64,000 bases of DNA, from the NCBI GenBank assembly GCA_046759445.1, contig JBHICG010000009.1, positions 10,927 through 74,926 on the forward strand, given 5' to 3'. The notes beneath the pieces are model-generated. The model did no database searches, was not told the origin of the DNA, and was given only the letters and a program-made list of their open reading frames with translations. Numbering within the stretch: the stretch's first letter is position 1; each line of letters opens with the position of its first letter. Source of the DNA: Candidatus Scalinduaceae bacterium. GTDB taxonomy: Bacteria; Planctomycetota; Brocadiia; Brocadiales; Scalinduaceae. Below are positions 1 to 64,000 of the stretch, piece after piece. The translations under genes were made by a program, and so were the position numbers.

Positions 1-1143
1 AGGATGATCACTCGGCAGACCAGACTCTGAAAGCGCCAAAATTGTCAATGGTGTATCCCATACAGGTGATACACAGGGCTGCATGTGCAATGTGTCTTTA
101 TCATGCACTTCAAGTTTTTCAATCTCTAACATGGCCTTTTTTAAAGCAGGATGTTCATCCTTATAACCAAGGCATTTCATGGCTATTGCAGAATTAACCA
201 TACCAGGCCATATCGCACCCAGGCCTCCAGATTTTTCTAAACGCTGTAAAATCCACTTTTCTGCCTTTTCAACGGCAACTTTCCTTAAAGGCGTAAAAGG
301 TTGCCTTTCATAACGTCTAAGGATTGTGTCTATATTTACAAAAACGTTCTTTATCGAGAACTTACCTTGATCTCTGGCCAGTCGATAACTCACCTTGTCC
401 TTAGGTATTACATACAACTCATCCAGTGCCGCATTTCCACCAACATTACAACTTGGCTTCATTGCCATAATTATACCTAAAGGAACTACTATGCACCTTG
501 ACCAATAGGACATCTCATAAATGTTAAAATAAAACGAATTTGGTAGAAGAATTATTTCTATTGGCAATGCTGGTATCCCTAGCCAATCAAATTGCCCGAA
601 AATGGCGAGGTATATCTTTGTAAATGTATTTGATCTCATTATCCCACCCATTTTTAGAATACATTGCCTGGCTTTTCTCATAAATGGTTCTTCTTTTGAA
701 TAACCTGCTAATTTCAGGGCAAAATAGCATTTTACTGAAACGCTTATGTCACTGGGACCTTTATAGTAAATATTCCATCCGCCGTCCTTTTGTTGTGATT
801 CTATTAGGTAATTGGCTGCCTTTTCTTGTTTTACAATATCAACACATTTCATAAAATTCACTAACATCATATATTCGGCAGTTAATGCTATGTCACCCTC
901 TAATTCACCAATCCAGAATCCCTCTCTCTTGTCCTGTTCTCTGAGTAAATTGTATTGTGTTTCTTTAATGGCCAAATCCAGTTTATTTCCCGAAGATAAC
1001 TCATCTATTTTCTCTCTAAGTGTTCTTTCGAAACAAAGATGATCAGGAACAACTTCAGGTATATGACGTCCGTTTCTGCCATTCAAAAACTTATAGCTAA
1101 CCTTATCTATCTTGTCGATAAATTCAAGCAATGGATTAATCAT
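1..1143 (-). CDS. shc: Squalene-hopene cyclase, 5' part (runs off the left edge)
   Basis: Hand translation from ATG 1143: MINPLLEFIDK...EGFWIGELEGDIALTAEYMM...QQKDGGWNIYYKGPSDISVSVKCYFALKLAG, matching the SHC N-terminus and QW-repeat region. Not in the ORF track because it has no stop inside the window. Confidence 0.92.
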   Translation of the reverse strand, partial: MINPLLEFIDKIDKVSYKFLNGRNGRHIPEVVPDHLCFERTLREKIDELSSGNKLDLAIKETQYNLLREQDKREGFWIGELEGDIALTAEYMMLVNFMKCVDIVKQEKAANYLIESQQKDGGWNIYYKGPSDISVSVKCYFALKLAGYSKEEPFMRKARQCILKMGGIMRSNTFTKIYLAIFGQFDWLGIPALPIEIILLPNSFYFNIYEMSYWSRCIVVPLGIIMAMKPSCNVGGNAALDELYVIPKDKVSYRLARDQGKFSIKNVFVNIDTILRRYERQPFTPLRKVAVEKAEKWILQRLEKSGGLGAIWPGMVNSAIAMKCLGYKDEHPALKKAMLEIEKLEVHDKDTLHMQPCVSPVWDTPLTILALSESGLPSDHP

Positions 1144-1275
1144 TTCACATATCTACCATTATATTCCAGGATTTAAAATATAATTTGTTAAAATCAAACG
1201 TTCAGGAATATATAATATTTTTGGAATATTTTCAAGTAAAATCTTTCGCATTACATTAAACATTTGTATTATATC

Positions 1276-1303
1276 TTGACATAAGATTCAGCTTAATTAC
1301 AAT
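1276..1303 (+). promoter_or_regulatory. Candidate sigma70 promoter for ogg
   Basis: TTGACA (1276-1281), 16-nt spacer, TACAAT (1298-1303). Confidence 0.45.
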
Positions 1304-1470
1304 ATGTAGTATGTTTATGTAAGAGTCTTCAATGATAATATTTGTGAAATTAGCTTAAAGATTTATTTTAATATTTATTCTCTACTAACACCCTCACCGT
1401 TGGTGAGGATTTTGGCTAATAAACAATTGGAAATTTAAATAATGTTTAACTTAACCTATCAATAAATAAT

Positions 1471-2325
1471 ATGGGCAACTTAAAAACACATGATTTTAAT
1501 TTAAAATATACGTTGGAAAGTGGACAAATTTTTAGAATTAAAAAAGTCGACGACTGGTATTATTTGAATGCACAAGATAAATTTATTAAGATTAAACAAA
1601 TTAAAAATGAACTAGAATTTTATGGTGTTGGCAAAACATTTATCATTCGTTTTTTCTCCCTGAATGAAAATCTCCCAAAAATACTTAAGGAAATAAACAG
1701 AGACACACACATAGGAAAGGCAATTGCCAAATACCGAGGGCTGAGAATCATCAAGCAAGAACCCTGGGAATGCTTGATATCTTTTATGTGTTCTTCCGCG
1801 TCAAATATTCCAAGGATAAAATCAAAACTTAATGCACTATCAGAATATTTTGGCAAAAAGCTTTTATTCGATGGTCATAAAAGTTATACATTCCCATTAC
1901 CTGGCAAAATTAATGACTTCAAGAAAATCATGGATGCAAAAACCGGGTTTCGTGCAGAATACATTTTTGAGGCAAATAATACTATAGATATTAAACAACT
2001 AAATTCATTAAGAACTAAATCATATGAATACGCAAATGACGAACTAAAGAAAATAAAAGGAATAGGAGACAAAGTAGCCGATTGCATTTTACTCTTCTCT
2101 CTTGGTTTCTATCAGGCATTTCCAGTAGATACCTGGATAAAGAAAATAATACAATTGTTGTATTTTAACAATAATATTGTGCCAAACAATAAAATCAGAG
2201 AATTCGGAATGGATTATTTTGGTAGACATGCTGGCTATGCCCAACAATATTTATATTTATATTCCAGGAATATTAAAAGAGATGATTATCAGGAATTCAT
2301 TTCTAACAAAACGAAATATACTTGA
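1471..2325 (+). CDS. ogg: 8-oxoguanine DNA glycosylase (HhH-GPD family)
   Basis: LESGQIFR, QEPWECLISFMCS, HhH motif IKGIGDKVADCILLFSL, FPVDTW, AGYAQQYLY. Confidence 0.9.
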   Translation: MGNLKTHDFNLKYTLESGQIFRIKKVDDWYYLNAQDKFIKIKQIKNELEFYGVGKTFIIRFFSLNENLPKILKEINRDTHIGKAIAKYRGLRIIKQEPWECLISFMCSSASNIPRIKSKLNALSEYFGKKLLFDGHKSYTFPLPGKINDFKKIMDAKTGFRAEYIFEANNTIDIKQLNSLRTKSYEYANDELKKIKGIGDKVADCILLFSLGFYQAFPVDTWIKKIIQLLYFNNNIVPNNKIREFGMDYFGRHAGYAQQYLYLYSRNIKRDDYQEFISNKTKYT

Positions 2326-2432
2326 CTTTTAAAGGTTAGCTGAAAAAGTCTTTATGCAAATATAACAGATATAAGAACTACTTTGAATGACATAATGCAT
2401 GGTATTAATATATTGAATGTAAAAAACAAGAC

Positions 2433-3899
2433 ATGAATGAAAAGTTAATATTTGAAAAGACATCACCAGGGCGTACGGCATATTCTTTACCTGATTGTGA
2501 TGTTCCCGCAAAACCAATTGAAGAACTTATACCCAAACGGCTTTTAAGAAAAAAAATAGCCGAACTACCTGAATTAACTGAGATTGACGTTACAAGACAT
2601 TTTACAAGGTTATCTCAGCTAAACTTTAGTATAGACACCAATTTTTATCCGCTTGGTTCATGTACGATGAAATACAATCCAAAGGTTAATGAAGACATTA
2701 GTAAGTACGACGGATTTACCAACCTACACCCTTATCAAAACCAAGAACAATGCCAGGGAATTCTTCACATTCTACACAAAACTGAAAAGTCTCTTACCGA
2801 AATATGTGGTATGGATGCATTCACTCTGCAACCTTCTGCCGGCGCACACGGTGAACTAGCGGGTATGTTAATATCTCGGGCTTACCATCTGAAAAATGGC
2901 AGGATGAGGAAAAAAATAATCATTCCAGACTCTGCACACGGAACAAATCCTGCATCGGCAGCAATGTGTGGCTTTGATGTTGAAGTTGTAAAATCAAACA
3001 GGCATGGTCTCATTGACACAGAAGCATTAAAGGAGATCATTGATGATGATGTTGCTGCATTGATGCTAACCAATCCAAATACTCTCGGTTTATTTGAAAA
3101 AGACATCATAAAAATTGCCGAAATTGTACATAACGTAGACGCGTTACTGTACATGGATGGTGCAAACATGAATGCTCTTATTGGAATTACAAGACCTGGA
3201 GATATGGGGGTAGATATATTACACCTTAATCTTCACAAGACCTTTTCCACTCCACATGGTGGAGGAGGTCCTGGCTCAGGTCCATTAGGAGTAGTAAAAA
3301 AACTTATACCTTTTCTACCAATTCCAAGGATTGTGATAGTTGATGGTTCATATAAATGGCAATACAACTTTCCTGAATCAATAGGACAAGTAAAGGCTTT
3401 TTATGGTAATGTAGGCGTTATCATAAAAGCATATGCATTCTTACTTTCAGTTGGGAATGAAGGGCTTAGGAGGATTGGAGAAAACGCAATTATCAACGCC
3501 AATTATCTCCTAAAGAGACTCTCCCGTCATATTGAAATACCTTATGGAGAAAGGTGTATGCATGAGTTTGTAGCATCTACAAAGAAAGTAGATGGTGTTA
3601 CGACACCGGATTTTGCTAAGAGACTTCTGGACTATGGATTCCATGCACCAACTATATATTTTCCATTGATAGTAGAAGAAGCTCTCATGATTGAACCAAC
3701 GGAAACAGAAACAAAAGAAACATTAGACGAATTCGTAGAAGCTATGATCAAAATCCTGGAAGAATCCGTAAATGACCAGGAATTGTTAAAGAACGCCCCA
3801 CATACAACACCAGTATCAAGGATTAACGAAGTGCAAGCCGCCAGAAAACCAAATTTAAAATGGCAAAAAAACAAAGGAGATAACGCACCGTCTAAATAA
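2433..3899 (+). CDS. gcvPB: Glycine dehydrogenase (decarboxylating) subunit 2
   Basis: FYPLGSCTMKYNP, SAHGTNPASA, PLP-lysine motif HLNLHKTFSTPHGGGGPGSGP, MIEPTETE. Confidence 0.96.
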   Translation: MNEKLIFEKTSPGRTAYSLPDCDVPAKPIEELIPKRLLRKKIAELPELTEIDVTRHFTRLSQLNFSIDTNFYPLGSCTMKYNPKVNEDISKYDGFTNLHPYQNQEQCQGILHILHKTEKSLTEICGMDAFTLQPSAGAHGELAGMLISRAYHLKNGRMRKKIIIPDSAHGTNPASAAMCGFDVEVVKSNRHGLIDTEALKEIIDDDVAALMLTNPNTLGLFEKDIIKIAEIVHNVDALLYMDGANMNALIGITRPGDMGVDILHLNLHKTFSTPHGGGGPGSGPLGVVKKLIPFLPIPRIVIVDGSYKWQYNFPESIGQVKAFYGNVGVIIKAYAFLLSVGNEGLRRIGENAIINANYLLKRLSRHIEIPYGERCMHEFVASTKKVDGVTTPDFAKRLLDYGFHAPTIYFPLIVEEALMIEPTETETKETLDEFVEAMIKILEESVNDQELLKNAPHTTPVSRINEVQAARKPNLKWQKNKGDNAPSK

Positions 3900-3972
3900 T
3901 CAGTTAAAACGTGTATTTAGGATTAATGCAATTAACTTCATTTTTTTGCATTTCCAGGACAATTCCTACCAC

Positions 3973-5052
3973 CTATCGGTTAAAGCGTACCACTACCACA
4001 TCTCCATCCCGTACTTCGTATGTCTTGCCCTCTATGCGTTGTTTGCCTGCCTTGGCCGCAGCGGCTTCACTGCCGAGTTCAACCAAATCATCGTAGGTAA
4101 TTACCTCCATCCTGATAAACCCCTTTTCCATATCCGTATGTATCTTACCAGCAGCTGTAGGTGCCTTGTCACCTTTATGGCAAGTCCAAACGTGGACTTC
4201 CTTTTCTCCAGCAGTAAAGAAGTTAACCAAGCCCAATATCAGATTTGCTGAACAGAGCAACCGTTCCATTGACGATTCCGCTAAGCCAAGATCCTTCAGA
4301 AAAACCTGCTGGTCCTCCGGTTCGAGCTGACTAATCTCAGCTTCATCCCTACCACACACTGTTACCATCTCGGAACCTTCGGCGTCAGCGATTGACTGGA
4401 GCACCTTCACATAACGATTGTTGGCATCATCTATGGATTTTATATTAGCAATGTAAAGCACTGGCTTAAAGGATAATAGATTACACTCGAGTACACTTGA
4501 CAATTCATGTTCATTCATGCCCTGTTTGCGTGCGGGTATTCCTTCTTCGAGGTTAGCTCTTATCTTTTCACAGTCAGTCACCTCACGGGCAACATTTTTA
4601 TCGCCTTTGCGTGCCTTTTTAGTCAACCTGTTTATTTTATTCTGCAGGGTTTGACTATCAGCAACTATTAGTTCTAAATCCATAGTCTCAACATCACGCA
4701 CAGGGTCTATGGTATCGTATTCAAACGGAACGTTATCGTCCTTGAAGCATCGTACAACGTGCAATAATGCTTCGACGTCTTTGATATGACCCAGCAGTTT
4801 GGTACCATGCCCTTCCCCTGCGGTCGAACCAGCTTTGAGACCTGGAATATCTACAACTTCAAGAGTTGCAGGAACCACTTTTGGGGGGTTGTATATCTTT
4901 ACCAGTGCCTGTATGCGAGGATCTGGTACGTTGACGATAGCACGGTTCATCTCTGTACCATCATAACTTGCAGCCCCAGCGGCGGTGATTGCATTTAAGA
5001 TAGTAGTTTTACCACAACTGGGAAGACCCACCAAGCCACAACTCAGCCCCAT
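3973..5052 (-). CDS. ychF: YchF/OLA1-family ATPase (divergent)
   Basis: GLVGLPSCGKT P-loop, VDIPGL, HVVRCF, FFTAGEKEV, AAGKIHTDMEKGFIR, EGKTYEVRDGDVV. Confidence 0.88.
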   Translation of the reverse strand: MGLSCGLVGLPSCGKTTILNAITAAGAASYDGTEMNRAIVNVPDPRIQALVKIYNPPKVVPATLEVVDIPGLKAGSTAGEGHGTKLLGHIKDVEALLHVVRCFKDDNVPFEYDTIDPVRDVETMDLELIVADSQTLQNKINRLTKKARKGDKNVAREVTDCEKIRANLEEGIPARKQGMNEHELSSVLECNLLSFKPVLYIANIKSIDDANNRYVKVLQSIADAEGSEMVTVCGRDEAEISQLEPEDQQVFLKDLGLAESSMERLLCSANLILGLVNFFTAGEKEVHVWTCHKGDKAPTAAGKIHTDMEKGFIRMEVITYDDLVELGSEAAAAKAGKQRIEGKTYEVRDGDVVVVRFNR

Positions 5053-5145
5053 AATAATATCCCTTCTAAAAAGCCCGGGTAAATAATCTCTTTATTTAGC
5101 CCTTCCGGTTTTATGAAACTAAAAAATTTCCAAAAATACTAGCAC

Positions 5146-5751
5146 TCATAATGCCTCCTGGAGTGCACGATACGATTCCAATAGTAAAAGCTCTACTTTG
5201 TCCCAGTCGCATAACTTGCCACCCTTGTCACGTATATGAGCCGCTTTTGCTCGTAGAAGTCCAGCCTTCTCATAATCCTGTTGACTCTTACCAAAAAGTA
5301 AAGCGTAAAGCCTCGCAATCCTTCTCCCAACCTCCTCAGGGCTATCAATTCCAGGAGTACGACGGGCTACCCACCAATCTAGTTCAGCATAAGCAGCTTC
5401 CTTCGGGTTGAAGGATACTCCCCATATCTTCTTAAGTCGTGTGTATGCCAATTCAAGATCTGGGATCACCATAGTTTTATAGTTGCTTTTAATCTTTTCA
5501 AACTTCATGGTTGCACGTGCGAGAGGTTCTCCAACATCCATCGCTTCCAATAGAGATATATTAAATTGGCTACGCAGGAGTTTTACCAATTCCTGCCAAA
5601 GAGCTCTGTGATTATCTGCGTAATAAGCCTTCCACATGCGAACTTCAGCAGTAGCAACTCTATCAGGATCAATAGAGAGGCTTGTTAACCATACTGTTTA
5701 TGCTAAAAACAAGCTCAGCAACATCCCACTCACTGAAATTATCCTTTTCAT
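5146..5751 (-). pseudogene. Exported hypothetical protein interrupted by an in-frame TAA
   Basis: ATG 5751 gives MKRIISVSGMLLSLFLA* (TAA at 5698-5700), then TVWLTSLSIDPDRVATAEVR continues in frame into the 163-aa ORF MWKAYY... (5146-5637). Confidence 0.55.
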
Positions 5752-5886
5752 AACATTTAGATTATCCCATACTTTAAGTCTATACATGTGTCTATTTATT
5801 CTTTTATTCTTTTATTTTTTTATTTTTTTATGTATAAGATTCCCATATATCACGTAAATATGTATTCAGCAATTAATGTTTTATAT

Positions 5887-6056
5887 AATTAGTTTCTGTT
5901 GCGGAAAGCTTATATTGTCACCCTGAACTCGTTTCAGGGTCTCTTAACACATTGATATATATAGATTCTGACCCCCATAGCTTCCTTGCGTAAGCTAGGA
6001 ATGGGGGCAGAATGACATCTTTTTTATATTTAAGCTTTCCACAACAGATACTAATT
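5887..6056. mobile_element. MITE-like element, family 1, copy 1
   Basis: Terminal inverted repeats AATTAGTTTCTGTTGCGGAAAGCTTA / TAAGCTTTCCACAACAGATACTAATT enclosing a GTCA...AATGAC palindromic core; related copy at 60639-60837. Confidence 0.75.
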
Positions 6057-6081
6057 GAATTTTGGGTAAGCTTTTTCTGCA

Positions 6082-6489
6082 TTAAGCCTCTGTCTTTTTC
6101 TTAAAAAACAACCATTGCTTCTCGCCAGCTTTTGGAAACCTTACCAGACAGAAGTTACCTTTGAGTTTCTTACCCTTAATCGCAAATATAATCTTATTCT
6201 TCGAACGTTCTGTCAAATCGAATGTCCCGTTATCCCATATATTGACCTGGCCTGCACCATAATGTCCTTCTTCAATCTCGCCTTCAAAGTCAACGTAATC
6301 TATGTCATGGTCTTCTACCTGTATAGCAAGATATTTCTTTCCCGGAATCTTGCCAGGTTCCTTTGGGATTGCCCAGCTTTTCAGTACTCCATCCAGTTCT
6401 AACCTAAGATCCCAGTGAAGGTGTCTGGCATGGTGTTCCTGAATGACAAATCTATTCAACCCTGTGAATTTATTCTCTTCTGCTTTCAT
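6082..6489 (-). CDS. Stand-alone LigD 3'-phosphoesterase domain protein
   Basis: FVIQEHHARHLHWDLRLE, LKSWAIPK, LAIQVEDH, FEGEI, YGAGQVNIWDNG. Confidence 0.9.
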   Translation of the reverse strand: MKAEENKFTGLNRFVIQEHHARHLHWDLRLELDGVLKSWAIPKEPGKIPGKKYLAIQVEDHDIDYVDFEGEIEEGHYGAGQVNIWDNGTFDLTERSKNKIIFAIKGKKLKGNFCLVRFPKAGEKQWLFFKKKTEA

Positions 6490-6553
6490 TAAAATAGAAT
6501 ATAATGCTTAGGACATATTTCAGATTTGCATATTAGAAATAGTTTACGCTATA

Positions 6554-6985
6554 ATGAAGTTAATAATGAACGCCCACCATGAAAACAATTCGGATATAGT
6601 TGCAATATATAACAAGCTCGATATAGCACTTTCTAAAATTAATCCAGGTTGCCATTCATGCGGTACATGCTGTCATTTTGATATATTTGGTCACGAATTA
6701 TATGCATCAACAATTGAGGCAAACTATATCTTAAGAAACGTTGATGTACCACCTTTTGATACTGACCAGAGTACGTGTCCTTTCCTCATAAACAAGAAGT
6801 GTACCATTAGAGAATATAGAACACTTGGATGCCGAGTATTCTTCTGCAATCCCCAATATAAAGAAACTTCGCAGGATATATATAATAAATACTATAAAAT
6901 GATCAAAGATATAGCAATTAGAAATCAAATCGAGTGGCATTATGCACCTATGTTGAAATTGCTTACTACACAAACGATATTATAG
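6554..6985 (+). CDS. YkgJ-family cysteine-cluster protein
   Basis: CHSCGTCC, CPFL...CTIREYRTLGCRVFFC. Confidence 0.8.
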   Translation: MKLIMNAHHENNSDIVAIYNKLDIALSKINPGCHSCGTCCHFDIFGHELYASTIEANYILRNVDVPPFDTDQSTCPFLINKKCTIREYRTLGCRVFFCNPQYKETSQDIYNKYYKMIKDIAIRNQIEWHYAPMLKLLTTQTIL

Positions 6986-7077
6986 TAAAGAAATCGCTGT
7001 AGCAAAGCTATGAATCGGGTGAAAAGTCATTTCCACAATCACTTCTCCACCATTTGTTTATCATTTGTGTCTGAGAT

Positions 7078-8280
7078 TCAGTAAGGGGTGAATTCCTTCC
7101 CTAAAATTTCTCTGCTAATTATCATCTTCATGATGTTCTGAGCCCCTTCTGCCCCGATTATATAAGAGGCTACACCCCTTAAACCCTTTTCAAGACCGGC
7201 TTCTTTGGTATATCCATATGCTCCATACCATATTAATACATCCTTTATAATATCAAAGGCCATTGTAGGCGCAATAAGTTTGGCTGAAGCCACGGCTTTA
7301 TTTATGTCTTTGTGGCTGAACCCGTTTTTTTTGGCGTACATCTGATCAAGCATCCACGCTGCTTTATAAACAAGCAATCTTGCGGATTCAAGTCTTGTAT
7401 AATTCTCCGCCAGTTGAAATTGTATTCCTTCATATTTAGCGAGAGAAACGCCGAATGCTCGTCTTTCTTTTAAATACTCCACTCCAGATTCTAAGGCTTT
7501 TTCGGCAGCGCCAATACATGCTGCAGATACCAGCGTCCTTGCACAATTAAAACCTTCCATGGCATAGTAAAAACCACAGTTCCATTCCCCTATGAGGTAA
7601 TGCGCGGGTATCGCCACATCTTTTATATTTATGGTGCCAGTAGATATTCCCTCTCTACCCATCTGCTTAAAGATACTGATAGTTACTCCTGTAATATCTT
7701 TTACGGGAAGGTAGCAAAGCGATATGCCTTTATGTTTGAGTTTCATATCTGTTTTTACGATTGTAACAAAACCTCCTCTATATTTTGCTGCTTCCCTGAC
7801 ACCGCTTATAAAGGTCTTTGCTCCATTTAGTATCAGTTTCTCATTCCTTCTCTCCATTTTAGTAGATACAGATGCAATATCAGAACCCCCGGATGCCTCA
7901 GTAGAAGCTATACCCAGAAACATTTCTCCTTTTGTTACGTCGGGGAGAATTTCATCTTTGACTCTCTTGTTTCCATATCTATCCATCAGGAAACCCCAAC
8001 CAGCTTCTACCAGATAATAAACAGCAGTGGCCATGCTCACATCTGCCCTGGCTATTTCCTCGGCTGCTATTGCTGCTGTAATAAAGTCTGCTCCTGCTCC
8101 ACCATACTCCTCCGAAATAGTTATGCCAAGAAGTCCTAAAGCTGCCATATCCTCCAGAACCTCATGAGGAATTTCTCCTTTCTCATCGATTACGCCAGCC
8201 TTTGGAGCAAGCTTTTTTTCACAAAATTCTCTCACTGACTTTCTAAATAATTCTTGTTCTTCAGTAAAGGAAAAATCCAC
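7078..8280 (-). CDS. Acyl-CoA dehydrogenase
   Basis: MDFSFTEEQELFR, EEYGGAG, ASTEASGGSD, LNGAKTFIS, RRAFG, YGAYGYTKE; GTG start with AGGAGG RBS. Confidence 0.93.
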   Translation of the reverse strand: MDFSFTEEQELFRKSVREFCEKKLAPKAGVIDEKGEIPHEVLEDMAALGLLGITISEEYGGAGADFITAAIAAEEIARADVSMATAVYYLVEAGWGFLMDRYGNKRVKDEILPDVTKGEMFLGIASTEASGGSDIASVSTKMERRNEKLILNGAKTFISGVREAAKYRGGFVTIVKTDMKLKHKGISLCYLPVKDITGVTISIFKQMGREGISTGTINIKDVAIPAHYLIGEWNCGFYYAMEGFNCARTLVSAACIGAAEKALESGVEYLKERRAFGVSLAKYEGIQFQLAENYTRLESARLLVYKAAWMLDQMYAKKNGFSHKDINKAVASAKLIAPTMAFDIIKDVLIWYGAYGYTKEAGLEKGLRGVASYIIGAEGAQNIMKMIISREILGKEFTPY

Positions 8281-8586
8281 AGTTATCCCTCCTTGACTTA
8301 AAGTGTTACTCTGAAAAATTATATATGGTATTATGCATCCACGAAGACATTACTGCCACCTAGATGCTGTTGTTGGCTGAGGTCTTAAAGTCTTCATATT
8401 TGAGCTCTTTACCTTCCGACCCTTAATATATTCCATGATAGCCTCTCGTATGCCTACTATTCAACCCTAAATAGTTTATAGATGATTGGGAATAATTTGG
8501 CTTGTACTTTATTATGAATGAAAAAATTATCAGATTTGAAACTAATTGAAAGGTGTGTATTCTCAAGCGAAAGCCTGTTTTCTAAC

Positions 8587-8679
8587 TGGCGGAGAGGCCG
8601 GGATTCGAACCCGGGGTCCCACTAACAGCAGGACAATGGGTTAGCAACCCACCGCTTTCAACCACTCAGCCACCTCTCC
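8587..8679 (-). tRNA. tRNA-Ser(GCT)
   Basis: Minus strand GGAGAGGTGGCTGAGTGG...GTGGG-TT-GCT-AA-CCCAT, long variable arm, GGTTCGAATCC, encoded CCA. Confidence 0.96.
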
Positions 8680-8735
8680 TAACGATGTCAGTTTTTGACT
8701 TGCTCTTATTAAATTGATATGCTTAGAATTTTTTA

Positions 8736-8827
8736 TGGCGGAGGGAGTAGGATTCGAACCCACGGTCCCGATTCCTCAGGACTGCAGTTTTCAAGACTGC
8801 CGCCTTCAACCACTCGGCCATCCCTCC
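8736..8827 (-). tRNA. tRNA-Ser(TGA)
   Basis: Minus strand GGAGGGATGGCCGAGTGG...GCAGT-CT-TGA-AA-ACTGC, long variable arm, GGTTCGAATCC, encoded CCA. Confidence 0.96.
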
Positions 8828-8881
8828 TGATAACTTCTACCAAGATTTACCGATTAAGTTGTAGTTATATAGCCCAAGCTA

Positions 8882-9307
8882 TTATAAGTTATCCAATTTA
8901 CATACTTCTTCAAGAACCTTTTTGGCCACATATATTGGTGTGTTCCTTTGCATAGCCAATGCGATAGCATCGCTTGGTCTTGAGTCAACCTCTAAATTAT
9001 TACCATTTTGATTTATGATTATTTTGGCATAAAAAGTATTATTTCTTAAATCACTTATTTCAACCCTTTCAATCCCACTACTCAGTTGCGTTATTATGTT
9101 TGCAAGCAAGTCATGCGTGAGCGGTCTTGGCGTTGGAATTCCTTTCACAGCTCTATCAATTGCCCATACTTCATGCAAACCTATGACAATTGGAAAACTC
9201 CTTTGGCCTTCCTTTTCTTTAAGGATAATTATCTGATGGTCGCTTGTTTCTGAAATCATTATCCTGGATAACTCCATGTGTATTAACATTCTATTCCCCT
9301 CTAACAC
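8882..9307 (-). CDS. Bifunctional nuclease family (DUF151) protein
   Basis: FPIVIGLHE, PRPLTHDL, FYAKI, VDSRPSDAIALA. Confidence 0.9.
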   Translation of the reverse strand: MLEGNRMLIHMELSRIMISETSDHQIIILKEKEGQRSFPIVIGLHEVWAIDRAVKGIPTPRPLTHDLLANIITQLSSGIERVEISDLRNNTFYAKIIINQNGNNLEVDSRPSDAIALAMQRNTPIYVAKKVLEEVCKLDNL

Positions 9308-9327
9308 ATATTTTTAATTCTGAAAAA

Positions 9328-9355
9328 ATTCTAACATACACAGTGCCTTTGTCAA
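9328..9355 (-). promoter_or_regulatory. Candidate sigma70 promoter for the DUF151/tRNA unit
   Basis: Minus strand TTGACA-N16-TAGAAT with a TGn extension. Confidence 0.5.
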
Positions 9356-9387
9356 CATTATTTTCAAGTACAGCAAAGTAAAACTTA

Positions 9388-9416
9388 TTGACACTATATA
9401 TATCGACTGCTATACT
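9388..9416 (+). promoter_or_regulatory. Candidate sigma70 promoter for the uppP operon
   Basis: TTGACA-N17-TATACT with a TGn extended -10; divergent from the promoter at 9328-9355. Confidence 0.6.
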
Positions 9417-9499
9417 CAAAAAGCTTTCTTTTAAACAAAAGAATTTCTTCTAAGTAATAAACAGAATACAGATTACGTAAATATTTTTTTTATTTAAGT

Positions 9500-10327
9500 T
9501 TGTTAATGATAACAAAAACCATAATCCTTGGCATCGTCCAGGGTTTAACAGAATTTCTACCAATTAGCAGTTCTGGCCACTTAGTAATTTTCAAAGAATT
9601 TCTGAATATTGACACTCAAGGCGCTATTTGGGAAATATCATTACATCTGGGTACTCTTTTTGCCATTTTTGGAGTGTTTTTCAAGGACATATACAATATA
9701 TTTAAAGATGTATGTCTATCATGTAAAAAGCTGGTTTATGGAGAAAGATTAATTAATATTTTTAGAAATGAAACCCATACTCGTTTTTTCCTTCTTGTCA
9801 TAATCGGCACAATACCGACAGCCCTTATAGCATTCTTTTTTAAAGATAAATATGAGAGTCTTTTTGATAAACCTGTATCAGCGGGCTTTATGTTACTTGT
9901 AACTGGCACAGTACTCTGGTTTACGAGAAAAAATTCAACCGTTAATAGTAATAAAAGGGATTTAAGTGTTTTTGATGCGTTATTAATCGGGACTGTACAG
10001 GGACTTGCAATAACTCCAGGAATATCCCGGTCAGGCACAACGATTGCCGCAGCCATTTTCAGGGGCGTTGACAGGGAATTTGCGGCAAGATTTTCCTTTC
10101 TGTTGGCAATACCAGCAATCCTGGGAGCAATGGCAATAATAATGAATGATACTCTAACCCTTAAAAACGGAGAACTTTCTCTTCTCATAATAGGTGGTAT
10201 TACAGCAGCAATAACGGGCTATGTCGCTTTACGTTTTTTAATAAAAATCATTACGATCGGCAAGCTTTATGTCTTTTCATACTATTGTTGGCCTGTAGGA
10301 TTATTTGCAATCCTGTTTTTCTTATGA
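9500..10327 (+). CDS. uppP: Undecaprenyl-diphosphate phosphatase
   Basis: GIVQGLTEFLPISSSGHL, PGISRSGTTI, ARFSFLLAIP. Confidence 0.96.
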   Translation: MLMITKTIILGIVQGLTEFLPISSSGHLVIFKEFLNIDTQGAIWEISLHLGTLFAIFGVFFKDIYNIFKDVCLSCKKLVYGERLINIFRNETHTRFFLLVIIGTIPTALIAFFFKDKYESLFDKPVSAGFMLLVTGTVLWFTRKNSTVNSNKRDLSVFDALLIGTVQGLAITPGISRSGTTIAAAIFRGVDREFAARFSFLLAIPAILGAMAIIMNDTLTLKNGELSLLIIGGITAAITGYVALRFLIKIITIGKLYVFSYYCWPVGLFAILFFL

Positions 10328-10406
10328 GGAATTGCAGTAAACACATGATATTTATGATTTTTTTTAATCCTCTGGTCTTACACATAAAAGTGAGGAATCT
10401 TTAAAA

Positions 10407-11033
10407 ATGGAAAATATAATAGTAGCAATTACGGGTGCTAGTGGCGTGGTTTATGGTCAACGCCTACTACAGGTTTTGTGTGATAAATCCTATTCGATTC
10501 ACTTATGTGTATCAGAGTCGGCTATAAAGGTGATAGAAAGTGAGCTTAATCTTTCTCTAGAACTCAATAAATTCGATGTTAATAAATTCATAAACAGAAA
10601 TAACCCCCTTGTGACTTATCACCACGTATCTGATATTGCTGCACCAATATCAAGTGGCAAGCTCAAAGTCAAGGCAATGATTATAGCGCCATGCAGTATG
10701 AACTCACTTTGCTCTATTGCAAATGGGGTTACGCTTAATCTTATTCATCGCTCTGCCAGTGTAACCCTGAAAGAGGGAAGAAAGTTAGTTGTTGTGCCTC
10801 GTGAAACTCCTTTAACTTCTATTCATTTGGAAGGCATGTTAAAATTATCGAGGGCACAGGCTTGCATTCTGCCAGCTATGCCAGGATATTACTATCATCC
10901 GAAAACAATAGATAATCAGGTCGATTTTATAGTAGGGAAAATCCTTGACTATATCGGGATAGAATATTCACCATACACAAAAAAAAGATATGGAGAATTG
11001 GACTTCCTGAGTTCAGATCTGATGGTAACATAA
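10407..11033 (+). CDS. ubiX: Flavin prenyltransferase
   Basis: VAITGASG, APISSG, IAPCSM, LKEGRKLVVVPRETP, PAMPGYY. Confidence 0.93.
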   Translation: MENIIVAITGASGVVYGQRLLQVLCDKSYSIHLCVSESAIKVIESELNLSLELNKFDVNKFINRNNPLVTYHHVSDIAAPISSGKLKVKAMIIAPCSMNSLCSIANGVTLNLIHRSASVTLKEGRKLVVVPRETPLTSIHLEGMLKLSRAQACILPAMPGYYYHPKTIDNQVDFIVGKILDYIGIEYSPYTKKRYGELDFLSSDLMVT

Positions 11034-11076
11034 TAACGGCAAAGTTCAGTAAATTATCGTTTGAATCGAGACCACA

Positions 11077-12141
11077 ATGAATGACACAAAAAAAAGAAGC
11101 AGTTTAGGTTTCTGGATATCAACGTCACTGGCAATATTCTTTTTTTTATGCAGTGTAGTATTATTCTTTTCGGTAATAGGTCTTCTTCTAATTAAGGGTA
11201 CTTTATCGCCACAAGGTGAAGAAGAAAAGGCCAGAAAATTATCTGAGGTTGTAGTAGAAGGAACAGGGACTAACAAAATAGTAATAATCCCCGTTAAAGG
11301 TATTATTACGGCTCAATCGTCTAAAAAGCTCTTTTATGAAATACCAAGTATAGTAGATATTGTGAAAAAGCAACTCGAACAAGCAAGTGATGATGATGAT
11401 GTGAAGGCCGTGATATTGGAGATCGATAGCCCGGGTGGTGGAATAACGGCAAGTGATATAATTCATAAAGAAATCTTAGATTTCAAAGAAAAGACAAAGA
11501 AAAAAGTAATTGTCAGTATGCAGGACGTTGCAGCCTCAGGCGCTTATTACATCTCTGTTACTGCTGACGTAATCATATCTCACCCAACAACAGTTACAGG
11601 AAGCATAGGCGTAATAATGCCTCTTGTTAATATTGCCAGCCTGGTAGAGAAATATGGTATTGAGGATGCTTCTATAAAGTCAGGAGACATGAAGAATATC
11701 GGTTCACCACTTAAAAAGATGTCTGACGAGGAAAGAGAAGTTTTACTTGACATAGTAGATGAAATGTACACAAGATTTTTAAAGGTCATTTCAGAAGGCA
11801 GAAACATGAAAATAGAAGATGTTAAAAAGCTGGCAGATGGAAGAATTTACACTGGAAAGCAGGCATTGGATAATGGATTAGTTGATCAAATAGGTTATAC
11901 TGAGGACGCAGTCAAAGTCACCAAAGAAATGACAGGTTTGGAAGAGGCAAAAATAATAAAGTACAAAAGAACGTTTACGTTAGGGGAGATTTTTGCAGGT
12001 TCTATGAACAATTTGGTTATTGACCACACAATCAAGATTGACATAAATACCCTGACAACAGAAAATGATTTCCCAAGATTTATGTATTTATGGACAGGAT
12101 ATCAACGTAATTACTTCCTCCAATGGCCTGCATTGAATTGA
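11077..12141 (+). CDS. sppA: Signal peptide peptidase (S49)
   Basis: N-terminal TM segment, IDSPGGG, AASGAYY, TGSIGV, ADGRIYTG. Confidence 0.93.
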   Translation: MNDTKKRSSLGFWISTSLAIFFFLCSVVLFFSVIGLLLIKGTLSPQGEEEKARKLSEVVVEGTGTNKIVIIPVKGIITAQSSKKLFYEIPSIVDIVKKQLEQASDDDDVKAVILEIDSPGGGITASDIIHKEILDFKEKTKKKVIVSMQDVAASGAYYISVTADVIISHPTTVTGSIGVIMPLVNIASLVEKYGIEDASIKSGDMKNIGSPLKKMSDEEREVLLDIVDEMYTRFLKVISEGRNMKIEDVKKLADGRIYTGKQALDNGLVDQIGYTEDAVKVTKEMTGLEEAKIIKYKRTFTLGEIFAGSMNNLVIDHTIKIDINTLTTENDFPRFMYLWTGYQRNYFLQWPALN

Positions 12142-12171
12142 AAAATTACAAATTTTAAATCATAACTAAAG

Positions 12172-13638
12172 ATGACCCTAAAAATATACAACACATTAAC
12201 AAAACAAAAAGAGTTATTTACTCCGTTTGAGGCGGGGAGAGTCGGAATTTATGTGTGTGGTCCAACCGTTTATGACCACCCACACATCGGACATGCCAAG
12301 AGTTACGTTAGCTTCGATGTAGTGGTGCGATATCTGAGACATATAGGCTATAAGGTACGATATGTGCAGAATATTACAGATGTCGGACACTTAACGGACA
12401 ATGCTGATGAAGGAGAAGACAAGATTGAAAAAAGGGCTAAGCATGAGAAAGTAGAACCTATGGAATTAGTTGAAATGTACATGCGAAGCTATTATGAGGA
12501 CATGGATGCGTTGAACAATATACGACCCGATATTTCTCCTCGTGCGACAGGACATATTCCAGAGCAGATAGATTTGGTTAGGAAACTTATTGACAAAGGA
12601 TTTGCTTACGAGGCAAATCAATCTGTTTACTTTGATGTATCTAACTTTAAGAATTATGGAAAACTTTCCGGGCGAAGGCTGGATGAACAAGAATCCGGGG
12701 CACGGGTTGGGATAAATCCAGAAAAAAAACATCCAGCGGATTTTGCGCTTTGGAAAAAAGCAGAACCCGGACACATCATGAAATGGAACAGTCCATGGGG
12801 TGTTGGTTTTCCAGGCTGGCATCTCGAATGTTCGGTTATGTCGATGAAATATCTCGGTAAAACGTTTGATATTCATGGTGGTGGAATTGAAAACGTATTC
12901 CCTCATCATGAGTGTGAGGTTGCGCAAAGCGAGGCTGCTAATGAAGTGCCTTTTGCCCGCTATTGGATGCACAACAATATGGTAACCGTTGACGGGCAGA
13001 AGATGGGAAAATCATTAGGCAATTTCGTTACACTGAAGGACGCATTTAAACAATACTCATCTATAACAATACGTTTTTTTGTCCTAAACACCCATTACCG
13101 TAACCCCATTGATTATGGTGATGAGGCATTACGTGCAGCAGAAACAGGATTAGAACGATTACATAATACTCTGCGCAACTTAAGAGAAAGATTGAGTTCT
13201 TCCAAAGGAACTAAAATAAATAAGGTTTGGAAGGAAAAGCTAGAAAAATACAAACAAACTTTTGAAGAAGCCATGAATGAGGACTTCAATACTGCAGAAG
13301 CAATTGCAGTTCTTTTTAATTTGGCAAAAGAAGTAAACACTCTCCTGAACTCCGGAGACTTAATCTCCAAAGGTATTCTATCCGAAATAGATTCTTTTTA
13401 TCATATTTACGGAGGTAATGTTCTTGGAATTATTTCAGAGAATATCGTTCAGCGCAATTCACATGAAGGAGATGGTTTTAAAATGGAAGACAATCTAATA
13501 AAGTCATTGATCGATACAAGGGATGATTTGCGGGCATCTAAGCAATGGGAACTGGCTGATAAAATAAGAAATAGATTAAGTGAGTTGGGCATTATCCTTG
13601 AAGATAAAAAAGAAAAGGTTACCTGGCGGAAGAAATAG
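12172..13638 (+). CDS. cysS: Cysteine--tRNA ligase
   Basis: YVCGPTVY, HIGH, DFALWK, PGWHLECS, HGGG, KMGKS. Confidence 0.97.
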   Translation: MTLKIYNTLTKQKELFTPFEAGRVGIYVCGPTVYDHPHIGHAKSYVSFDVVVRYLRHIGYKVRYVQNITDVGHLTDNADEGEDKIEKRAKHEKVEPMELVEMYMRSYYEDMDALNNIRPDISPRATGHIPEQIDLVRKLIDKGFAYEANQSVYFDVSNFKNYGKLSGRRLDEQESGARVGINPEKKHPADFALWKKAEPGHIMKWNSPWGVGFPGWHLECSVMSMKYLGKTFDIHGGGIENVFPHHECEVAQSEAANEVPFARYWMHNNMVTVDGQKMGKSLGNFVTLKDAFKQYSSITIRFFVLNTHYRNPIDYGDEALRAAETGLERLHNTLRNLRERLSSSKGTKINKVWKEKLEKYKQTFEEAMNEDFNTAEAIAVLFNLAKEVNTLLNSGDLISKGILSEIDSFYHIYGGNVLGIISENIVQRNSHEGDGFKMEDNLIKSLIDTRDDLRASKQWELADKIRNRLSELGIILEDKKEKVTWRKK

Positions 13639-13669
13639 TTTATTCAATGACAGATGAAACGTTATAAAA

Positions 13670-13835
13670 CCTAAATTGAGCGATTTTATCGCTATATCCT
13701 CATGGAACATTGAAAATATATGTTCTTCTATAAATATTATCTTCACCTGTTAAGTGAAGGAATTCGTCATTCCCGCAGTCTGTTGAGCGGGAATCACGGG
13801 AATGACAACATAACTTTAGAATCGCTCAAATTAGG
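13670..13835. mobile_element. MITE-like element, family 2, with an internal GTCATTCCCG...CGGGAATGAC palindrome
   Basis: Ends CCTAAATTGAGCGATTTTA / TAGAATCGCTCAAATTAGG form an inverted repeat with 2 mismatches in 19; REP-like core at about 13766-13806. Confidence 0.6.
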
Positions 13836-13845
13836 TAAAAATAAA

Positions 13846-14256
13846 ATGAAAAAAGTTTTGAATCAAACCTTAACGTTTACGGTTATCATATCTTTACTCA
13901 TCTGTTCTCCAGGTTTTTTCACGTCCAAATCTATTGCCAGAGAAGCTTTCAAAAACATTTCTGTTTTAGAGGCAAATCAAATGATTAAGCTTCAAACAAT
14001 TCATATTCTTGATGTGAGAACAGATGTTGAATATGCGCAATCCCACATCAAGGATGCCGTACTTATCCCTCTTATGGTCTTATCCAGTAGGTTACATGAG
14101 CTTAAGGATGAACAAAATATCTTAGTATATTGTTATAGTGGTAATAGAAGCAAGACGGCTTGCGAATACCTTGCATCAAAAAGTTTTAAACACGTTTATA
14201 ATATGCTAGGTGGAATAAGTTCATGGATAGAAGCAGGCTACGAAGTTACAAAATAA
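13846..14256 (+). CDS. Exported rhodanese-like domain protein
   Basis: Signal peptide from MKKVLNQ (ATG 13846), ILDVRT, HIKDA, active-site YCYSGNRS, NMLGGISSW. The ORF-track 5' extension lies inside the MITE. Confidence 0.88.
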   Translation: MKKVLNQTLTFTVIISLLICSPGFFTSKSIAREAFKNISVLEANQMIKLQTIHILDVRTDVEYAQSHIKDAVLIPLMVLSSRLHELKDEQNILVYCYSGNRSKTACEYLASKSFKHVYNMLGGISSWIEAGYEVTK

Positions 14257-14308
14257 ATCTGACAGGTTAATGGTTTCGCAGCTACAAAATATTATATTGT
14301 CATGTTTA

Positions 14309-14689
14309 TTACGTATCTAACCCAAGAACGTCAACTATCTTTTCAACAATCTCATCAACATCAAAAGGTTTTGTCATATAAACGTCAACACCAACATCTC
14401 TCCCCTTCTGTTTATCAATTTCCTGCCCCATTGCCGTAAGCATTAAAACATAAATATCCTTAATTCCAAGCTTATTCTTTATAGCATCACATAATTCATA
14501 TCCATCCATTCCCGGCATCATTGCATCAAGAATGACCAGTTCAGGTTTTTCCTTTTTTATACACTCAAAAGCCTCTATTCCATCGCTCGCTATAAACAAT
14601 TTTACACCTTTTTCTTCAAGCTCCTCGAAGGTTTGTTCCAGCAACATTCTCATCCCAGGCTCATCGTCTGCTATCAATATCTTTGGCAT
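14309..14689 (-). CDS. Single-domain response regulator
   Basis: ILIADDE, phospho-Asp motif ILDAMMPGMDG, MLTA, YMTKPF; ATG 14689. Confidence 0.9.
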   Translation of the reverse strand: MPKILIADDEPGMRMLLEQTFEELEEKGVKLFIASDGIEAFECIKKEKPELVILDAMMPGMDGYELCDAIKNKLGIKDIYVLMLTAMGQEIDKQKGRDVGVDVYMTKPFDVDEIVEKIVDVLGLDT

Positions 14690-14985
14690 ATATTTTCCCT
14701 GCAAACGTTCGTAGCGACCTTATGGTCACCACGAATTATTAAAATGAATAAACAAATTGGACTCCCCGCAAAAGCGGGATTACTTCCTCCCTGTCTAACG
14801 TTCGCTTTATGTTATTCCTTCACTTTGTTCAGAACGGCGTCTGATCCCTTTACCTTATATCATCTAAGCTGAAGTCAGAGAATCTTTAATCAAGAAATAT
14901 TTCGAATTAGTTTTTTTAAACTTGACAGGTCACCTATTAATTCGTTTCACGCAGCCCTTTAGAGCCGAACTCCATACCCCCCCCC

Positions 14986-15025
14986 ATCGCCCTTTGACAA
15001 AAATAAATCATGACAAAAGGGCGAT
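14986..15025 (-). terminator. Hairpin just downstream of the 15045-15350 gene
   Basis: ATCGCCCTTTG...CAAAAGGGCGAT inverted repeat about 20 nt after the stop; no clear U-tract. Confidence 0.35.
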
Positions 15026-15044
15026 CGATGAGGCAAAAGCTCGA

Positions 15045-15350
15045 TTAAGCATCACAGTAATATTGAATGCCTTCCCACCAACAATCTTCATGATGAACCC
15101 ACCATGTACATAAACATAAATTAGATTTTTTTGTTTTATACAACTTAATTGTCATTGTTGGTTCATTTACATCAACACCTTCAGGTATTTCTTTATGCTG
15201 AAGTTTTTTTTCAACTTTATCAAAATTTAATGAATCTAAACTAGAAGTATCTTTATTAAGGATTTTAGGAGAAGAACCAGTAGCGTCAAACGAAAGAACT
15301 ATTTTGGGTCTCCGATTTGCATCTGTAACTCTTTCATCATCGTTTTTCAT
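15045..15350 (-). CDS. Small protein with a Cys/Trp/His-rich C-terminal tail
   Basis: 101 aa, AAGGA RBS; charged N-terminal region, then SNLCLCTWWVHHEDCWWEGIQYYCDA. Confidence 0.65.
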   Translation of the reverse strand: MKNDDERVTDANRRPKIVLSFDATGSSPKILNKDTSSLDSLNFDKVEKKLQHKEIPEGVDVNEPTMTIKLYKTKKSNLCLCTWWVHHEDCWWEGIQYYCDA

Positions 15351-15910
15351 TTTTTATTTCCTTTCTGATACGTAATCCATAAATGTATGTTTCAATAACT
15401 ACTTTGTTTGAAACCTCTAACGCTCTCATATTACATTCAATAAAACCACCCCCTCTTTCTTATATGACGGTTAAGGATTCTGCAAAATTAATCCAATAGC
15501 ATACTTTATAATTTTGCAGAAATCTTTTATAAAGGTCATTAAATGATTCTAAACAACCCTACCCGAACAAGTCGTACGTAGAATTCAGGCTAGGGTAATT
15601 CTCTGAATTACGTATAATTGCCTTAATTGCACGCTTTTCTACGTGCATCGTAGCAACGATACTTAAAGAGTCAAGGGTTGTTTTTGAAAAGGCAAAAATA
15701 CCTTGGCTGTTCCACTATTAGGTGTAACAGCCGCTTTGGTCTTTTATTTGTCAGGAATAATACCTAAAGGGTAAATTTCTAAATGTTGTGTTTAAAAAGT
15801 GGTTACGATCTGGTCGGTATTAACTCTTATAATGAACGCTATAAATAAGAAAATAGCGGTCTGTCATTTTTATCCCATCTTCCGCGAGGATATACTCCAT
15901 CACTTACATT

Positions 15911-16103
15911 ATCATTCCCGTGAAAACGGGAATCTAAAGCAGATTCCCGATCAAGTCCGGGTGTGATTCTGTCTGTCTTTCGGACAGTTTAGCAGAATCA
16001 CCTAAGTAATTCCGCTTTTGCGGAATTGCCAATGACATTACTTGTTTGGAAATCTATATCAGATTCCCACCTGCCTACCGACGTCAGGCTCTCACGGGAA
16101 TGA
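15911..16103. repeat. Composite REP-like palindrome cluster with nested insert
   Basis: TCATTCCCG...CGGGAATC, GATTCCCGATCAAGTCCGG[insert 15961-16030]AATGAC, GATTCCC...CGGGAATGAC. Confidence 0.7.
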
Positions 16104-16168
16104 CAATTTGGACACTTTAAATTCACTCATGTAACAAGTTAAGCTGCCTTTGGCAGCGACTTTCATAC

Positions 16169-16271
16169 TCCCCTCTAAAAAGATGATCTGTGGGGGGTGT
16201 ATAACCCTTCTTATGGAAGGGACGACATATCTATACACCCCTTAATCCCCTCTTTCTAGAGGGGAAACTAT
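16169..16271. repeat. CCCCTCT...AGAGGGG palindromic repeat, copy 1
   Basis: Near-identical to 27721-27804 (CATATCTA[T/C]ACACCCCTTAATCCCCTCTTT..AGAGGGGAAACTAT); related hairpins near 19830, 23960, 33560 and 33800. Confidence 0.7.
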
Positions 16272-16293
16272 GATTAAATTCCTAAACATTAAA

Positions 16294-19200
16294 TTAGTAA
16301 GAGAATGTAAACCTGGCAAAAATCAACTGATCAGGAGATATCACCGGATTTGTGGGATCCGTATCCTGAAACTTGAACTCTTCGTCGAACAAGTTTTTAG
16401 CTCCGATGCTGATGATGCCCCACCTTTTAGGTAAGCGGTAACTAATAGATCCATCGAATACCCAAAATTGATCGTCTCCCGGTACAACAAACGTACCTCC
16501 TGTAACGGGATCTCCAAATTTACCATCCTGATCAATATAGGTTGCCTTAAGCCGCGCGCTAAATCCCGAGGGGTGGAAAAAATTTATCCCCAGGGGCACA
16601 CGGTTCGTTTTGATCTTGTGAAATGACTCTGGACCGAGGAGCCCTCTCGCCCTTTCAAGCCACTCATATTGATATTCTGCACTAAGAGACAGCCAGCGAT
16701 GAGGTGTCCAGTAAAGGTAAGCGCGTATCAGTTCTTCTTCTGAACCTAATCTACTGAACACAGTCGTTGTGGGGCTTGTTCGTATAAACGGTATTTCCAT
16801 GTCCCGCCTGGAGTATTCCGCACCGCCATACAATGATTTTGAGAACTTCTGATCTACGGCAACACCGTAACGCCATGCCTCTGTACCATTAGGATCGTCA
16901 AAAAACTGGTTAAAACCAGCCACCTGTGTGGGCTCAATGGTTTGATCCGACAGAAGCTGCCTTTTCAGGGTTCTAAATGCAGCGGCGCGGAGCGTAGTAC
17001 CGGGAAGAAGGTCCCAGGTCAGCCCGAATTTCGGATTACCCTGGACATATTCCCTGACGATACCTTCGAAAAAATCTACACTTCCTCCTATCGTCCAGGT
17101 AAAATTTTCCAGAAAATTAATCAATGAGTACACATAGAAGTTAGTATGTCGAATATCAAAATCTCCTTGTGTTATTCTCGGTGGTTGCGGTGGTGGAAAT
17201 GTGATAATACTGGTATTATTTCGTTCCGAGCTGTTACGCCCTATACCTCCGGTAACGTGAAATCGTCCCGATTGAGACCGATACAGATGCCGGATTTCAC
17301 CCGTCCAGCCATCGTTTTCTAAATCGCTCTCAAAGCCGGGTGACATTCCTAAAGGTGAGGGAGAAGGACCTCTCAAAATATTTTTTGTGTCAGAATCTAG
17401 ATTAAAATAGATGAAAGAGGCTATGAAATCTGAATTGGGCGTAAAGGAGTGATGAAGACCCAACCTTAGGTTATCTACTTCGGATTCTTGCCTTTGGTCA
17501 GGCCTAAAATTATTCGGGTCGAACCTCAGTTCTAGATCTCCTTTCTCGGTATCCGTAAATCGATATTCTGCCTGCACGCTTGTCTTGTGCGATAGACTTG
17601 CCTGGAAGAATGCATTGTAAATATCCGTGTTCAGCCCATTATTTCTTCGGAATCCACCGGTCTCGTAATGGAACTGACCCAGGCTATAAGACATCCTTCC
17701 CAGCACGCCTGATTGAACGAGATCATTACCCACAGTATCTCTCTCGGCTATAACACCGTTGGCTTGCAGCGCCAATCGATTTCTATTAAAGAGCGGGTTA
17801 TATTCGTTAAAGGAAGGATCTTGCGGACCAGACCCCTCCAGTATGAAGAGATTGCTCTCAGCGAGTTGGGGCTGAATCGGTGTGATGTTAATGGGCTGCA
17901 ACAGTTGAGACTGTAAGAGTTCACTAACCCTGGCAATCTCGTGGCGCGGTAGAGCCGAATATGTATCCGCCAGGAATCTGTGAGCAGAATAATTGCTTGG
18001 ATCAACATTAAGTGATTTCCAACCCTCTATCAGGGCTCGCTGTTGAAAACCCAGGTCTTTATAAATTCTGCCAATACTGGCGCTTCGTGAAGCCAGGTCT
18101 TCATCCAGCAAAAGCCGTGACCTGTAAATTACCCGATTTTCATTTAACTCAATGGATTTCTGCATGTCATGCAATGCCTCTACCGGGCGGTTCACGGTCT
18201 GTTTCCGAATCGCATCATAGAACCAGGGTGTTGGATCTTGCGGGTCAAGTTCCCTGGCAATGTCTAATTGACCTGACGCCTTTTTATCACGTTTTTCTTC
18301 GAAATAAGCCTTGCCAAGATAACTGCGGATAAGCGAGTTATTGGGGTCAAGAATTGCAGCTATCTCAATTTCACCACGACCCTCTTTCAGGTTACCTTCT
18401 CTAATCTTTGCTAATCCGAGGCCCAAACGTGGGAGAGAATCTGCCTGATCCAGTTCGATAGCCTTTTCAAAGGCATTCTTAGAATCACGAATCTTTATTT
18501 GAGTAAGATAAGCAAATCCCAAAACGGTTTGTGTGCGTGCCAGATTAGGATTCAGTGTTACAGCCTCCTGTGCCGCGTCACCTGCCTTATTGAGATATCC
18601 TTTGGATAGCCATAGTTCGCCTAATCTTGCCCACGCCAGGGCATTTGCTGCATCTCGCTTTACGGCTTCCTGCAGACTCTCTAGCGCCCCATCAATGTCA
18701 TAATTGGCTTGCTGAGCATAGGAGAACGCAATTCGTGCAGTTGCTGAACGGGGATCTGTCTCAATAGCTTTTTGAGCAAGACTGAGAGCCCTGTCTTTAT
18801 CATTTTGTGCCACAGCGATGATTGACTGAAGCGCAATGGCATGACTGTTGCCAGGTACTAAATTCAGCACCCGCTCGACGTCTAAACGTGCTTCATCAAC
18901 ACGGCCTACAGTGAGAAGCAACGAAGCACGATAGTTGAAAAAACGTGGGTCACTGATTTTCTCAGTTATTTTTTCAATACTGGAAAAAGCATCTTTTAAA
19001 TCTCCCTTCCAATAAGACTGGATGGAATCTAGAACCATTGCCTGCCACTTCGTTTTACCAATATCCGGAAAATCTATAGTGCGATAATATATAACAGGCG
19101 GATAATAAAGCGCCCATTGGACTGCATCCCTGGGGCGCACTAAAATATACGGTACAGGCGCCTGCCCTGCCCTGGCTATTGCAGAGTGACCACTTTTAAG

Positions 19201-19740
19201 TGTAAGGCTACCCGCTTTATTCGTAGCTAACACTTGCCCTTCAAATACCGTAAGAGACGTTCTATCTACCCCAACATTAACCAGGAATTCAGTACCTTCC
19301 ACAGTCCCGTCAACAAATGGTGTTGTTACCTTTAATGTCCATGGCATGCGGCTTAGGAAGTGTACACCCCCTGCGAGTATATCAAGCAAAGAGAGTTTTT
19401 TCTTTTCCCTACCAGAAAAGGTTATTGTAGTATTCTCATTGAGACGAATGAGTGTATCAGTGCTAATGAGGATGGCTGCACGGCTTCGTTCCTGCACCCT
19501 GATCATGTCGCCAATGTTGTATGTATCATTTAATTTAATAGGTTTCCACTGCATTTCATCTTTTTTTTTGGCCTGTACGTTGCCTTGCACAGAAACAACT
19601 TTGGCCATCCATTCCTTACGTGTTTCTGCATCGGCTGAATCTGTAAAAAGCAACCCTACCGGTATGCTCAAATATATTAGCAGGCTCAACTGACAGATTT
19701 GTATTTGTTTAATCACTTTTACTCCTTTGTATATCGTCAT
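16294..19740 (-). CDS. FecR-TPR-TonB-dependent beta-barrel outer-membrane receptor (NsrA-like)
   Basis: Signal peptide; FecR domain (VVSVQGNV...TPFVDGTVEGTEF...VFEGQV); DAVQWALYYP linker; multiple TPRs; barrel ending FARFTFSY. Confidence 0.85.
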   Translation of the reverse strand: MTIYKGVKVIKQIQICQLSLLIYLSIPVGLLFTDSADAETRKEWMAKVVSVQGNVQAKKKDEMQWKPIKLNDTYNIGDMIRVQERSRAAILISTDTLIRLNENTTITFSGREKKKLSLLDILAGGVHFLSRMPWTLKVTTPFVDGTVEGTEFLVNVGVDRTSLTVFEGQVLATNKAGSLTLKSGHSAIARAGQAPVPYILVRPRDAVQWALYYPPVIYYRTIDFPDIGKTKWQAMVLDSIQSYWKGDLKDAFSSIEKITEKISDPRFFNYRASLLLTVGRVDEARLDVERVLNLVPGNSHAIALQSIIAVAQNDKDRALSLAQKAIETDPRSATARIAFSYAQQANYDIDGALESLQEAVKRDAANALAWARLGELWLSKGYLNKAGDAAQEAVTLNPNLARTQTVLGFAYLTQIKIRDSKNAFEKAIELDQADSLPRLGLGLAKIREGNLKEGRGEIEIAAILDPNNSLIRSYLGKAYFEEKRDKKASGQLDIARELDPQDPTPWFYDAIRKQTVNRPVEALHDMQKSIELNENRVIYRSRLLLDEDLASRSASIGRIYKDLGFQQRALIEGWKSLNVDPSNYSAHRFLADTYSALPRHEIARVSELLQSQLLQPINITPIQPQLAESNLFILEGSGPQDPSFNEYNPLFNRNRLALQANGVIAERDTVGNDLVQSGVLGRMSYSLGQFHYETGGFRRNNGLNTDIYNAFFQASLSHKTSVQAEYRFTDTEKGDLELRFDPNNFRPDQRQESEVDNLRLGLHHSFTPNSDFIASFIYFNLDSDTKNILRGPSPSPLGMSPGFESDLENDGWTGEIRHLYRSQSGRFHVTGGIGRNSSERNNTSIITFPPPQPPRITQGDFDIRHTNFYVYSLINFLENFTWTIGGSVDFFEGIVREYVQGNPKFGLTWDLLPGTTLRAAAFRTLKRQLLSDQTIEPTQVAGFNQFFDDPNGTEAWRYGVAVDQKFSKSLYGGAEYSRRDMEIPFIRTSPTTTVFSRLGSEEELIRAYLYWTPHRWLSLSAEYQYEWLERARGLLGPESFHKIKTNRVPLGINFFHPSGFSARLKATYIDQDGKFGDPVTGGTFVVPGDDQFWVFDGSISYRLPKRWGIISIGAKNLFDEEFKFQDTDPTNPVISPDQLIFARFTFSY

Positions 19741-20037
19741 TGCTCTCCCCTCCTATCTTTTATAATTCATCTTAGTGACAGGACAAAGGTAAATAAGGAC
19801 GTCAAGTTAAGCCTTCGGCAACAACTTTCAACTTCCCCTCTAAAAAGAGGGGAAGTATCATTGCTCCACGCTCTTTATTCCTCCCAGAGTTGTGGGTAAC
19901 GATAAGCCCTGGGGGAGGTTAGTGTAAGTAGAAACTGTATTTTACTGATTTATAAGTAATCAAAATAGAAATCCCTATACAATCGAGTTGCCAAGCCAGC
20001 AAAAGTCTTAAATAATATTCAATAACAAAGCGCAAAT

Positions 20038-22266
20038 CTAAAATGCACTATAATTTTTGTCTATGCAAACTACTCCGTCCCACGATTCCTCAAATGACTT
20101 ATTCCTGTATTGCTTGCATAATTTTACATAAAAGAGTGAAGGACTATCTTCTCCGAATCTTTTGATAATTTCATAAAATTTCTCTGATGCCTCTTCCCAT
20201 GATTGCCTCTTGAATGCATCGAGTGCATAAGAAAATAATTCACAAAGACTTTTTTGCATATGATTGGAATCTTCCTTACGACACATTAATTCATGTACAG
20301 CAATTGGTTTTGCTCTGTCAATCAACAGGAATTTTCCAAGCTCTCTTGTCAGGAAGCAATCAATATGATTCAGCATCTCTTCTGATAACAATATCCGTAC
20401 ACCTAAGTGTTTATTCAACTTATCTATCGTTTTGGCTGTATCGATTATGTCTTCTACAGAGCAGTATTCATAATGATCTTCAGCTCCTATATTATTGAGC
20501 AATATTCGTCCATAATGCATGCCAATACGGGTTGGTATCCAACTCTCACTGGAAGATTGATTATACCTATGAAGCGCTTTATCAATATCAAGCGCTGATA
20601 GGTAGGCCTCTTTCCTTGGATCAGCATCAGAGGTCATCCATATTGCTGTTATAGGGTTCTCTTTCACGTTAGTTATGGTACCACCATGTTGCTTTACTGG
20701 TGCACAAACAACTTTATAGCATTTTTTGATTAAGCTCTTGAGTTTATTTGAATCTATAGTTTCAAATAGCGAGCTATATAAACAAGTTCCATAAACTTTT
20801 TGATTAATATCATTTGGTAGCTGATCTACAATAACATCAGGTAAGTAGTATCCGAGTCTCTTTCTTTTATTCTGTCGCTCATTTTTCTTATTATTATACC
20901 TGCATATTATACCACCTAAAAAAGCCATTGGCGCTTGACAAAATAAAGGGACAGAAAGAGGGTATAAAATACCATTAGCCGTAAATTGATAAAGTGTTAT
21001 GGTTAAATATATCACACTTACCCCTATGACACTTACTGCCGTGATAACAGTAGAAAATAGATAACAAAAAATGCCAATTATCACTCCCCACAGAAAAATA
21101 ATACCGAGATATGCATAAAAACGTAATGGCTGAATATGTGTATTTTCGTATAGATTGGCGAATGCTGTTGCAGCAATTTCAACTCCGCTCATAGGAAATT
21201 CTTTTGATGGTGAAAAGACTATCTTAAAGCCGTCTCGTTGTTCTGGATACAAATGTTCTGAAGAACCAACAAACACGGCCTTGCCGTTAAAGTCTATATG
21301 TTTTTTGTTGACAACCAATTGTTCCGGTAAATTCAATACATTATAATAAGGAACAGTCGTAATAGTGTGTGGGGGTCCATAAAAATTTAAATATTGACTT
21401 TTGGGACTTTGGTACATCCGTATCAGTGATTTAAGGATATGGCTCTTTTTTACATCAATAGATAACATCTTTGAATTATGTAACTCTTCTAGCATTTTTT
21501 CTGCAATCTGAGGGTCGTGTTCAAAGATATCTCTTATAATTTGAATGACCTTTATAACACCTTTGGTATTAATTATTTCGTCTTTGTCTTCCGGTAGTCT
21601 ATTAATTAAGGACGGAGTAAACTTTTTTAATAATTTAATAAAATCATCATAATCATTTAATGTGAAGATTTGGAATACAACTATCGGCAGAGACGGTATA
21701 TTTCCTGCAGATATCTTAAACGTCCAATACTGACTTACTTTTAAAGGTACTTTGGGTATAGGAAAAGGGGCCAGGGCAATTGAGGATTGCTTAAGAGTAG
21801 GAATTGGTTGCACTACTCTTTCAATATCAATATTCCCTATATTAGAACCATCCTCATCAGTCAAAAAAGCCTTCTCCTTCTTGATTTTTTCACAAAGGAC
21901 AACGTTGCCTGCCTTGCTAATCGCTCTTGCAAATAAATTATCATCCTCTGTAGAACGAGTTTCATTAAACATAACGTCGAATGCAATTACTACAGCGCCA
22001 GCCCTGACTAAATTATCGGTTAGACGAGCGTGGTAAGAGCGAGGCCATTTCTTAAGGTCGTAGGGTAGGCTTAATTTGTCGGCAGAAAACTTATCCATGT
22101 TGACAATAATGACATCATGCGGAGGTTGTCTCTGTCCCCTCAGCTTAAAAAACATATCTATGTCCACATTTTCATCGAAAATAAGCCGGAAAAGAATGAG
22201 ACTAACCACCAAACCCGTTATGCCTGTAAGTAGGCCAAGAAATACCGCTTTCCATATATTGACCAC
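20038..22266 (-). CDS. CHASE2 + TM + degenerate class III nucleotide cyclase + C-terminal TPR-like tail
   Basis: CHASE2 motifs (WPRSYHARL, IAFDVMF, SGVEIAATAFANL), 3 TM segments, TRIGMHYG, SWDGV tail; catalytic residues altered. Confidence 0.85.
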   Translation of the reverse strand: MVNIWKAVFLGLLTGITGLVVSLILFRLIFDENVDIDMFFKLRGQRQPPHDVIIVNMDKFSADKLSLPYDLKKWPRSYHARLTDNLVRAGAVVIAFDVMFNETRSTEDDNLFARAISKAGNVVLCEKIKKEKAFLTDEDGSNIGNIDIERVVQPIPTLKQSSIALAPFPIPKVPLKVSQYWTFKISAGNIPSLPIVVFQIFTLNDYDDFIKLLKKFTPSLINRLPEDKDEIINTKGVIKVIQIIRDIFEHDPQIAEKMLEELHNSKMLSIDVKKSHILKSLIRMYQSPKSQYLNFYGPPHTITTVPYYNVLNLPEQLVVNKKHIDFNGKAVFVGSSEHLYPEQRDGFKIVFSPSKEFPMSGVEIAATAFANLYENTHIQPLRFYAYLGIIFLWGVIIGIFCYLFSTVITAVSVIGVSVIYLTITLYQFTANGILYPLSVPLFCQAPMAFLGGIICRYNNKKNERQNKRKRLGYYLPDVIVDQLPNDINQKVYGTCLYSSLFETIDSNKLKSLIKKCYKVVCAPVKQHGGTITNVKENPITAIWMTSDADPRKEAYLSALDIDKALHRYNQSSSESWIPTRIGMHYGRILLNNIGAEDHYEYCSVEDIIDTAKTIDKLNKHLGVRILLSEEMLNHIDCFLTRELGKFLLIDRAKPIAVHELMCRKEDSNHMQKSLCELFSYALDAFKRQSWEEASEKFYEIIKRFGEDSPSLFYVKLCKQYRNKSFEESWDGVVCIDKNYSAF

Positions 22267-22295
22267 TGCTCAAGCTCCTTTTACAAACAATAAAA

Positions 22296-23948
22296 TTACG
22301 AAACCAATGTGATTCCATTACTACAGGGTAGAGTAAACGTGAAGTTACTTCCTTTACCCATCTCACTTTCTATCCATATCCTGCCGCCATGATGTTCTAC
22401 AATCTGTTTGCAGATAGGAAGCCCCAGACCTGTCCCTCTTGATTTCTTTGTAAGTGTTCCATTCACCTGCTTGAATTTCTCAAATACCCTAACCATATCA
22501 CCCTCAGCAATGCCTATCCCTGTATCTATTACACTTACCATTATCTCATTATTTTTCTTCCTCACTCTACAGGTTATGGAACCCTTTTCTGTGAACTTAA
22601 CTGCATTGGAAACCAGATTAATCACAACCTGTATAAGCCGATCCATGTCACCAACGACAGCAGGTAACCCCTCTTCAACATCTCTTATTAACTCGAGGTT
22701 GTTCTGCTCAAAGAAACTATTCGTAAACTTCGTTGCTCTTTCAATCACCTCAACTATAGAAATGGCCTTCATATTCCATTCAATCTTTCCTGACTCAATC
22801 TTTGATATGTCAAGGAGATCGTTTATAAGATCTGCTAGCCTCTTACCCTCCAGGACTATTGTGTTAACGTTCTCATTTATCTGCTTTATTACTCTATGAG
22901 CCTTTTTGTCTTCAACCTTGACATAAGGGAATATAACATCTTCAAGTTTCTTGCTTATAATCCTTGCGAATCCTAATACTAGTGTTAGGGGAGTCCTCAG
23001 TTCATGGGATACTACGGATAAAAATTCCGTTTTAACGTTATCCAGTTCTTGTAGTTTTTTGTTTGCCTCTCTTAATTTAATAGTTCTGTCCTCAACTTTT
23101 TCTTCCAATGACAGGCTGTAATCCTCTAATTTTTTACTGGATATTCTCATATTTTTGGACATTTCTATAAAAGCATTGGCAAGTACGCCAATTTCATCTT
23201 CTGAATTAATTTTGACACTTTCTGTAACAGTAAAATCCCCTTTAGCCAATTTCCGAACCGATTCGGTTAAGTTAATAAGAGGTTTAGATAACTTGGTTGA
23301 TATCATAAAGACAATTATAATACCTAAAATAATAAATATACCAGAAGTAAGGATTGACTGTATAATGATATTCTTGGTTTGATTAAAAATAGTCAACTTG
23401 AAGTTTGCAATTTCCTTATTAAGCGAATCCAATGAAAAACCAAGTCTAAGCACTCCCCATGGCTCTTCATTGATTTTGATTGGCACAATAAATTCCATTA
23501 TTGACACGTCATTTTTCTTATATTCATTAATGATTGATTTACTCTGGTTTACAGCGAACCAATCTTCGGAATTGGACAGTATTTTATTCTGAAGCTCTGG
23601 CTTTAATGTATGGATATATGCCTTGGGTGTGAAGTCTGTTACTATGACATAATCCAGATCTTTGTCCTCTTCAACTGACTTCTTTATTATTTCTGTAACA
23701 TTAGAAAGATTGAAAGTTGCAAAAGCGATTTCTGTCTGCCTGGCCAGATAATCGGAAAGTATTTTTCCTCGCTTAACCAGGTTTTCTCGCATTAGAGCAA
23801 TGCGATTCTCAAATTCTCCTTCTAAAGTCATTTTATGGGTTAATGTCTGAATGATGGTCAATGTAATAAGCAAACCAACAATCAAACCGATCATGGTAGA
23901 AAGGAGTTTTCGACGAATACCTTTTTTTATGAAAATTTGTTCATTCAT
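22296..23948 (-). CDS. Membrane sensor histidine kinase (periplasmic domain, HAMP, HisKA, HATPase)
   Basis: 2 TM segments, [42 protein letters not shown]. Confidence 0.95.
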
Positions 23949-23977
23949 AAGGACTTAATCCCCCCATATCCCCCTTA

Positions 23978-24139
23978 AGAGGGTGTGTCATAATGTCATT
24001 TTGACCCCGCATCCTTGCTTCCGCAAGGAAGCAGCGGGGGAAAAATTTCTAATCGGTAACATATTTATTTATTTTATTAGATTCTGCACTTGGTTTAGAA
24101 TGACAAAATGCCCATTTACAGGATTATGACACAGCCTCT
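23978..24139. mobile_element. MITE-like element, family 3
   Basis: 17-bp terminal inverted repeats AGAGG[G/C]TGTGTCATAAT with one mismatch, TA on both flanks, internal GTCATT...AATGAC core. Confidence 0.7.
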
Positions 24140-24154
24140 TAGAAGAGAGGATTC

Positions 24155-26251
24155 TCAAAATTCATAACGCAACTCTACCATAAACGACCTTCCCGGCTGG
24201 GGGAAATCGGTAGGCACCGTATTTCTGGGAGCAGGGTCTTCATATCCCTTGTCAAAGAGATTACGTACTGAACCCCTTATCTCAAAGTTGTCCATAAAGT
24301 TTTTACCGATAATGGTAAGATCAACCACTGCGTATGAAGGCATATCTCTCCTGGGATCTCCAAACTCCCTTGGCCTTGGCCCACTGAGGAACGTATGCAG
24401 GTTGGCATTCGCATACTTCCAGAATCCTACGTTCACGCCAAAATTCGCCTTGTGTACGGGCACGTCAGGCAATCGATTTCTATTCCTTGTCTCTTCCGCT
24501 TTCTGAAAGGTATAATTGGCATAAGCGTAATTATCATTCCCAAAATCGGCCTTTATTTCTGCCTCAACACCCATAACCCTTGCTCCTCCTGAATTTTGAA
24601 ATTGCCTGGGGCTTCCCGTATCTAACTGAATCCTATCCCTTATACGGTTAAAAAAGTAATTCATGTTCCCCCTGACGCTTTTAGTAAAATTATAGCCCAG
24701 GCCAATCTCGTATGTATTTATCTTTTCCGGGTCAAGCCCAGGATTACCTATAAAAGCAGGATTATTTATAAAAAACAATTCGTTAAAACTAGGCGCCCTG
24801 AAGGCGGTTGCAAAAAGGAGCTTCAGGTATGCGTCCTCCATAAACCGCCATATCAATCCTATCCTTGGATTGGTTGTGCCCCCAAACCGCTTAAACTGGT
24901 CATGCCTCACTCCAATCGTTAAATCAATATCCTTTGTAATGTTCCACTCATCCTGCAGATAGAGAGCCCATATCTGCCTTGTAGCCCTCCTGGCAAAAGG
25001 AAGGCTACTGGAAAAGTCCCTGAATGAGGGAAGGGGAGCAAACGTCATAGGATCAACAAAGAAAAGGGGATGAAAATTAGCTCCGAATTTAACGTCACCC
25101 TGGTGAATCCATTCGTATTGAAAGCCAAATGTCAAGTCATTTCCCTCAAACAACTTATAATTAAATTGATTTTCAAAACCGACAGTCCGATATTTAATCC
25201 TCGTCAACCCCTTTAGGCCATCAGGAAAGAGAACTGGAAATGGAAACGCAGCCGTTTCCACAAAACCTTCTGGGCGCGTCTCAATAAGGGCATCACTGTT
25301 ATATTGGTCATAATACACCTTTGTTGTCATATTCAGCTTTTCTCCCAGAGGTAGTCTATAAATAAGTTCACCAAATATATATGTATCTTCCCATAACGTA
25401 TCATCACTAAGGGCATTAATGAAACCTATATAACCTTCACGCCTTCTCTTCATATATTTGGACTTGAGTTCCAGGTTTTTGTATGATAGCTTCAGATTCA
25501 GGTCTGTCTTTTCCTTTCTATTTTGAGACCTCCCGGGGCTCATAGAAAAAGGAGCGGGGAAAAGAATATCCTGCTCAATCTTTTTGCTGAAACCCTCTGT
25601 GTCAAGGTAATCAAAAAAACCTGATATCTTTAGATCACCATATTCCTTTCCGAATAACATATTATAATTCTGTGTATCAAAGCTTCCACCACTTGTCGTC
25701 CACTGAAAGCCATCAATATCTTCCGTATCCTTTGTTATGATATTAATAACGGCAAGAAACGCATTCTGCCCGTACAGGGCTGAACCGGGTCCCCTGATAA
25801 TCTCTATCCTTTTTGCATTCTCAACTACAAGATCAAAAAAATTCCATACAGCCCCGCCCGACCCCGGTTCATTAACGGAATGCCCATCTATTAGTATCTT
25901 TACCTTTTGTGTAGATTCTTCTAAGACACCCCTAACAATAATCCTTCTCGCCCCGTCGTTGTCCATTTGGATATCAAAACCGGGTACTATTCTCAAAACA
26001 TCCGTTAATGTCCTGAAACCCATTTGTTTTATCTGTTTGGCCGTAATTACGGTAACGATGCCAGGCGCCCTGCTAATCGGTATCTCACGTTTTGTAGTAA
26101 TAGCCACAAAAGATTCCGCCTGTAACCATCTTATCTCTTCCTGAATCTCTTTTATTTTCTCCGCCGTCTTTGAGACTTCTTCAGAGAAGGCTGGAGTCAC
26201 ATTGAAAACAAAGGTAACAAATAAGAATAAAACGATTATCTTGTTTCTCAT
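24155..26251 (-). CDS. TonB-dependent receptor, paralogue 1
   Basis: ATG 26251 with signal peptide; plug motifs APGIVTVITA, LRIVPG, RIEIIRGPGSALYG; LDPEKI; C-terminal ELRYEF. Confidence 0.93.
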   Translation of the reverse strand: MRNKIIVLFLFVTFVFNVTPAFSEEVSKTAEKIKEIQEEIRWLQAESFVAITTKREIPISRAPGIVTVITAKQIKQMGFRTLTDVLRIVPGFDIQMDNDGARRIIVRGVLEESTQKVKILIDGHSVNEPGSGGAVWNFFDLVVENAKRIEIIRGPGSALYGQNAFLAVINIITKDTEDIDGFQWTTSGGSFDTQNYNMLFGKEYGDLKISGFFDYLDTEGFSKKIEQDILFPAPFSMSPGRSQNRKEKTDLNLKLSYKNLELKSKYMKRRREGYIGFINALSDDTLWEDTYIFGELIYRLPLGEKLNMTTKVYYDQYNSDALIETRPEGFVETAAFPFPVLFPDGLKGLTRIKYRTVGFENQFNYKLFEGNDLTFGFQYEWIHQGDVKFGANFHPLFFVDPMTFAPLPSFRDFSSSLPFARRATRQIWALYLQDEWNITKDIDLTIGVRHDQFKRFGGTTNPRIGLIWRFMEDAYLKLLFATAFRAPSFNELFFINNPAFIGNPGLDPEKINTYEIGLGYNFTKSVRGNMNYFFNRIRDRIQLDTGSPRQFQNSGGARVMGVEAEIKADFGNDNYAYANYTFQKAEETRNRNRLPDVPVHKANFGVNVGFWKYANANLHTFLSGPRPREFGDPRRDMPSYAVVDLTIIGKNFMDNFEIRGSVRNLFDKGYEDPAPRNTVPTDFPQPGRSFMVELRYEF

Positions 26252-26429
26252 AATTTTGTATTTCTTCAAATAGAAAGGTGTGCAATTCGGGCAATTCACA
26301 GAATTGCACCAAATTGCCTTAGCCTAAATTCCTCTGCTGGATTTAAGTACGGTTTTGTCATGGTAAGCTTTATAAAATCAGCCTCGATTAAATTATTATA
26401 CACTTGCCATTGAATGATAATTAACTGCA

Positions 26430-26939
26430 TCATGTGTGTTGAATACTAATCCGCTTTCTCAATGTTCTATTTTCATATTTCCGCCCAAAATTACTGAGAT
26501 CATTTTGGTGCCGCATTACGTTTGATAAAACTAATTGTTCTTGTTCTTCAGGAAGAACATTTATAGTCACCAAGGACTTAAAGATTTCATTGATTTCAGA
26601 AAACTCTATCTGGTGTGCCAACTCATAAGCGTCATCTAAATTTTTTATTGAACCTGCTAAATTTGTATTCATTAGATTCTGAATTTTTACAATGTTTTTC
26701 CACATTTGTTTATCAATATGTGACAAAAGCTGTTCCCGTGTCATAGAGTCGTAGATATCTTGCAATGTTTTCATATGAAGTATTTCGTCCTTAGCCAATT
26801 TGTCCCAAAGGGTTGAAATCTCTGGAAAATGGGAAAATAGCATTGATAATTTAGCATATAATTCACCAGCTTTGCATTCAATTTCAATTGACCGCTCAAT
26901 AATATCAGCTACCATGTGCTCATAATGTGATTCATTCAT
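26430..26939 (-). CDS. Ferritin-like / rubrerythrin-fold protein
   Basis: IEIECKAGELY, DEILH (ExxH), second helix pair HQIEF...RH. Confidence 0.7.
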   Translation of the reverse strand: MNESHYEHMVADIIERSIEIECKAGELYAKLSMLFSHFPEISTLWDKLAKDEILHMKTLQDIYDSMTREQLLSHIDKQMWKNIVKIQNLMNTNLAGSIKNLDDAYELAHQIEFSEINEIFKSLVTINVLPEEQEQLVLSNVMRHQNDLSNFGRKYENRTLRKRISIQHT

Positions 26940-27039
26940 TTGTCATTTCTCTCACCTTATGACGTAAAAGACTAAATTCCGCTGCTGGATTTAAATAGAT
27001 AATATTATATTTAATTGGTTTATACTTATCCATCAGTCC

Positions 27040-27067
27040 TTGACATTCATTTTTTTGATTGTATACT
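27040..27067 (+). promoter_or_regulatory. Sigma70 promoter of the toxin-antitoxin operon
   Basis: TTGACA-N16-TATACT upstream of an AGGAGG RBS. Confidence 0.6.
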
Positions 27068-27112
27068 ATTTTCGTAATCTCGTTATATTGTAATTTTACA
27101 GGAGGTTTTTTT

Positions 27113-27391
27113 ATGTCTTCTATTGCCAAAATCCAGAGGAATTTCCAGATTACTATTCCAGCAGATATACGTGAAAAGGTCCACCTAAAGGTAGGAGACC
27201 TGGTTGATTTCGAAGTCACTGAAAATGGTATTTGCATCAAACCCCAGGAAACCATTGATCGAAGCCAGGCATGGTTCTGGTCTAAGAAGTGGCAAGCTGA
27301 GGAAAAGAAGGTTGAAGATGATTTCCGCAAGGGAAAAGTTCTAAAATCAAAAAATGTAGGGAGCTTTTTAAAAGAGCTTGACAAAGGATGA
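27113..27391 (+). CDS. AbrB/MazE-family antitoxin
   Basis: ATG 27113 after AGGAGG; QITIPADIREKVHLKVGD, QAWFWSKKWQAEE. Confidence 0.88.
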   Translation: MSSIAKIQRNFQITIPADIREKVHLKVGDLVDFEVTENGICIKPQETIDRSQAWFWSKKWQAEEKKVEDDFRKGKVLKSKNVGSFLKELDKG

Positions 27392-27648
27392 AGGTTGTTC
27401 GTTCTCCACGCTTTGACGGGGCCTATAGAAAACTTCCTGAAGAAACAAAAATGGCTTTTAGAAAAAAGATAAAACTTCTTGCACAATCTAACCTTACTCA
27501 TCCTTCCCTTCGAATTAAAAAGATTAAAGGTACCGGCTATATCTGGGAAGCAAGTATTGATATTAAACATCGTTTCACCTTTGAAAAGATCGAAGATGGC
27601 ATCAAACTCAGGGTTATTGGCAAACATAATATTTTGGACCGGCCTTAG
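27388..27648 (+). CDS. RelE/ParE-superfamily toxin
   Basis: ATGA overlap with the antitoxin; HPSLRIKKIKG, WEASI, RFTF, LRVIGKH. Confidence 0.85.
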   Translation: MKVVRSPRFDGAYRKLPEETKMAFRKKIKLLAQSNLTHPSLRIKKIKGTGYIWEASIDIKHRFTFEKIEDGIKLRVIGKHNILDRP

Positions 27649-27720
27649 CCTAAATTCTACTGTTGGAAACCCCAATATTTTAAACCTAAGTTGAGTAGTT
27701 TTTTATAAAATTAATGTAAC

Positions 27721-27804
27721 CTCCCCCCTAAAAAGAGGGGCTGGGGTGTGTATAAAGGCATATCTACACACCCCTTAATCCCCTCTTTTTAGAGGGGAAA
27801 CTAT
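27721..27804. repeat. CCCCTCT...AGAGGGG palindromic repeat, copy 2
   Basis: Matches 16169-16271; overlaps the 3' end of the 27764-29992 gene. Confidence 0.7.
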
Positions 27805-29992
27805 TATGTGCCTTTTTTCTACTGCCCTTTTTCAGCTCCTCTTCAAGTCGCTTGCGCTCTGTAATGTCAGTGGAGATTCCACAGACTCCGTAAATAACAT
27901 TATGACTATCACTTAGTGGAAACTTTAAAGAAATGTAACTGTGCGGTCCGTCATCGTGTGGGGCAATCTCCTCAAACTCTATTGAAGTTCCAGCTTTGAG
28001 CACTTTTTTGTCGTTTTCCCGAAATGCATCTGCCTTATCCTCTGGAAAGATATCGTAATCTGTCTTGCCAACGACTTCATTTTTAGTTACATGGAAGAGG
28101 GTTTCGTACTGATGGTTTATCAGGATATAACGTCCTTTTGTATCCTTCAGGTAGATAACGGCCGTTGTGTTATCTATTATTGCCTGTAGTCTTTCCTCAC
28201 TCTCTTTCAGGGCTAACTCAGTTCGCTTTTGTTCATCAATTTTCACCAGAAGTTCATTGTTTGCCTTTGCCAGATTCGCTGTGCGTTCGGTTACACGCTG
28301 CTCCAGAGACTCGTTAAGAGTCTTTAGCTCTTTCTCAACCCGCTTGCGCTCTGTGATATCACGCGAAATCCCCATAAGACCAATGAATTTTCCGTTTTCA
28401 TCACGCAACATTGTTGCCGTAAGTTGGGCCGTAAACGTGTCACCATTTTTCCTTCTGTTCAAAACCACTCCCTCAAACTCGTCGTTACTCCTGGTAGCAT
28501 TGTACACGTTCTCGCTCTGCAATGGATCAGCATATAGCATTTCAACATGTCTGCCCAATACTTCATCCCTGGTATAACCAAAGGTCTCCTCAGCCGTCCG
28601 ATTGAATGTAACTATATTTCTATCCTTGTCCACAGAAATGATCATATCATGAGAACTTTGGGTAAGGCTCTCGGAGTAGTTATTTGCCTGTTGCAGACCT
28701 TCCTGTATTCGCTTGCGTTCCATAACCTCCTTCTCTAAATCCTCCATAAGATTGACGCTTGAGGTCTGTATTGCTCTAAGCTCGTCGTAGGTATTTTTAA
28801 GCTTCTCCTCAGCTTGCTTACGATGGGAAATGTCCAGCGCCACACACACTATCCCCTCAATCTCGCCAGTAACATCATGCATTACCGAACAAGAAAATAA
28901 TACCGGTATTTTCCTGTCATTCTTTGTGCGATATACCTTCTCTATATTAGCCATATAACCTATTCTGATTAAATTATCAAACTCCCTTCCCTCAAAGAGT
29001 TTTTCATCTGCCGTAAATATTATGTTGATGGACTTACCAATCAACTCCTTTTCTTCATATCTTAAAAGCCTGAGGGTTGCTTGATTAACTGTTTTTATTG
29101 TTTTATCGGGGCTGATTACTATCAAGGTGTCAACCATTGATTTTATGATGTTACCTGTGTAGTCCTTGGCTGAAATGAGCTTATATCTTGAGTTTTGTAA
29201 ACCTTCAGTCATCTTGTTAAAAGAAGCGGCCAGTTGACCAAATTCATCTTTTGACTTCACATCAATTCGGAAGGTGAGATCCCCTTTAGAGATCCTTTCA
29301 GTTCCTAATACTAGCTCCTTAATTGGAGCTACTAAAGCTCGCATAAAAAAGACTCCTACTGCCATGGCTACAACCAAGATCACGAACAACAATAGGAGCG
29401 TATTTCTTAGAGTAACCATAATTGCGTGTTCTACGTTATGGCTAATCTCCCTGGCCATTAAGTTAGTGGTATTTTGGATTTCCTCAATGGAGAATCCAAT
29501 ACGAACTGTACCCAGTTTCTTAAGCCCAACCATAATAGGCGCAGCTACATCAACTATATTAGTCTGTCTTTGTATTAATAAATCTTTGGCAATAATTATC
29601 TTTCTGGTATACTCGTCAGTGAGCACTTCCCCTAACAATTTAGCCTCTTTAGTAGTGTCAATCAATACTCTTCCATTTTTATCATAGATATAGACGTAAC
29701 GGAAACCCTTTTCTTTCATAGCTAGTTTTGCAAAATAATTCATTTCTGTAACATCAAGATCATTCAAAGATTGAACTAACTCCTTAGCCAGGAGGGACGT
29801 TATCGCCCGTATCTTTTCTTCCCATTCATTCGCAAGTGCGGAGGTTACGAGTTTTGTATTGGTCTCTCCTACCATAGAGAGATTCCGTATGTGAAGGTCG
29901 ATTACTATACTAACAAAAATGCCCACTGGCAGGAAAATTGTTAAGCAGATGAACACAATGAACTTCGTTTTGATGCTTCTGGATTTAAACAT
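27764..29992 (-). CDS. Membrane sensor with HAMP and three PAS domains, no output domain
   Basis: 2 TM segments, DEFGQLA HAMP, PAC ends DISHRK, DITERK, DITERK; ends in repeat-derived sequence. Confidence 0.85.
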   Translation of the reverse strand: MFKSRSIKTKFIVFICLTIFLPVGIFVSIVIDLHIRNLSMVGETNTKLVTSALANEWEEKIRAITSLLAKELVQSLNDLDVTEMNYFAKLAMKEKGFRYVYIYDKNGRVLIDTTKEAKLLGEVLTDEYTRKIIIAKDLLIQRQTNIVDVAAPIMVGLKKLGTVRIGFSIEEIQNTTNLMAREISHNVEHAIMVTLRNTLLLLFVILVVAMAVGVFFMRALVAPIKELVLGTERISKGDLTFRIDVKSKDEFGQLAASFNKMTEGLQNSRYKLISAKDYTGNIIKSMVDTLIVISPDKTIKTVNQATLRLLRYEEKELIGKSINIIFTADEKLFEGREFDNLIRIGYMANIEKVYRTKNDRKIPVLFSCSVMHDVTGEIEGIVCVALDISHRKQAEEKLKNTYDELRAIQTSSVNLMEDLEKEVMERKRIQEGLQQANNYSESLTQSSHDMIISVDKDRNIVTFNRTAEETFGYTRDEVLGRHVEMLYADPLQSENVYNATRSNDEFEGVVLNRRKNGDTFTAQLTATMLRDENGKFIGLMGISRDITERKRVEKELKTLNESLEQRVTERTANLAKANNELLVKIDEQKRTELALKESEERLQAIIDNTTAVIYLKDTKGRYILINHQYETLFHVTKNEVVGKTDYDIFPEDKADAFRENDKKVLKAGTSIEFEEIAPHDDGPHSYISLKFPLSDSHNVIYGVCGISTDITERKRLEEELKKGSRKKAHNSFPSKKRGLRGV

Positions 29993-29997
29993 TTTTA

Positions 29998-31650
29998 TTA
30001 AAGCTCCTCACCATTCCTAATACTGCAGGGTAGAGTGAATGAAAATACGCTCCCTCCACGCAACTCACTTTCCACCCATATCTTTCCGCCATGATGTTCA
30101 ACAATCTGTTTGCAGATTGGTAGCCCAAGTCCTGTCCCTTTTTGTTTGCCTGTATGCCTTGCACCCACCTGCCTGAATTTCTCAAATACCTTTTCCTGAT
30201 CAACCTTATTTATACCTGCGCCTGTATCTATTATGCTTATAATTATCTTACCATCATACTTTTTTGCCCTGCATGTTACAGAGCCTTCTGCTGTGAAATT
30301 CACTGCATTGGAAATAAGGTTAATCACCACCTGTATAAGCCTGTTCCTATCCCCCATAACCACAGGAAGTCCAATCTCTATGTCCCTTATTAGCTTCAGT
30401 CCTTTTTCTTCGAATAAGCAAGCAGTAGCAGCAACTGCCCTTTCTATAACCTCAGCCATTGAAAGTAGGTCCATCTCCCACACAATCTTTCCAGCTTCCA
30501 TCTTAGATATGTCAAGGAGATCATTTATGAGGCTTGTAAGTCTCTTGCCTTCTAACATAATGATGTTAACGTTCTCTTTCACCTGATTTATTGCCTTTTG
30601 AACCTTGGTATCATCAACCATGGCATTAGGGAATACAACATCTTCGAGTCTTTTACTTATAATCCTTGCAAATCCTAATACTAATGCAAGGGGTGTTCTC
30701 AGTTCGTGGGATACAATAGATAAGAAATCGGTTTTTACCTTGTCCTGTTCTTGAAGTTTTTTATTTGCATTTCTTAATTCAATGGTTCTATCTTCCACTT
30801 TTTGTTTCAGTGTTCGGCTGTAATCCTCTAATTCCCCGTAAGACCTTTTTAGATTCCTTGACATTTCAATAAATGTATCGGCAAGGATACCAATCTCATC
30901 TCCTGATTTAATCTTTATGTTATCTACAATATGAAAATTATCCTTAGACAGTTCCCTGGCTATTTCAGTCAAGCTGACAATAGGTTTGGATAGCCTGTTT
31001 GAAATCACATAGACTATTACAGCACTCATAAAAACGAATATAATTGAAGCAATGGTAGACCTGACAATAATGCTTCTGATCTTATTCAAGATTTCTTTCT
31101 TTGAATTAGTAATTTCATAATTAAGCAAATCTAATGAAAAACCCAGCCTGAGTACTCCCCATTGATTAGCGCTGACATATATTGGCACAATAAACTCCAT
31201 ATAGGATTTTCCATCCTTCTCATATTCATTAATAACTGCTTTCTTCTGGCTAACTGCAAATATATCTTCTTTATGTGAAAGCAGTTCCTGTTCAAGTTCA
31301 GGTCTTTGTGTATGGATGTATGCTATGCCAGAGAAGTCCATCAATATTGCATAATCTAAATCCTCTTCATCACTTACAGATTTTTTTATTATTTCCGTAA
31401 CATTAGAGTAATTGAACGATGCAACGCCATTTTCAGTCTGGCGGGCAAGGTTATCGGAAATGGTCTTCCCACGCTCAATAAGCTTTTCTCTCATCAGATA
31501 TATACGTCGTTCCAGTTCTTCTTCTAAAACCCCTTTTTGAGTAAATACATGAATGGGCGTAAATATCACAAGCATGACAATAACCAGACCTATCATGACA
31601 GAAAGGAGTTTCCAGCGAATACCTCTTTTTACGATTAAGTTTTCTTTCAT
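29998..31650 (-). CDS. Membrane sensor histidine kinase (paralogue of 22296-23948)
   Basis: Same length (550 aa) and layout; [32 protein letters not shown]. Confidence 0.95.
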   Translation of the reverse strand: MKENLIVKRGIRWKLLSVMIGLVIVMLVIFTPIHVFTQKGVLEEELERRIYLMREKLIERGKTISDNLARQTENGVASFNYSNVTEIIKKSVSDEEDLDYAILMDFSGIAYIHTQRPELEQELLSHKEDIFAVSQKKAVINEYEKDGKSYMEFIVPIYVSANQWGVLRLGFSLDLLNYEITNSKKEILNKIRSIIVRSTIASIIFVFMSAVIVYVISNRLSKPIVSLTEIARELSKDNFHIVDNIKIKSGDEIGILADTFIEMSRNLKRSYGELEDYSRTLKQKVEDRTIELRNANKKLQEQDKVKTDFLSIVSHELRTPLALVLGFARIISKRLEDVVFPNAMVDDTKVQKAINQVKENVNIIMLEGKRLTSLINDLLDISKMEAGKIVWEMDLLSMAEVIERAVAATACLFEEKGLKLIRDIEIGLPVVMGDRNRLIQVVINLISNAVNFTAEGSVTCRAKKYDGKIIISIIDTGAGINKVDQEKVFEKFRQVGARHTGKQKGTGLGLPICKQIVEHHGGKIWVESELRGGSVFSFTLPCSIRNGEEL

Positions 31651-31659
31651 AATGAGTAT

Positions 31660-32646
31660 CTATCTAATAATTTCATTTACCGATTCCAGCGCCTCTATAT
31701 TAAGATTTATGCCGTATTCATCCACCTTTTTCAAGTTCAAAACAATATGGGAACCGGCAGGGTTCTGTACCCTTTCAATGACTTTTTTGTTGGCTAGTAT
31801 ATCGAGGGCAATTCCAGCGGCTTGCCTGCCCATTGTTGAGATATCGGCAGACATTATCAATGTTGCCCCAAAGTTGGCAAATGTTCTGTTATAAGCAAAA
31901 ACAGGTTTCCTTACTGCTTCGCATTGTTCAAAGATTTTCACTACAGATTCTACATTACTTATTACAATTGGGTCTGGGGTTAACCAGAGAGCGTCCACCT
32001 CTGGCAGTAATTCATCCAAGGCCGACTCAATATCATCTGATTCACTGATGTGTCTTCCAATAATATCAATACCCACCTCCTTCGCATTTTCAATTGCAAT
32101 ATTCAGCCACTCCTCACTATATATCTTACTATACAGCACGCCGATCTTATTCACATCCGGGAATAAATAACGATGCATCATCAGTTGCATACCTTGATGT
32201 AGTTCATTAGATATTCCATAAGTATTTTTGCCCATTGGAAGTCGACGCCAATTTATCGCAAGGGAAAAGACCAGATTCTTTTTCTTTGCGAATTTATAAG
32301 CCATCTGGTACGCCTTCGAGCCAATACAATAAATTACATCGGGATCTATCTTTTTAATCCTCTTCTTAATACTTTTTTCATTTACCCACTTACTACCTAG
32401 GTCTATTTCATCTTTTAGGTCAACCATCATTGATTTGAATTCTGTATGCGCTAAAGAGTAATTTTCGATAGACATATCCGAATTAAGGACAATAACGCTA
32501 TCTCTGGCAAATAAATATTCTGAATTGAATAACGACAGCAGTATCATAATTAAAAGCCAGACAACAACTGAACAATGTTTTCCATGGTCAAAAGAAAAAC
32601 ATTTTTTCAATCTGTTTATGATTTTTTTGCAAGGTATGATAGTCAT
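31660..32646 (-). CDS. Periplasmic substrate-binding protein (ABC_sub_bind-like)
   Basis: ATG 32646 forms an ATGA overlap with the upstream stop and has a GGAGG RBS; KIGVLYS, VDALWLTPD, MGRQAA, VLNLK. Confidence 0.8.
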   Translation of the reverse strand: MTIIPCKKIINRLKKCFSFDHGKHCSVVVWLLIMILLSLFNSEYLFARDSVIVLNSDMSIENYSLAHTEFKSMMVDLKDEIDLGSKWVNEKSIKKRIKKIDPDVIYCIGSKAYQMAYKFAKKKNLVFSLAINWRRLPMGKNTYGISNELHQGMQLMMHRYLFPDVNKIGVLYSKIYSEEWLNIAIENAKEVGIDIIGRHISESDDIESALDELLPEVDALWLTPDPIVISNVESVVKIFEQCEAVRKPVFAYNRTFANFGATLIMSADISTMGRQAAGIALDILANKKVIERVQNPAGSHIVLNLKKVDEYGINLNIEALESVNEIIR

Positions 32647-33515
32647 TCCTCCAAAAATCTCCTTTCTGCGTTGCCTAATTTCTTCCATCCATCCATACCG
32701 AGCATTCTTAATTTATTTTGCCCCACTGGCGTCTTTCCCATATTTTCAAATACCCTTAACAACGAACTAATATTTTCGTCTAATTTCTTCGGGGCTGCTA
32801 TAATCGGAAGTAATGTTTCCTTACTTGCCGCTAACTGCCTCAGTATTCTGTATTGTTTGAGGTTGATTTCAGCTAATTTGGTAAGGCTGCTCTCTGTAGT
32901 CAAGGCAGAGTCAGCCATTCCGAACCCAACAGCCATCAACGCATCAATATCCTTTGGAACGATTAATATTCTCAGTGAATCCACAATGCTCTTTTGATCC
33001 TCTCCCAACATCTCCAATAGCACTCCCTTTGTGTATTCCTTGCTTCCTGCAGCGGCTATAATCTTGCCCTTCAACAAATTCACGTTTGTAATACTTTTAC
33101 GCACAGTTAAAATTTTTATGTGTGTTGGTCTACCCTTAGAAACGCCAACAAGCTTGGCTTCCATTTCCATTGGATACTCCCTCTTTAGTTTACGAAAGTG
33201 CCAGCTAGAGATCAGGTAAACCCCATCTTTCCTTCCAACTATGAATTTCTCAAATGTGTCCCTATCGCTGAATGGTTGAAATTGAAAATAGCCATAATCG
33301 GAGAGGTATCTGTCAAACTCGGATTTGATTAATGCGAAGTTATTGATGTTGGTTTCTGGGTTATAGAAACAAACCGTATACCTAAGGTTAGCGAGAGCTG
33401 GAAGGAAACTCAAAAACAACAAGAGGATAACCAGAAGGCAGATATTAATAAACAGTAGACATCTGCTTAAGATTAAGACCGATATCCTATAACTTTTTAT
33501 CATAGAATACTTCAT
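32643..33515 (-). CDS. Periplasmic binding protein (phosphate/phosphonate-binding-like)
   Basis: Hydrophobic N-terminus, LKGKIIAAAGS, VPKDIDALMAVGFGMADSAL, LGMDGW. Confidence 0.7.
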   Translation of the reverse strand: MKYSMIKSYRISVLILSRCLLFINICLLVILLLFLSFLPALANLRYTVCFYNPETNINNFALIKSEFDRYLSDYGYFQFQPFSDRDTFEKFIVGRKDGVYLISSWHFRKLKREYPMEMEAKLVGVSKGRPTHIKILTVRKSITNVNLLKGKIIAAAGSKEYTKGVLLEMLGEDQKSIVDSLRILIVPKDIDALMAVGFGMADSALTTESSLTKLAEINLKQYRILRQLAASKETLLPIIAAPKKLDENISSLLRVFENMGKTPVGQNKLRMLGMDGWKKLGNAERRFLEE

Positions 33516-33826
33516 ATTAATAACAAACTAACTCCATCACCTGAGTTGGGAGATTTATACCCCCCTCACCTTAATCCTCTCCCCACATAGGGGAGAGGGA
33601 AGGGTGAGGGGGAACAATTTTATCTTATTGATTTATAAGTAATTAAAAAGATAAAGAACTTGGCAAAGGTACATCTTGTTCATTCAATTTGTGCTATACA
33701 CTTGAAAAAATCTTTTGACATTTAAATACCACAAAAAATGAGCAATAAATTTGATTTTAATGATCGACATAAATAGACTTAAATCCCTAAAGGACATAAT
33801 CCCCCATTAGAAAAAGAGGGGGATTA

Positions 33827-35914
33827 TCAAAATTCATAACGCAACTCTACCATAAACGACCTTCCCGGCTGGGGATAATCGGTAGGTACCGTATTTTTTG
33901 GTGCAGGGTCATCATACCCCTTGTCAAAGAGATTATGTACTGAACCCCTGATCTCAAAGTTGTCCATAAAGTTTCTACCGATAATGGTAATATCCGTAAC
34001 AGTGTATGAAGGTAGATCTCGTCTGGGATCACCATGCTCCCTTGGCCTTGGCCCACTTACAAACGTATGAAGGTTGGCATTCGCATACTTCCAGAATCCT
34101 ACGTTTATGCCAAAATTAGCCTTATGTACGGGAACATCAGGCAATCGATTCCTATTCCTTGTCTCTTCTGCTTTCTGAAAGGTATAATTGGCATAGGCGT
34201 AATTATCATTCCCAAAATCTGCCCTTAATTCTGCCTCAACACCCATAACCCTTGTTCCTCCTGAATTTTGAAACTGTCTGGGGCTCCCCGTACTTAGCAC
34301 AATCCTGTCCCTTATTCGGTTAAAGAAGTAGTTTATGCTACCACTTAAATTTTTAGTAAAATTATAGCCCATGCCAACCTCAAATGTATTTACTTTTTCC
34401 GGGTCAAGGTTAGGGTTTCCTATCAATACAGGATTATTTGTAAGAAACAATTCTCCAAAATCAGGCGCCCTGAATGCGGTGGCAAAGAGGAGTTTCAGGT
34501 GTGCGTCCTCTATAAATCTCCATACAAGGGCAAACCTTGGATTGGTTGTGCCTCCAAACCGCGTAAACTGGTCATGCCTCACACCAACTGTTAAATCAAT
34601 GTCCTCTGTTATATTCCACTCATCCTGAAGATAAAACGCCCATATCTGCCTTGTAACCCTCCTTGTAAAGGGAAGGCTCTTAGAAAAGTCCCGAAGTGAG
34701 GGTAAAGGAGCTAACGTTAAAGGATGAATGTTAGAAGCAAACTTTATATCATGCTGGTGAATCCATTCGTATTGGAAGCCAAACGTCAGTTCGTTTCCCT
34801 CAAACATCTTATAATTAAGTTGGTTTTCAAAGCCTATTGTTCTTTCCTTAAGTCTTGTAAAACCCTTCATTCCATCAGGATAGACGAATCTAATAAATGG
34901 TAAAGCTGGAAATGGTACTAAAATAAAACCATCTGGTCTACGTTCAAAAAAAGGATCGAAGTTATACTGATCATAATATACTTTAGTTATCATGTCTATT
35001 TTTTCAGAAAGAGATAGTCTATAAATCAACTCAGAAAATATGTAAGTATCTCTCAACATCGTTTCATCATTAAGGGCATCGTCGAAACCTATATAACCTT
35101 CTCTCCTCTTCTTCATATATTTGGACTTAAGTTCAAGGTTTTTGTATGATAGTTTAAGATTCAGGTCTGTCTTTTCCTTCCTATTTTGAGACCTTCCTGG
35201 ACTCTTGGAGAAGGGCGCTGGGAAAAGAATATCCTGCTCAATCTTTTTGCTAAAACCCTCTGTATCAACATAATCAAAGAACCCGGATAATTTTAGATCA
35301 CCATACTCCTTCCCAAACAGCATATTGTAGTTCTGTGTATCAAAACTTCCGCCACTTGTTGTCCATTGAAAACCGTCTATATCCTCCGTGTCCTTTGTTA
35401 TTACGTTAACAACTGCGAGAAATGCATTCTGTCCGTACAAGGCAGAACCAGGGCCCCTGATAATCTCTATCCTTTTTGCATTCTCTACCACAAGATCATA
35501 AAAATTCCAAGAAACCCCACCCGTTAACGGATCATTAACAGAATGTCCGTCTATTAATAACTTCACTACTAATGAAGTCTTATTAAGGACTCCCCTCACA
35601 GCAATTTCTCTTTCACCTGTTCTGTCCATAGAGATATCAAAACCAGGCACAGTTTTTAAGACATCTACCAATGTCCTGAAACCCATATTCTTTATCTGCT
35701 TGGCCGTAATCACAGTAACGATACCCGGCGCTCTGCTGATCGGTATTTTATGTTTTGTAGTAATAGTTATGAAGGCTTCCGCCTGTAACCATCTTATCTC
35801 TTCCTGAATCTCTTTTATTTTTTCCGCCGTCTTTGAGACTTCTTCAGAGAAGGCTGGAGTTAAATTGAAGATGCCACAAACAAACATGACAAAAGTGATG
35901 TTTATTGTGCGCAT
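33827..35914 (-). CDS. TonB-dependent receptor, paralogue 2
   Basis: Highly similar to 24155-26251; same plug motifs and ELRYEF end. Confidence 0.93.
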   Translation of the reverse strand: MRTINITFVMFVCGIFNLTPAFSEEVSKTAEKIKEIQEEIRWLQAEAFITITTKHKIPISRAPGIVTVITAKQIKNMGFRTLVDVLKTVPGFDISMDRTGEREIAVRGVLNKTSLVVKLLIDGHSVNDPLTGGVSWNFYDLVVENAKRIEIIRGPGSALYGQNAFLAVVNVITKDTEDIDGFQWTTSGGSFDTQNYNMLFGKEYGDLKLSGFFDYVDTEGFSKKIEQDILFPAPFSKSPGRSQNRKEKTDLNLKLSYKNLELKSKYMKKRREGYIGFDDALNDETMLRDTYIFSELIYRLSLSEKIDMITKVYYDQYNFDPFFERRPDGFILVPFPALPFIRFVYPDGMKGFTRLKERTIGFENQLNYKMFEGNELTFGFQYEWIHQHDIKFASNIHPLTLAPLPSLRDFSKSLPFTRRVTRQIWAFYLQDEWNITEDIDLTVGVRHDQFTRFGGTTNPRFALVWRFIEDAHLKLLFATAFRAPDFGELFLTNNPVLIGNPNLDPEKVNTFEVGMGYNFTKNLSGSINYFFNRIRDRIVLSTGSPRQFQNSGGTRVMGVEAELRADFGNDNYAYANYTFQKAEETRNRNRLPDVPVHKANFGINVGFWKYANANLHTFVSGPRPREHGDPRRDLPSYTVTDITIIGRNFMDNFEIRGSVHNLFDKGYDDPAPKNTVPTDYPQPGRSFMVELRYEF

Positions 35915-36125
35915 GACTTTCCCCTTTCGTGAAATCTTAATGAACTTAACCCTCTCACCCTAAATCCTGTGCAGAATGTGTTTCAGTATTGTTTCAGGGT
36001 TTCTTAAAATCAGAAGCTAATTGCTAATTCCTAAAATTGTCAGAGTCTATCCTCATGGAAATGGGGAAACATGTTTTGTATTTTGAATGTAACAACATTA
36101 GACATAATAACAATTCCCTTTCTTC

Positions 36126-38108
36126 TTACTTTACCCCATCACCATCCCCGATGCTGCAGGGCAAGGCGAACGAGAAGCTACTCCCTTTACCCAGCTCACT
36201 TTCCACCCATATCCTGCCTCCATGATGTTCTACAATCTGCTTGCAGATCGAAAGTCCAAGTCCAGACCCTCTAGGTTTGTCCATATGATGGTCGCCCACT
36301 TGACTGAATTTTTCAAATATCTTATCCCGATCAGCTTCAGCTATACCTTTACCTGTATCGATTACACTTGTGACTATCTCGTTACTTTTCTTCCTTGTCC
36401 TGCATGTGATGGAACCCTCCTTTGTAAACTTCACTGCATTGGTAATCAGATTAATCACAACCTGTTCAAGGCGATTCTTATCACCCACAATTGCAGGCAG
36501 TCCGTTATCAACAATCTTTATTAACTGAAGCTCATTCTGTTCAAATAAACTACTGGTTATAGCCGTCGCCCGTTCAATAACTTCATTCACTGAAAGAAGT
36601 TCCACCTCCCATTCAATCCTTCCAGACTCAATCCTTGATAAGTCAAGGAGATCATTTATAAGCTCTGTTAACCTCTTGCCCTCTAACACAATCGTTTTAA
36701 GGTCATTTCTCACCTGCATCATTGACCTCTGAACCTTGCTATCCTCTATCCTGACACGAGGGAATATGACATCTTCGAGTCTCTTGGCTATAATCCTTGC
36801 AAATCCTAATACTAATGCAAGTGGAGTCCTCAGTTCATGAGATACTGTGGACAAAAACTCTGTCTTTACATTATTCATTTCTTGGAGTTCTTTATTTGCC
36901 TCTTTTAATTCAAGGGTTTTATCCTGCACTTTATGTTCCAGGTTTCGACTGTAATCCTCTAATTTCTCGTGAGATATTTTAAGTTTTTCGGACATTTTGA
37001 TAAACGCTTCACTTAGTTGCCCAATTTCATCCTTACTCTTTACGATTGTTACCGGATGATCTAAATCACCATCTGCTATCCTTTTAGTTTCTCCTATCAG
37101 TTTTTTTATAATTACATTTATTTTGCCGGAAATAACAAATGCAAACACAAATACCATAAGCAATGCCACACTTCCTGAAACCGCAAAAATATATTTAATC
37201 TTTGCTAGCGGCTTAAATGCCTCTTTAACATCTTTTTCTGACAGGACCACCCAATTAGTTTCAGGTACAAAAAGCGCTGAACATAGCACTAGATTACCCC
37301 TGTAATTTTCACATACTCCATATGTTTCCTTTTTTGAGCTTAGCACCTTTTGCACTGGCATTGTATTTATTACGTTACTAAAATTATGATTCCCTAAATC
37401 AATTGAACTTACTATCATTAACTTGTCTTGATTCACAATATAATTCTCATCAGAACGGCTCAAAATATTTTCTTTATCGGGTTGATACTTTGGTAACACG
37501 AGTATGTCCTTAAGTATATCACCTTTCACCTTAGTTACTAAAACCCCCAGGGGTCTTTGTAAGATTTTATCTGTTAGAATTGAGGAAAAAACTAGCTGTA
37601 ATTTACTGGGGGTTTCTAAAGTATCGAGAGTGTCCATAAAATATGGACCTTTTTGTTCCTGAGAAAGGAATGGAACTCTGAAGTAATTTTCATGAGATTT
37701 GTCTTTACCTATTTGTTCCTGGGAGGTTGAAGCAATAATCTTACCTTCCCAGTTGAGAATCTCTATTTCAAGGATATCTGGGTCTAAGCTTTTTTTATTT
37801 ATTATTAGGTGGTTGTACAACTTTTTGCTAATTTGAGAATATTCGGGGGTCTTTAATAACATCTGTTCTACACAATCTCTGATAAAACCATCCGAACTAA
37901 AATATGTAATCCTTGATCTTCTTTCTCTCAGTAGGAGGTGTAACCTTTCCTTAAGGTTATGTGCCGTAGTCCGTAGTTGACTTAATACTTCATCTTTTGT
38001 TTTGTCATAAACATATTTATAGACTATTGCACCAGCAATACTAAGAGGAATCAGTGATACAACTAGAAATAAAAGGAAAAGTTTTGTACCAAACTTTGTG
38101 AACTTCAT
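36126..38108 (-). CDS. Cache-HAMP sensor histidine kinase
   Basis: 2 TM segments, NWVVLSEKDVKEAF (Cache end), [28 protein letters not shown]. Confidence 0.94.
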   Translation of the reverse strand: MKFTKFGTKLFLLFLVVSLIPLSIAGAIVYKYVYDKTKDEVLSQLRTTAHNLKERLHLLLRERRSRITYFSSDGFIRDCVEQMLLKTPEYSQISKKLYNHLIINKKSLDPDILEIEILNWEGKIIASTSQEQIGKDKSHENYFRVPFLSQEQKGPYFMDTLDTLETPSKLQLVFSSILTDKILQRPLGVLVTKVKGDILKDILVLPKYQPDKENILSRSDENYIVNQDKLMIVSSIDLGNHNFSNVINTMPVQKVLSSKKETYGVCENYRGNLVLCSALFVPETNWVVLSEKDVKEAFKPLAKIKYIFAVSGSVALLMVFVFAFVISGKINVIIKKLIGETKRIADGDLDHPVTIVKSKDEIGQLSEAFIKMSEKLKISHEKLEDYSRNLEHKVQDKTLELKEANKELQEMNNVKTEFLSTVSHELRTPLALVLGFARIIAKRLEDVIFPRVRIEDSKVQRSMMQVRNDLKTIVLEGKRLTELINDLLDLSRIESGRIEWEVELLSVNEVIERATAITSSLFEQNELQLIKIVDNGLPAIVGDKNRLEQVVINLITNAVKFTKEGSITCRTRKKSNEIVTSVIDTGKGIAEADRDKIFEKFSQVGDHHMDKPRGSGLGLSICKQIVEHHGGRIWVESELGKGSSFSFALPCSIGDGDGVK

Positions 38109-38112
38109 TTTT

Positions 38113-38793
38113 TTAAAAACCTAAACGTTCAAGCGAAACAGTAATACTTATCCCACTACGAAAATCCCCCTCTTTATATCCAAATGCCTGGTCATATGGA
38201 TAATTTTTTTCTAGAAACTGCCTTATTGATGGCCGGATTTCTTCCTTTTTACCATGACATTGTAAACAGCCTATATCAACATAAATTGGTTTCATGTATC
38301 TATAGATTTTCTTACCGTTTGTTTCCAAAATCTCACCAAAGCCAACATGTTTTGAATATTCTGAAGATTTCAATAATTTCAATACATTCTTTTCCCATTC
38401 ATCTGGAGCGTTAGAAGGGTTTCTGACCTTAAGGCTTGTTTGTTTTAATCTATGTCCGGTCATCAGACTGAAGTCATTAGCTACCTGCGAACCTACCACG
38501 GCAGGCACAAAGCCTTTAATGATATAATTTCCTGTTGCCGGGTCTCTATTTATAAGCTCCTGGTTCTTTGCAATTACACTCCTGGTAGCAATTAACACGT
38601 CAATTGCTGTTTCCGCCAACTTCTGCAAGCATTTTATGTGCTCATCTTTTAAGTTTACGTTCTCCCCGCTCGGATGCGCTTGGGTTAGCACGTCTACATC
38701 GTTCTGGCCGGCAAAATTAAGATTATTAATACTACATGTTGAAATCATAACAACAAGCATTGAAATCATTGATTTAAGCAGCTTCGGATGCAT
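38113..38793 (-). CDS. Exported monohaem c-type protein (DUF3365/Tll0287-like)
   Basis: ATG 38793 after GGAGG; RNPSNAPDEWE, YRYMKPI, CLQCH haem site, GYKEGDFRSGISI. Confidence 0.88.
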   Translation of the reverse strand: MHPKLLKSMISMLVVMISTCSINNLNFAGQNDVDVLTQAHPSGENVNLKDEHIKCLQKLAETAIDVLIATRSVIAKNQELINRDPATGNYIIKGFVPAVVGSQVANDFSLMTGHRLKQTSLKVRNPSNAPDEWEKNVLKLLKSSEYSKHVGFGEILETNGKKIYRYMKPIYVDIGCLQCHGKKEEIRPSIRQFLEKNYPYDQAFGYKEGDFRSGISITVSLERLGF

Positions 38794-38870
38794 AATGTTT
38801 ACCTCCTTTAATTGTTTGTATAAGGTTCTGACAGTGCTCAATAGGTATTATGTGTGTTTTTCTTCAAAAA

Positions 38871-40541
38871 TTACTTCTTGCTTTCATTATTATCCAGCTC
38901 CGTGATTATGTAAGCAAGATTCTTTAATTCCTTATTTGCCATTTCTAACTTTTTTGTCTTGTCAATCAATTGTCTTTGTAATCTTTTCTGAAAGGTTACG
39001 TCCTTAGCCAAAAGCACAAAACTATGTATTTCATCTCTTTTATCCTTAATGGGAAAGGCAGATACAAGAAAGACTCCACCCATGTTATGGTCATCCACTT
39101 CTTCAATTTCTGGTTTAAGGCTTTTGGCGCTCTTTGCTAGTGGGCAACTATGCCAATGCTCATCTGTGCAATGAAATAACTCATTGCATTTCATATTAGA
39201 CAACTGTTCTTTGCTAACGCTAAAAATTTCAAAGAACGCCTTGTTTGCATCGATAATCCTAAAATCCTTATCGTGAATGGTTATAATATCCGTAATTGCA
39301 TTGAAGGTCTGTTGCCATCTGTCTTTACTCTTTTTTACCAGTAGGAATAATTGGTTGTTCTTCTCCTTTGATTCCCTGAGACTGTTCATCATTAAATTAA
39401 ATGATTCAGCCAGTTCTTTTATTACGTCCTTCTTTTTACCCACTGTTATCGGGTGTTTCAAATTATCCCCTGCTATCTTTATTGTGCCTCTGACTAACTC
39501 CTTTAATTGCCCTCTTAATCGATTTGAGAAGATAGATGAAGACGTAATCAGTCCCACGATTAAGAGCAAAACCAATGTGCCTAACATTACAAGAAAATTG
39601 TAAATTGGAGAATAAACGATGGATTTATGAAGTCTCTCCATAAATATCCAATATCTTGCATTGTTTAAAGGGTCAAAATGAATCGGTATGAAATTGAGAA
39701 TTTGTTTTTTTATCAATTCGCTTCCTGATTGTCCTGACAAAATAAGTGAGACTGCTTCTTGCGGGAAATCATTCTTTAGATTTTCTCCTGTATTAAGACA
39801 ATTCGTATCCCCCCATCTCTTTGATATTTCCGGATGTAGAAGATAAAAACCCCGCTTATCCAATAAAAATGAATCAACATCCTTGATGTATTCATGCGCC
39901 AAGATGTTTTTAAGTAGAAAATCCGCCAGAACATTTAACACAAGAATACCCCTTTTCCGCTTTTCTCTATCAAAGACAGGTATTGAATATCTCAACATAG
40001 GTTTATGGGGTAATTCTATTTCACCGTATTCTATGTTTAGGTCTAGTTGTGAAACATAGATATTCCCTTCTTTCAGGCTCATCGCTTCTTTAAAGTAATA
40101 TCTGCGACTCTTGTCTTGAAGCTCTTCGGATGGAACAATGAAGGCGGATTTTTCCTCTAAATTTACCCGTACTATTTCACGACCGGCTCTGTCAATATAA
40201 CGTATCTGCTCATAGATTTTTCTACTTTCAGAAAACGTTTTAAACAAGTTTTCTACTTCGAACCTCAAACGTTTGATTTGATCTGTATCTTTACCAGCTA
40301 TAGCATCAATCATATTTAAGAGAAACAGATTATTACCGAGGAAAATAATGTCATTCTCTATAGAACGTAAAAAAGCAACTGCCTTCTCTGTCTTATTCTT
40401 GGTTGTTTGTTGAAAATCTTCTATTTTATTCCGTTTTAAAGATTTTGTCGTATAGACGCCGAAAATGATACTAATAATGATTAAGAGTACAACCACTACA
40501 GAAAGAGGTGTTACCAGTATTTTATTACGTTTAATAAACAT
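38871..40541 (-). CDS. Cache-HAMP-PAS membrane sensor lacking a kinase domain
   Basis: YEQIRYID.GREIVRV, LQDKSRRYYF, KPMLRYSIPV; PAS WQQTFNAITD...CNELFH...CP; ends at an H-box-like position. Confidence 0.8.
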   Translation of the reverse strand: MFIKRNKILVTPLSVVVVLLIIISIIFGVYTTKSLKRNKIEDFQQTTKNKTEKAVAFLRSIENDIIFLGNNLFLLNMIDAIAGKDTDQIKRLRFEVENLFKTFSESRKIYEQIRYIDRAGREIVRVNLEEKSAFIVPSEELQDKSRRYYFKEAMSLKEGNIYVSQLDLNIEYGEIELPHKPMLRYSIPVFDREKRKRGILVLNVLADFLLKNILAHEYIKDVDSFLLDKRGFYLLHPEISKRWGDTNCLNTGENLKNDFPQEAVSLILSGQSGSELIKKQILNFIPIHFDPLNNARYWIFMERLHKSIVYSPIYNFLVMLGTLVLLLIVGLITSSSIFSNRLRGQLKELVRGTIKIAGDNLKHPITVGKKKDVIKELAESFNLMMNSLRESKEKNNQLFLLVKKSKDRWQQTFNAITDIITIHDKDFRIIDANKAFFEIFSVSKEQLSNMKCNELFHCTDEHWHSCPLAKSAKSLKPEIEEVDDHNMGGVFLVSAFPIKDKRDEIHSFVLLAKDVTFQKRLQRQLIDKTKKLEMANKELKNLAYIITELDNNESKK

Positions 40542-40929
40542 GATTGTGCCTTTACGTTTTCCTTACATGTTCAGGAATTAAAATCAATTGTACGTTCTTT
40601 CTTATCGCAAAATACATATATAAGATTCAAAAGCTTCTCGTTCTCACGTTGAGCGCCTGTCTGACCAAGTCTTTTGGACAGAAAACCTTAACTCCGTTTA
40701 CAGGAATTTACCATTAGGAGTTATCCCTTTACCCTGTGGAGTAATCCAGCCACTAACAGGGTGAAGGGTTTTAATTAATTAAGGCATTGTGAGATCTTCC
40801 CGATACACATAGAAAGGCTAAGGCAATTGCCTGAATTGCACCGAATTGCCTTAAGCTAAGTTTCGCTTCTGACTCGTCTGGTTTGGGGTTAATCCCATTA
40901 TAGAATTATCTTGAAGAGGTATTATAAAA

Positions 40930-43026
40930 CTATTTCTCCTTTCCATTATTATCCAGCTCCGAGACGATATTTGCTAATTTCTCTAAATCCTTGTCTGCCA
41001 TTTCTAACTTTTTCGCCTTGACAATCAATTGTCTTTGTAATCTTTTCTGAAAGGTTATATCCTTAGTTAAAAGCACAAAACTATGTATTTCATCTCTTTC
41101 ATCCCTAATGGGGTAGGTATATGCAAGAAAGACTCCATCTAAATTAGGGGCATTCACTTCTCCAATCTCTGGTTTTTGGGTTGTTGTACTTTTTGCAAGT
41201 GGGCAACTTTGCCAATGCTTATCATTGCAATGAAATAACTCATTGCATCTCATATTAGACAATTGTTCTTTGTTAATGCTAAATCTTTTTAAAAACGCCT
41301 TGTTTGCATTGAGGATCCTAAAATCCTTGTCGTGAATAGTTATAATATCCGTAATTGCATCAAATGTATTCTGCCATTCGTCTCTACTCCTCTTCACTTC
41401 TAGAAAAAGTTGAGTGTTCTTCTCGTTTGATTTCTTGAGTTTGTTCATCATTAAATTAAACGATTCTGCCAATTCTTTTATTTCACCCTTCATTTTAGTA
41501 ATCACTATTGGATGATCTAAATCACTCTTTACTATCCTTTGAGTTCCTTCTAATAATTTCTTGATACATTTTGCTATCCCATTGGAAAGAAATACGGCAA
41601 TCACTACTATAGCCATAATGCCAATAATCCCCATAGTAATGATGACGTTTCTTAAACGCACTATAGGAGCAAATGCTTCTGAGACATCCTTTTCCGCTAA
41701 TATAATCCAATCCATTTCTTTAAAATATATAGAGACACCAAGTATAGGAATGCCTCTATAGTCAGGATATATGCCAATCATCCCAACTCCATTATCTAGT
41801 GCAGACCGAACACCTTCTGTATTAACAACCTTTTTAAGGATAACATCTTTTATAAATCTTGATTCGGTAATCATTAATTTATCTCTATTGACAACGTATA
41901 ATTCTCCTGTCTCTCCCAGTCCTTCCTGCTGCATTAATTCACTAAATTCTTCCGAAATTCCACTTTGAGTAATTCTCCTAACGATATCACCGCTGTAACG
42001 ATTAATGATTATGCCTATTGGCCTCATCCCATCCTTAATGGCAAGGAATCTTAAAACCTCGAATGTATTTTCATTAAATTCTGGAGAGTAATGTATATCA
42101 CTAATAATTGAAGAGCCTCTTGCCCTTATTTTTAAAAAAGACGATTCGCTTGAGATATCCCGGCCTATCTGGCCAATCTCAGAGGAACAGATTACTTTAC
42201 CATTAAGATTAGTGACATACACCTCGAGAATATCAGGATCAAGGGGCTTCTTATATGTAGAAAGATAGGCATTTAATTGGTATATATAATAATTAATCCT
42301 ATCTTCTGTCATTTCTAACTCTTCTGTGTAATCCCTGATATAGCTATCAGAGCTAAGTTCCCTTATATGGGCTTTATTTTTGGCTATTATTAATGGAAAA
42401 TAATTCACTTCGGTCTCTCGTTGCGCTGTTACACTACCTTGCTTTCTATCATATCCTTGTTCAGCCTTGATTCGACTAACAATGACCCCTATAGGCTGCT
42501 GTTCAGCACGGCTTAAGATTACTGTAGAAAAATCAATTACGACTCCACTTAAACGTCTATCATAATGTGGCCCATCAGCAAACGCTCTTAATGGTTCTGC
42601 TTTTGAGAAATATTCTTCACTAGATAAGTCTCCACCTATTCTGCTTTCGTTTGTAGAAGCAATTACTCTACCATTAAGGTTAATAATAAATACCTCAATA
42701 ATGCTTGGGTCTAGAGACTTCTTTTTTGTAATAAGATATGTATTAATGTTGGCGGTGTAATGATTCTTCTTTCTTTCTTTTTTGATAAGTTTCTCTGTGA
42801 TGTCTCTTATGAAATTATCAGAACTAAAATCATGGACACGATCTCTTTTTCCTCGTAAGAAAACATGTATTTTATTCTGCAATTCGTCAGCAGCTATTTT
42901 TAATTGATTGAAGATATTTTGCTCCACCGTGTTTCTAACATAGAAATAACAGATTGATATCGAGACGGTTGCAATTAAAATAGAAGGAATTAAAAACCAG
43001 AGTAATATTTTGTTTTTTATAGTCAT
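40930..43026 (-). CDS. Large Cache-HAMP-PAS membrane sensor lacking a kinase domain
   Basis: LGETGELYVVN, YPDYRGIPILG, WIILAEKD; C-terminal HAMP-PAS region duplicated with 38871-40541. Confidence 0.8.
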   Translation of the reverse strand: MTIKNKILLWFLIPSILIATVSISICYFYVRNTVEQNIFNQLKIAADELQNKIHVFLRGKRDRVHDFSSDNFIRDITEKLIKKERKKNHYTANINTYLITKKKSLDPSIIEVFIINLNGRVIASTNESRIGGDLSSEEYFSKAEPLRAFADGPHYDRRLSGVVIDFSTVILSRAEQQPIGVIVSRIKAEQGYDRKQGSVTAQRETEVNYFPLIIAKNKAHIRELSSDSYIRDYTEELEMTEDRINYYIYQLNAYLSTYKKPLDPDILEVYVTNLNGKVICSSEIGQIGRDISSESSFLKIRARGSSIISDIHYSPEFNENTFEVLRFLAIKDGMRPIGIIINRYSGDIVRRITQSGISEEFSELMQQEGLGETGELYVVNRDKLMITESRFIKDVILKKVVNTEGVRSALDNGVGMIGIYPDYRGIPILGVSIYFKEMDWIILAEKDVSEAFAPIVRLRNVIITMGIIGIMAIVVIAVFLSNGIAKCIKKLLEGTQRIVKSDLDHPIVITKMKGEIKELAESFNLMMNKLKKSNEKNTQLFLEVKRSRDEWQNTFDAITDIITIHDKDFRILNANKAFLKRFSINKEQLSNMRCNELFHCNDKHWQSCPLAKSTTTQKPEIGEVNAPNLDGVFLAYTYPIRDERDEIHSFVLLTKDITFQKRLQRQLIVKAKKLEMADKDLEKLANIVSELDNNGKEK

Positions 43027-43033
43027 TTCTCGA

Positions 43034-43408
43034 TCATAAGAAAAAATTCGGTTTTGCTATAAAACCGTTAGCTCCATTTTTATAAGCCTCAGTAACTGTT
43101 TTTTTGTCATAACTCGTTGATACAACAAACACAGGGATTGAACGAAACTTTCTGTGGCCTTTAATAAATTTAAGGACTTCCAACCCTTTAACTTTTGGCA
43201 AATTAATATCCAATATAATCAATTCTATCTTAGAAATTTTCCCGTCATCTCCATTTGTGTAAATTTTCTTAAAGTAATTTATGGCCTCCTTGCCATTTTT
43301 AATAGAGATAATTTCGTTTTTATTGTCCTTTGCCTTAAGTTCTTCAATAATTAACTCAACATGGTCTGAATTATCGTCTATTATCAGGGTTTTCTTCCTC
43401 AAAGGCAT
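43034..43408 (-). CDS. Single-domain response regulator, C-terminally short
   Basis: ATG 43408 after AAGGAG; IIDDN, ILDINLPKVKG, VSTS, GANGFIAKP followed by only NFFL*. Confidence 0.8.
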   Translation of the reverse strand: MPLRKKTLIIDDNSDHVELIIEELKAKDNKNEIISIKNGKEAINYFKKIYTNGDDGKISKIELIILDINLPKVKGLEVLKFIKGHRKFRSIPVFVVSTSYDKKTVTEAYKNGANGFIAKPNFFL

Positions 43409-43549
43409 ACTCCTTTTTATGCTATTTTTTTTTGATATTGTAAATATGATCTTTGATCTATTCACTGTGAAGTTCAACAATCTTTTAGATAGTTCCTCAC
43501 ATTTTCCACTTACTTCTTTTTATGCCATCGAAATACCTTACAGGTTTTT

Positions 43550-43915
43550 CTATCCGATCTTTGCTTTGACTTCTTCAATCAATTTTTCTCTCGTAAAAGT
43601 TTTATCAAGACACACAAGGTTTTTATCTATCTTCCTTAGGTCTTTATAGTCACGCTGTGGGTGGTTGCTGGCTATAATAATTGGAATATCCTCGTATTCC
43701 TGCATACCCTTTAAGTATAGGAAGAATGTATCTCCCGTCATCATATCTAATGAGATATCAAGGATAATCAAATCAGGCTTCATTTCTTCCAGTTTTAACA
43801 ATGCTTCATCTCCATCATAGGCATGAATTATTCCATAACCTGTGCCCTCTAGCATCTCCGAATAAAGTTCATGAAATGACTTTTCATCTTCTACTATCAT
43901 TATGTTTTTATTCAT
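43550..43915 (-). CDS. Single-domain response regulator
   Basis: IMIVEDE, PDLIILDISL, IIIAS, DK; GGAGG RBS. Confidence 0.88.
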   Translation of the reverse strand: MNKNIMIVEDEKSFHELYSEMLEGTGYGIIHAYDGDEALLKLEEMKPDLIILDISLDMMTGDTFFLYLKGMQEYEDIPIIIASNHPQRDYKDLRKIDKNLVCLDKTFTREKLIEEVKAKIG

Positions 43916-44344
43916 TATTTTTACACCTCCTTCACATTTATAAAAATTAATTTTATGCCTTAGATTTACGAAACCCTGTCAGCAAGAATATTCACTTTTG
44001 TCCCTATAATAAAATCAAAACCTCCCTGAGTAGCTTGTTTGCAGTCAGTGTGAAAGTGCCACTCTTTCTTTCACGAGAAATGTAATTTACGTTTAATTCT
44101 AATAATTCGCGGCTATCCAAAGGTCATAAATGCTTTTTAATGACATCGATCGCTTAGGATTTTAAATTATTTAGTCTCTGCTGGTTCAATTGCCGTCTTC
44201 CTGCAATGGAGAGATGCGACCCCCTTCCATACATGACAGTTTAAACCAGCAGATGGAGTGTTTCAAGGATATTATTTTGTACAACATCTGTTAACTCTTT
44301 GTGAAAATTATGGATTTTTTATTGCCAAAACCAAAAGCTAATAG

Positions 44345-44360
44345 AGCAAAAACAATACCA
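44345..44360 (-). promoter_or_regulatory. Sigma54 (-24/-12) promoter candidate
   Basis: Minus strand TGGTATTGTTTTTGCT: GG-N10-GC with TTGCT, pointing into the signalling island. Confidence 0.6.
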
Positions 44361-44440
44361 ATATTTTTTTTAAGGATGGGAGATTTATAAGTATCTGTAA
44401 AATATAAAGATAAATTTCTGACTAGATTTCAATTTGATAA

Positions 44441-44485
44441 TTTGTTACAGACCCGTAACAAATTTTGTTATAAATCCATAACAAA
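44441..44485. promoter_or_regulatory. Tandem palindromic enhancer (UAS) candidate
   Basis: TTTGTTAC-N6-GTAACAAA (44441-44462) and TTTGTTAT-N6-ATAACAAA (44464-44485), 80-125 bp upstream of the sigma54 site. Confidence 0.6.
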
Positions 44486-44980
44486 TAACGTAGCGTATAA
44501 TATTTTGAATATGAGTTTTATCAATTATGAGATGTTATATACGAAAGGAAAAATACTTATGGGGGAGTGAATATCCTAGTAAATAAATATTAAGCAATCG
44601 CTGTTTAAAATATACAGGGACAAGTTTTGGTAAAAAAATGAGTGTTAGGCATTGGAGCTCCTACGCCTGTACAAAGGTATGCGATTAAGCCCTTTAGGGT
44701 TTATGTGGATTTTATCCTTCAGGATTTAATTCTCATCAAATAGTCAAATAAAAGGCTAAAGCCTAAATTCCACTTACGACTTGTTCAGCTTTGTGAAAGG
44801 AAACAATGAGTAATGTATGCATAGGCAATCAGAAACTGTCTGTGTTTTTCGATATGGTGGAGATTATGAGGGATTACTCTGTAAACTCTTAGGTTTGATT
44901 TGCAACTTTATATTTAACCATTCGCAATCACTTTCTACTGTCAATTGCTAAACGTATCTTTGGTTACGGTTACATCGTCG

Positions 44981-46474
44981 TTATGATTTAATCATTTCTT
45001 TCCAGTTTATGCCAAGCACATATATACGCTGTCTCATATTATTTTCCGTAATGCCAAACAGATCTGCCATATCCCGATATTTGAGACTGTTATTTTTTTT
45101 ATCATTTTTAAGTCTACTTATACATCTTTGTAGTATTTCCTTCTGCCAATCTTTATGAGTATATTTTTTTATATATTCATTCCATTTGTCTTTCCCCCGC
45201 CACTTTTTCTCAAATATTTCATCTATGAGTTTTTCAATATCGAATGGGGGCTTATGTTTATTTTCCTTAACATCAATATCAAAATAGTCAGTTAACAAAA
45301 TATTAGAATCACCAGCGTCAATCATGGCGCGGCGCACTGAATTTTCAAATTCTCTTATGTTTCCAGGCCATTCACATTCGCTTAATAAATCCAGAACATC
45401 AGGCCTCAAATAATCTTTTTCTCCTTTTTTCGACTCAATAAGAATATTCTTATCATCTTCTTCTTTGAATTTTCTTATAAAGTAAGCAAGCAATTCAGGA
45501 ATATCTTCTTTCCTTTCTCTCAAAGGAGGAAGATGAATCTTATACTGGATTAAACGATGAAAAAGATCTTCCCTAAAACTACCAATTTTTATTAAGTCCT
45601 CAATGTTCTTATTTGTTGCCGTAAGAACTCTAACATCAACCTTGATATCTCTATTCCCCTTCATCCTTCGAACTGTTTTTTCCTGCAAGACCCTTAAAAG
45701 CTGACCTTGCACTTCAAGTGATGCGTCACCTATTTCATCAATAAATACAGTCCCACCTATAGCTTCTTCAAATATTCCTTCGTGGCTACTTTCCGCACCC
45801 GTAAAAGCACCCCTTTCATGTCCAAAAAGTTCACTTATAAGCATATTTTCTTTCGAAAAATCAGTACAACTTTTTGATACATATTTTCCATGACTTCTTT
45901 TACTCTTGTCTTTAATTGCCCTCGCCACCAACCCTTTTCCAACACCACTCTCACCCGTAATAAGAATTGTTGCATTCGTAGAGGCAACATTTAAGATATC
46001 CATACAAACCTTTTTCATAGCTTCCGTTTTACCTATAACAAAATCAAACTCCTTTTGCAAAGACTCCATAGTTGCGTCTGATTTTTTTATGGCTCTCCTA
46101 ATCTTCTCTGAGAACTCACTATACACATCGTCAGTACCTGATTTAAGCTGGTCCTTGGCATAGGCAAAAGCGCAACCGGAATAGTCTTCAAGCTTGAAAT
46201 CCTCTTCTGTCACTGTATTTGTGAGCATAATAACTGTAAGTTGAGGATATTTTGCTTTAATATTTCTAAACGTTATTTTACCTTTCTTTATGTTGCCGAA
46301 ACGGATATCAAGCAAAACGGCATTTGGCTTAAAAACATTTATCATCTTTAAAGCATTTTCTGCCTTTGTCTCATACTCAACTTCAAAGCCATTTTCTTGA
46401 AGTCCTGATTTTAGGACTTTACACCAACCCATTTCATCATCAACGAGCAATATCCTATTTTTTTTGCAATTCAA
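44981..46474 (-). CDS. Sigma54-dependent response regulator (NtrC/bEBP family)
   Basis: Receiver (LVDDE, VLLDI), GESGVGK, intact [31 protein letters not shown]-terminal HTH-like region. Confidence 0.93.
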
Positions 46475-46925
46475 ACTTTATTGCCTCCAATTTATTTATT
46501 ATATCTTTAAGAAGTCTTATCATGCTATCTCCATTCTCCAAGGCAGTATTCTTGTCTTTTTCAGAATACTCATTTGAATCATAAACAATATCATAAATGG
46601 TTTTATAATAATAATCCACCTCAAATAGTTGTCTAACGACATCTGTATATACATCTCTTGATACTTTCTCTAATATCTCTTTTCTTTTTTTTAATAACTC
46701 AATTTCTTTATCTATTCGACATTTTCCGGTTACAACAATAACGTCTCTCATATTTGCCCATCTTTTTTCTATTACCTTTGCATCAGCAATTTTAAGCCGA
46801 TTTATACTGGATGCGCTAAACCCCAGGATATTATTTAATCTATGGTTTAAAGTTTTTATGTTCTCAATATCCTCTTTTTTTGCCAGGGATTTATCTAAAG
46901 ATTTTTCAATATTTGTGGTCATCAT
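46455..46925 (-). CDS. Hypothetical helical protein with an H-box-like motif
   Basis: 156 aa, overlaps the bEBP start by 20 nt; LNHRLNNILG. Confidence 0.55.
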   Translation of the reverse strand: MMTTNIEKSLDKSLAKKEDIENIKTLNHRLNNILGFSASSINRLKIADAKVIEKRWANMRDVIVVTGKCRIDKEIELLKKRKEILEKVSRDVYTDVVRQLFEVDYYYKTIYDIVYDSNEYSEKDKNTALENGDSMIRLLKDIINKLEAIKFELQKK

Positions 46926-47028
46926 GAAAACTATTATTTTCTAATTCATATATGATGTTGTTTATACTCAGATCTCTTTTATCTAAAATTCAATATTTAT
47001 ATAGCTTATGAATGGGGAGCCAGTTACT

Positions 47029-47316
47029 TTATGGTATATAACCCCTTCTAATAAGTTCTTGACTCATAACCTCTAATTCTTTTTTAAGTCTGTTTATTTT
47101 ATCAATGTCTCGACTACTATACTCAGTACCAACATACTCGTTGGGATTTCGTTGTTTAGGGTTGTAACTACCTTCACGTTTTACCATATAAAGCTTAAGG
47201 TCAGTGGCATAATATTTATCTATTAACTCTTTATCAGTTAGTTTTTCTACAGGTTTCAGCGCAGAACATGCATAAATCATAAATGGTATCAGGATAGTTA
47301 TAATTGTTTTTTTCAT
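47029..47316 (-). CDS. Putative lipoprotein
   Basis: MKKTIITILIPFMIYA-C lipobox-like signal. Confidence 0.6.
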   Translation of the reverse strand: MKKTIITILIPFMIYACSALKPVEKLTDKELIDKYYATDLKLYMVKREGSYNPKQRNPNEYVGTEYSSRDIDKINRLKKELEVMSQELIRRGYIP

Positions 47317-47513
47317 TCCCACTTAGGAAATGTTATACAATTTTGCTTATAATTTCAACCTGAAATAGTAAATGAGTAAACCTTAATAATTATGATTTAC
47401 TCTTTATATATCTTTCCATCACAACTTGCAAGATTCTCTTTAATTTTTTACTATTACAATAAACAAATTTTTTGATATTATTAATCGATAACATTATTCA
47501 ATAAATAGAATAT

Positions 47514-48773
47514 ATGGAACTAATGGAAAGATATGCAAGTGCAGTCCGTGATAATGTAAATGAATGGATTAAAGATGTAAAAGACGTAAATGTCCTCGTG
47601 GGAATACCCTGTTATAATAATGAAGATACGATATCCCACGTAGTATCAACGGCAGCCAAGGGATTAAGGGCGTATTTCCATGATAATAAGAGCGCTCTAT
47701 TTGTCTCTGATGGTGGATCTACTGACGATACACGTGAAAAGGCATATACCGCTACAATCCCGGAAGGGTTTCACAGAAGGGTTTCAATATATCGTGGTAT
47801 GCCAGGGAAAGGCACCTCATTCAGGGCAGTATTTGAAGTAGCAAAGTTTTTAAAAGCAGATTGTTGTATTGTGATTGATTCGGATTTACGAAGCATTACA
47901 CCAGAATGGATAAAACTTCTTGCCGAGCCTGTCCTTAACAAAAGCGCAGGGTTTGTAGCACCGTCTTATATAAGACACAAACATGATGGTACAATTACCA
48001 ACAATATTGTTTATCCTATGACAAGAGCCCTTTATGGATTACGAATGAGACAACCAATAGGTGGCGATTTTGGTTTCAGCGGAGAATTAGCAGACCTGTA
48101 CACAAAAGAAAACGTGTGGGATACAGATGTAGCTCGATATGGCATTGATATATGGATGAGCACTACAGCCATAAACGAGGGTTTTAAGATAGTACAGGCG
48201 CAGTTACGTACAAAGGTGCATGATGCAAAGGACCCGGTTGCCCATTTAGGAGGCATGTTCAGGGAGGTCGTTAGTACTTTATTTTACCTTATGGGCAAAT
48301 ACGAATCTAAATGGAGAACCATAAAAGGCAGCACTCCCGTTGAAACAATAGGGGAGCCAAAAGAAGTAGCCAAGATAGAACCCGTATCTGTAAATTTAAG
48401 CAAACTGGAAATAGAATTTTTGGAGGGTTTCTATCACTTTAATCCACTCTATAAGCAAATTATAGAGCCAGAAAGTTATAACCAACTCTTCAAAAACATA
48501 CGCAAATTAAAAAAAACTGGAGAGGTTATATTTCCAACTGATTTATGGGCAAAGATATTATACGACTTTGCCTTTACTTACCAGACGTGGAGCCGAAATA
48601 GACGTAAACTTGTAGACATCTTAATACCCCTTTACTTTGGGAGAACAGCGGCATATTGCCATGAGGTCTCTGAATTGGACGCTGAGCAATCCGAAAAGGT
48701 TGTAGAAAACCAGGCAAAGGTATTTGAAGACCTCAAACCTTATTTAATCAAGAAATACGAGGCATGGGAGTAA
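47514..48773 (+). CDS. GT2 glycosyltransferase, glucosyl/mannosylglycerate synthase-like
   Basis: VGIPCYNNEDTI, DGGSTDDT, GKG, DSDLRSITPEW, RQPIGGDFG, YGIDIWMST. Confidence 0.8.
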   Translation: MELMERYASAVRDNVNEWIKDVKDVNVLVGIPCYNNEDTISHVVSTAAKGLRAYFHDNKSALFVSDGGSTDDTREKAYTATIPEGFHRRVSIYRGMPGKGTSFRAVFEVAKFLKADCCIVIDSDLRSITPEWIKLLAEPVLNKSAGFVAPSYIRHKHDGTITNNIVYPMTRALYGLRMRQPIGGDFGFSGELADLYTKENVWDTDVARYGIDIWMSTTAINEGFKIVQAQLRTKVHDAKDPVAHLGGMFREVVSTLFYLMGKYESKWRTIKGSTPVETIGEPKEVAKIEPVSVNLSKLEIEFLEGFYHFNPLYKQIIEPESYNQLFKNIRKLKKTGEVIFPTDLWAKILYDFAFTYQTWSRNRRKLVDILIPLYFGRTAAYCHEVSELDAEQSEKVVENQAKVFEDLKPYLIKKYEAWE

Positions 48774-50248
48774 AATTTAAGGTTATGTTTGTTTCTCCTG
48801 AAGTAACGCCATTTGCAAAGACTGGAGGGCTTGCTGACGTATCAGGTTCGCTCCCCACGTTTCTCAAGAAACTGGGTTGTGATGTGAGAGTTGCCTTGCC
48901 TTTCTACAGAATGGTAAAGGAGCAAAATATACCATTTGATACCATTTTTAAGGATCTCGAGGTACCCGCTAAAGGCGTTACACTTAAAGCAGGTATAAAT
49001 CAGTCTAGCCTAAATGATGATATACCAGTTTACTTCATAAAATATGATAAGTTTTTTGACAGGGAAAATCTCTACTCCACTTCCAGAGGAGATTACGCCG
49101 ATAACGCCGAACGCTTTATTTTTTTTAGCAGATCTATCTTTGAACTCTGTCGAAAAGTAAACTTTCAACCTGATATTATCCACTGTCATGAGTGGCAAAC
49201 AGGCTTAATCCCCACTTACTTAAGAACATTATATAATAATGACAAACTATTCTCAAAGACAGCAGCATTGTATAGCATACACAATATTGCTTACCAGGGA
49301 ATATTTGAAAAGGAAGTATTTGAAAAGACATGCCTTCCAAACAGGTTATTAATTAATAAAGTCATAGAATTTTATGGAAAAATAAGCTTTATGAAGGTCG
49401 GGATCATATATTCGGATATTATTAACACAGTAAGCCAAAAGTACAGCAGGGAGATACAAACTGAAGAATATGGCTGCGGTTTGCAAGATATAATTAAAGA
49501 TAGAGCAGGTGTACTTTTTGGTGTAATAAATGGTGTTGACTACAGTGAATGGAATCCTGAAACTGACAAATTCATTGTTGCTAACTACAATGCAAATGAC
49601 TTCTCTGGAAAAGTGAAATGTAAGGAAGACCTCCTTCTTCAATTCAATCTACCTATTTCGCTTAAAGAGCGTCCTCTATTAGGTATCGTATCGCGAATGG
49701 CAAAACAAAAGGGCTTTGATTTATTATCGAAAGTGATTGATGAATTGATGACATTTGATATCGTATTTGTCCTCCTTGGTATAGGTGACGAAAGGTACCA
49801 TAATCTTTTTCAAGAATATGCTCATAGATATCCTGAAAGGATAGGCGTACGTATTGCGTATGACAACAAGCTTGCCCACAAAATCGAGGCAGGAGCTGAC
49901 ATATTCTTAATGCCGTCTCGTTATGAGCCATGTGGATTGAATCAGATTTACAGTTTAAAATACGGCACCATTCCTTTAGTTCGCGCTACTGGAGGACTCG
50001 ATGATACTATAAAGGATTACTATTCAAAGGATGGCACAGGAACTGGATTTAAGTTTGATGAATATAAGGCTAGTGTATTCATCGACAAGGTCAAAGAAGC
50101 ACTATGTGTATTTGCAAATAAAGAGAAGTGGCTTCAACTGATGACAAACGCAATGTCTCAAGACTTTTCATGGGAAAGATCTGCAAGGGCATACATCGAA
50201 CTCTATAAAAAAGCCATATCAACGAGAAAAGGTTTAAAGAAAACATAG
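48764..50248 (+). CDS. glgA: Glycogen synthase
   Basis: EVTPFAKTGGLADV, DNAERF, HNIAYQG, QKG, MPSRYEPCGLNQ, TGGLDDT. Confidence 0.96.
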   Translation: MGVKFKVMFVSPEVTPFAKTGGLADVSGSLPTFLKKLGCDVRVALPFYRMVKEQNIPFDTIFKDLEVPAKGVTLKAGINQSSLNDDIPVYFIKYDKFFDRENLYSTSRGDYADNAERFIFFSRSIFELCRKVNFQPDIIHCHEWQTGLIPTYLRTLYNNDKLFSKTAALYSIHNIAYQGIFEKEVFEKTCLPNRLLINKVIEFYGKISFMKVGIIYSDIINTVSQKYSREIQTEEYGCGLQDIIKDRAGVLFGVINGVDYSEWNPETDKFIVANYNANDFSGKVKCKEDLLLQFNLPISLKERPLLGIVSRMAKQKGFDLLSKVIDELMTFDIVFVLLGIGDERYHNLFQEYAHRYPERIGVRIAYDNKLAHKIEAGADIFLMPSRYEPCGLNQIYSLKYGTIPLVRATGGLDDTIKDYYSKDGTGTGFKFDEYKASVFIDKVKEALCVFANKEKWLQLMTNAMSQDFSWERSARAYIELYKKAISTRKGLKKT

Positions 50249-50302
50249 CAATTTCATAACAGAATTTTTTGATACTAATGTGCTTATCATACGTATAAGC
50301 GG

Positions 50303-51325
50303 TTATAAATTATCTCTGAATTGTCCATGCGATTTGTAATATTTTATATCTTCCTCCACCATCTCCTGAACTAAGCTCTCAAATGACACTGTTGGTTTCC
50401 AGCCCAGTTTCTCCCTGGCTTTGGTGGCATCACCCAAGAGAACGTTGACTTCGGCGGGACGATAGAGACGTTCGTCAATCTCATAATGCTTAGTGTAGTC
50501 TAGACCAGCTATCTTAAAAGCGGTCTCAAGGAAATCCCTCACAGAATGGTTTTTGCCAGTAGCAACGACATAATCATCTGGTTCGTCTTGTTGCAACATT
50601 AACCATTGCGCATAAACATAATCTTTAGCATGTCCCCAATCCCGCTTTGCATCTAAGTTGCCAAGCTTAATCTTGCCAGTCATGCCAAACTTTATCATTG
50701 CCGCATGAGAACTTAGTTTTCTGGTTACAAATTCAAAACCCCTTCTCGGAGACTCATGGTTAAAGAGAATTCCTGATACACAAAACATTCCATAAGACTC
50801 ACGATAATTACGGGTAAGTTCAAAACCTGCCACCTTGGAAATGCCATAAGGTGAGCGAGGGTGGAAAGGAGTTTCCTCTGTTTGTGGAACTTCCTTGACC
50901 TTGCCGAACATTTCGCTTGAGCCGGCAAAATAGAATTTGCACTCTGGCATCCTCTTTTTGATTGCTGAGAGTACATAATGTGTACCATTTATGTTAGTCG
51001 ACATAGTGGAAAACTGATCATCGAATGAATAAGAGACGAAACTTTGAGCAGCAAGGTGGTAGCATTCGTCCGGCTTTACGGTATCCACTATGTCAAAAAT
51101 ACTGGGATAGCTTTCCAAAGTGCCAAAATGGAAATGGATACTATCTATCAGATGTTGGATGCGCGTCATACGATGTGTTGGGTCTTCCAGCGCTACGCGC
51201 CGAACAAGCCCGTGCACTTCATACCCTTTTTCCAATAATAGCTCAGCCAGATAGCTGCCGTCTTGTCCGGTGATTCCTGTGATTAAAGCACGTTTTTTTC
51301 TACCTATATTCACGTTTTCCTCCAA
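50303..51325 (-). CDS. gmd: GDP-mannose 4,6-dehydratase
   Basis: ITGITGQDGSYLAE, PRSPYGISK, ILFNHESPRRG, GNLDAKRDWGHA. Confidence 0.96.
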   Translation of the reverse strand: MEENVNIGRKKRALITGITGQDGSYLAELLLEKGYEVHGLVRRVALEDPTHRMTRIQHLIDSIHFHFGTLESYPSIFDIVDTVKPDECYHLAAQSFVSYSFDDQFSTMSTNINGTHYVLSAIKKRMPECKFYFAGSSEMFGKVKEVPQTEETPFHPRSPYGISKVAGFELTRNYRESYGMFCVSGILFNHESPRRGFEFVTRKLSSHAAMIKFGMTGKIKLGNLDAKRDWGHAKDYVYAQWLMLQQDEPDDYVVATGKNHSVRDFLETAFKIAGLDYTKHYEIDERLYRPAEVNVLLGDATKAREKLGWKPTVSFESLVQEMVEEDIKYYKSHGQFRDNL

Positions 51326-51394
51326 TCTTCATGTATCCACTATTCGCCTCAATTAAAACTATATCATTATTAACAAAAATAAATGCCTTATTAA

Positions 51395-52258
51395 TCAAGC
51401 TACATTTTTTTCTAAAATCTGCACAATTCTATCTATACCGTCTTCCCATGTAGGGATTGAAATACCTAATTCTTTAGAGATTTTTTTGTTTGACATACAT
51501 GTAAATAAGGGCCTTTTTGCTCTAGCCTTAAAAAACTTCATAGGAACAGGAATAACCAAATTCTCTAAGCCTAATTTAAGGACAAGATACCTTGCCAACT
51601 CATATCTTGATGCATAACCACTATTTGTTAAATGATACAATCCATTTAACCCTCTTTCCAGACTCAAAAGTGTTACATTAACAATATCCTCTGTATATGT
51701 GGGAACAGATACTTCATCACAACTAATCTTTAGAACTCGTCTTTTTTCTGCCCAGTTTAAAAATTTATATAAAAAATTCTGCTTTCCTTTCCCCATAACC
51801 CAGCTCAATCTAAATAGTAGAAATTCAGACAAGTGGTCTCTAACAATTTGTTCACCTTCAAGTTTACTTTTTCCATAAATGTTGAGAGGATTTGGCTCAT
51901 CATCTTCAGTATATAACGCTTGTTTTTTCCCATCAAAAACATAATCTGTACTGTAATGCACAAGAAAAATATTATTTTCTTTACAAAGCTCTGCTAAATT
52001 TCTCACAGCATTACTATTTACCATATAAGCCAACTCAGACTTCGCTTCAGCCTCATCTACTAAATTATAGGCGGCACAATTAATAATAACTGCTGGTCTC
52101 ACTCTATTTATCAGCTCTCTCATTTGCATGAAATTGGTAAAATCATATTCCTCTCGCTTAGGTGCAACATAATATAATCCTCTTCCAGAGAGTTTATTTT
52201 GAAACTCACTTCCTAACTGTCCAGTAGCTCCTATGACCAAAAATGTCTTATCTTTCAC
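51395..52258 (-). CDS. rfbD: dTDP-4-dehydrorhamnose reductase
   Basis: GATGQLG, INCAAY, STDYVFDG, YGKSK; probable GTG start at 52258. Confidence 0.94.
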   Translation of the reverse strand: MKDKTFLVIGATGQLGSEFQNKLSGRGLYYVAPKREEYDFTNFMQMRELINRVRPAVIINCAAYNLVDEAEAKSELAYMVNSNAVRNLAELCKENNIFLVHYSTDYVFDGKKQALYTEDDEPNPLNIYGKSKLEGEQIVRDHLSEFLLFRLSWVMGKGKQNFLYKFLNWAEKRRVLKISCDEVSVPTYTEDIVNVTLLSLERGLNGLYHLTNSGYASRYELARYLVLKLGLENLVIPVPMKFFKARAKRPLFTCMSNKKISKELGISIPTWEDGIDRIVQILEKNVA

Positions 52259-52811
52259 AATAAATAAAGTTATTTTCCGCTTTCTCAAATAAGGGTAATT
52301 GTGAATCTTTCTCTGACAATATAGGATTTTTTACAGGCCAGTCTATCTGTAATTTCGAATCATCCCAAAAAATACCTTTGTCGTATTCTGGTGCATATTC
52401 GTTTGTGCAATAATATATTACTTCAGCAGTATCAGATAACACACTAAAGCCATGGGCAAATCCTTCAGGGATATAGAGCATCATCTTATTCTCAGAAGAT
52501 AATTTTTTACTCATCCACCTCCCATACCAGGGAGACCCTTTACGCATATCTACAATAACATCAAATACTTCTCCCGTAACAACCCTAACAAATTTACCCT
52601 GAGCCATAGGGTTTAACTGATAATGTAAGCCTCTCAAAATGTTTTTCTTAGACCATGAATGGTTAACCTGAACAAATTGTTTATTAATTCCAATTTGCTT
52701 GAATTCAGAAGATTTGTAGATTTCTGCAAAAGCCCCCCTTTCATCACCATATGTCTTTGGTTCTATTAAAATAATATCCGGAATAGACAATTTTTCAAAT
52801 TTAAACGGCAT
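52248..52811 (-). CDS. rfbC: dTDP-4-dehydrorhamnose 3,5-epimerase
   Basis: DERGAF, RGLHYQ, QGKFVRV, PEGFAHGF, LSEKD. Confidence 0.96.
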   Translation of the reverse strand: MPFKFEKLSIPDIILIEPKTYGDERGAFAEIYKSSEFKQIGINKQFVQVNHSWSKKNILRGLHYQLNPMAQGKFVRVVTGEVFDVIVDMRKGSPWYGRWMSKKLSSENKMMLYIPEGFAHGFSVLSDTAEVIYYCTNEYAPEYDKGIFWDDSKLQIDWPVKNPILSEKDSQLPLFEKAENNFIYCER

Positions 52812-52814
52812 ATT

Positions 52815-53681
52815 CTATACTCCCTCCACTATTTTAAGCAAATAATCTCCATAGCTGGTATTAATTCTATTTGCAAGCCTTCTTAACTGTTTTTGTGAAA
52901 TATACTCCATTCTATATGCAATTTCTTCAATACAACCAATCTTTAATCCTTGCCTTTCCTCAACGGTCCTTATAAACATTGAAGCATCTATCAATGAATC
53001 ATAGGTTCCTGTATCAAGCCAGGCGTATCCACGCCCTAACAAATTAACCTTTAACTTATTTTTCTCTAAATATACTTTGTTCACGTCAGTAATTTCTAAT
53101 TCACCACGCTTTGAAGGTTCAATATTCTTGGCAACATCTACCACCTTGCTATCATAAAAATAGAGACCGGTTACAGCCCAATTCGATTTTGGCATCTTTG
53201 GTTTTTCTTCAATCGAGATAACACTATGTTTTTCGTCAAATTCAATCACGCCATATCTCTGTGGGTCACTTACATAATAACCAAAAACTGTTGCCCCTTG
53301 TTCTTGTCCAACCGCTCGTTTCAACTCACTAGATAATCCATGTCCAAAGAAAATATTATCACCTAAGATTAAGCAAACTCTTTCATTTCCCACAAACTTT
53401 TCTCCGATTATAAAAGCTTCTGCTATCCCCCCAGGCTTTTCTTGTTCTCTATAACTAATGGTAATCCCATAATCATTTCCATCGCCTAATAATATATTAA
53501 AATGAGGAAGTGCTTGAGGAGTAGAGATGACCAGAATATCCCTGATCCCTGCCAACATTAAGACTGCAAGAGGATAGTAAATCATAGGTTTATCATAGAC
53601 GGGAAGTAGTTGCTTACTCACTCCTTTTGTAATAGGATATAGTCTTGTAGCTCTGCCACCTGCTAAAATTATTCCTTTCAT
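52815..53681 (-). CDS. rfbA: Glucose-1-phosphate thymidylyltransferase
   Basis: [39 protein letters not shown]. Confidence 0.97.
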
Positions 53682-53881
53682 GTTTACTCCTTTTAATTTA
53701 GTTTAACGGCTCCTGATTCATAATCCCAGTTCATTTATTTTTGATCCTTGATGTTTGTCAAAGCCATTAAAATAAATATATAACACATCAAATGATCTTA
53801 TGCAAGAATGCAATTAAAATGCACTTTTAAGGAAAATGTTAATGTGATAATTCTTCATTTAAACTATCAAATAGCTTTCTG

Positions 53882-53909
53882 TTGACACATATATACAAAG
53901 TGGTATAAT
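53882..53909 (+). promoter_or_regulatory. Consensus sigma70 promoter for gspG-gspE
   Basis: TTGACA-N16-TATAAT with a TGn extended -10. Confidence 0.7.
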
Positions 53910-53967
53910 TCATTTAAATATGAATAGGAACGTTTCTTCAACAAAAACACAACAAAAATTAACTAAG

Positions 53968-54405
53968 ATGAAAAATACGATTACTCACAGGAAAAGGCAC
54001 AGTTTTGGTTTTACTTTGATAGAACTCATGGTTGTAATGGTTATCATAGGGCTTCTGGCTGCATTTATTGTTCCAAAATTGGTTGGAAAGGTAGCAGGGG
54101 CCAAACAAACAGCGGCAAAAGCACAAATCGAATTGTTTTCTACTGCGTTAGAATTATTCAAGTTAGATACAGGAAAGTATCCTACTCAAGAGTCTGGCCT
54201 AAAAGCCCTAATAAACAAGCCAACTGAGGTAGAAAGTTGGAAGGGACCATATTTAAGAAAAATCGTGATTCCCAAAGACCCTTGGAGAGCTGAATATGTG
54301 TATAAGTTTCCTGGAGAACATGGAGATTATGATATTAGTTCCCACGGAGCTGATGGAAGTGAGGGTGGAACTGGTGAAAATGCAGATATAGTAAGCTGGG
54401 AATAA
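53968..54405 (+). CDS. gspG: Type II secretion major pseudopilin
   Basis: G-FTLIELMVV prepilin site, YPTQESGLKAL, WKGPYL, PKDPW, GADGSEGGTGENADI. Confidence 0.95.
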   Translation: MKNTITHRKRHSFGFTLIELMVVMVIIGLLAAFIVPKLVGKVAGAKQTAAKAQIELFSTALELFKLDTGKYPTQESGLKALINKPTEVESWKGPYLRKIVIPKDPWRAEYVYKFPGEHGDYDISSHGADGSEGGTGENADIVSWE

Positions 54406-54452
54406 TCACAATTTAGTTCCTTTTAGTCACCAATTATCTGGGTATTTTATAA

Positions 54453-56117
54453 TTGGAAAATAAAAAAAACAAACTCATAGATGTCCTTTTGGAGATAGAC
54501 AAAATATCAAAAGTAGACGCTGAAAAGGTGGTTCATCTACAAGAAGAAACCCATGAAAGGGTTGACCGAATATTACTAAATTTAGGTATGATTTCTGAAG
54601 AAGATTTGAGAGAAGCATTTGGTAGACTATACAAGATACCGATATGGAAAAAGGAAAAGGGGCAAAAACACATTATAATTGATTCACTACCAAAGAGCTT
54701 TCTATATTCAAACAGGATATTACCATTAAAACAAGATGATGGTTGTATAGATATTGCACTAGCGGATCCTTCTGACGAATCGCTTATAGAAGTAATCGAG
54801 GAAACCACAAAAAGGAAAGTAAATGTCTTTATTGGTTGTGAAAAAGACATAATTACGTCAATCGACGAAGTATATAAAATTACAACAGAAGATACAGAAG
54901 ATAAGTTTACTTATGGAATTGGCGCTGACGTAGCTGATGACATAGAAAAACTAAAAGACTTGGCATTGGAAGCACCCGTTGTAAGGTTAGTCAATAATAT
55001 TCTTAATAAGGCTTTAGAAATAGGTGCAAGTGATATACATATAGAGATGTTTGAAAATATTCCGAGACTTAGATACAGACTTGATGGTGTCCTCAGAGAT
55101 TCAACACCTCCCTCACGCGAGTTATACTTTGCTACGATTAATCGAATCAAAATAATTTCAAACTTGAATATTGCCGAAAAAAGGCTCCCTCAAGATGGAA
55201 GAATACGATTAAAGGTTGGCGGTAATGAAATTGACCTCAGAGTATCTTTAATACCAATGTTGTACGGTGAAGGTATTGTACTGCGTATTTTGGATAAATC
55301 AAATGTAACATTAGATTTAAGCAAGCTTGGTTTCAAAAATGATGTACTCGAAAACATAAGAATACTTGTAAAAAAACATGAGGGTATGTTACTTGTAACA
55401 GGCCCTACAGGTAGTGGAAAGACTACTACCTTATATGCGGCACTAAAGGAAATAATATCACCTTCATTAAAAATATTAACTATTGAAGACCCTGTTGAGT
55501 ATAGTCTTGAGGGGGTTAACCAGATTCAGGTCAACCATAAGATAGGCCTTAACTTCACCACAGGATTGCGCTCTATCTTGAGACACGACCCAGACGTAAT
55601 CCTCGTAGGAGAAATCAGGGACAAGGATACTGCCAGCATCTCAGTACAATCAGCATTAACGGGACACCTGGTGCTTTCAACACTCCACACCAATAATTCT
55701 GCTTCCACATTTGGCAGATTACTCGATATGGGTATGAAAGATTATCTAATCTCTACTTGTATTATAGCCGTCCTTGCTCAGAGGCTGGTTAGAAGTCTTT
55801 GTAATTGCAAAAAGGAACTCAAAATGGATAAGGATACCAAAGCCAGAATGGGTTTGGTAAAAGACAATATTCTGTATCAACCTAATGGTTGTGATGAATG
55901 TGGTAACACAGGATATAAGGGAAGAATTGCCATTTCTGAATTACTTATAGTTAATGATAACATCAGAAAATTGATAGTCAATCATGAAGATTCAAACACA
56001 ATTGAACAAGAAGTCATCAAAAGTGGCATGAAAACACTCTGGCAGGATGGAATTGAAAATGTAGCAAATGGCTTAACCACCTTAAACGAACTGGAAAGGG
56101 TCATAGACACTGGATAA
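54453..56117 (+). CDS. gspE: Type II secretion ATPase
   Basis: ASDIHIE, RLPQDGR, GPTGSGKTTT, EDPVE, GEIRD, TGHLVLSTLHTN, Cys-rich zinc site. Confidence 0.93.
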   Translation: MENKKNKLIDVLLEIDKISKVDAEKVVHLQEETHERVDRILLNLGMISEEDLREAFGRLYKIPIWKKEKGQKHIIIDSLPKSFLYSNRILPLKQDDGCIDIALADPSDESLIEVIEETTKRKVNVFIGCEKDIITSIDEVYKITTEDTEDKFTYGIGADVADDIEKLKDLALEAPVVRLVNNILNKALEIGASDIHIEMFENIPRLRYRLDGVLRDSTPPSRELYFATINRIKIISNLNIAEKRLPQDGRIRLKVGGNEIDLRVSLIPMLYGEGIVLRILDKSNVTLDLSKLGFKNDVLENIRILVKKHEGMLLVTGPTGSGKTTTLYAALKEIISPSLKILTIEDPVEYSLEGVNQIQVNHKIGLNFTTGLRSILRHDPDVILVGEIRDKDTASISVQSALTGHLVLSTLHTNNSASTFGRLLDMGMKDYLISTCIIAVLAQRLVRSLCNCKKELKMDKDTKARMGLVKDNILYQPNGCDECGNTGYKGRIAISELLIVNDNIRKLIVNHEDSNTIEQEVIKSGMKTLWQDGIENVANGLTTLNELERVIDTG

Positions 56118-56118
56118 T

Positions 56119-57321
56119 TCAGAATGAGACCTCATTGATACTGAATATTGCACTTAACATGGATATAACAATTAATCCTATTGCACATCCCATGATCAGT
56201 ATCAGGATTGGCTCAATCAGAGATACGAACCTCTTAGTCCTCTGTTCAATATCTATATCCAGATTGTCTGCTACCCTTATAAACATTTCGTCCAGTTTTC
56301 CTGTTTCCTCACCAACGGTAAGTAAATGAATGGCAATCCCCGGGAAAAATGACTTTGCACCCAGAGGGTGTATTAATCCTTTTCCAGCTTTAATTTCAGG
56401 TTTCACTTCGTTTATTATTCCTGATAAAAATGAATTAGCAAGCACACCCTTTGAAATATCAATAGAACTCAATAGTGGCACTCCATTTTCAAGTAAAGTC
56501 CCCAATGTTCTCGCAAAACGAGATACATCAACCCTCCACAATATATCACCGATTATGGGAATATGAATCTTTTTTTTGTCTATGTTCAACTTGATTCCAC
56601 TCTGCTTTTTTAACCACTTAAATAGAAAGACAACACCAAACAAAAAAAAGATAATAATCCAACCGTATTTCATTAATACGTTATTCATATTAATCATAAT
56701 TTGTGTAGAAAGCGGTAGTGCAATACCAATTTCTTGAAAAACAGTTGAGAATTTCGGGATTACAAACAGGATCATGGCCGCTACAGATAATAAGCCAAAT
56801 AAGACTAAAAAGATTGGATATATGAGCGATGATATTACTTCAGTTCTTACCCTTTGCATCCTTTCCATAAAAGAGCCTAAACGTTTTAATACTTGTGGCA
56901 GGGCACCACTTTCTTCCCCTGCTCGAACCATGCTTACATAAACGTTAGAAAATATATTCTGAAATGGTGAGATTGATTCTGCAAAAGATTTACCATCTTT
57001 TATCCCACCAAGAATATCTATAACTAATTTTTTGAACTGATTATTTTCCTGGACATCTGAGAGTATTTTTAAACTTCTATCCAGAGAAATACCACTTTCG
57101 AGCAATATACCAAGCTCTTGGGTAAACGAGATACTTGCTTTTTTTGTAAAGCGGTCTGAGAATACCCATAGTCCCTTTGAGTCTTCAATCTCCTGTACTT
57201 TCAAGACAATATAACCAGACTTCTTCAGGTAATCTACTAACTCTATCTTGCTTTCTGCGGTCCTCTTACCCTCTATTACTGCGCTTCCTTTTGTCAAGAT
57301 GCGATATTTGAAAGTACTCAT
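56119..57321 (-). CDS. gspF: Type II secretion inner-membrane platform protein
   Basis: LLESGISL, AGEESGAL, YP, RFARTLGTLLENGVPL, VGEETGKL, IEP. Confidence 0.93.
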   Translation of the reverse strand: MSTFKYRILTKGSAVIEGKRTAESKIELVDYLKKSGYIVLKVQEIEDSKGLWVFSDRFTKKASISFTQELGILLESGISLDRSLKILSDVQENNQFKKLVIDILGGIKDGKSFAESISPFQNIFSNVYVSMVRAGEESGALPQVLKRLGSFMERMQRVRTEVISSLIYPIFLVLFGLLSVAAMILFVIPKFSTVFQEIGIALPLSTQIMINMNNVLMKYGWIIIFFLFGVVFLFKWLKKQSGIKLNIDKKKIHIPIIGDILWRVDVSRFARTLGTLLENGVPLLSSIDISKGVLANSFLSGIINEVKPEIKAGKGLIHPLGAKSFFPGIAIHLLTVGEETGKLDEMFIRVADNLDIDIEQRTKRFVSLIEPILILIMGCAIGLIVISMLSAIFSINEVSF

Positions 57322-57327
57322 AACCTT

Positions 57328-58137
57328 TCACTTTTTCTGATCTATTGGCAATTGTTTAGGTGGCGATTTATCTAACATCTCTGTAAATGGGCCCGCACCT
57401 TTTCTAAAATTTTCGTCAACATCTTCGCTCATTGGTAGATTCTGAAATATTTCGTTTCTCTGATTCATATTAAACATTTCCATTCCCTCAGGTTGACGTG
57501 ACACCTCGCCCCCGGTAGTATAAAGTTTAACAACTATCTCCTCTCCTTCCCAATATAACTTTATATGGTCTGTCTCAATACTGGCAACCCTGTATCCTTC
57601 TATTTCATCTCCTTCTTCCACATACATAGTTCTTTTTTTACTACCACCACTCAATATGTTATTTATCAACGCCTTTTTGACATCTCCAGCAATAATTACC
57701 CCGTATAAGATAAACTTTCTTGTTTTTCTGGACAAAGTTCTCTTCTCTGGAATTTGTTTCTTATTTACTTTAATGGTCTGCGGTTTTATGATTTTTGTTA
57801 CCCATTCCTTTCTTTCAGGAGAAAAGATATTCCTCGTTGATACAATACCATAATCTCCTTCTCCTTGTAGCCTTTCCTCTGAAGATATTGCATAAATAGA
57901 ATTGATGTCTTTTGATACAACATCGACGTTTAGATTATCTATTACATCAGGTGTTTCTGAAATGTTCTCTGCCGGTGTGAAAGGATATAGCGAGATACTA
58001 ATAGCACATAATATTACTACAAAACAAATAAGTATAATGTTTATTAAAAACAACAAATATCTTGAACCATATAAAACCCTGAAGGGAATATGAATTATTG
58101 AATTTTTATGGTTTTGGATTAATTTCTTCACGCTCAT
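57328..58137 (-). CDS. GspC/PilP-like T2SS protein
   Basis: Single TM segment, RNIFSPER, LYGVIIAG...ALI, VEEGDEIEGYRVASI; T2SS context. Confidence 0.6.
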   Translation of the reverse strand: MSVKKLIQNHKNSIIHIPFRVLYGSRYLLFLINIILICFVVILCAISISLYPFTPAENISETPDVIDNLNVDVVSKDINSIYAISSEERLQGEGDYGIVSTRNIFSPERKEWVTKIIKPQTIKVNKKQIPEKRTLSRKTRKFILYGVIIAGDVKKALINNILSGGSKKRTMYVEEGDEIEGYRVASIETDHIKLYWEGEEIVVKLYTTGGEVSRQPEGMEMFNMNQRNEIFQNLPMSEDVDENFRKGAGPFTEMLDKSPPKQLPIDQKK

Positions 58138-58182
58138 TATAATTTTTCATATTCTGACAACATATATTCGGTGCCAATGCCA

Positions 58183-58809
58183 TTAAGTCCTGGCTTCAAG
58201 CTTTGCTATTGCAAAGAGAGTGATAGTGGCAGACACGCCCCTAAATGTATCAAATCCTGGCCCTCTTGTCGTATCAATACCTGGCCCCCTTAACTTAAGC
58301 TCATCTACAAAAATAAGCTTCTCGTTTTCGTATTCAACATTATAAAGAAATGACTGAATCTTCTTTACCTTGTCAACATCATTAACAGTAAATATTGCAT
58401 AAACAAGCATCAATTTCGGTTCTTCATTAATAATCTCACCTTTTCTAGCAGAACTTCTAGAAACTATAAGTCCATTCCTCCTGGCAACATTTTTTACAAA
58501 TTCCTGGAATTTTGCCTGAGCCAGATCTTCGGTTTTACTCAAAAACAATCTATTCTCAATGGAATTAGAAGACGCCCTCAACTCATTAAGTTTCTGTTTA
58601 TATGTTTCTTCCATGCCAATGATGGAATAATACTTCATTATTAAGTCCTTTTTTAAAGCCAATTCGTCATCCAATTTTTTCATTGAATGATATAAAGGAC
58701 TAAAGAGCAATCTGTCGAGTATTATTACAATAAGTATAAATGCGGCTATGGCCAAGAAAACGACGGATCTTCTATTTAGTCTATTCAGGAATTGTCCAAT
58801 TGTGTTCAT
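58183..58809 (-). CDS. GspM/PilO-like T2SS protein
   Basis: N-terminal TM segment, coiled coil, ferredoxin-like C-terminus; overlaps the upstream GspL-like gene. Confidence 0.6.
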   Translation of the reverse strand: MNTIGQFLNRLNRRSVVFLAIAAFILIVIILDRLLFSPLYHSMKKLDDELALKKDLIMKYYSIIGMEETYKQKLNELRASSNSIENRLFLSKTEDLAQAKFQEFVKNVARRNGLIVSRSSARKGEIINEEPKLMLVYAIFTVNDVDKVKKIQSFLYNVEYENEKLIFVDELKLRGPGIDTTRGPGFDTFRGVSATITLFAIAKLEART

Positions 58810-60044
58810 TTTGTATTACCTTTTATCTTAAATTTTTCCTTCCCCTTGCGATCCTTTATAACAGAAGACGTAAACCTCACCTGACTGAAAAATGGTGAGT
58901 TTTCAAGTAACGCTAACACGTTTGCTCCAGACAACCCAATCCCTTCCATCTCAAAATAACCTCTCTTAATTGACAGCTGTTTAACCCATGTATCATCGGG
59001 AAGAACCCTGGTAAGTTCAGCAAATAGATCTATTCTACGATTATCAAGATTAACAATTTCATTCAGTTTACGTGTCTCTTTAAAAATATTATCTATCTCA
59101 TTCTCCAATCTATTTATTTTATCTACATCAGGGCGCAACTCCTGAAGTCTTGAGTCTATTGCCTTTATGGCCAGCTCTCTTTTATATTTTATGATGTAAG
59201 GCATTACAAATGCAAAGGCAAAAATTAATAATGATAGAACACCAGCTAGTATCAATTGATGTGTAAACTTATTCCTCTTTACTTTTAAAACATTAAAATC
59301 TCTTATATATTCTGATACTCCATTTATTGCTGCGCCCAGTGATTCTTTGGTTTTCTCCCATAATTCCACTTCTATGTCATCTTTACAAAAATCAACAAGA
59401 TAATCATCTTCTTTATTTAATAAAACCACTTTATCTGGTTTATATTCAACAATCTTTTCCCTTAAGAGTTCCTCATTTCTTATCAAAGACGTGTTTACAA
59501 GGACTGATTCCATATAAAAGTTAAATACATAGAAATCTCTACATTTACAAATAGTCGCCAGCTTACTATGATTAACAAGAGGGACAAAAGAAAGAGGTGA
59601 GATTACAACTCGACTAGGACTGATATTTAGTAATTCAAGTTTTGACAGCAGATCATCCAGGTCTTCTCTTTTAACGGCAAAAATAAAAGCCTTTTCACCA
59701 TGCTCACTCGTTTTTGAAGGATAGATGTCATAATATATTTCATCTTCAGAATAAAGAACAAAGCTGTCAAGCTGATATAAAATAGATTCTTTTAATTCTT
59801 TAATGCTTGAATATGGTAGTTCAATTTCTCTTGCTATAGTCTTTTCTCTTGGCCATGACAACACAATCTCTCTCGCCTGATAACCTTCAGCATCTATTAT
59901 CAATTTTGTCTCCAGAGAGTCCTTGATTAGAAAATCCTTAATAACAATGTTTTCAGAGGTACATTTTGCTAGTTTCTGAGACACCCTTGAAATTATCAAG
60001 TCATTCTCATGTAAAGATAATCCAATGCTTTTTGGAAAAAACAT
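58806..60044 (-). CDS. GspL/PilN-like T2SS protein
   Basis: Cytoplasmic domain, TM segment, coil, ELTRVLPDDTWV...LENSPFFSQVRF (PilN-like). Confidence 0.75.
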   Translation of the reverse strand: MFFPKSIGLSLHENDLIISRVSQKLAKCTSENIVIKDFLIKDSLETKLIIDAEGYQAREIVLSWPREKTIAREIELPYSSIKELKESILYQLDSFVLYSEDEIYYDIYPSKTSEHGEKAFIFAVKREDLDDLLSKLELLNISPSRVVISPLSFVPLVNHSKLATICKCRDFYVFNFYMESVLVNTSLIRNEELLREKIVEYKPDKVVLLNKEDDYLVDFCKDDIEVELWEKTKESLGAAINGVSEYIRDFNVLKVKRNKFTHQLILAGVLSLLIFAFAFVMPYIIKYKRELAIKAIDSRLQELRPDVDKINRLENEIDNIFKETRKLNEIVNLDNRRIDLFAELTRVLPDDTWVKQLSIKRGYFEMEGIGLSGANVLALLENSPFFSQVRFTSSVIKDRKGKEKFKIKGNTK

Positions 60045-60110
60045 TTCTTATAAAGGTTTCCTCTCTTGGTCTAGATACCAGACATAATTATGCGTTTTTA
60101 TAATAACCTT

Positions 60111-60599
60111 TCAATCCTTCTTTCCTTCTGGTCTGCAATCCCAGTCACTCCATACGGCCCAATAAACGGCCTTTTTACCATCCTTAAGCCAGAACATTGT
60201 ACCATCCCTTGTGCGTTCACACTTATGATTGCCAAATGTTCTTATATGTATTTCCTTTATGTCACTTTCAACGTAATATTCTACCTGATGCCATTCAAAT
60301 GGCGACTTATCAACAATTTCCCATAACTCTATGTCATCCATTCTAATATCATTTGAGTCGTATTTACTTTTTTCCACAACAACTTCGTATCTTATACGGT
60401 CTTCTACCACGATCCATTCCATCTCAGGTGCATCTGGTTGAACCTTTTTTGGGAGCTTACTTTTATCTAGATTAAAAACATCTATATGTTGCGCACCAAC
60501 TATCTTACATTTAAAAACACTTAAACCGGTAAAAAAAATATTTATGATTAAAAAAAAACTCACAACCGGTAAAATCTTAATCCTTGACAAACTTGACAT
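60111..60599 (-). CDS. Hypothetical exported protein
   Basis: 162 aa, hydrophobic N-terminus, AAGGA RBS. Confidence 0.6.
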   Translation of the reverse strand: MSSLSRIKILPVVSFFLIINIFFTGLSVFKCKIVGAQHIDVFNLDKSKLPKKVQPDAPEMEWIVVEDRIRYEVVVEKSKYDSNDIRMDDIELWEIVDKSPFEWHQVEYYVESDIKEIHIRTFGNHKCERTRDGTMFWLKDGKKAVYWAVWSDWDCRPEGKKD

Positions 60600-60638
60600 T
60601 AACTTTTCCTTTCATTCATTAAATGTTAAAATAAATGT

Positions 60639-60837
60639 AATTAGAATCTGTTGCGGAAACGCGGTTTTGTCATCCTGAACTTGTTTCAGGATCTCTTAAC
60701 ATATTGATACATATAGATTCTGAAATAAATTCAGGTGTGATTCTACTCAACGTGTAGAATCACTTAAGTAATTCTGCTGTTGTGGAATTACCAATGACAC
60801 CTTTGGATATTTGGGCTTTCCGCAACAGATACTAATT
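60639..60837. mobile_element. MITE-like element, family 1, copy 2 (with nested insert)
   Basis: AATTAGAATCTGTTGCGGAAA / TTTCCGCAACAGATACTAATT terminal inverted repeats; core GTCATCCTGAACTTGTTTCAGGATCT...AATGAC. Confidence 0.75.
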
Positions 60838-60846
60838 ATAATAAAA

Positions 60847-62379
60847 CTATCTTAACACTCCAATTTTATTTTCTACTGATGACAGTATTTTTCCATTACG
60901 AACTAACTTACACATCGTCTCAATATCTTGCGAAATTATCCTGTCTTCCTCCATATGAGGAATATGTTCCCTTATCACTCTATAGGCCTCCATAGTTCCA
61001 ATACCAGCCTCGAGGTTTGTGAAGAGGTCAAGAGCCTGTGTCGCACATAACAGTTCAATGGCAATTACATTCTCAACGTTAAATAATACCTGTTTACACT
61101 TTCTTGCTGCAATACTGCCCATACTCACATGATCCTCTTTATTAGCCGAAGTTGGAATTGAGTCAACACTTGCGGGATGTGACAATATTTTATTTTCTGA
61201 AACTAATGAGGCAGCTGTGTATTGCGCAATCATCAATCCTGAATTAAGGCCTGGATTCTTTGTCAAAAATGCTGGCAATCCACTTAAAAGAGGATTTACG
61301 AGCCTTTCTATCCTTCTTTCTGATATATTTGCAATCTCTGATAATGCAATTGTAAGAAAATCCATGGCAAGGGCAATGGGTTGACCATGGAAATTCCCAC
61401 CATTGTTGAAAATCTCTCCTGTATCTGAAAAAATTAAGGGATTGTCGGTAGCGGAGTTCATTTCTGTTTCAATTATATTCCTTACATAACTCAAGGTGTC
61501 TATGGATGCTCCATGTACCTGTGGACAGCACCTTATTGAATACGCATCCTGAATCCTGGAACAGTCCTTGTGGGAAGAAATTATTTCACTATTTTCCGTA
61601 ATTCTTCTCAAATTTTGAGCACTAATATTTTGTCCACTATGAGGTCTTACCCTATGAATATTTTCATTCAATTCTATATTAGAACCCAACAATACCTCAA
61701 GGCTTATTCCTGCTGCAATATCAGCGGTTTTAAGTAACCTAATAGAATCATTTACAACCAGTGCACCAATTCCCGTCATTACCTGTGTCCCATTTATCAA
61801 GGCCAGACCTTCTCCTGCCTCAAGCTCACATAATCTAATACCAGCTTCGCTCATTGCCTGTCTCCCTGGAAGCAATTTGCCCTTATGCATTGCTTTCCCC
61901 TCTCCGATTAAGACCAGGGCCAAATGCGCTAAAGGCGCTAAATCACCACTTGCCCCCACTGAACCCTTTTCAGGAATAATGGGATATATCCCTTTATTCA
62001 ACATCTCTATCAATGTCTTTAAAGTATGAAACTTTACACCGGAATTACCTTTTGCAAGACTATTTATTCTTATAAGCATTATAGCACTAACAACCTCTTC
62101 ATCAAACGCATCACCCACACCTGCAGAATGACTCATAATTATGTTCTTTTGCAACTGCTTTCTCTGATCCCCAGATATAAAGACATCGCTCAATGCCCCA
62201 AAACCTGTTGTTACACCATAAATTACCTTTTTGTCATCAATAGCCTTCTTAATCATTATTTGAGCAGAATCCACCCTATCTTTAACATTTCCACCAAGAC
62301 TTATTTTAACCTTTTTCCTAACTACGGGTTCAACATGAGCAATTTTTAAATTTTCACCATCAACTATTATACTTTTCAT
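60847..62379 (-). CDS. hutH: Histidine ammonia-lyase
   Basis: YGVTTGFG, SH specificity motif (MSHSAGVG), MIO tripeptide GASGDLAPL, QDAYSIRC, GGNFHG, EDHVSMG. Confidence 0.93.
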   Translation of the reverse strand: MKSIIVDGENLKIAHVEPVVRKKVKISLGGNVKDRVDSAQIMIKKAIDDKKVIYGVTTGFGALSDVFISGDQRKQLQKNIIMSHSAGVGDAFDEEVVSAIMLIRINSLAKGNSGVKFHTLKTLIEMLNKGIYPIIPEKGSVGASGDLAPLAHLALVLIGEGKAMHKGKLLPGRQAMSEAGIRLCELEAGEGLALINGTQVMTGIGALVVNDSIRLLKTADIAAGISLEVLLGSNIELNENIHRVRPHSGQNISAQNLRRITENSEIISSHKDCSRIQDAYSIRCCPQVHGASIDTLSYVRNIIETEMNSATDNPLIFSDTGEIFNNGGNFHGQPIALAMDFLTIALSEIANISERRIERLVNPLLSGLPAFLTKNPGLNSGLMIAQYTAASLVSENKILSHPASVDSIPTSANKEDHVSMGSIAARKCKQVLFNVENVIAIELLCATQALDLFTNLEAGIGTMEAYRVIREHIPHMEEDRIISQDIETMCKLVRNGKILSSVENKIGVLR

Positions 62380-63151
62380 TGTATTCTCGATTTTGTAGAC
62401 CTAGCATGACAAATATTTCATCTATCGATGAGCATTTTACAGGGTAATCTATATCCTGCCTTTTTATTACTACTATATCTATTCCTGTTTCCTTTGCAGC
62501 TTGAATCTTTTCTGGCACCCCACCTATCTTACCACTATCTTTTGTAATCAATACATCAATCTTATATTGCTCAATGATTGCCTTATTAAATTCCAGTGAA
62601 AATGGTCCTTGAATGGCAAAGATATTAGAAGATTTAATCCCCATCTTTACACACTGCTCAATATGTTCTGGAACAGGTAATATTCGAACATAGACGTCTT
62701 TTTTATTTTTTAATTTTACAAATTTATCAATGCTAGTAAAACCAGTTGTTAACAATATTCTTTTTTTTTCTGACTTACTACACCACCCTACCGCATCATC
62801 TATACTTTTAACAATGTTTACAAATTTCTGATTTTTAATAATTGTTTCATCTCTCTGGAATCTAATATATTTAACACCGCCTTCTTTACATGCCTTTATT
62901 GCATTAAGGGATGCTTGAGTTGCATATGGATGGGTTGCATCTATCAGTATCTCTACTTTACTATTTCTTATTAGCTGTGAAAGGCCGTTTGTATCAAGCC
63001 TTCCCTGGAGACAAAGATGACCTAAACCCATTTTTTCATATATTTCATATCCATATTCAGTGGCTACCGTTGCAAGCACATTCTTATCTTTATCATACAA
63101 CCTTTTAACTATCTCTCTACTTTCTTCTGTTCCCGACATCACTAATATCAA
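62360..63151 (-). CDS. cbiJ: Precorrin-6A / cobalt-precorrin-6A reductase
   Basis: VATEYG, IDATHPYA, RILP, QGPFS, TKDSG. Confidence 0.93.
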   Translation of the reverse strand: MILVMSGTEESREIVKRLYDKDKNVLATVATEYGYEIYEKMGLGHLCLQGRLDTNGLSQLIRNSKVEILIDATHPYATQASLNAIKACKEGGVKYIRFQRDETIIKNQKFVNIVKSIDDAVGWCSKSEKKRILLTTGFTSIDKFVKLKNKKDVYVRILPVPEHIEQCVKMGIKSSNIFAIQGPFSLEFNKAIIEQYKIDVLITKDSGKIGGVPEKIQAAKETGIDIVVIKRQDIDYPVKCSSIDEIFVMLGLQNREYNEKYNS

Positions 63152-63864
63152 ACTTCATATCCCCTCTTAGTTACCATAAAACTGCCACAAACAAAAGTGT
63201 TGGAATTACCGATAATTACTATTGTAGACATGTCTATTGGATGTGCCATCATTTCTCCAAGACTTGTAATTATTACTGATTGACCCTCACGCATGGCGTT
63301 TTTAACTATGCCAACAGGTGTGTCGGGTGATTTATGTTTTAGTAATATCTCAACTGTCTTTTCTAACTGCCACTTTCTCTCAGAGCTTTTTGGATTATAC
63401 AAGGCAATTACAAAATCACCTTCTGCTGCATATCTTAATCTTTTCTCAATAATATCCCAGGGAGTCAGGAGGTCACTCAAGCTTATGACGGCGTGATCAT
63501 GCATTAATGGAGCTCCTAAAAGCGCTGCTGCTGCATTTTCAGATGGAATTCCTGGAATAACCTCAATGGGAATCTTTTGATTGCATTTTTTTGCAACCTC
63601 TAATATCAATCCCGCCATACCATACACACCAGAGTCACCACTACTTATCACAGAAACAACCTTTCCGAATATCGCCTTTTCTATGGCTAAAGTTGCACGA
63701 TCGATTTCCTTACGCATCCCCGAAGTAATTACGTCTTTACCCTTAATCAAATCAGTTATCAAATTGATATATGTCTTATAGCCGACAATACAGTCGGAGC
63801 CCTTCAAGACCTCAATTGCTCTTATACTTAAATGTTCTGGATTTCCAGGGCCAATTCCTACCAC
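63148..63864 (-). CDS. cbiH: Precorrin-3B C17-methyltransferase
   Basis: VGIGPG, SSGDSGVYGMAG, GAPLMHD, SLSDLLTPW, LYNPKS; start uncertain (see findings). Confidence 0.94.
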   Translation of the reverse strand: MVGIGPGNPEHLSIRAIEVLKGSDCIVGYKTYINLITDLIKGKDVITSGMRKEIDRATLAIEKAIFGKVVSVISSGDSGVYGMAGLILEVAKKCNQKIPIEVIPGIPSENAAAALLGAPLMHDHAVISLSDLLTPWDIIEKRLRYAAEGDFVIALYNPKSSERKWQLEKTVEILLKHKSPDTPVGIVKNAMREGQSVIITSLGEMMAHPIDMSTIVIIGNSNTFVCGSFMVTKRGYEV

Positions 63865-64000
63865 GAAAAGTTTTCCTGTGCTACTGCTATTGTTACTCCT
63901 GGAAATTTTTGTTTCTTTAATATTAATTTGGTCTTTCTCCCCGAGATAAGGGCTGCCGGCTCACAAACACCCCCTACCCCAATCTTCTTTTCCACAAAAT
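63858..64000 (-). CDS. cbiG: Cobalt-precorrin-5A hydrolase, C-terminal fragment
   Basis: Hand translation FVEKKIGVGGVCEPAALIS...KQKFPGVTIAVAQENFSW* matches the CbiG C-terminus; stop at 63858-63860. Confidence 0.85.
   Translation of the reverse strand, partial: FVEKKIGVGGVCEPAALISGRKTKLILKKQKFPGVTIAVAQENFSW

Follow-up and report, generated by a model that had tools for sequence, protein, structure and literature searches.

The described system nearest to the locus analysed here is the NsrA/CyaK pair of Sinorhizobium meliloti. On pSymB, nsrA (1200 aa, FecR and TPR domains) lies directly before cyaK (649 aa, CHASE2 domain, Guanylate_cyc at 73 bits). In the available text of two reports (PMC7529298, PMC13001267), NsrA is an outer-membrane beta-barrel receptor required along with CyaK, and the plant uL2 signal and Clr output are known for rhizobia only. 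The sequence-only reading of our locus had given this background correctly and proposed a similar pair in the window, meaning the whole 64,000-nt stretch of DNA analysed, from a Candidatus Scalinduaceae bacterium.

Alignment of both window proteins to those of S. meliloti supports distant homology. The partner aligns end to end with NsrA (aa 47-500 and 313-1129, E 2e-16 and 3e-16, BLASTP), and the receptor aligns with CyaK across CHASE2, the transmembrane (TM) segments, and the class III cyclase homology domain (CHD). Both loci place a FecR, TPR, and barrel protein of ~1150-1200 aa next to a CHASE2/class III cyclase-type protein, but identity is just 21-23%. Of the "same two-gene layout" claimed earlier, the adjacency holds and the gene order does not: nsrA and cyaK overlap, whereas in the window the CHASE2 gene comes first and a gap follows (Table 1). 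NsrA has no Pfam barrel match at 1e-3, whereas the window partner matches PF00593. CyaK carries FCD, KYIGD, and GDAVNLASR and scores 73 bits against PF00211; the window receptor has a deletion, NVKEN, and EDIIDTAKT. We favor, at a probability of roughly 60%, an envelope sensor pair with a selectively retained, non-enzymatic pseudo-cyclase, in which a Scalindua-type clade lost catalysis in a single event at its base.

Table 1. Features of the receptor-partner locus (window positions)
Feature	Position	Strand	Basis
CHASE2 receptor gene with degenerate class III cyclase homology domain	20038..22266	-	742 aa, GTG start, stop 20038-20040
Periplasmic CHASE2 sensor domain, aa 29-380, after TM helix aa 2-28	21127..22182	-	Pfam, AlphaFold2
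Three-helix transmembrane bundle and juxtamembrane helix, aa 381-471	20854..21126	-	AlphaFold2
Predicted pseudo-cyclase domain, aa 489-663	20278..20802	-	Foldseek, phmmer vs OaPAC, residue mapping
C-terminal helical extension, aa 664-742: three helices 669-720, then SWDGV motif	20041..20277	-	AlphaFold2
Intergenic gap between receptor and partner genes, 297 nt	19741..20037	.	Sequence
NsrA-like outer-membrane protein gene (partner), 1148 aa	16294..19740	-	ORF, Pfam, BLASTP vs NsrA
Partner N-terminus, signal-peptide-like, precedes FecR			
Partner FecR domain, aa 79-170	19231-19506	-	Pfam
Partner TPR region, about aa 245-540, many TPR families	18121-19008	-	Pfam
Partner plug-less TonB-receptor-type beta-barrel (TonB_dep_Rec_b-barrel), aa 711-1117	16390-17610	-	Pfam
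Dispersed intergenic repeat, just past partner stop	16120..16290	-	22 own-genome matches

The receptor and its partner

Both reading frames lie exactly where the sequence-only reading had placed them, on the minus strand. The N-terminus of the receptor is in register with those of its homologues. Pfam recognizes CHASE2 (E 9e-30, aa 24-398), the family-invariant residues are present in the receptor, and the AlphaFold2 model (mean pLDDT 80.5) has helices at residues 2-28, 383-403, 406-431, and 438-471. The CHASE2 domain, TM helices, and 742-aa frame are intact, as had been claimed. The cytoplasmic domain keeps a class III cyclase fold in this model: its top Foldseek matches are all class III cyclases (OaPAC, CyaB, CyaC, Cya2, Rv1625c, Rv1900c) with a probability of 1.00 and a TMt of ~0.7 for single-domain chains (CyaC 1wc5, TMt 0.73, rmsd 2.9), and phmmer matches it to OaPAC (E 4.2e-5). 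A stretch at aa 591-605 has pLDDT below 50, which counts against our preferred reading. The C-terminal extension is modeled with pLDDT 81-96 (10-residue blocks, aa 661-730).

The partner is strongly conserved and strictly co-occurs with the CHASE2 gene. It is 59-64% identical to orthologues in six related genomes and lies directly downstream of the CHASE2 gene in 5/5 orthologous loci; partner and CHASE2 orthologue are confined to the same genomes and occur in no other of the 92. Its periplasmic part shows 63-77% identity across the best 120 of 6844 relatives and 67-77% in members of the degenerate clade described below; three of these relatives (P0141, P0143, P0194) are probably co-located with clade members P0004, P0051, and P0002, judging from contigs of equal size.

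The intergenic gap contains an AGGAGG-like ribosome-binding site ahead of the partner ATG and part of a dispersed repeat with a hairpin (about 19803-19853), recognized from repeats D1 and I2 and a pattern search (2 matches against 0 expected) and matched elsewhere in the genome at C9:30729-30774. The repeat past the partner stop, which shows a depth spike in all three runs, is outside the system and marks its boundary. Contigs from two DNase-treated metatranscriptome runs of another study fall on both genes at ≥95% likeness, which is consistent with, and not proof of, their transcription.

Catalytic positions and the degenerate clade

We mapped catalytic positions against S. meliloti CyaK, OaPAC, the REC-cyclase of this genome, and intact members of the family. 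The three strings quoted by the sequence-only reading are present: CLYSSLFE at aa 495-502, VKENPITAIW at 534-543, and VEDIIDTAKTI at 604-614. Six residues, among them the first metal Asp, are deleted between L496 and Y497, where the family consensus reads STDAEQ. The substrate Lys position is N533, and the GD motif is E536-N537, replacing the second metal Asp with Asn. The second substrate position is C602, the GDxVN position reads E605...D609, with D609 in place of the transition-state Asn, and the transition-state Arg position is T613. This spacing agrees with D256, D300, K296, D365, N372, and R376 of Rv1625c as given in the available text of PMC4174876. Guanylate_cyc (PF00211) matches the receptor at 14.3 bits, below the gathering score of 21.9 (aa 557-629), and the own-genome search at E ≤ 0.001 did not recover the domain. 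By residue mapping, then, the domain lacks every catalytic residue, including both metal Asp, Lys, Asn, and Arg, and the reported motif loss stands. Because these residues are lost, the receptor would be unable to make cAMP or cGMP, and the sensor probably works without cAMP production.

Could the enzyme still be active with non-canonical residues? The intact family is already non-canonical at both substrate positions (at the Lys position, D in 98/143 and K in only 3/143; at the second, R in 109/143) and so tolerates unusual active sites. In the window, however, the first metal Asp is deleted with its loop, the second is Asn, and the transition-state pair is Asp and Thr; nor do the eight clade members share a replacement set, as a new site would predict. 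We consider continued activity extremely improbable.

Trees built from CHASE2 and TM columns only group the window protein with seven relatives from metagenomes in one clade (SH-aLRT 100 with 76 rows; UFBoot/SH-aLRT 100/100 with 38 rows). All eight are degenerate, with lesions that differ from member to member, and the named relatives carry the label Candidatus Scalindua sp. The sister groups are intact cyclases. Family-wide, D, D, N, and R are retained in 121/136 aligned sequences and in 137/143 representatives (50% clusters), the other six having at most two changes each; all five orthologues in related genomes have an intact catalytic set. The trees show a single origin of the cyclase loss, at the base of the Scalindua-type clade. 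Clade members are 735-758 aa long, and most sequences in the two largest 90% clusters (25 and 10 sequences) are full length.

Purifying selection on the cyclase-like domain

Estimated from one divergent pair (window versus L081, dS ~0.75), dN/dS is 0.455 in the CHD (bootstrap 0.30-0.70; 0/2000 reach 1), 0.352 in CHASE2, and 0.257 in the C-terminal extension; the difference between CHD and CHASE2 is not significant in this pair (bootstrap P 0.82). In a neutral simulation of 2000 runs, the CHD gained 6.4 stops on average and kept an open frame in 0.1% of runs. The cyclase-like domain is still under purifying selection. The whole-gene value of 0.35 for the same pair is high and counts against our preferred reading.

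Constraint is relaxed in the CHD alone. The ratio of CHD to CHASE2+TM tree length is 1.53 in the degenerate clade versus 0.61, 0.71, and 0.72 in three intact sister groups, a ~2.1-2.5-fold acceleration relative to CHASE2, and the median CHD/CHASE2 identity ratio is 0.81 (21 clade pairs) versus 1.01 (5603 intact pairs). For the C-terminal extension the tree-length ratio is 1.04 versus 0.83, 1.06, and 1.35, with no acceleration on the fixed tree and an identity of 0.569 within the clade versus 0.486 among intact pairs. In three intact pairs of 60-68% overall identity, the CHD is conserved more strongly than any other domain (71-75% identity, dN/dS 0.07-0.12). Within-cluster variability is mixed (CHD 19/165 versus CHASE2 24/348 in one cluster; 9/163 versus 23/348 in the other).

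The acceleration would also suit slow decay of a relic gene, its frame open through shortness of time or selection on CHASE2/TM alone. Separate lesions in each clade member point the same way, as does a dN/dS of 1.28 in the N-terminal CHD half of the close pair L080/L081 (81 codons, few changes). Further, the module is dispensable, patchy, and breaking up in relatives, which counts against our preferred reading: with either protein as query it was not found in either of the same-genus genomes (G088, 93% complete, and G089, 97% complete), the CHASE2 gene of G019 is split over three frames, the partner of G069 is frameshifted, and G041 and G050 have remnants only. However, clade lineages lie ~0.55 changes per site apart (CHASE2+TM) with frames open in 8/8; a stop in the CHD would spare CHASE2/TM, yet none is seen in the clade. 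The extension is at least as well conserved as in intact relatives, and the partner's periplasmic part is conserved as well. Together with the dN/dS and simulation results, this makes decay unlikely and agrees with the earlier proposal of a pseudo-cyclase, here retained throughout a monophyletic degenerate clade. The sequence-only reading had pictured simple decay as intact orthologues beside a neutrally evolving copy; the orthologues are intact, but the window copy does not evolve neutrally.

Candidate outputs and known counterparts

A dead domain might act on another cyclase, silencing or tethering it upon an envelope signal; the sequence-only reading had proposed a dominant-negative partner. 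The available text of PMC4174876 describes class III cyclases as head-to-tail dimers with sites from both subunits, and inactive cyclase dimers as keeping the wreath-like arrangement. The only candidate target is the single bona fide class III cyclase that the genome encodes; this soluble 391-aa REC-cyclase lies on another contig and is the sole PF00211 match over the cut-off, and five cNMP-binding domains in four reading frames indicate that cNMP signaling exists; an own-genome search found no further CHASE2 protein. The two cyclase domains are, however, distant (20% identity across the full alignment row) and their genes unlinked, and a subunit that has lost the Asp set as well as the Asn/Arg set would inactivate both sites of a heterodimer, a blunt effect. 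We regard such a heterodimer as quite unlikely.

The sequence-only reading had also suggested output rerouted to neighboring kinases, the dead domain docking the upstream histidine kinase (HK, 22296-23948) or a stand-alone receiver. This HK gene runs on the strand of the CHASE2 gene and stops 29 nt short of its start, and an RNA-library contig (21739-22502) spans the junction, which is no demonstration that the two share a transcript. In clade loci L080 and L082 the CHASE2 gene is closely preceded by REC-only genes, and the window has a REC-only gene at 14309-14704. This HK is, however, 60% identical to a second window HK (29998-31650) and its TonB-dependent receptor 80% identical to one at 33827-35914, indicating a tandemly duplicated separate module; these duplicated modules sit within a 25-kb signaling island. 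L080 and L082 are 97% identical, so their REC neighbors count as one observation, and neither HK nor REC adjoins the pair in the five orthologous loci examined. No cytoplasmic neighbor is conserved (HK in the window, REC-only upstream in L080/L082, unrelated genes elsewhere). Rerouting is very doubtful, and the suggestion is not supported for the neighboring kinases.

Under the preferred reading of a retained pseudo-cyclase, the pair would be an envelope-spanning NsrA/CyaK-type module of an outer-membrane FecR-TPR-barrel protein and an inner-membrane CHASE2 receptor. The receptor's cytoplasmic cyclase domain would have lost catalysis once, in an anammox lineage, and persisted in folded form without enzymatic activity. 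The periplasmic side, made up of partner, CHASE2, and TM bundle, would still work as in active relatives, and the dead domain with the C-terminal extension may serve as a dimerization and protein-docking output; we infer a scaffold role of this kind. Alternatively, domain and extension may simply anchor, on the cytoplasmic side, a module that keeps a role in the envelope.

Of the closest counterparts, an intact ~750-aa CHASE2-cyclase family (L032-L035, L037, L045; Brocadiaceae-type genomes, Desulfobacterota, and other MAGs) is 47-53% identical to the window receptor over full length. It shares the domain order, the C-terminal extension, and a FecR-TPR-barrel gene directly downstream, but keeps TDAEQYT, GD, and GDIVNTAxR and scores above the PF00211 cut-off. 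LapD, FimX, and PelD are degenerate GGDEF/EAL membrane receptors in which a dead nucleotide-cyclase-type domain is kept for binding or relay. By analogy the window receptor may work like these; the fold is unrelated, and nucleotide binding is doubtful because the first Asp loop is deleted. The mammalian C2 homodimer and the sGC beta homodimer still form a wreath-like dimer with a partial catalytic set, according to the available text of PMC4174876 and PMC3591389. These inactive dimers are halves of an active heterodimer, whereas the window domain has lost both residue sets and no complementary cyclase subunit is encoded near the pair. The Burkholderia 'BiofilmReg' operon, in the available part of its description (PMC5192318), likewise encodes a periplasmic FecR-domain protein beside a CHASE2 sensor, but its sensor is a histidine kinase, and its FecR protein carries LysM and lacks TPR and barrel. 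Within the window receptor's own family, P0077 has HD-GYP in place of the cyclase. The Burkholderia operon, as described there, shows that FecR and CHASE2 form an input module that can be reused with different outputs.

Catalytic residues and fold of the cyclase homology domain

The receptor has the architecture of the CHASE2 family, with an N-terminal transmembrane (TM) helix, an extracytoplasmic CHASE2 domain (PF05226, E 9e-30, aa 24 to 398), and three further TM helices, as judged from Pfam and the helices of an AlphaFold2 model. No NCBIfam family matches the protein at E <= 0.1. An alignment of its cyclase homology domain (CHD, aa 489 to 663) to Guanylate_cyc (PF00211), which the sequence-only reading had proposed as a check, stays below the gathering score of that family (14.3 versus 21.9 bits, aa 557 to 629), and the two metal-binding Asp residues and the Asn and Arg of the N-x3-R motif (D, D, N, R) are all gone. 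A PF00211 search of the own genome at E <= 0.001 likewise does not recover the domain.

Residues were mapped against Sinorhizobium meliloti CyaK, OaPAC, the soluble REC-cyclase of the same genome, and intact family members, and all alignments were concordant. A deletion of six residues between L496 and Y497, where the family consensus reads STDAEQ, removes the first metal-binding Asp. The position of the second is taken by N537, so that the GD motif reads E536-N537; the substrate Lys position is N533 and the second substrate position C602. The transition-state Asn and Arg positions are D609 and T613, the GDxVNxxxR motif reading E605...D609...T613. Spacing matches that of Rv1625c, whose catalytic residues are listed in an excerpt of PMC4174876 as metal-binding D256 and D300, K296, D365, N372, and R376: the Lys lies 4 residues before the Asp, the second substrate residue 7 before the Asn, and the Arg 4 after it. 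The four sets of references and the Rv1625c spacing bear out the three altered motif strings and the short deletion that had been noticed from the sequence alone.

The domain still resembles a class III cyclase in its predicted beta-alpha-beta-beta-alpha-beta fold, in Foldseek, and in phmmer. In an AlphaFold2 model (mean pLDDT, 80.5) built from a 76-row family alignment in which intact relatives predominate, the strands and helices of aa 490 to 663 are ordered as in a CHD, with three helices behind it at aa 669 to 720; pLDDT falls below 50 at aa 591 to 605. The top Foldseek matches in the PDB are exclusively class III cyclases (OaPAC, bPAC, CyaB, CyaC, Cya2, Rv1625c, and Rv1900c; probability 1.00), including OaPAC 4yus (E 2.6e-9), CyaB 3r5g (TMt 0.72, rmsd 3.9), and CyaC 1wc5 (TMt 0.73, rmsd 2.9). 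Similarly, phmmer aligns the domain with OaPAC at E 4.2e-5. A second model from degenerate relatives only (28 rows, 80% mean column identity) has low confidence throughout, the bona fide CHASE2 domain included (mean pLDDT, 51.6; pTM, 0.31), and is uninformative on folding without intact relatives. Residual cyclase activity from this recognizable fold is extremely improbable, given the residues that are missing from it.

Single origin and selection on the degenerate domain

The receptor is one of a large family of CHASE2 proteins of about 750 aa. An exhaustive search returned 17716 proteins at E <= 0.001; with aa 1 to 470 as the query, 961 proteins score E <= 1e-60 among 7999 scored candidates. 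In a 136-sequence alignment of proteins of at least 640 aa, the metagenomic locus L081, and two references, 121 sequences retain D, D, N, and R. The other 15 comprise a group of eight (the window protein with its closest relatives), six sequences that deviate at the Asn position alone, and P0077 (665 aa), in which HD-GYP domains replace the cyclase domain behind an N terminus 57% identical over aa 1 to 470. This protein is an output-domain swap within the CHASE2 family. Among representatives of 50%-identity clusters (150, of which 7 were removed for length), 137 of 143 retain all four residues and the remaining six carry at most two changes each. The five orthologues read in genomes of the same order (L032 to L035 and L037; 47 to 53% identity) all have intact catalytic residues.

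Trees were built from CHASE2 and TM columns only, which keeps the cyclase domain from driving the grouping. The window protein, P0002, P0004, P0024, P0040, P0041, P0051, and L081 form one clade with intact sister groups, supported by an SH-aLRT of 100 (76 rows) and by 100/100 in a careful search (38 rows). Its members are 59 to 64% identical, about 0.55 changes per site from each other, and each has its own set of lesions, the letter at the first Asp column depending on gap placement near the deletion. Two 90% clusters within the clade hold 25 and 10 sequences, mainly of 729 to 744 aa. Where sources name an organism for clade proteins, it is Candidatus Scalindua sp. A profile scan of genome contigs with the clade alignment found no clade member, the best match being 35% identical and from a Chromatiaceae MAG; the clade loci read as DNA (L080, L081, and L082) all come from the metagenome scan.

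The P0024 cluster, P0412, and P0413 are called "adenylate cyclase" by a source despite absent catalytic residues, and this public name is probably wrong for members of the degenerate clade. In the intact family of about 750 aa (P0260 to P0409 and P0002 to P0139 surveyed), 98 of 143 representatives carry D at the Lys position, 21 carry N, and only 3 carry K, and 109 of the 143 carry R at the second substrate position; the corresponding residues of CyaK are K and S. Because these substrate positions are noncanonical, it is uncertain which nucleotide the intact family produces.

The sequence-only reading had further proposed dN/dS of the cyclase domain as a check, and the value obtained points to selection. 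By Nei-Gojobori counts on one pair, the window gene versus L081 (dS about 0.75), dN/dS is 0.455 in the CHD (bootstrap 0.30 to 0.70, reaching 1 in 0 of 2000 replicates), 0.352 in CHASE2, and 0.257 in the C-terminal extension (aa 664 to 742); in this pair the difference between CHD and CHASE2 is not significant (P 0.82). Under neutral simulation at half the window-L081 distance, the CHD frame stays open in 0.1% of 2000 runs. In three intact pairs of comparable overall divergence (60 to 68% identity), the CHD is the best-conserved domain (71 to 75% identity), with a dN/dS of 0.07 to 0.12 versus 0.17 to 0.22 for CHASE2. With the topology fixed, CHD tree length relative to that of CHASE2 plus TM is 1.53 for the clade; for three intact sister groups it is 0.61, 0.71, and 0.72. 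The C-terminal extension has no matching shift. The median CHD/CHASE2 identity ratio is 0.81 over 21 clade pairs versus 1.01 over 5603 intact pairs; 7% of the intact pairs come down to the top clade value.

Shallow variation within the clade is mixed. The near-identical pair L080/L081 gives a dN/dS of 1.28 in the N-terminal half of the CHD, on few changes, and within-cluster variable columns number 19/165 in the CHD versus 24/348 in CHASE2 for one cluster and 9/163 versus 23/348 for the other. In our reading, catalytic loss relaxed constraint on the CHD about twofold and the domain remains under selection. To judge from residues, trees, and rates, the window domain appears to be a true pseudo-enzyme, of single origin and retained since.

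Genomic setting and possible roles

The genome encodes a hydrazine-synthase alpha domain and therefore belongs to an anammox bacterium. This is its only CHASE2 protein. The REC-cyclase is its one bona fide class III cyclase and is encoded on a separate contig; we hold heterodimerization of the pseudo-cyclase with it to be very unlikely. Five cyclic nucleotide monophosphate (cNMP)-binding domains occur in the genome across four reading frames, and no cNMP-binding protein in it is linked to the pair.

Features of the pair and its surroundings in the window
Feature	Position	Strand	Remark
REC-only gene	14309-14704		
Dispersed intergenic repeat, full copy	16120-16290		after partner gene
Partner gene	16294-19740	-	1148-aa ORF, 297 nt downstream of CHASE2 gene
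Dispersed repeat, partial copy	19803-19853		in unusually long gap between the two genes
CHASE2 receptor gene	20038-22266	-	742-aa ORF, GTG start
Upstream histidine kinase (HK)	22296-23948	-	ends 29 nt before CHASE2 start; 60% identical to HK 29998-31650
TonB-dependent receptor	24155-26299	-	before upstream HK; 80% identical to receptor 33827-35914
sCache-HAMP-PAS protein	27764-29992	-	without kinase domain; directly before an HK
HK	29998-31650	-	
Two periplasmic binding proteins	31660-33515	-	signalling island
TonB-dependent receptor	33827-35914	-	
Further HK	36126-38108	-	signalling island
Tll0287-like protein	38113-38841	-	signalling island
Two dCache-PAS proteins	38871-43026	-	signalling island
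Sigma-54 activator	44981-46474	-	signalling island

The HK upstream of the CHASE2 gene and its TonB-dependent receptor belong to a tandemly duplicated module in a signalling island extending to about 47 kb (22296 to 46474, minus strand). Contigs of two DNase-treated metatranscriptome runs from another study cover both genes of the pair at >=95% likeness, and one 764-nt contig of these RNA libraries spans the HK/CHASE2 junction; being contigs, these data carry no readable strand, level, transcript ends, or single transcript, may include DNA carry-over, and give no meaning to parts of the window that they leave uncovered. The flanking genes of the five orthologous loci are unrelated. Coupling of the pseudo-cyclase to two-component proteins would fit the close HK, but this kinase belongs to a separate duplicated module and neighbours differ between loci, which makes such coupling highly improbable. 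The neighbours vary between loci, and thus the two-gene unit alone is conserved.

In the closely related clade loci L080 (303 to 668) and L082 (1607 to 1972), a gene for a 121-aa REC-only response regulator precedes the dead-cyclase gene in the same orientation; in the window the HK takes that place. Phage-type integrase genes adjoin the pair in three of five orthologous loci (L032, L034, and L036), accompanied by an SprT/DUF2786/DUF7168 gene in L032 and L036. Together with the patchy distribution, the integrases hint that the pair travels as a cassette. The own genome gives 22 matches to the dispersed repeat (about 105 to 170 nt, a TTCCCCTCT...AGAGGGGA hairpin), spread over 12 or more contigs, and depth spikes at the repeat in all three runs examined. 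A contig of DNA run X1, possibly the source sample, joins 14850 to 23994; it omits 9143 nt in which both genes and the HK lie, and has 7 other letters at the join. Its shorter side is 32 letters, and the join may be an artefact or due to a repeat. If real, it would be a population variant without the module. An Rfam scan of 13500 to 27000 found no family reaching the gathering score, and a promoter and terminator scan of 14000 to 26800 (32 versus 35.4 and 10 versus 9.4 in shuffled sequence) gives no operon structure.

The pair is absent, with either protein as query, from both same-genus genomes (G088 and G089, 93% and 97% complete), and related anammox genomes hold copies in every state of breakage. 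The CHASE2 gene of G019 (L036) is split over three frames beside a near-intact partner; in G069 (L035) the partner is frameshifted near aa 640 to 655 and the CHASE2 gene is intact; G041 (L043) keeps a 97-aa remnant and G050 (L044) scattered remnants of both genes. These frameshifts were seen in draft assemblies and may include errors. Dispensability, absence within the genus, and breakup in relatives form the main argument for slow decay of the window copy; set beside the dN/dS values of the window-L081 pair, we consider slow decay unlikely.

Selection on the input half (partner, CHASE2, and TM bundle) and on the C-terminal extension after loss of the output argues for a cAMP-independent function. 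We put at roughly 0.6 the probability that the dead domain and the conserved C-terminal helices act in non-enzymatic dimerization or docking, or that the module keeps a remaining envelope role. The narrower proposal that the cyclase domain now serves as a receptor or docking module, through which the CHASE2 protein signals without a second messenger, is decidedly less probable and on balance unlikely. Signalling from outside in, the dimeric pseudo-domain and the helical extension would recruit a cytoplasmic protein. In the opposite, LapD-like direction, binding of a cytoplasmic ligand or protein by the pseudo-domain would set the state of periplasmic CHASE2, which could then be passed on to the outer-membrane FecR-TPR-barrel protein.

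As a sensor domain CHASE2 is widespread among bacteria, with few of its ligands known, and pseudo-enzymes are familiar among GGDEF/EAL and kinase domains. A full-text literature search, outside whose coverage lie subscription journals and unsearched PMC papers, returned, among the matches listed, no description of a bacterial pseudo-cyclase or an inactive CHASE2 cyclase, and nowhere a CHD described as a pseudoenzyme. Should the receptor or docking proposal hold, the CHASE2 protein would be the first class III pseudo-cyclase receptor in bacteria to have a defined task other than catalysis. The clade is a natural experiment in which the input half is kept under selection and enzymatic output is lost, and its comparison with intact sisters at similar divergence offers a clean set for finding the surfaces that matter.

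The partner protein and the NsrA/CyaK pair

To our knowledge, NsrA/CyaK is the sole genetically dissected trans-envelope CHASE2 example. NsrA is described in excerpts of PMC7529298 and PMC13001267 as an outer-membrane beta-barrel receptor needed with CyaK, with the barrel placed at aa 600 to 1200 (PMC7529298). Like NsrA, the partner is an exported protein of about 1150 aa that unites FecR, TPRs, and a C-terminal beta-barrel: Pfam finds FecR at aa 79 to 170, many TPR families at about aa 245 to 540, and TonB_dep_Rec_b-barrel, without a plug, at aa 711 to 1117. It aligns with S. meliloti NsrA end to end (aa 47 to 500 and 313 to 1129; 21 to 23% identity; E 2e-16 and 3e-16).

Within the order, the next gene downstream of the CHASE2 gene is a partner orthologue in all five loci. 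Searches of 92 genomes with both queries find the pair or its remnants in the same genomes and no others, the exceptions being G028 (a partial CHASE2 gene at a contig end) and G041 (the CHASE2 remnant only). The partner gene thus adjoins the CHASE2 gene and is co-inherited with it, as in an NsrA/CyaK-type pair. The two genes also adjoin in a Chromatiaceae locus (L045), and a FecR-domain protein is an immediate neighbour in 4 of 17 diverse CHASE2-cyclase loci (51 of 115 ORFs scanned). A Burkholderia operon described in an excerpt of PMC5192318 places a FecR-domain gene beside a CHASE2 kinase. Among the best 120 of 6844 relatives, the periplasmic part of the partner is 63 to 77% identical, more than CHASE2 in the same pairs. 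Three partner proteins come from contigs equal in length to those of clade members, from which we infer that the dead-cyclase clade has kept the partner. A complex prediction for CHASE2 aa 29 to 380 with partner aa 40 to 235 (FecR) scored 0.00 versus a mark of 0.32 and is uninformative either way.

GC content is 45.3% in the partner gene (GC3 41.8%), 35.8% in the CHASE2 gene (GC3 31.1%), and 37.1% in the window. The gap was considered as a sign of separate origin and rejected, the partner being GC-richer by 4 to 5 points in all orthologous loci too; the difference is largely a property of the gene family. The window gap could reflect faster AT-biased drift of the dead-cyclase gene or stronger constraint on the partner.

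In the pSymB record, NsrA carries FecR and TPRs, and CyaK carries CHASE2 and a Guanylate_cyc domain scoring 73 bits in Pfam. There nsrA is annotated directly upstream of cyaK, whereas in the window the partner lies downstream of the CHASE2 gene. A signal-dependent cAMP output read by a Crp-like regulator is part of the NsrA/CyaK system and, judging by the absent catalytic residues, would be missing here. As its two-gene layout had led the first reading to propose, the window pair is distantly related to NsrA/CyaK and belongs to the same kind of envelope sensor.
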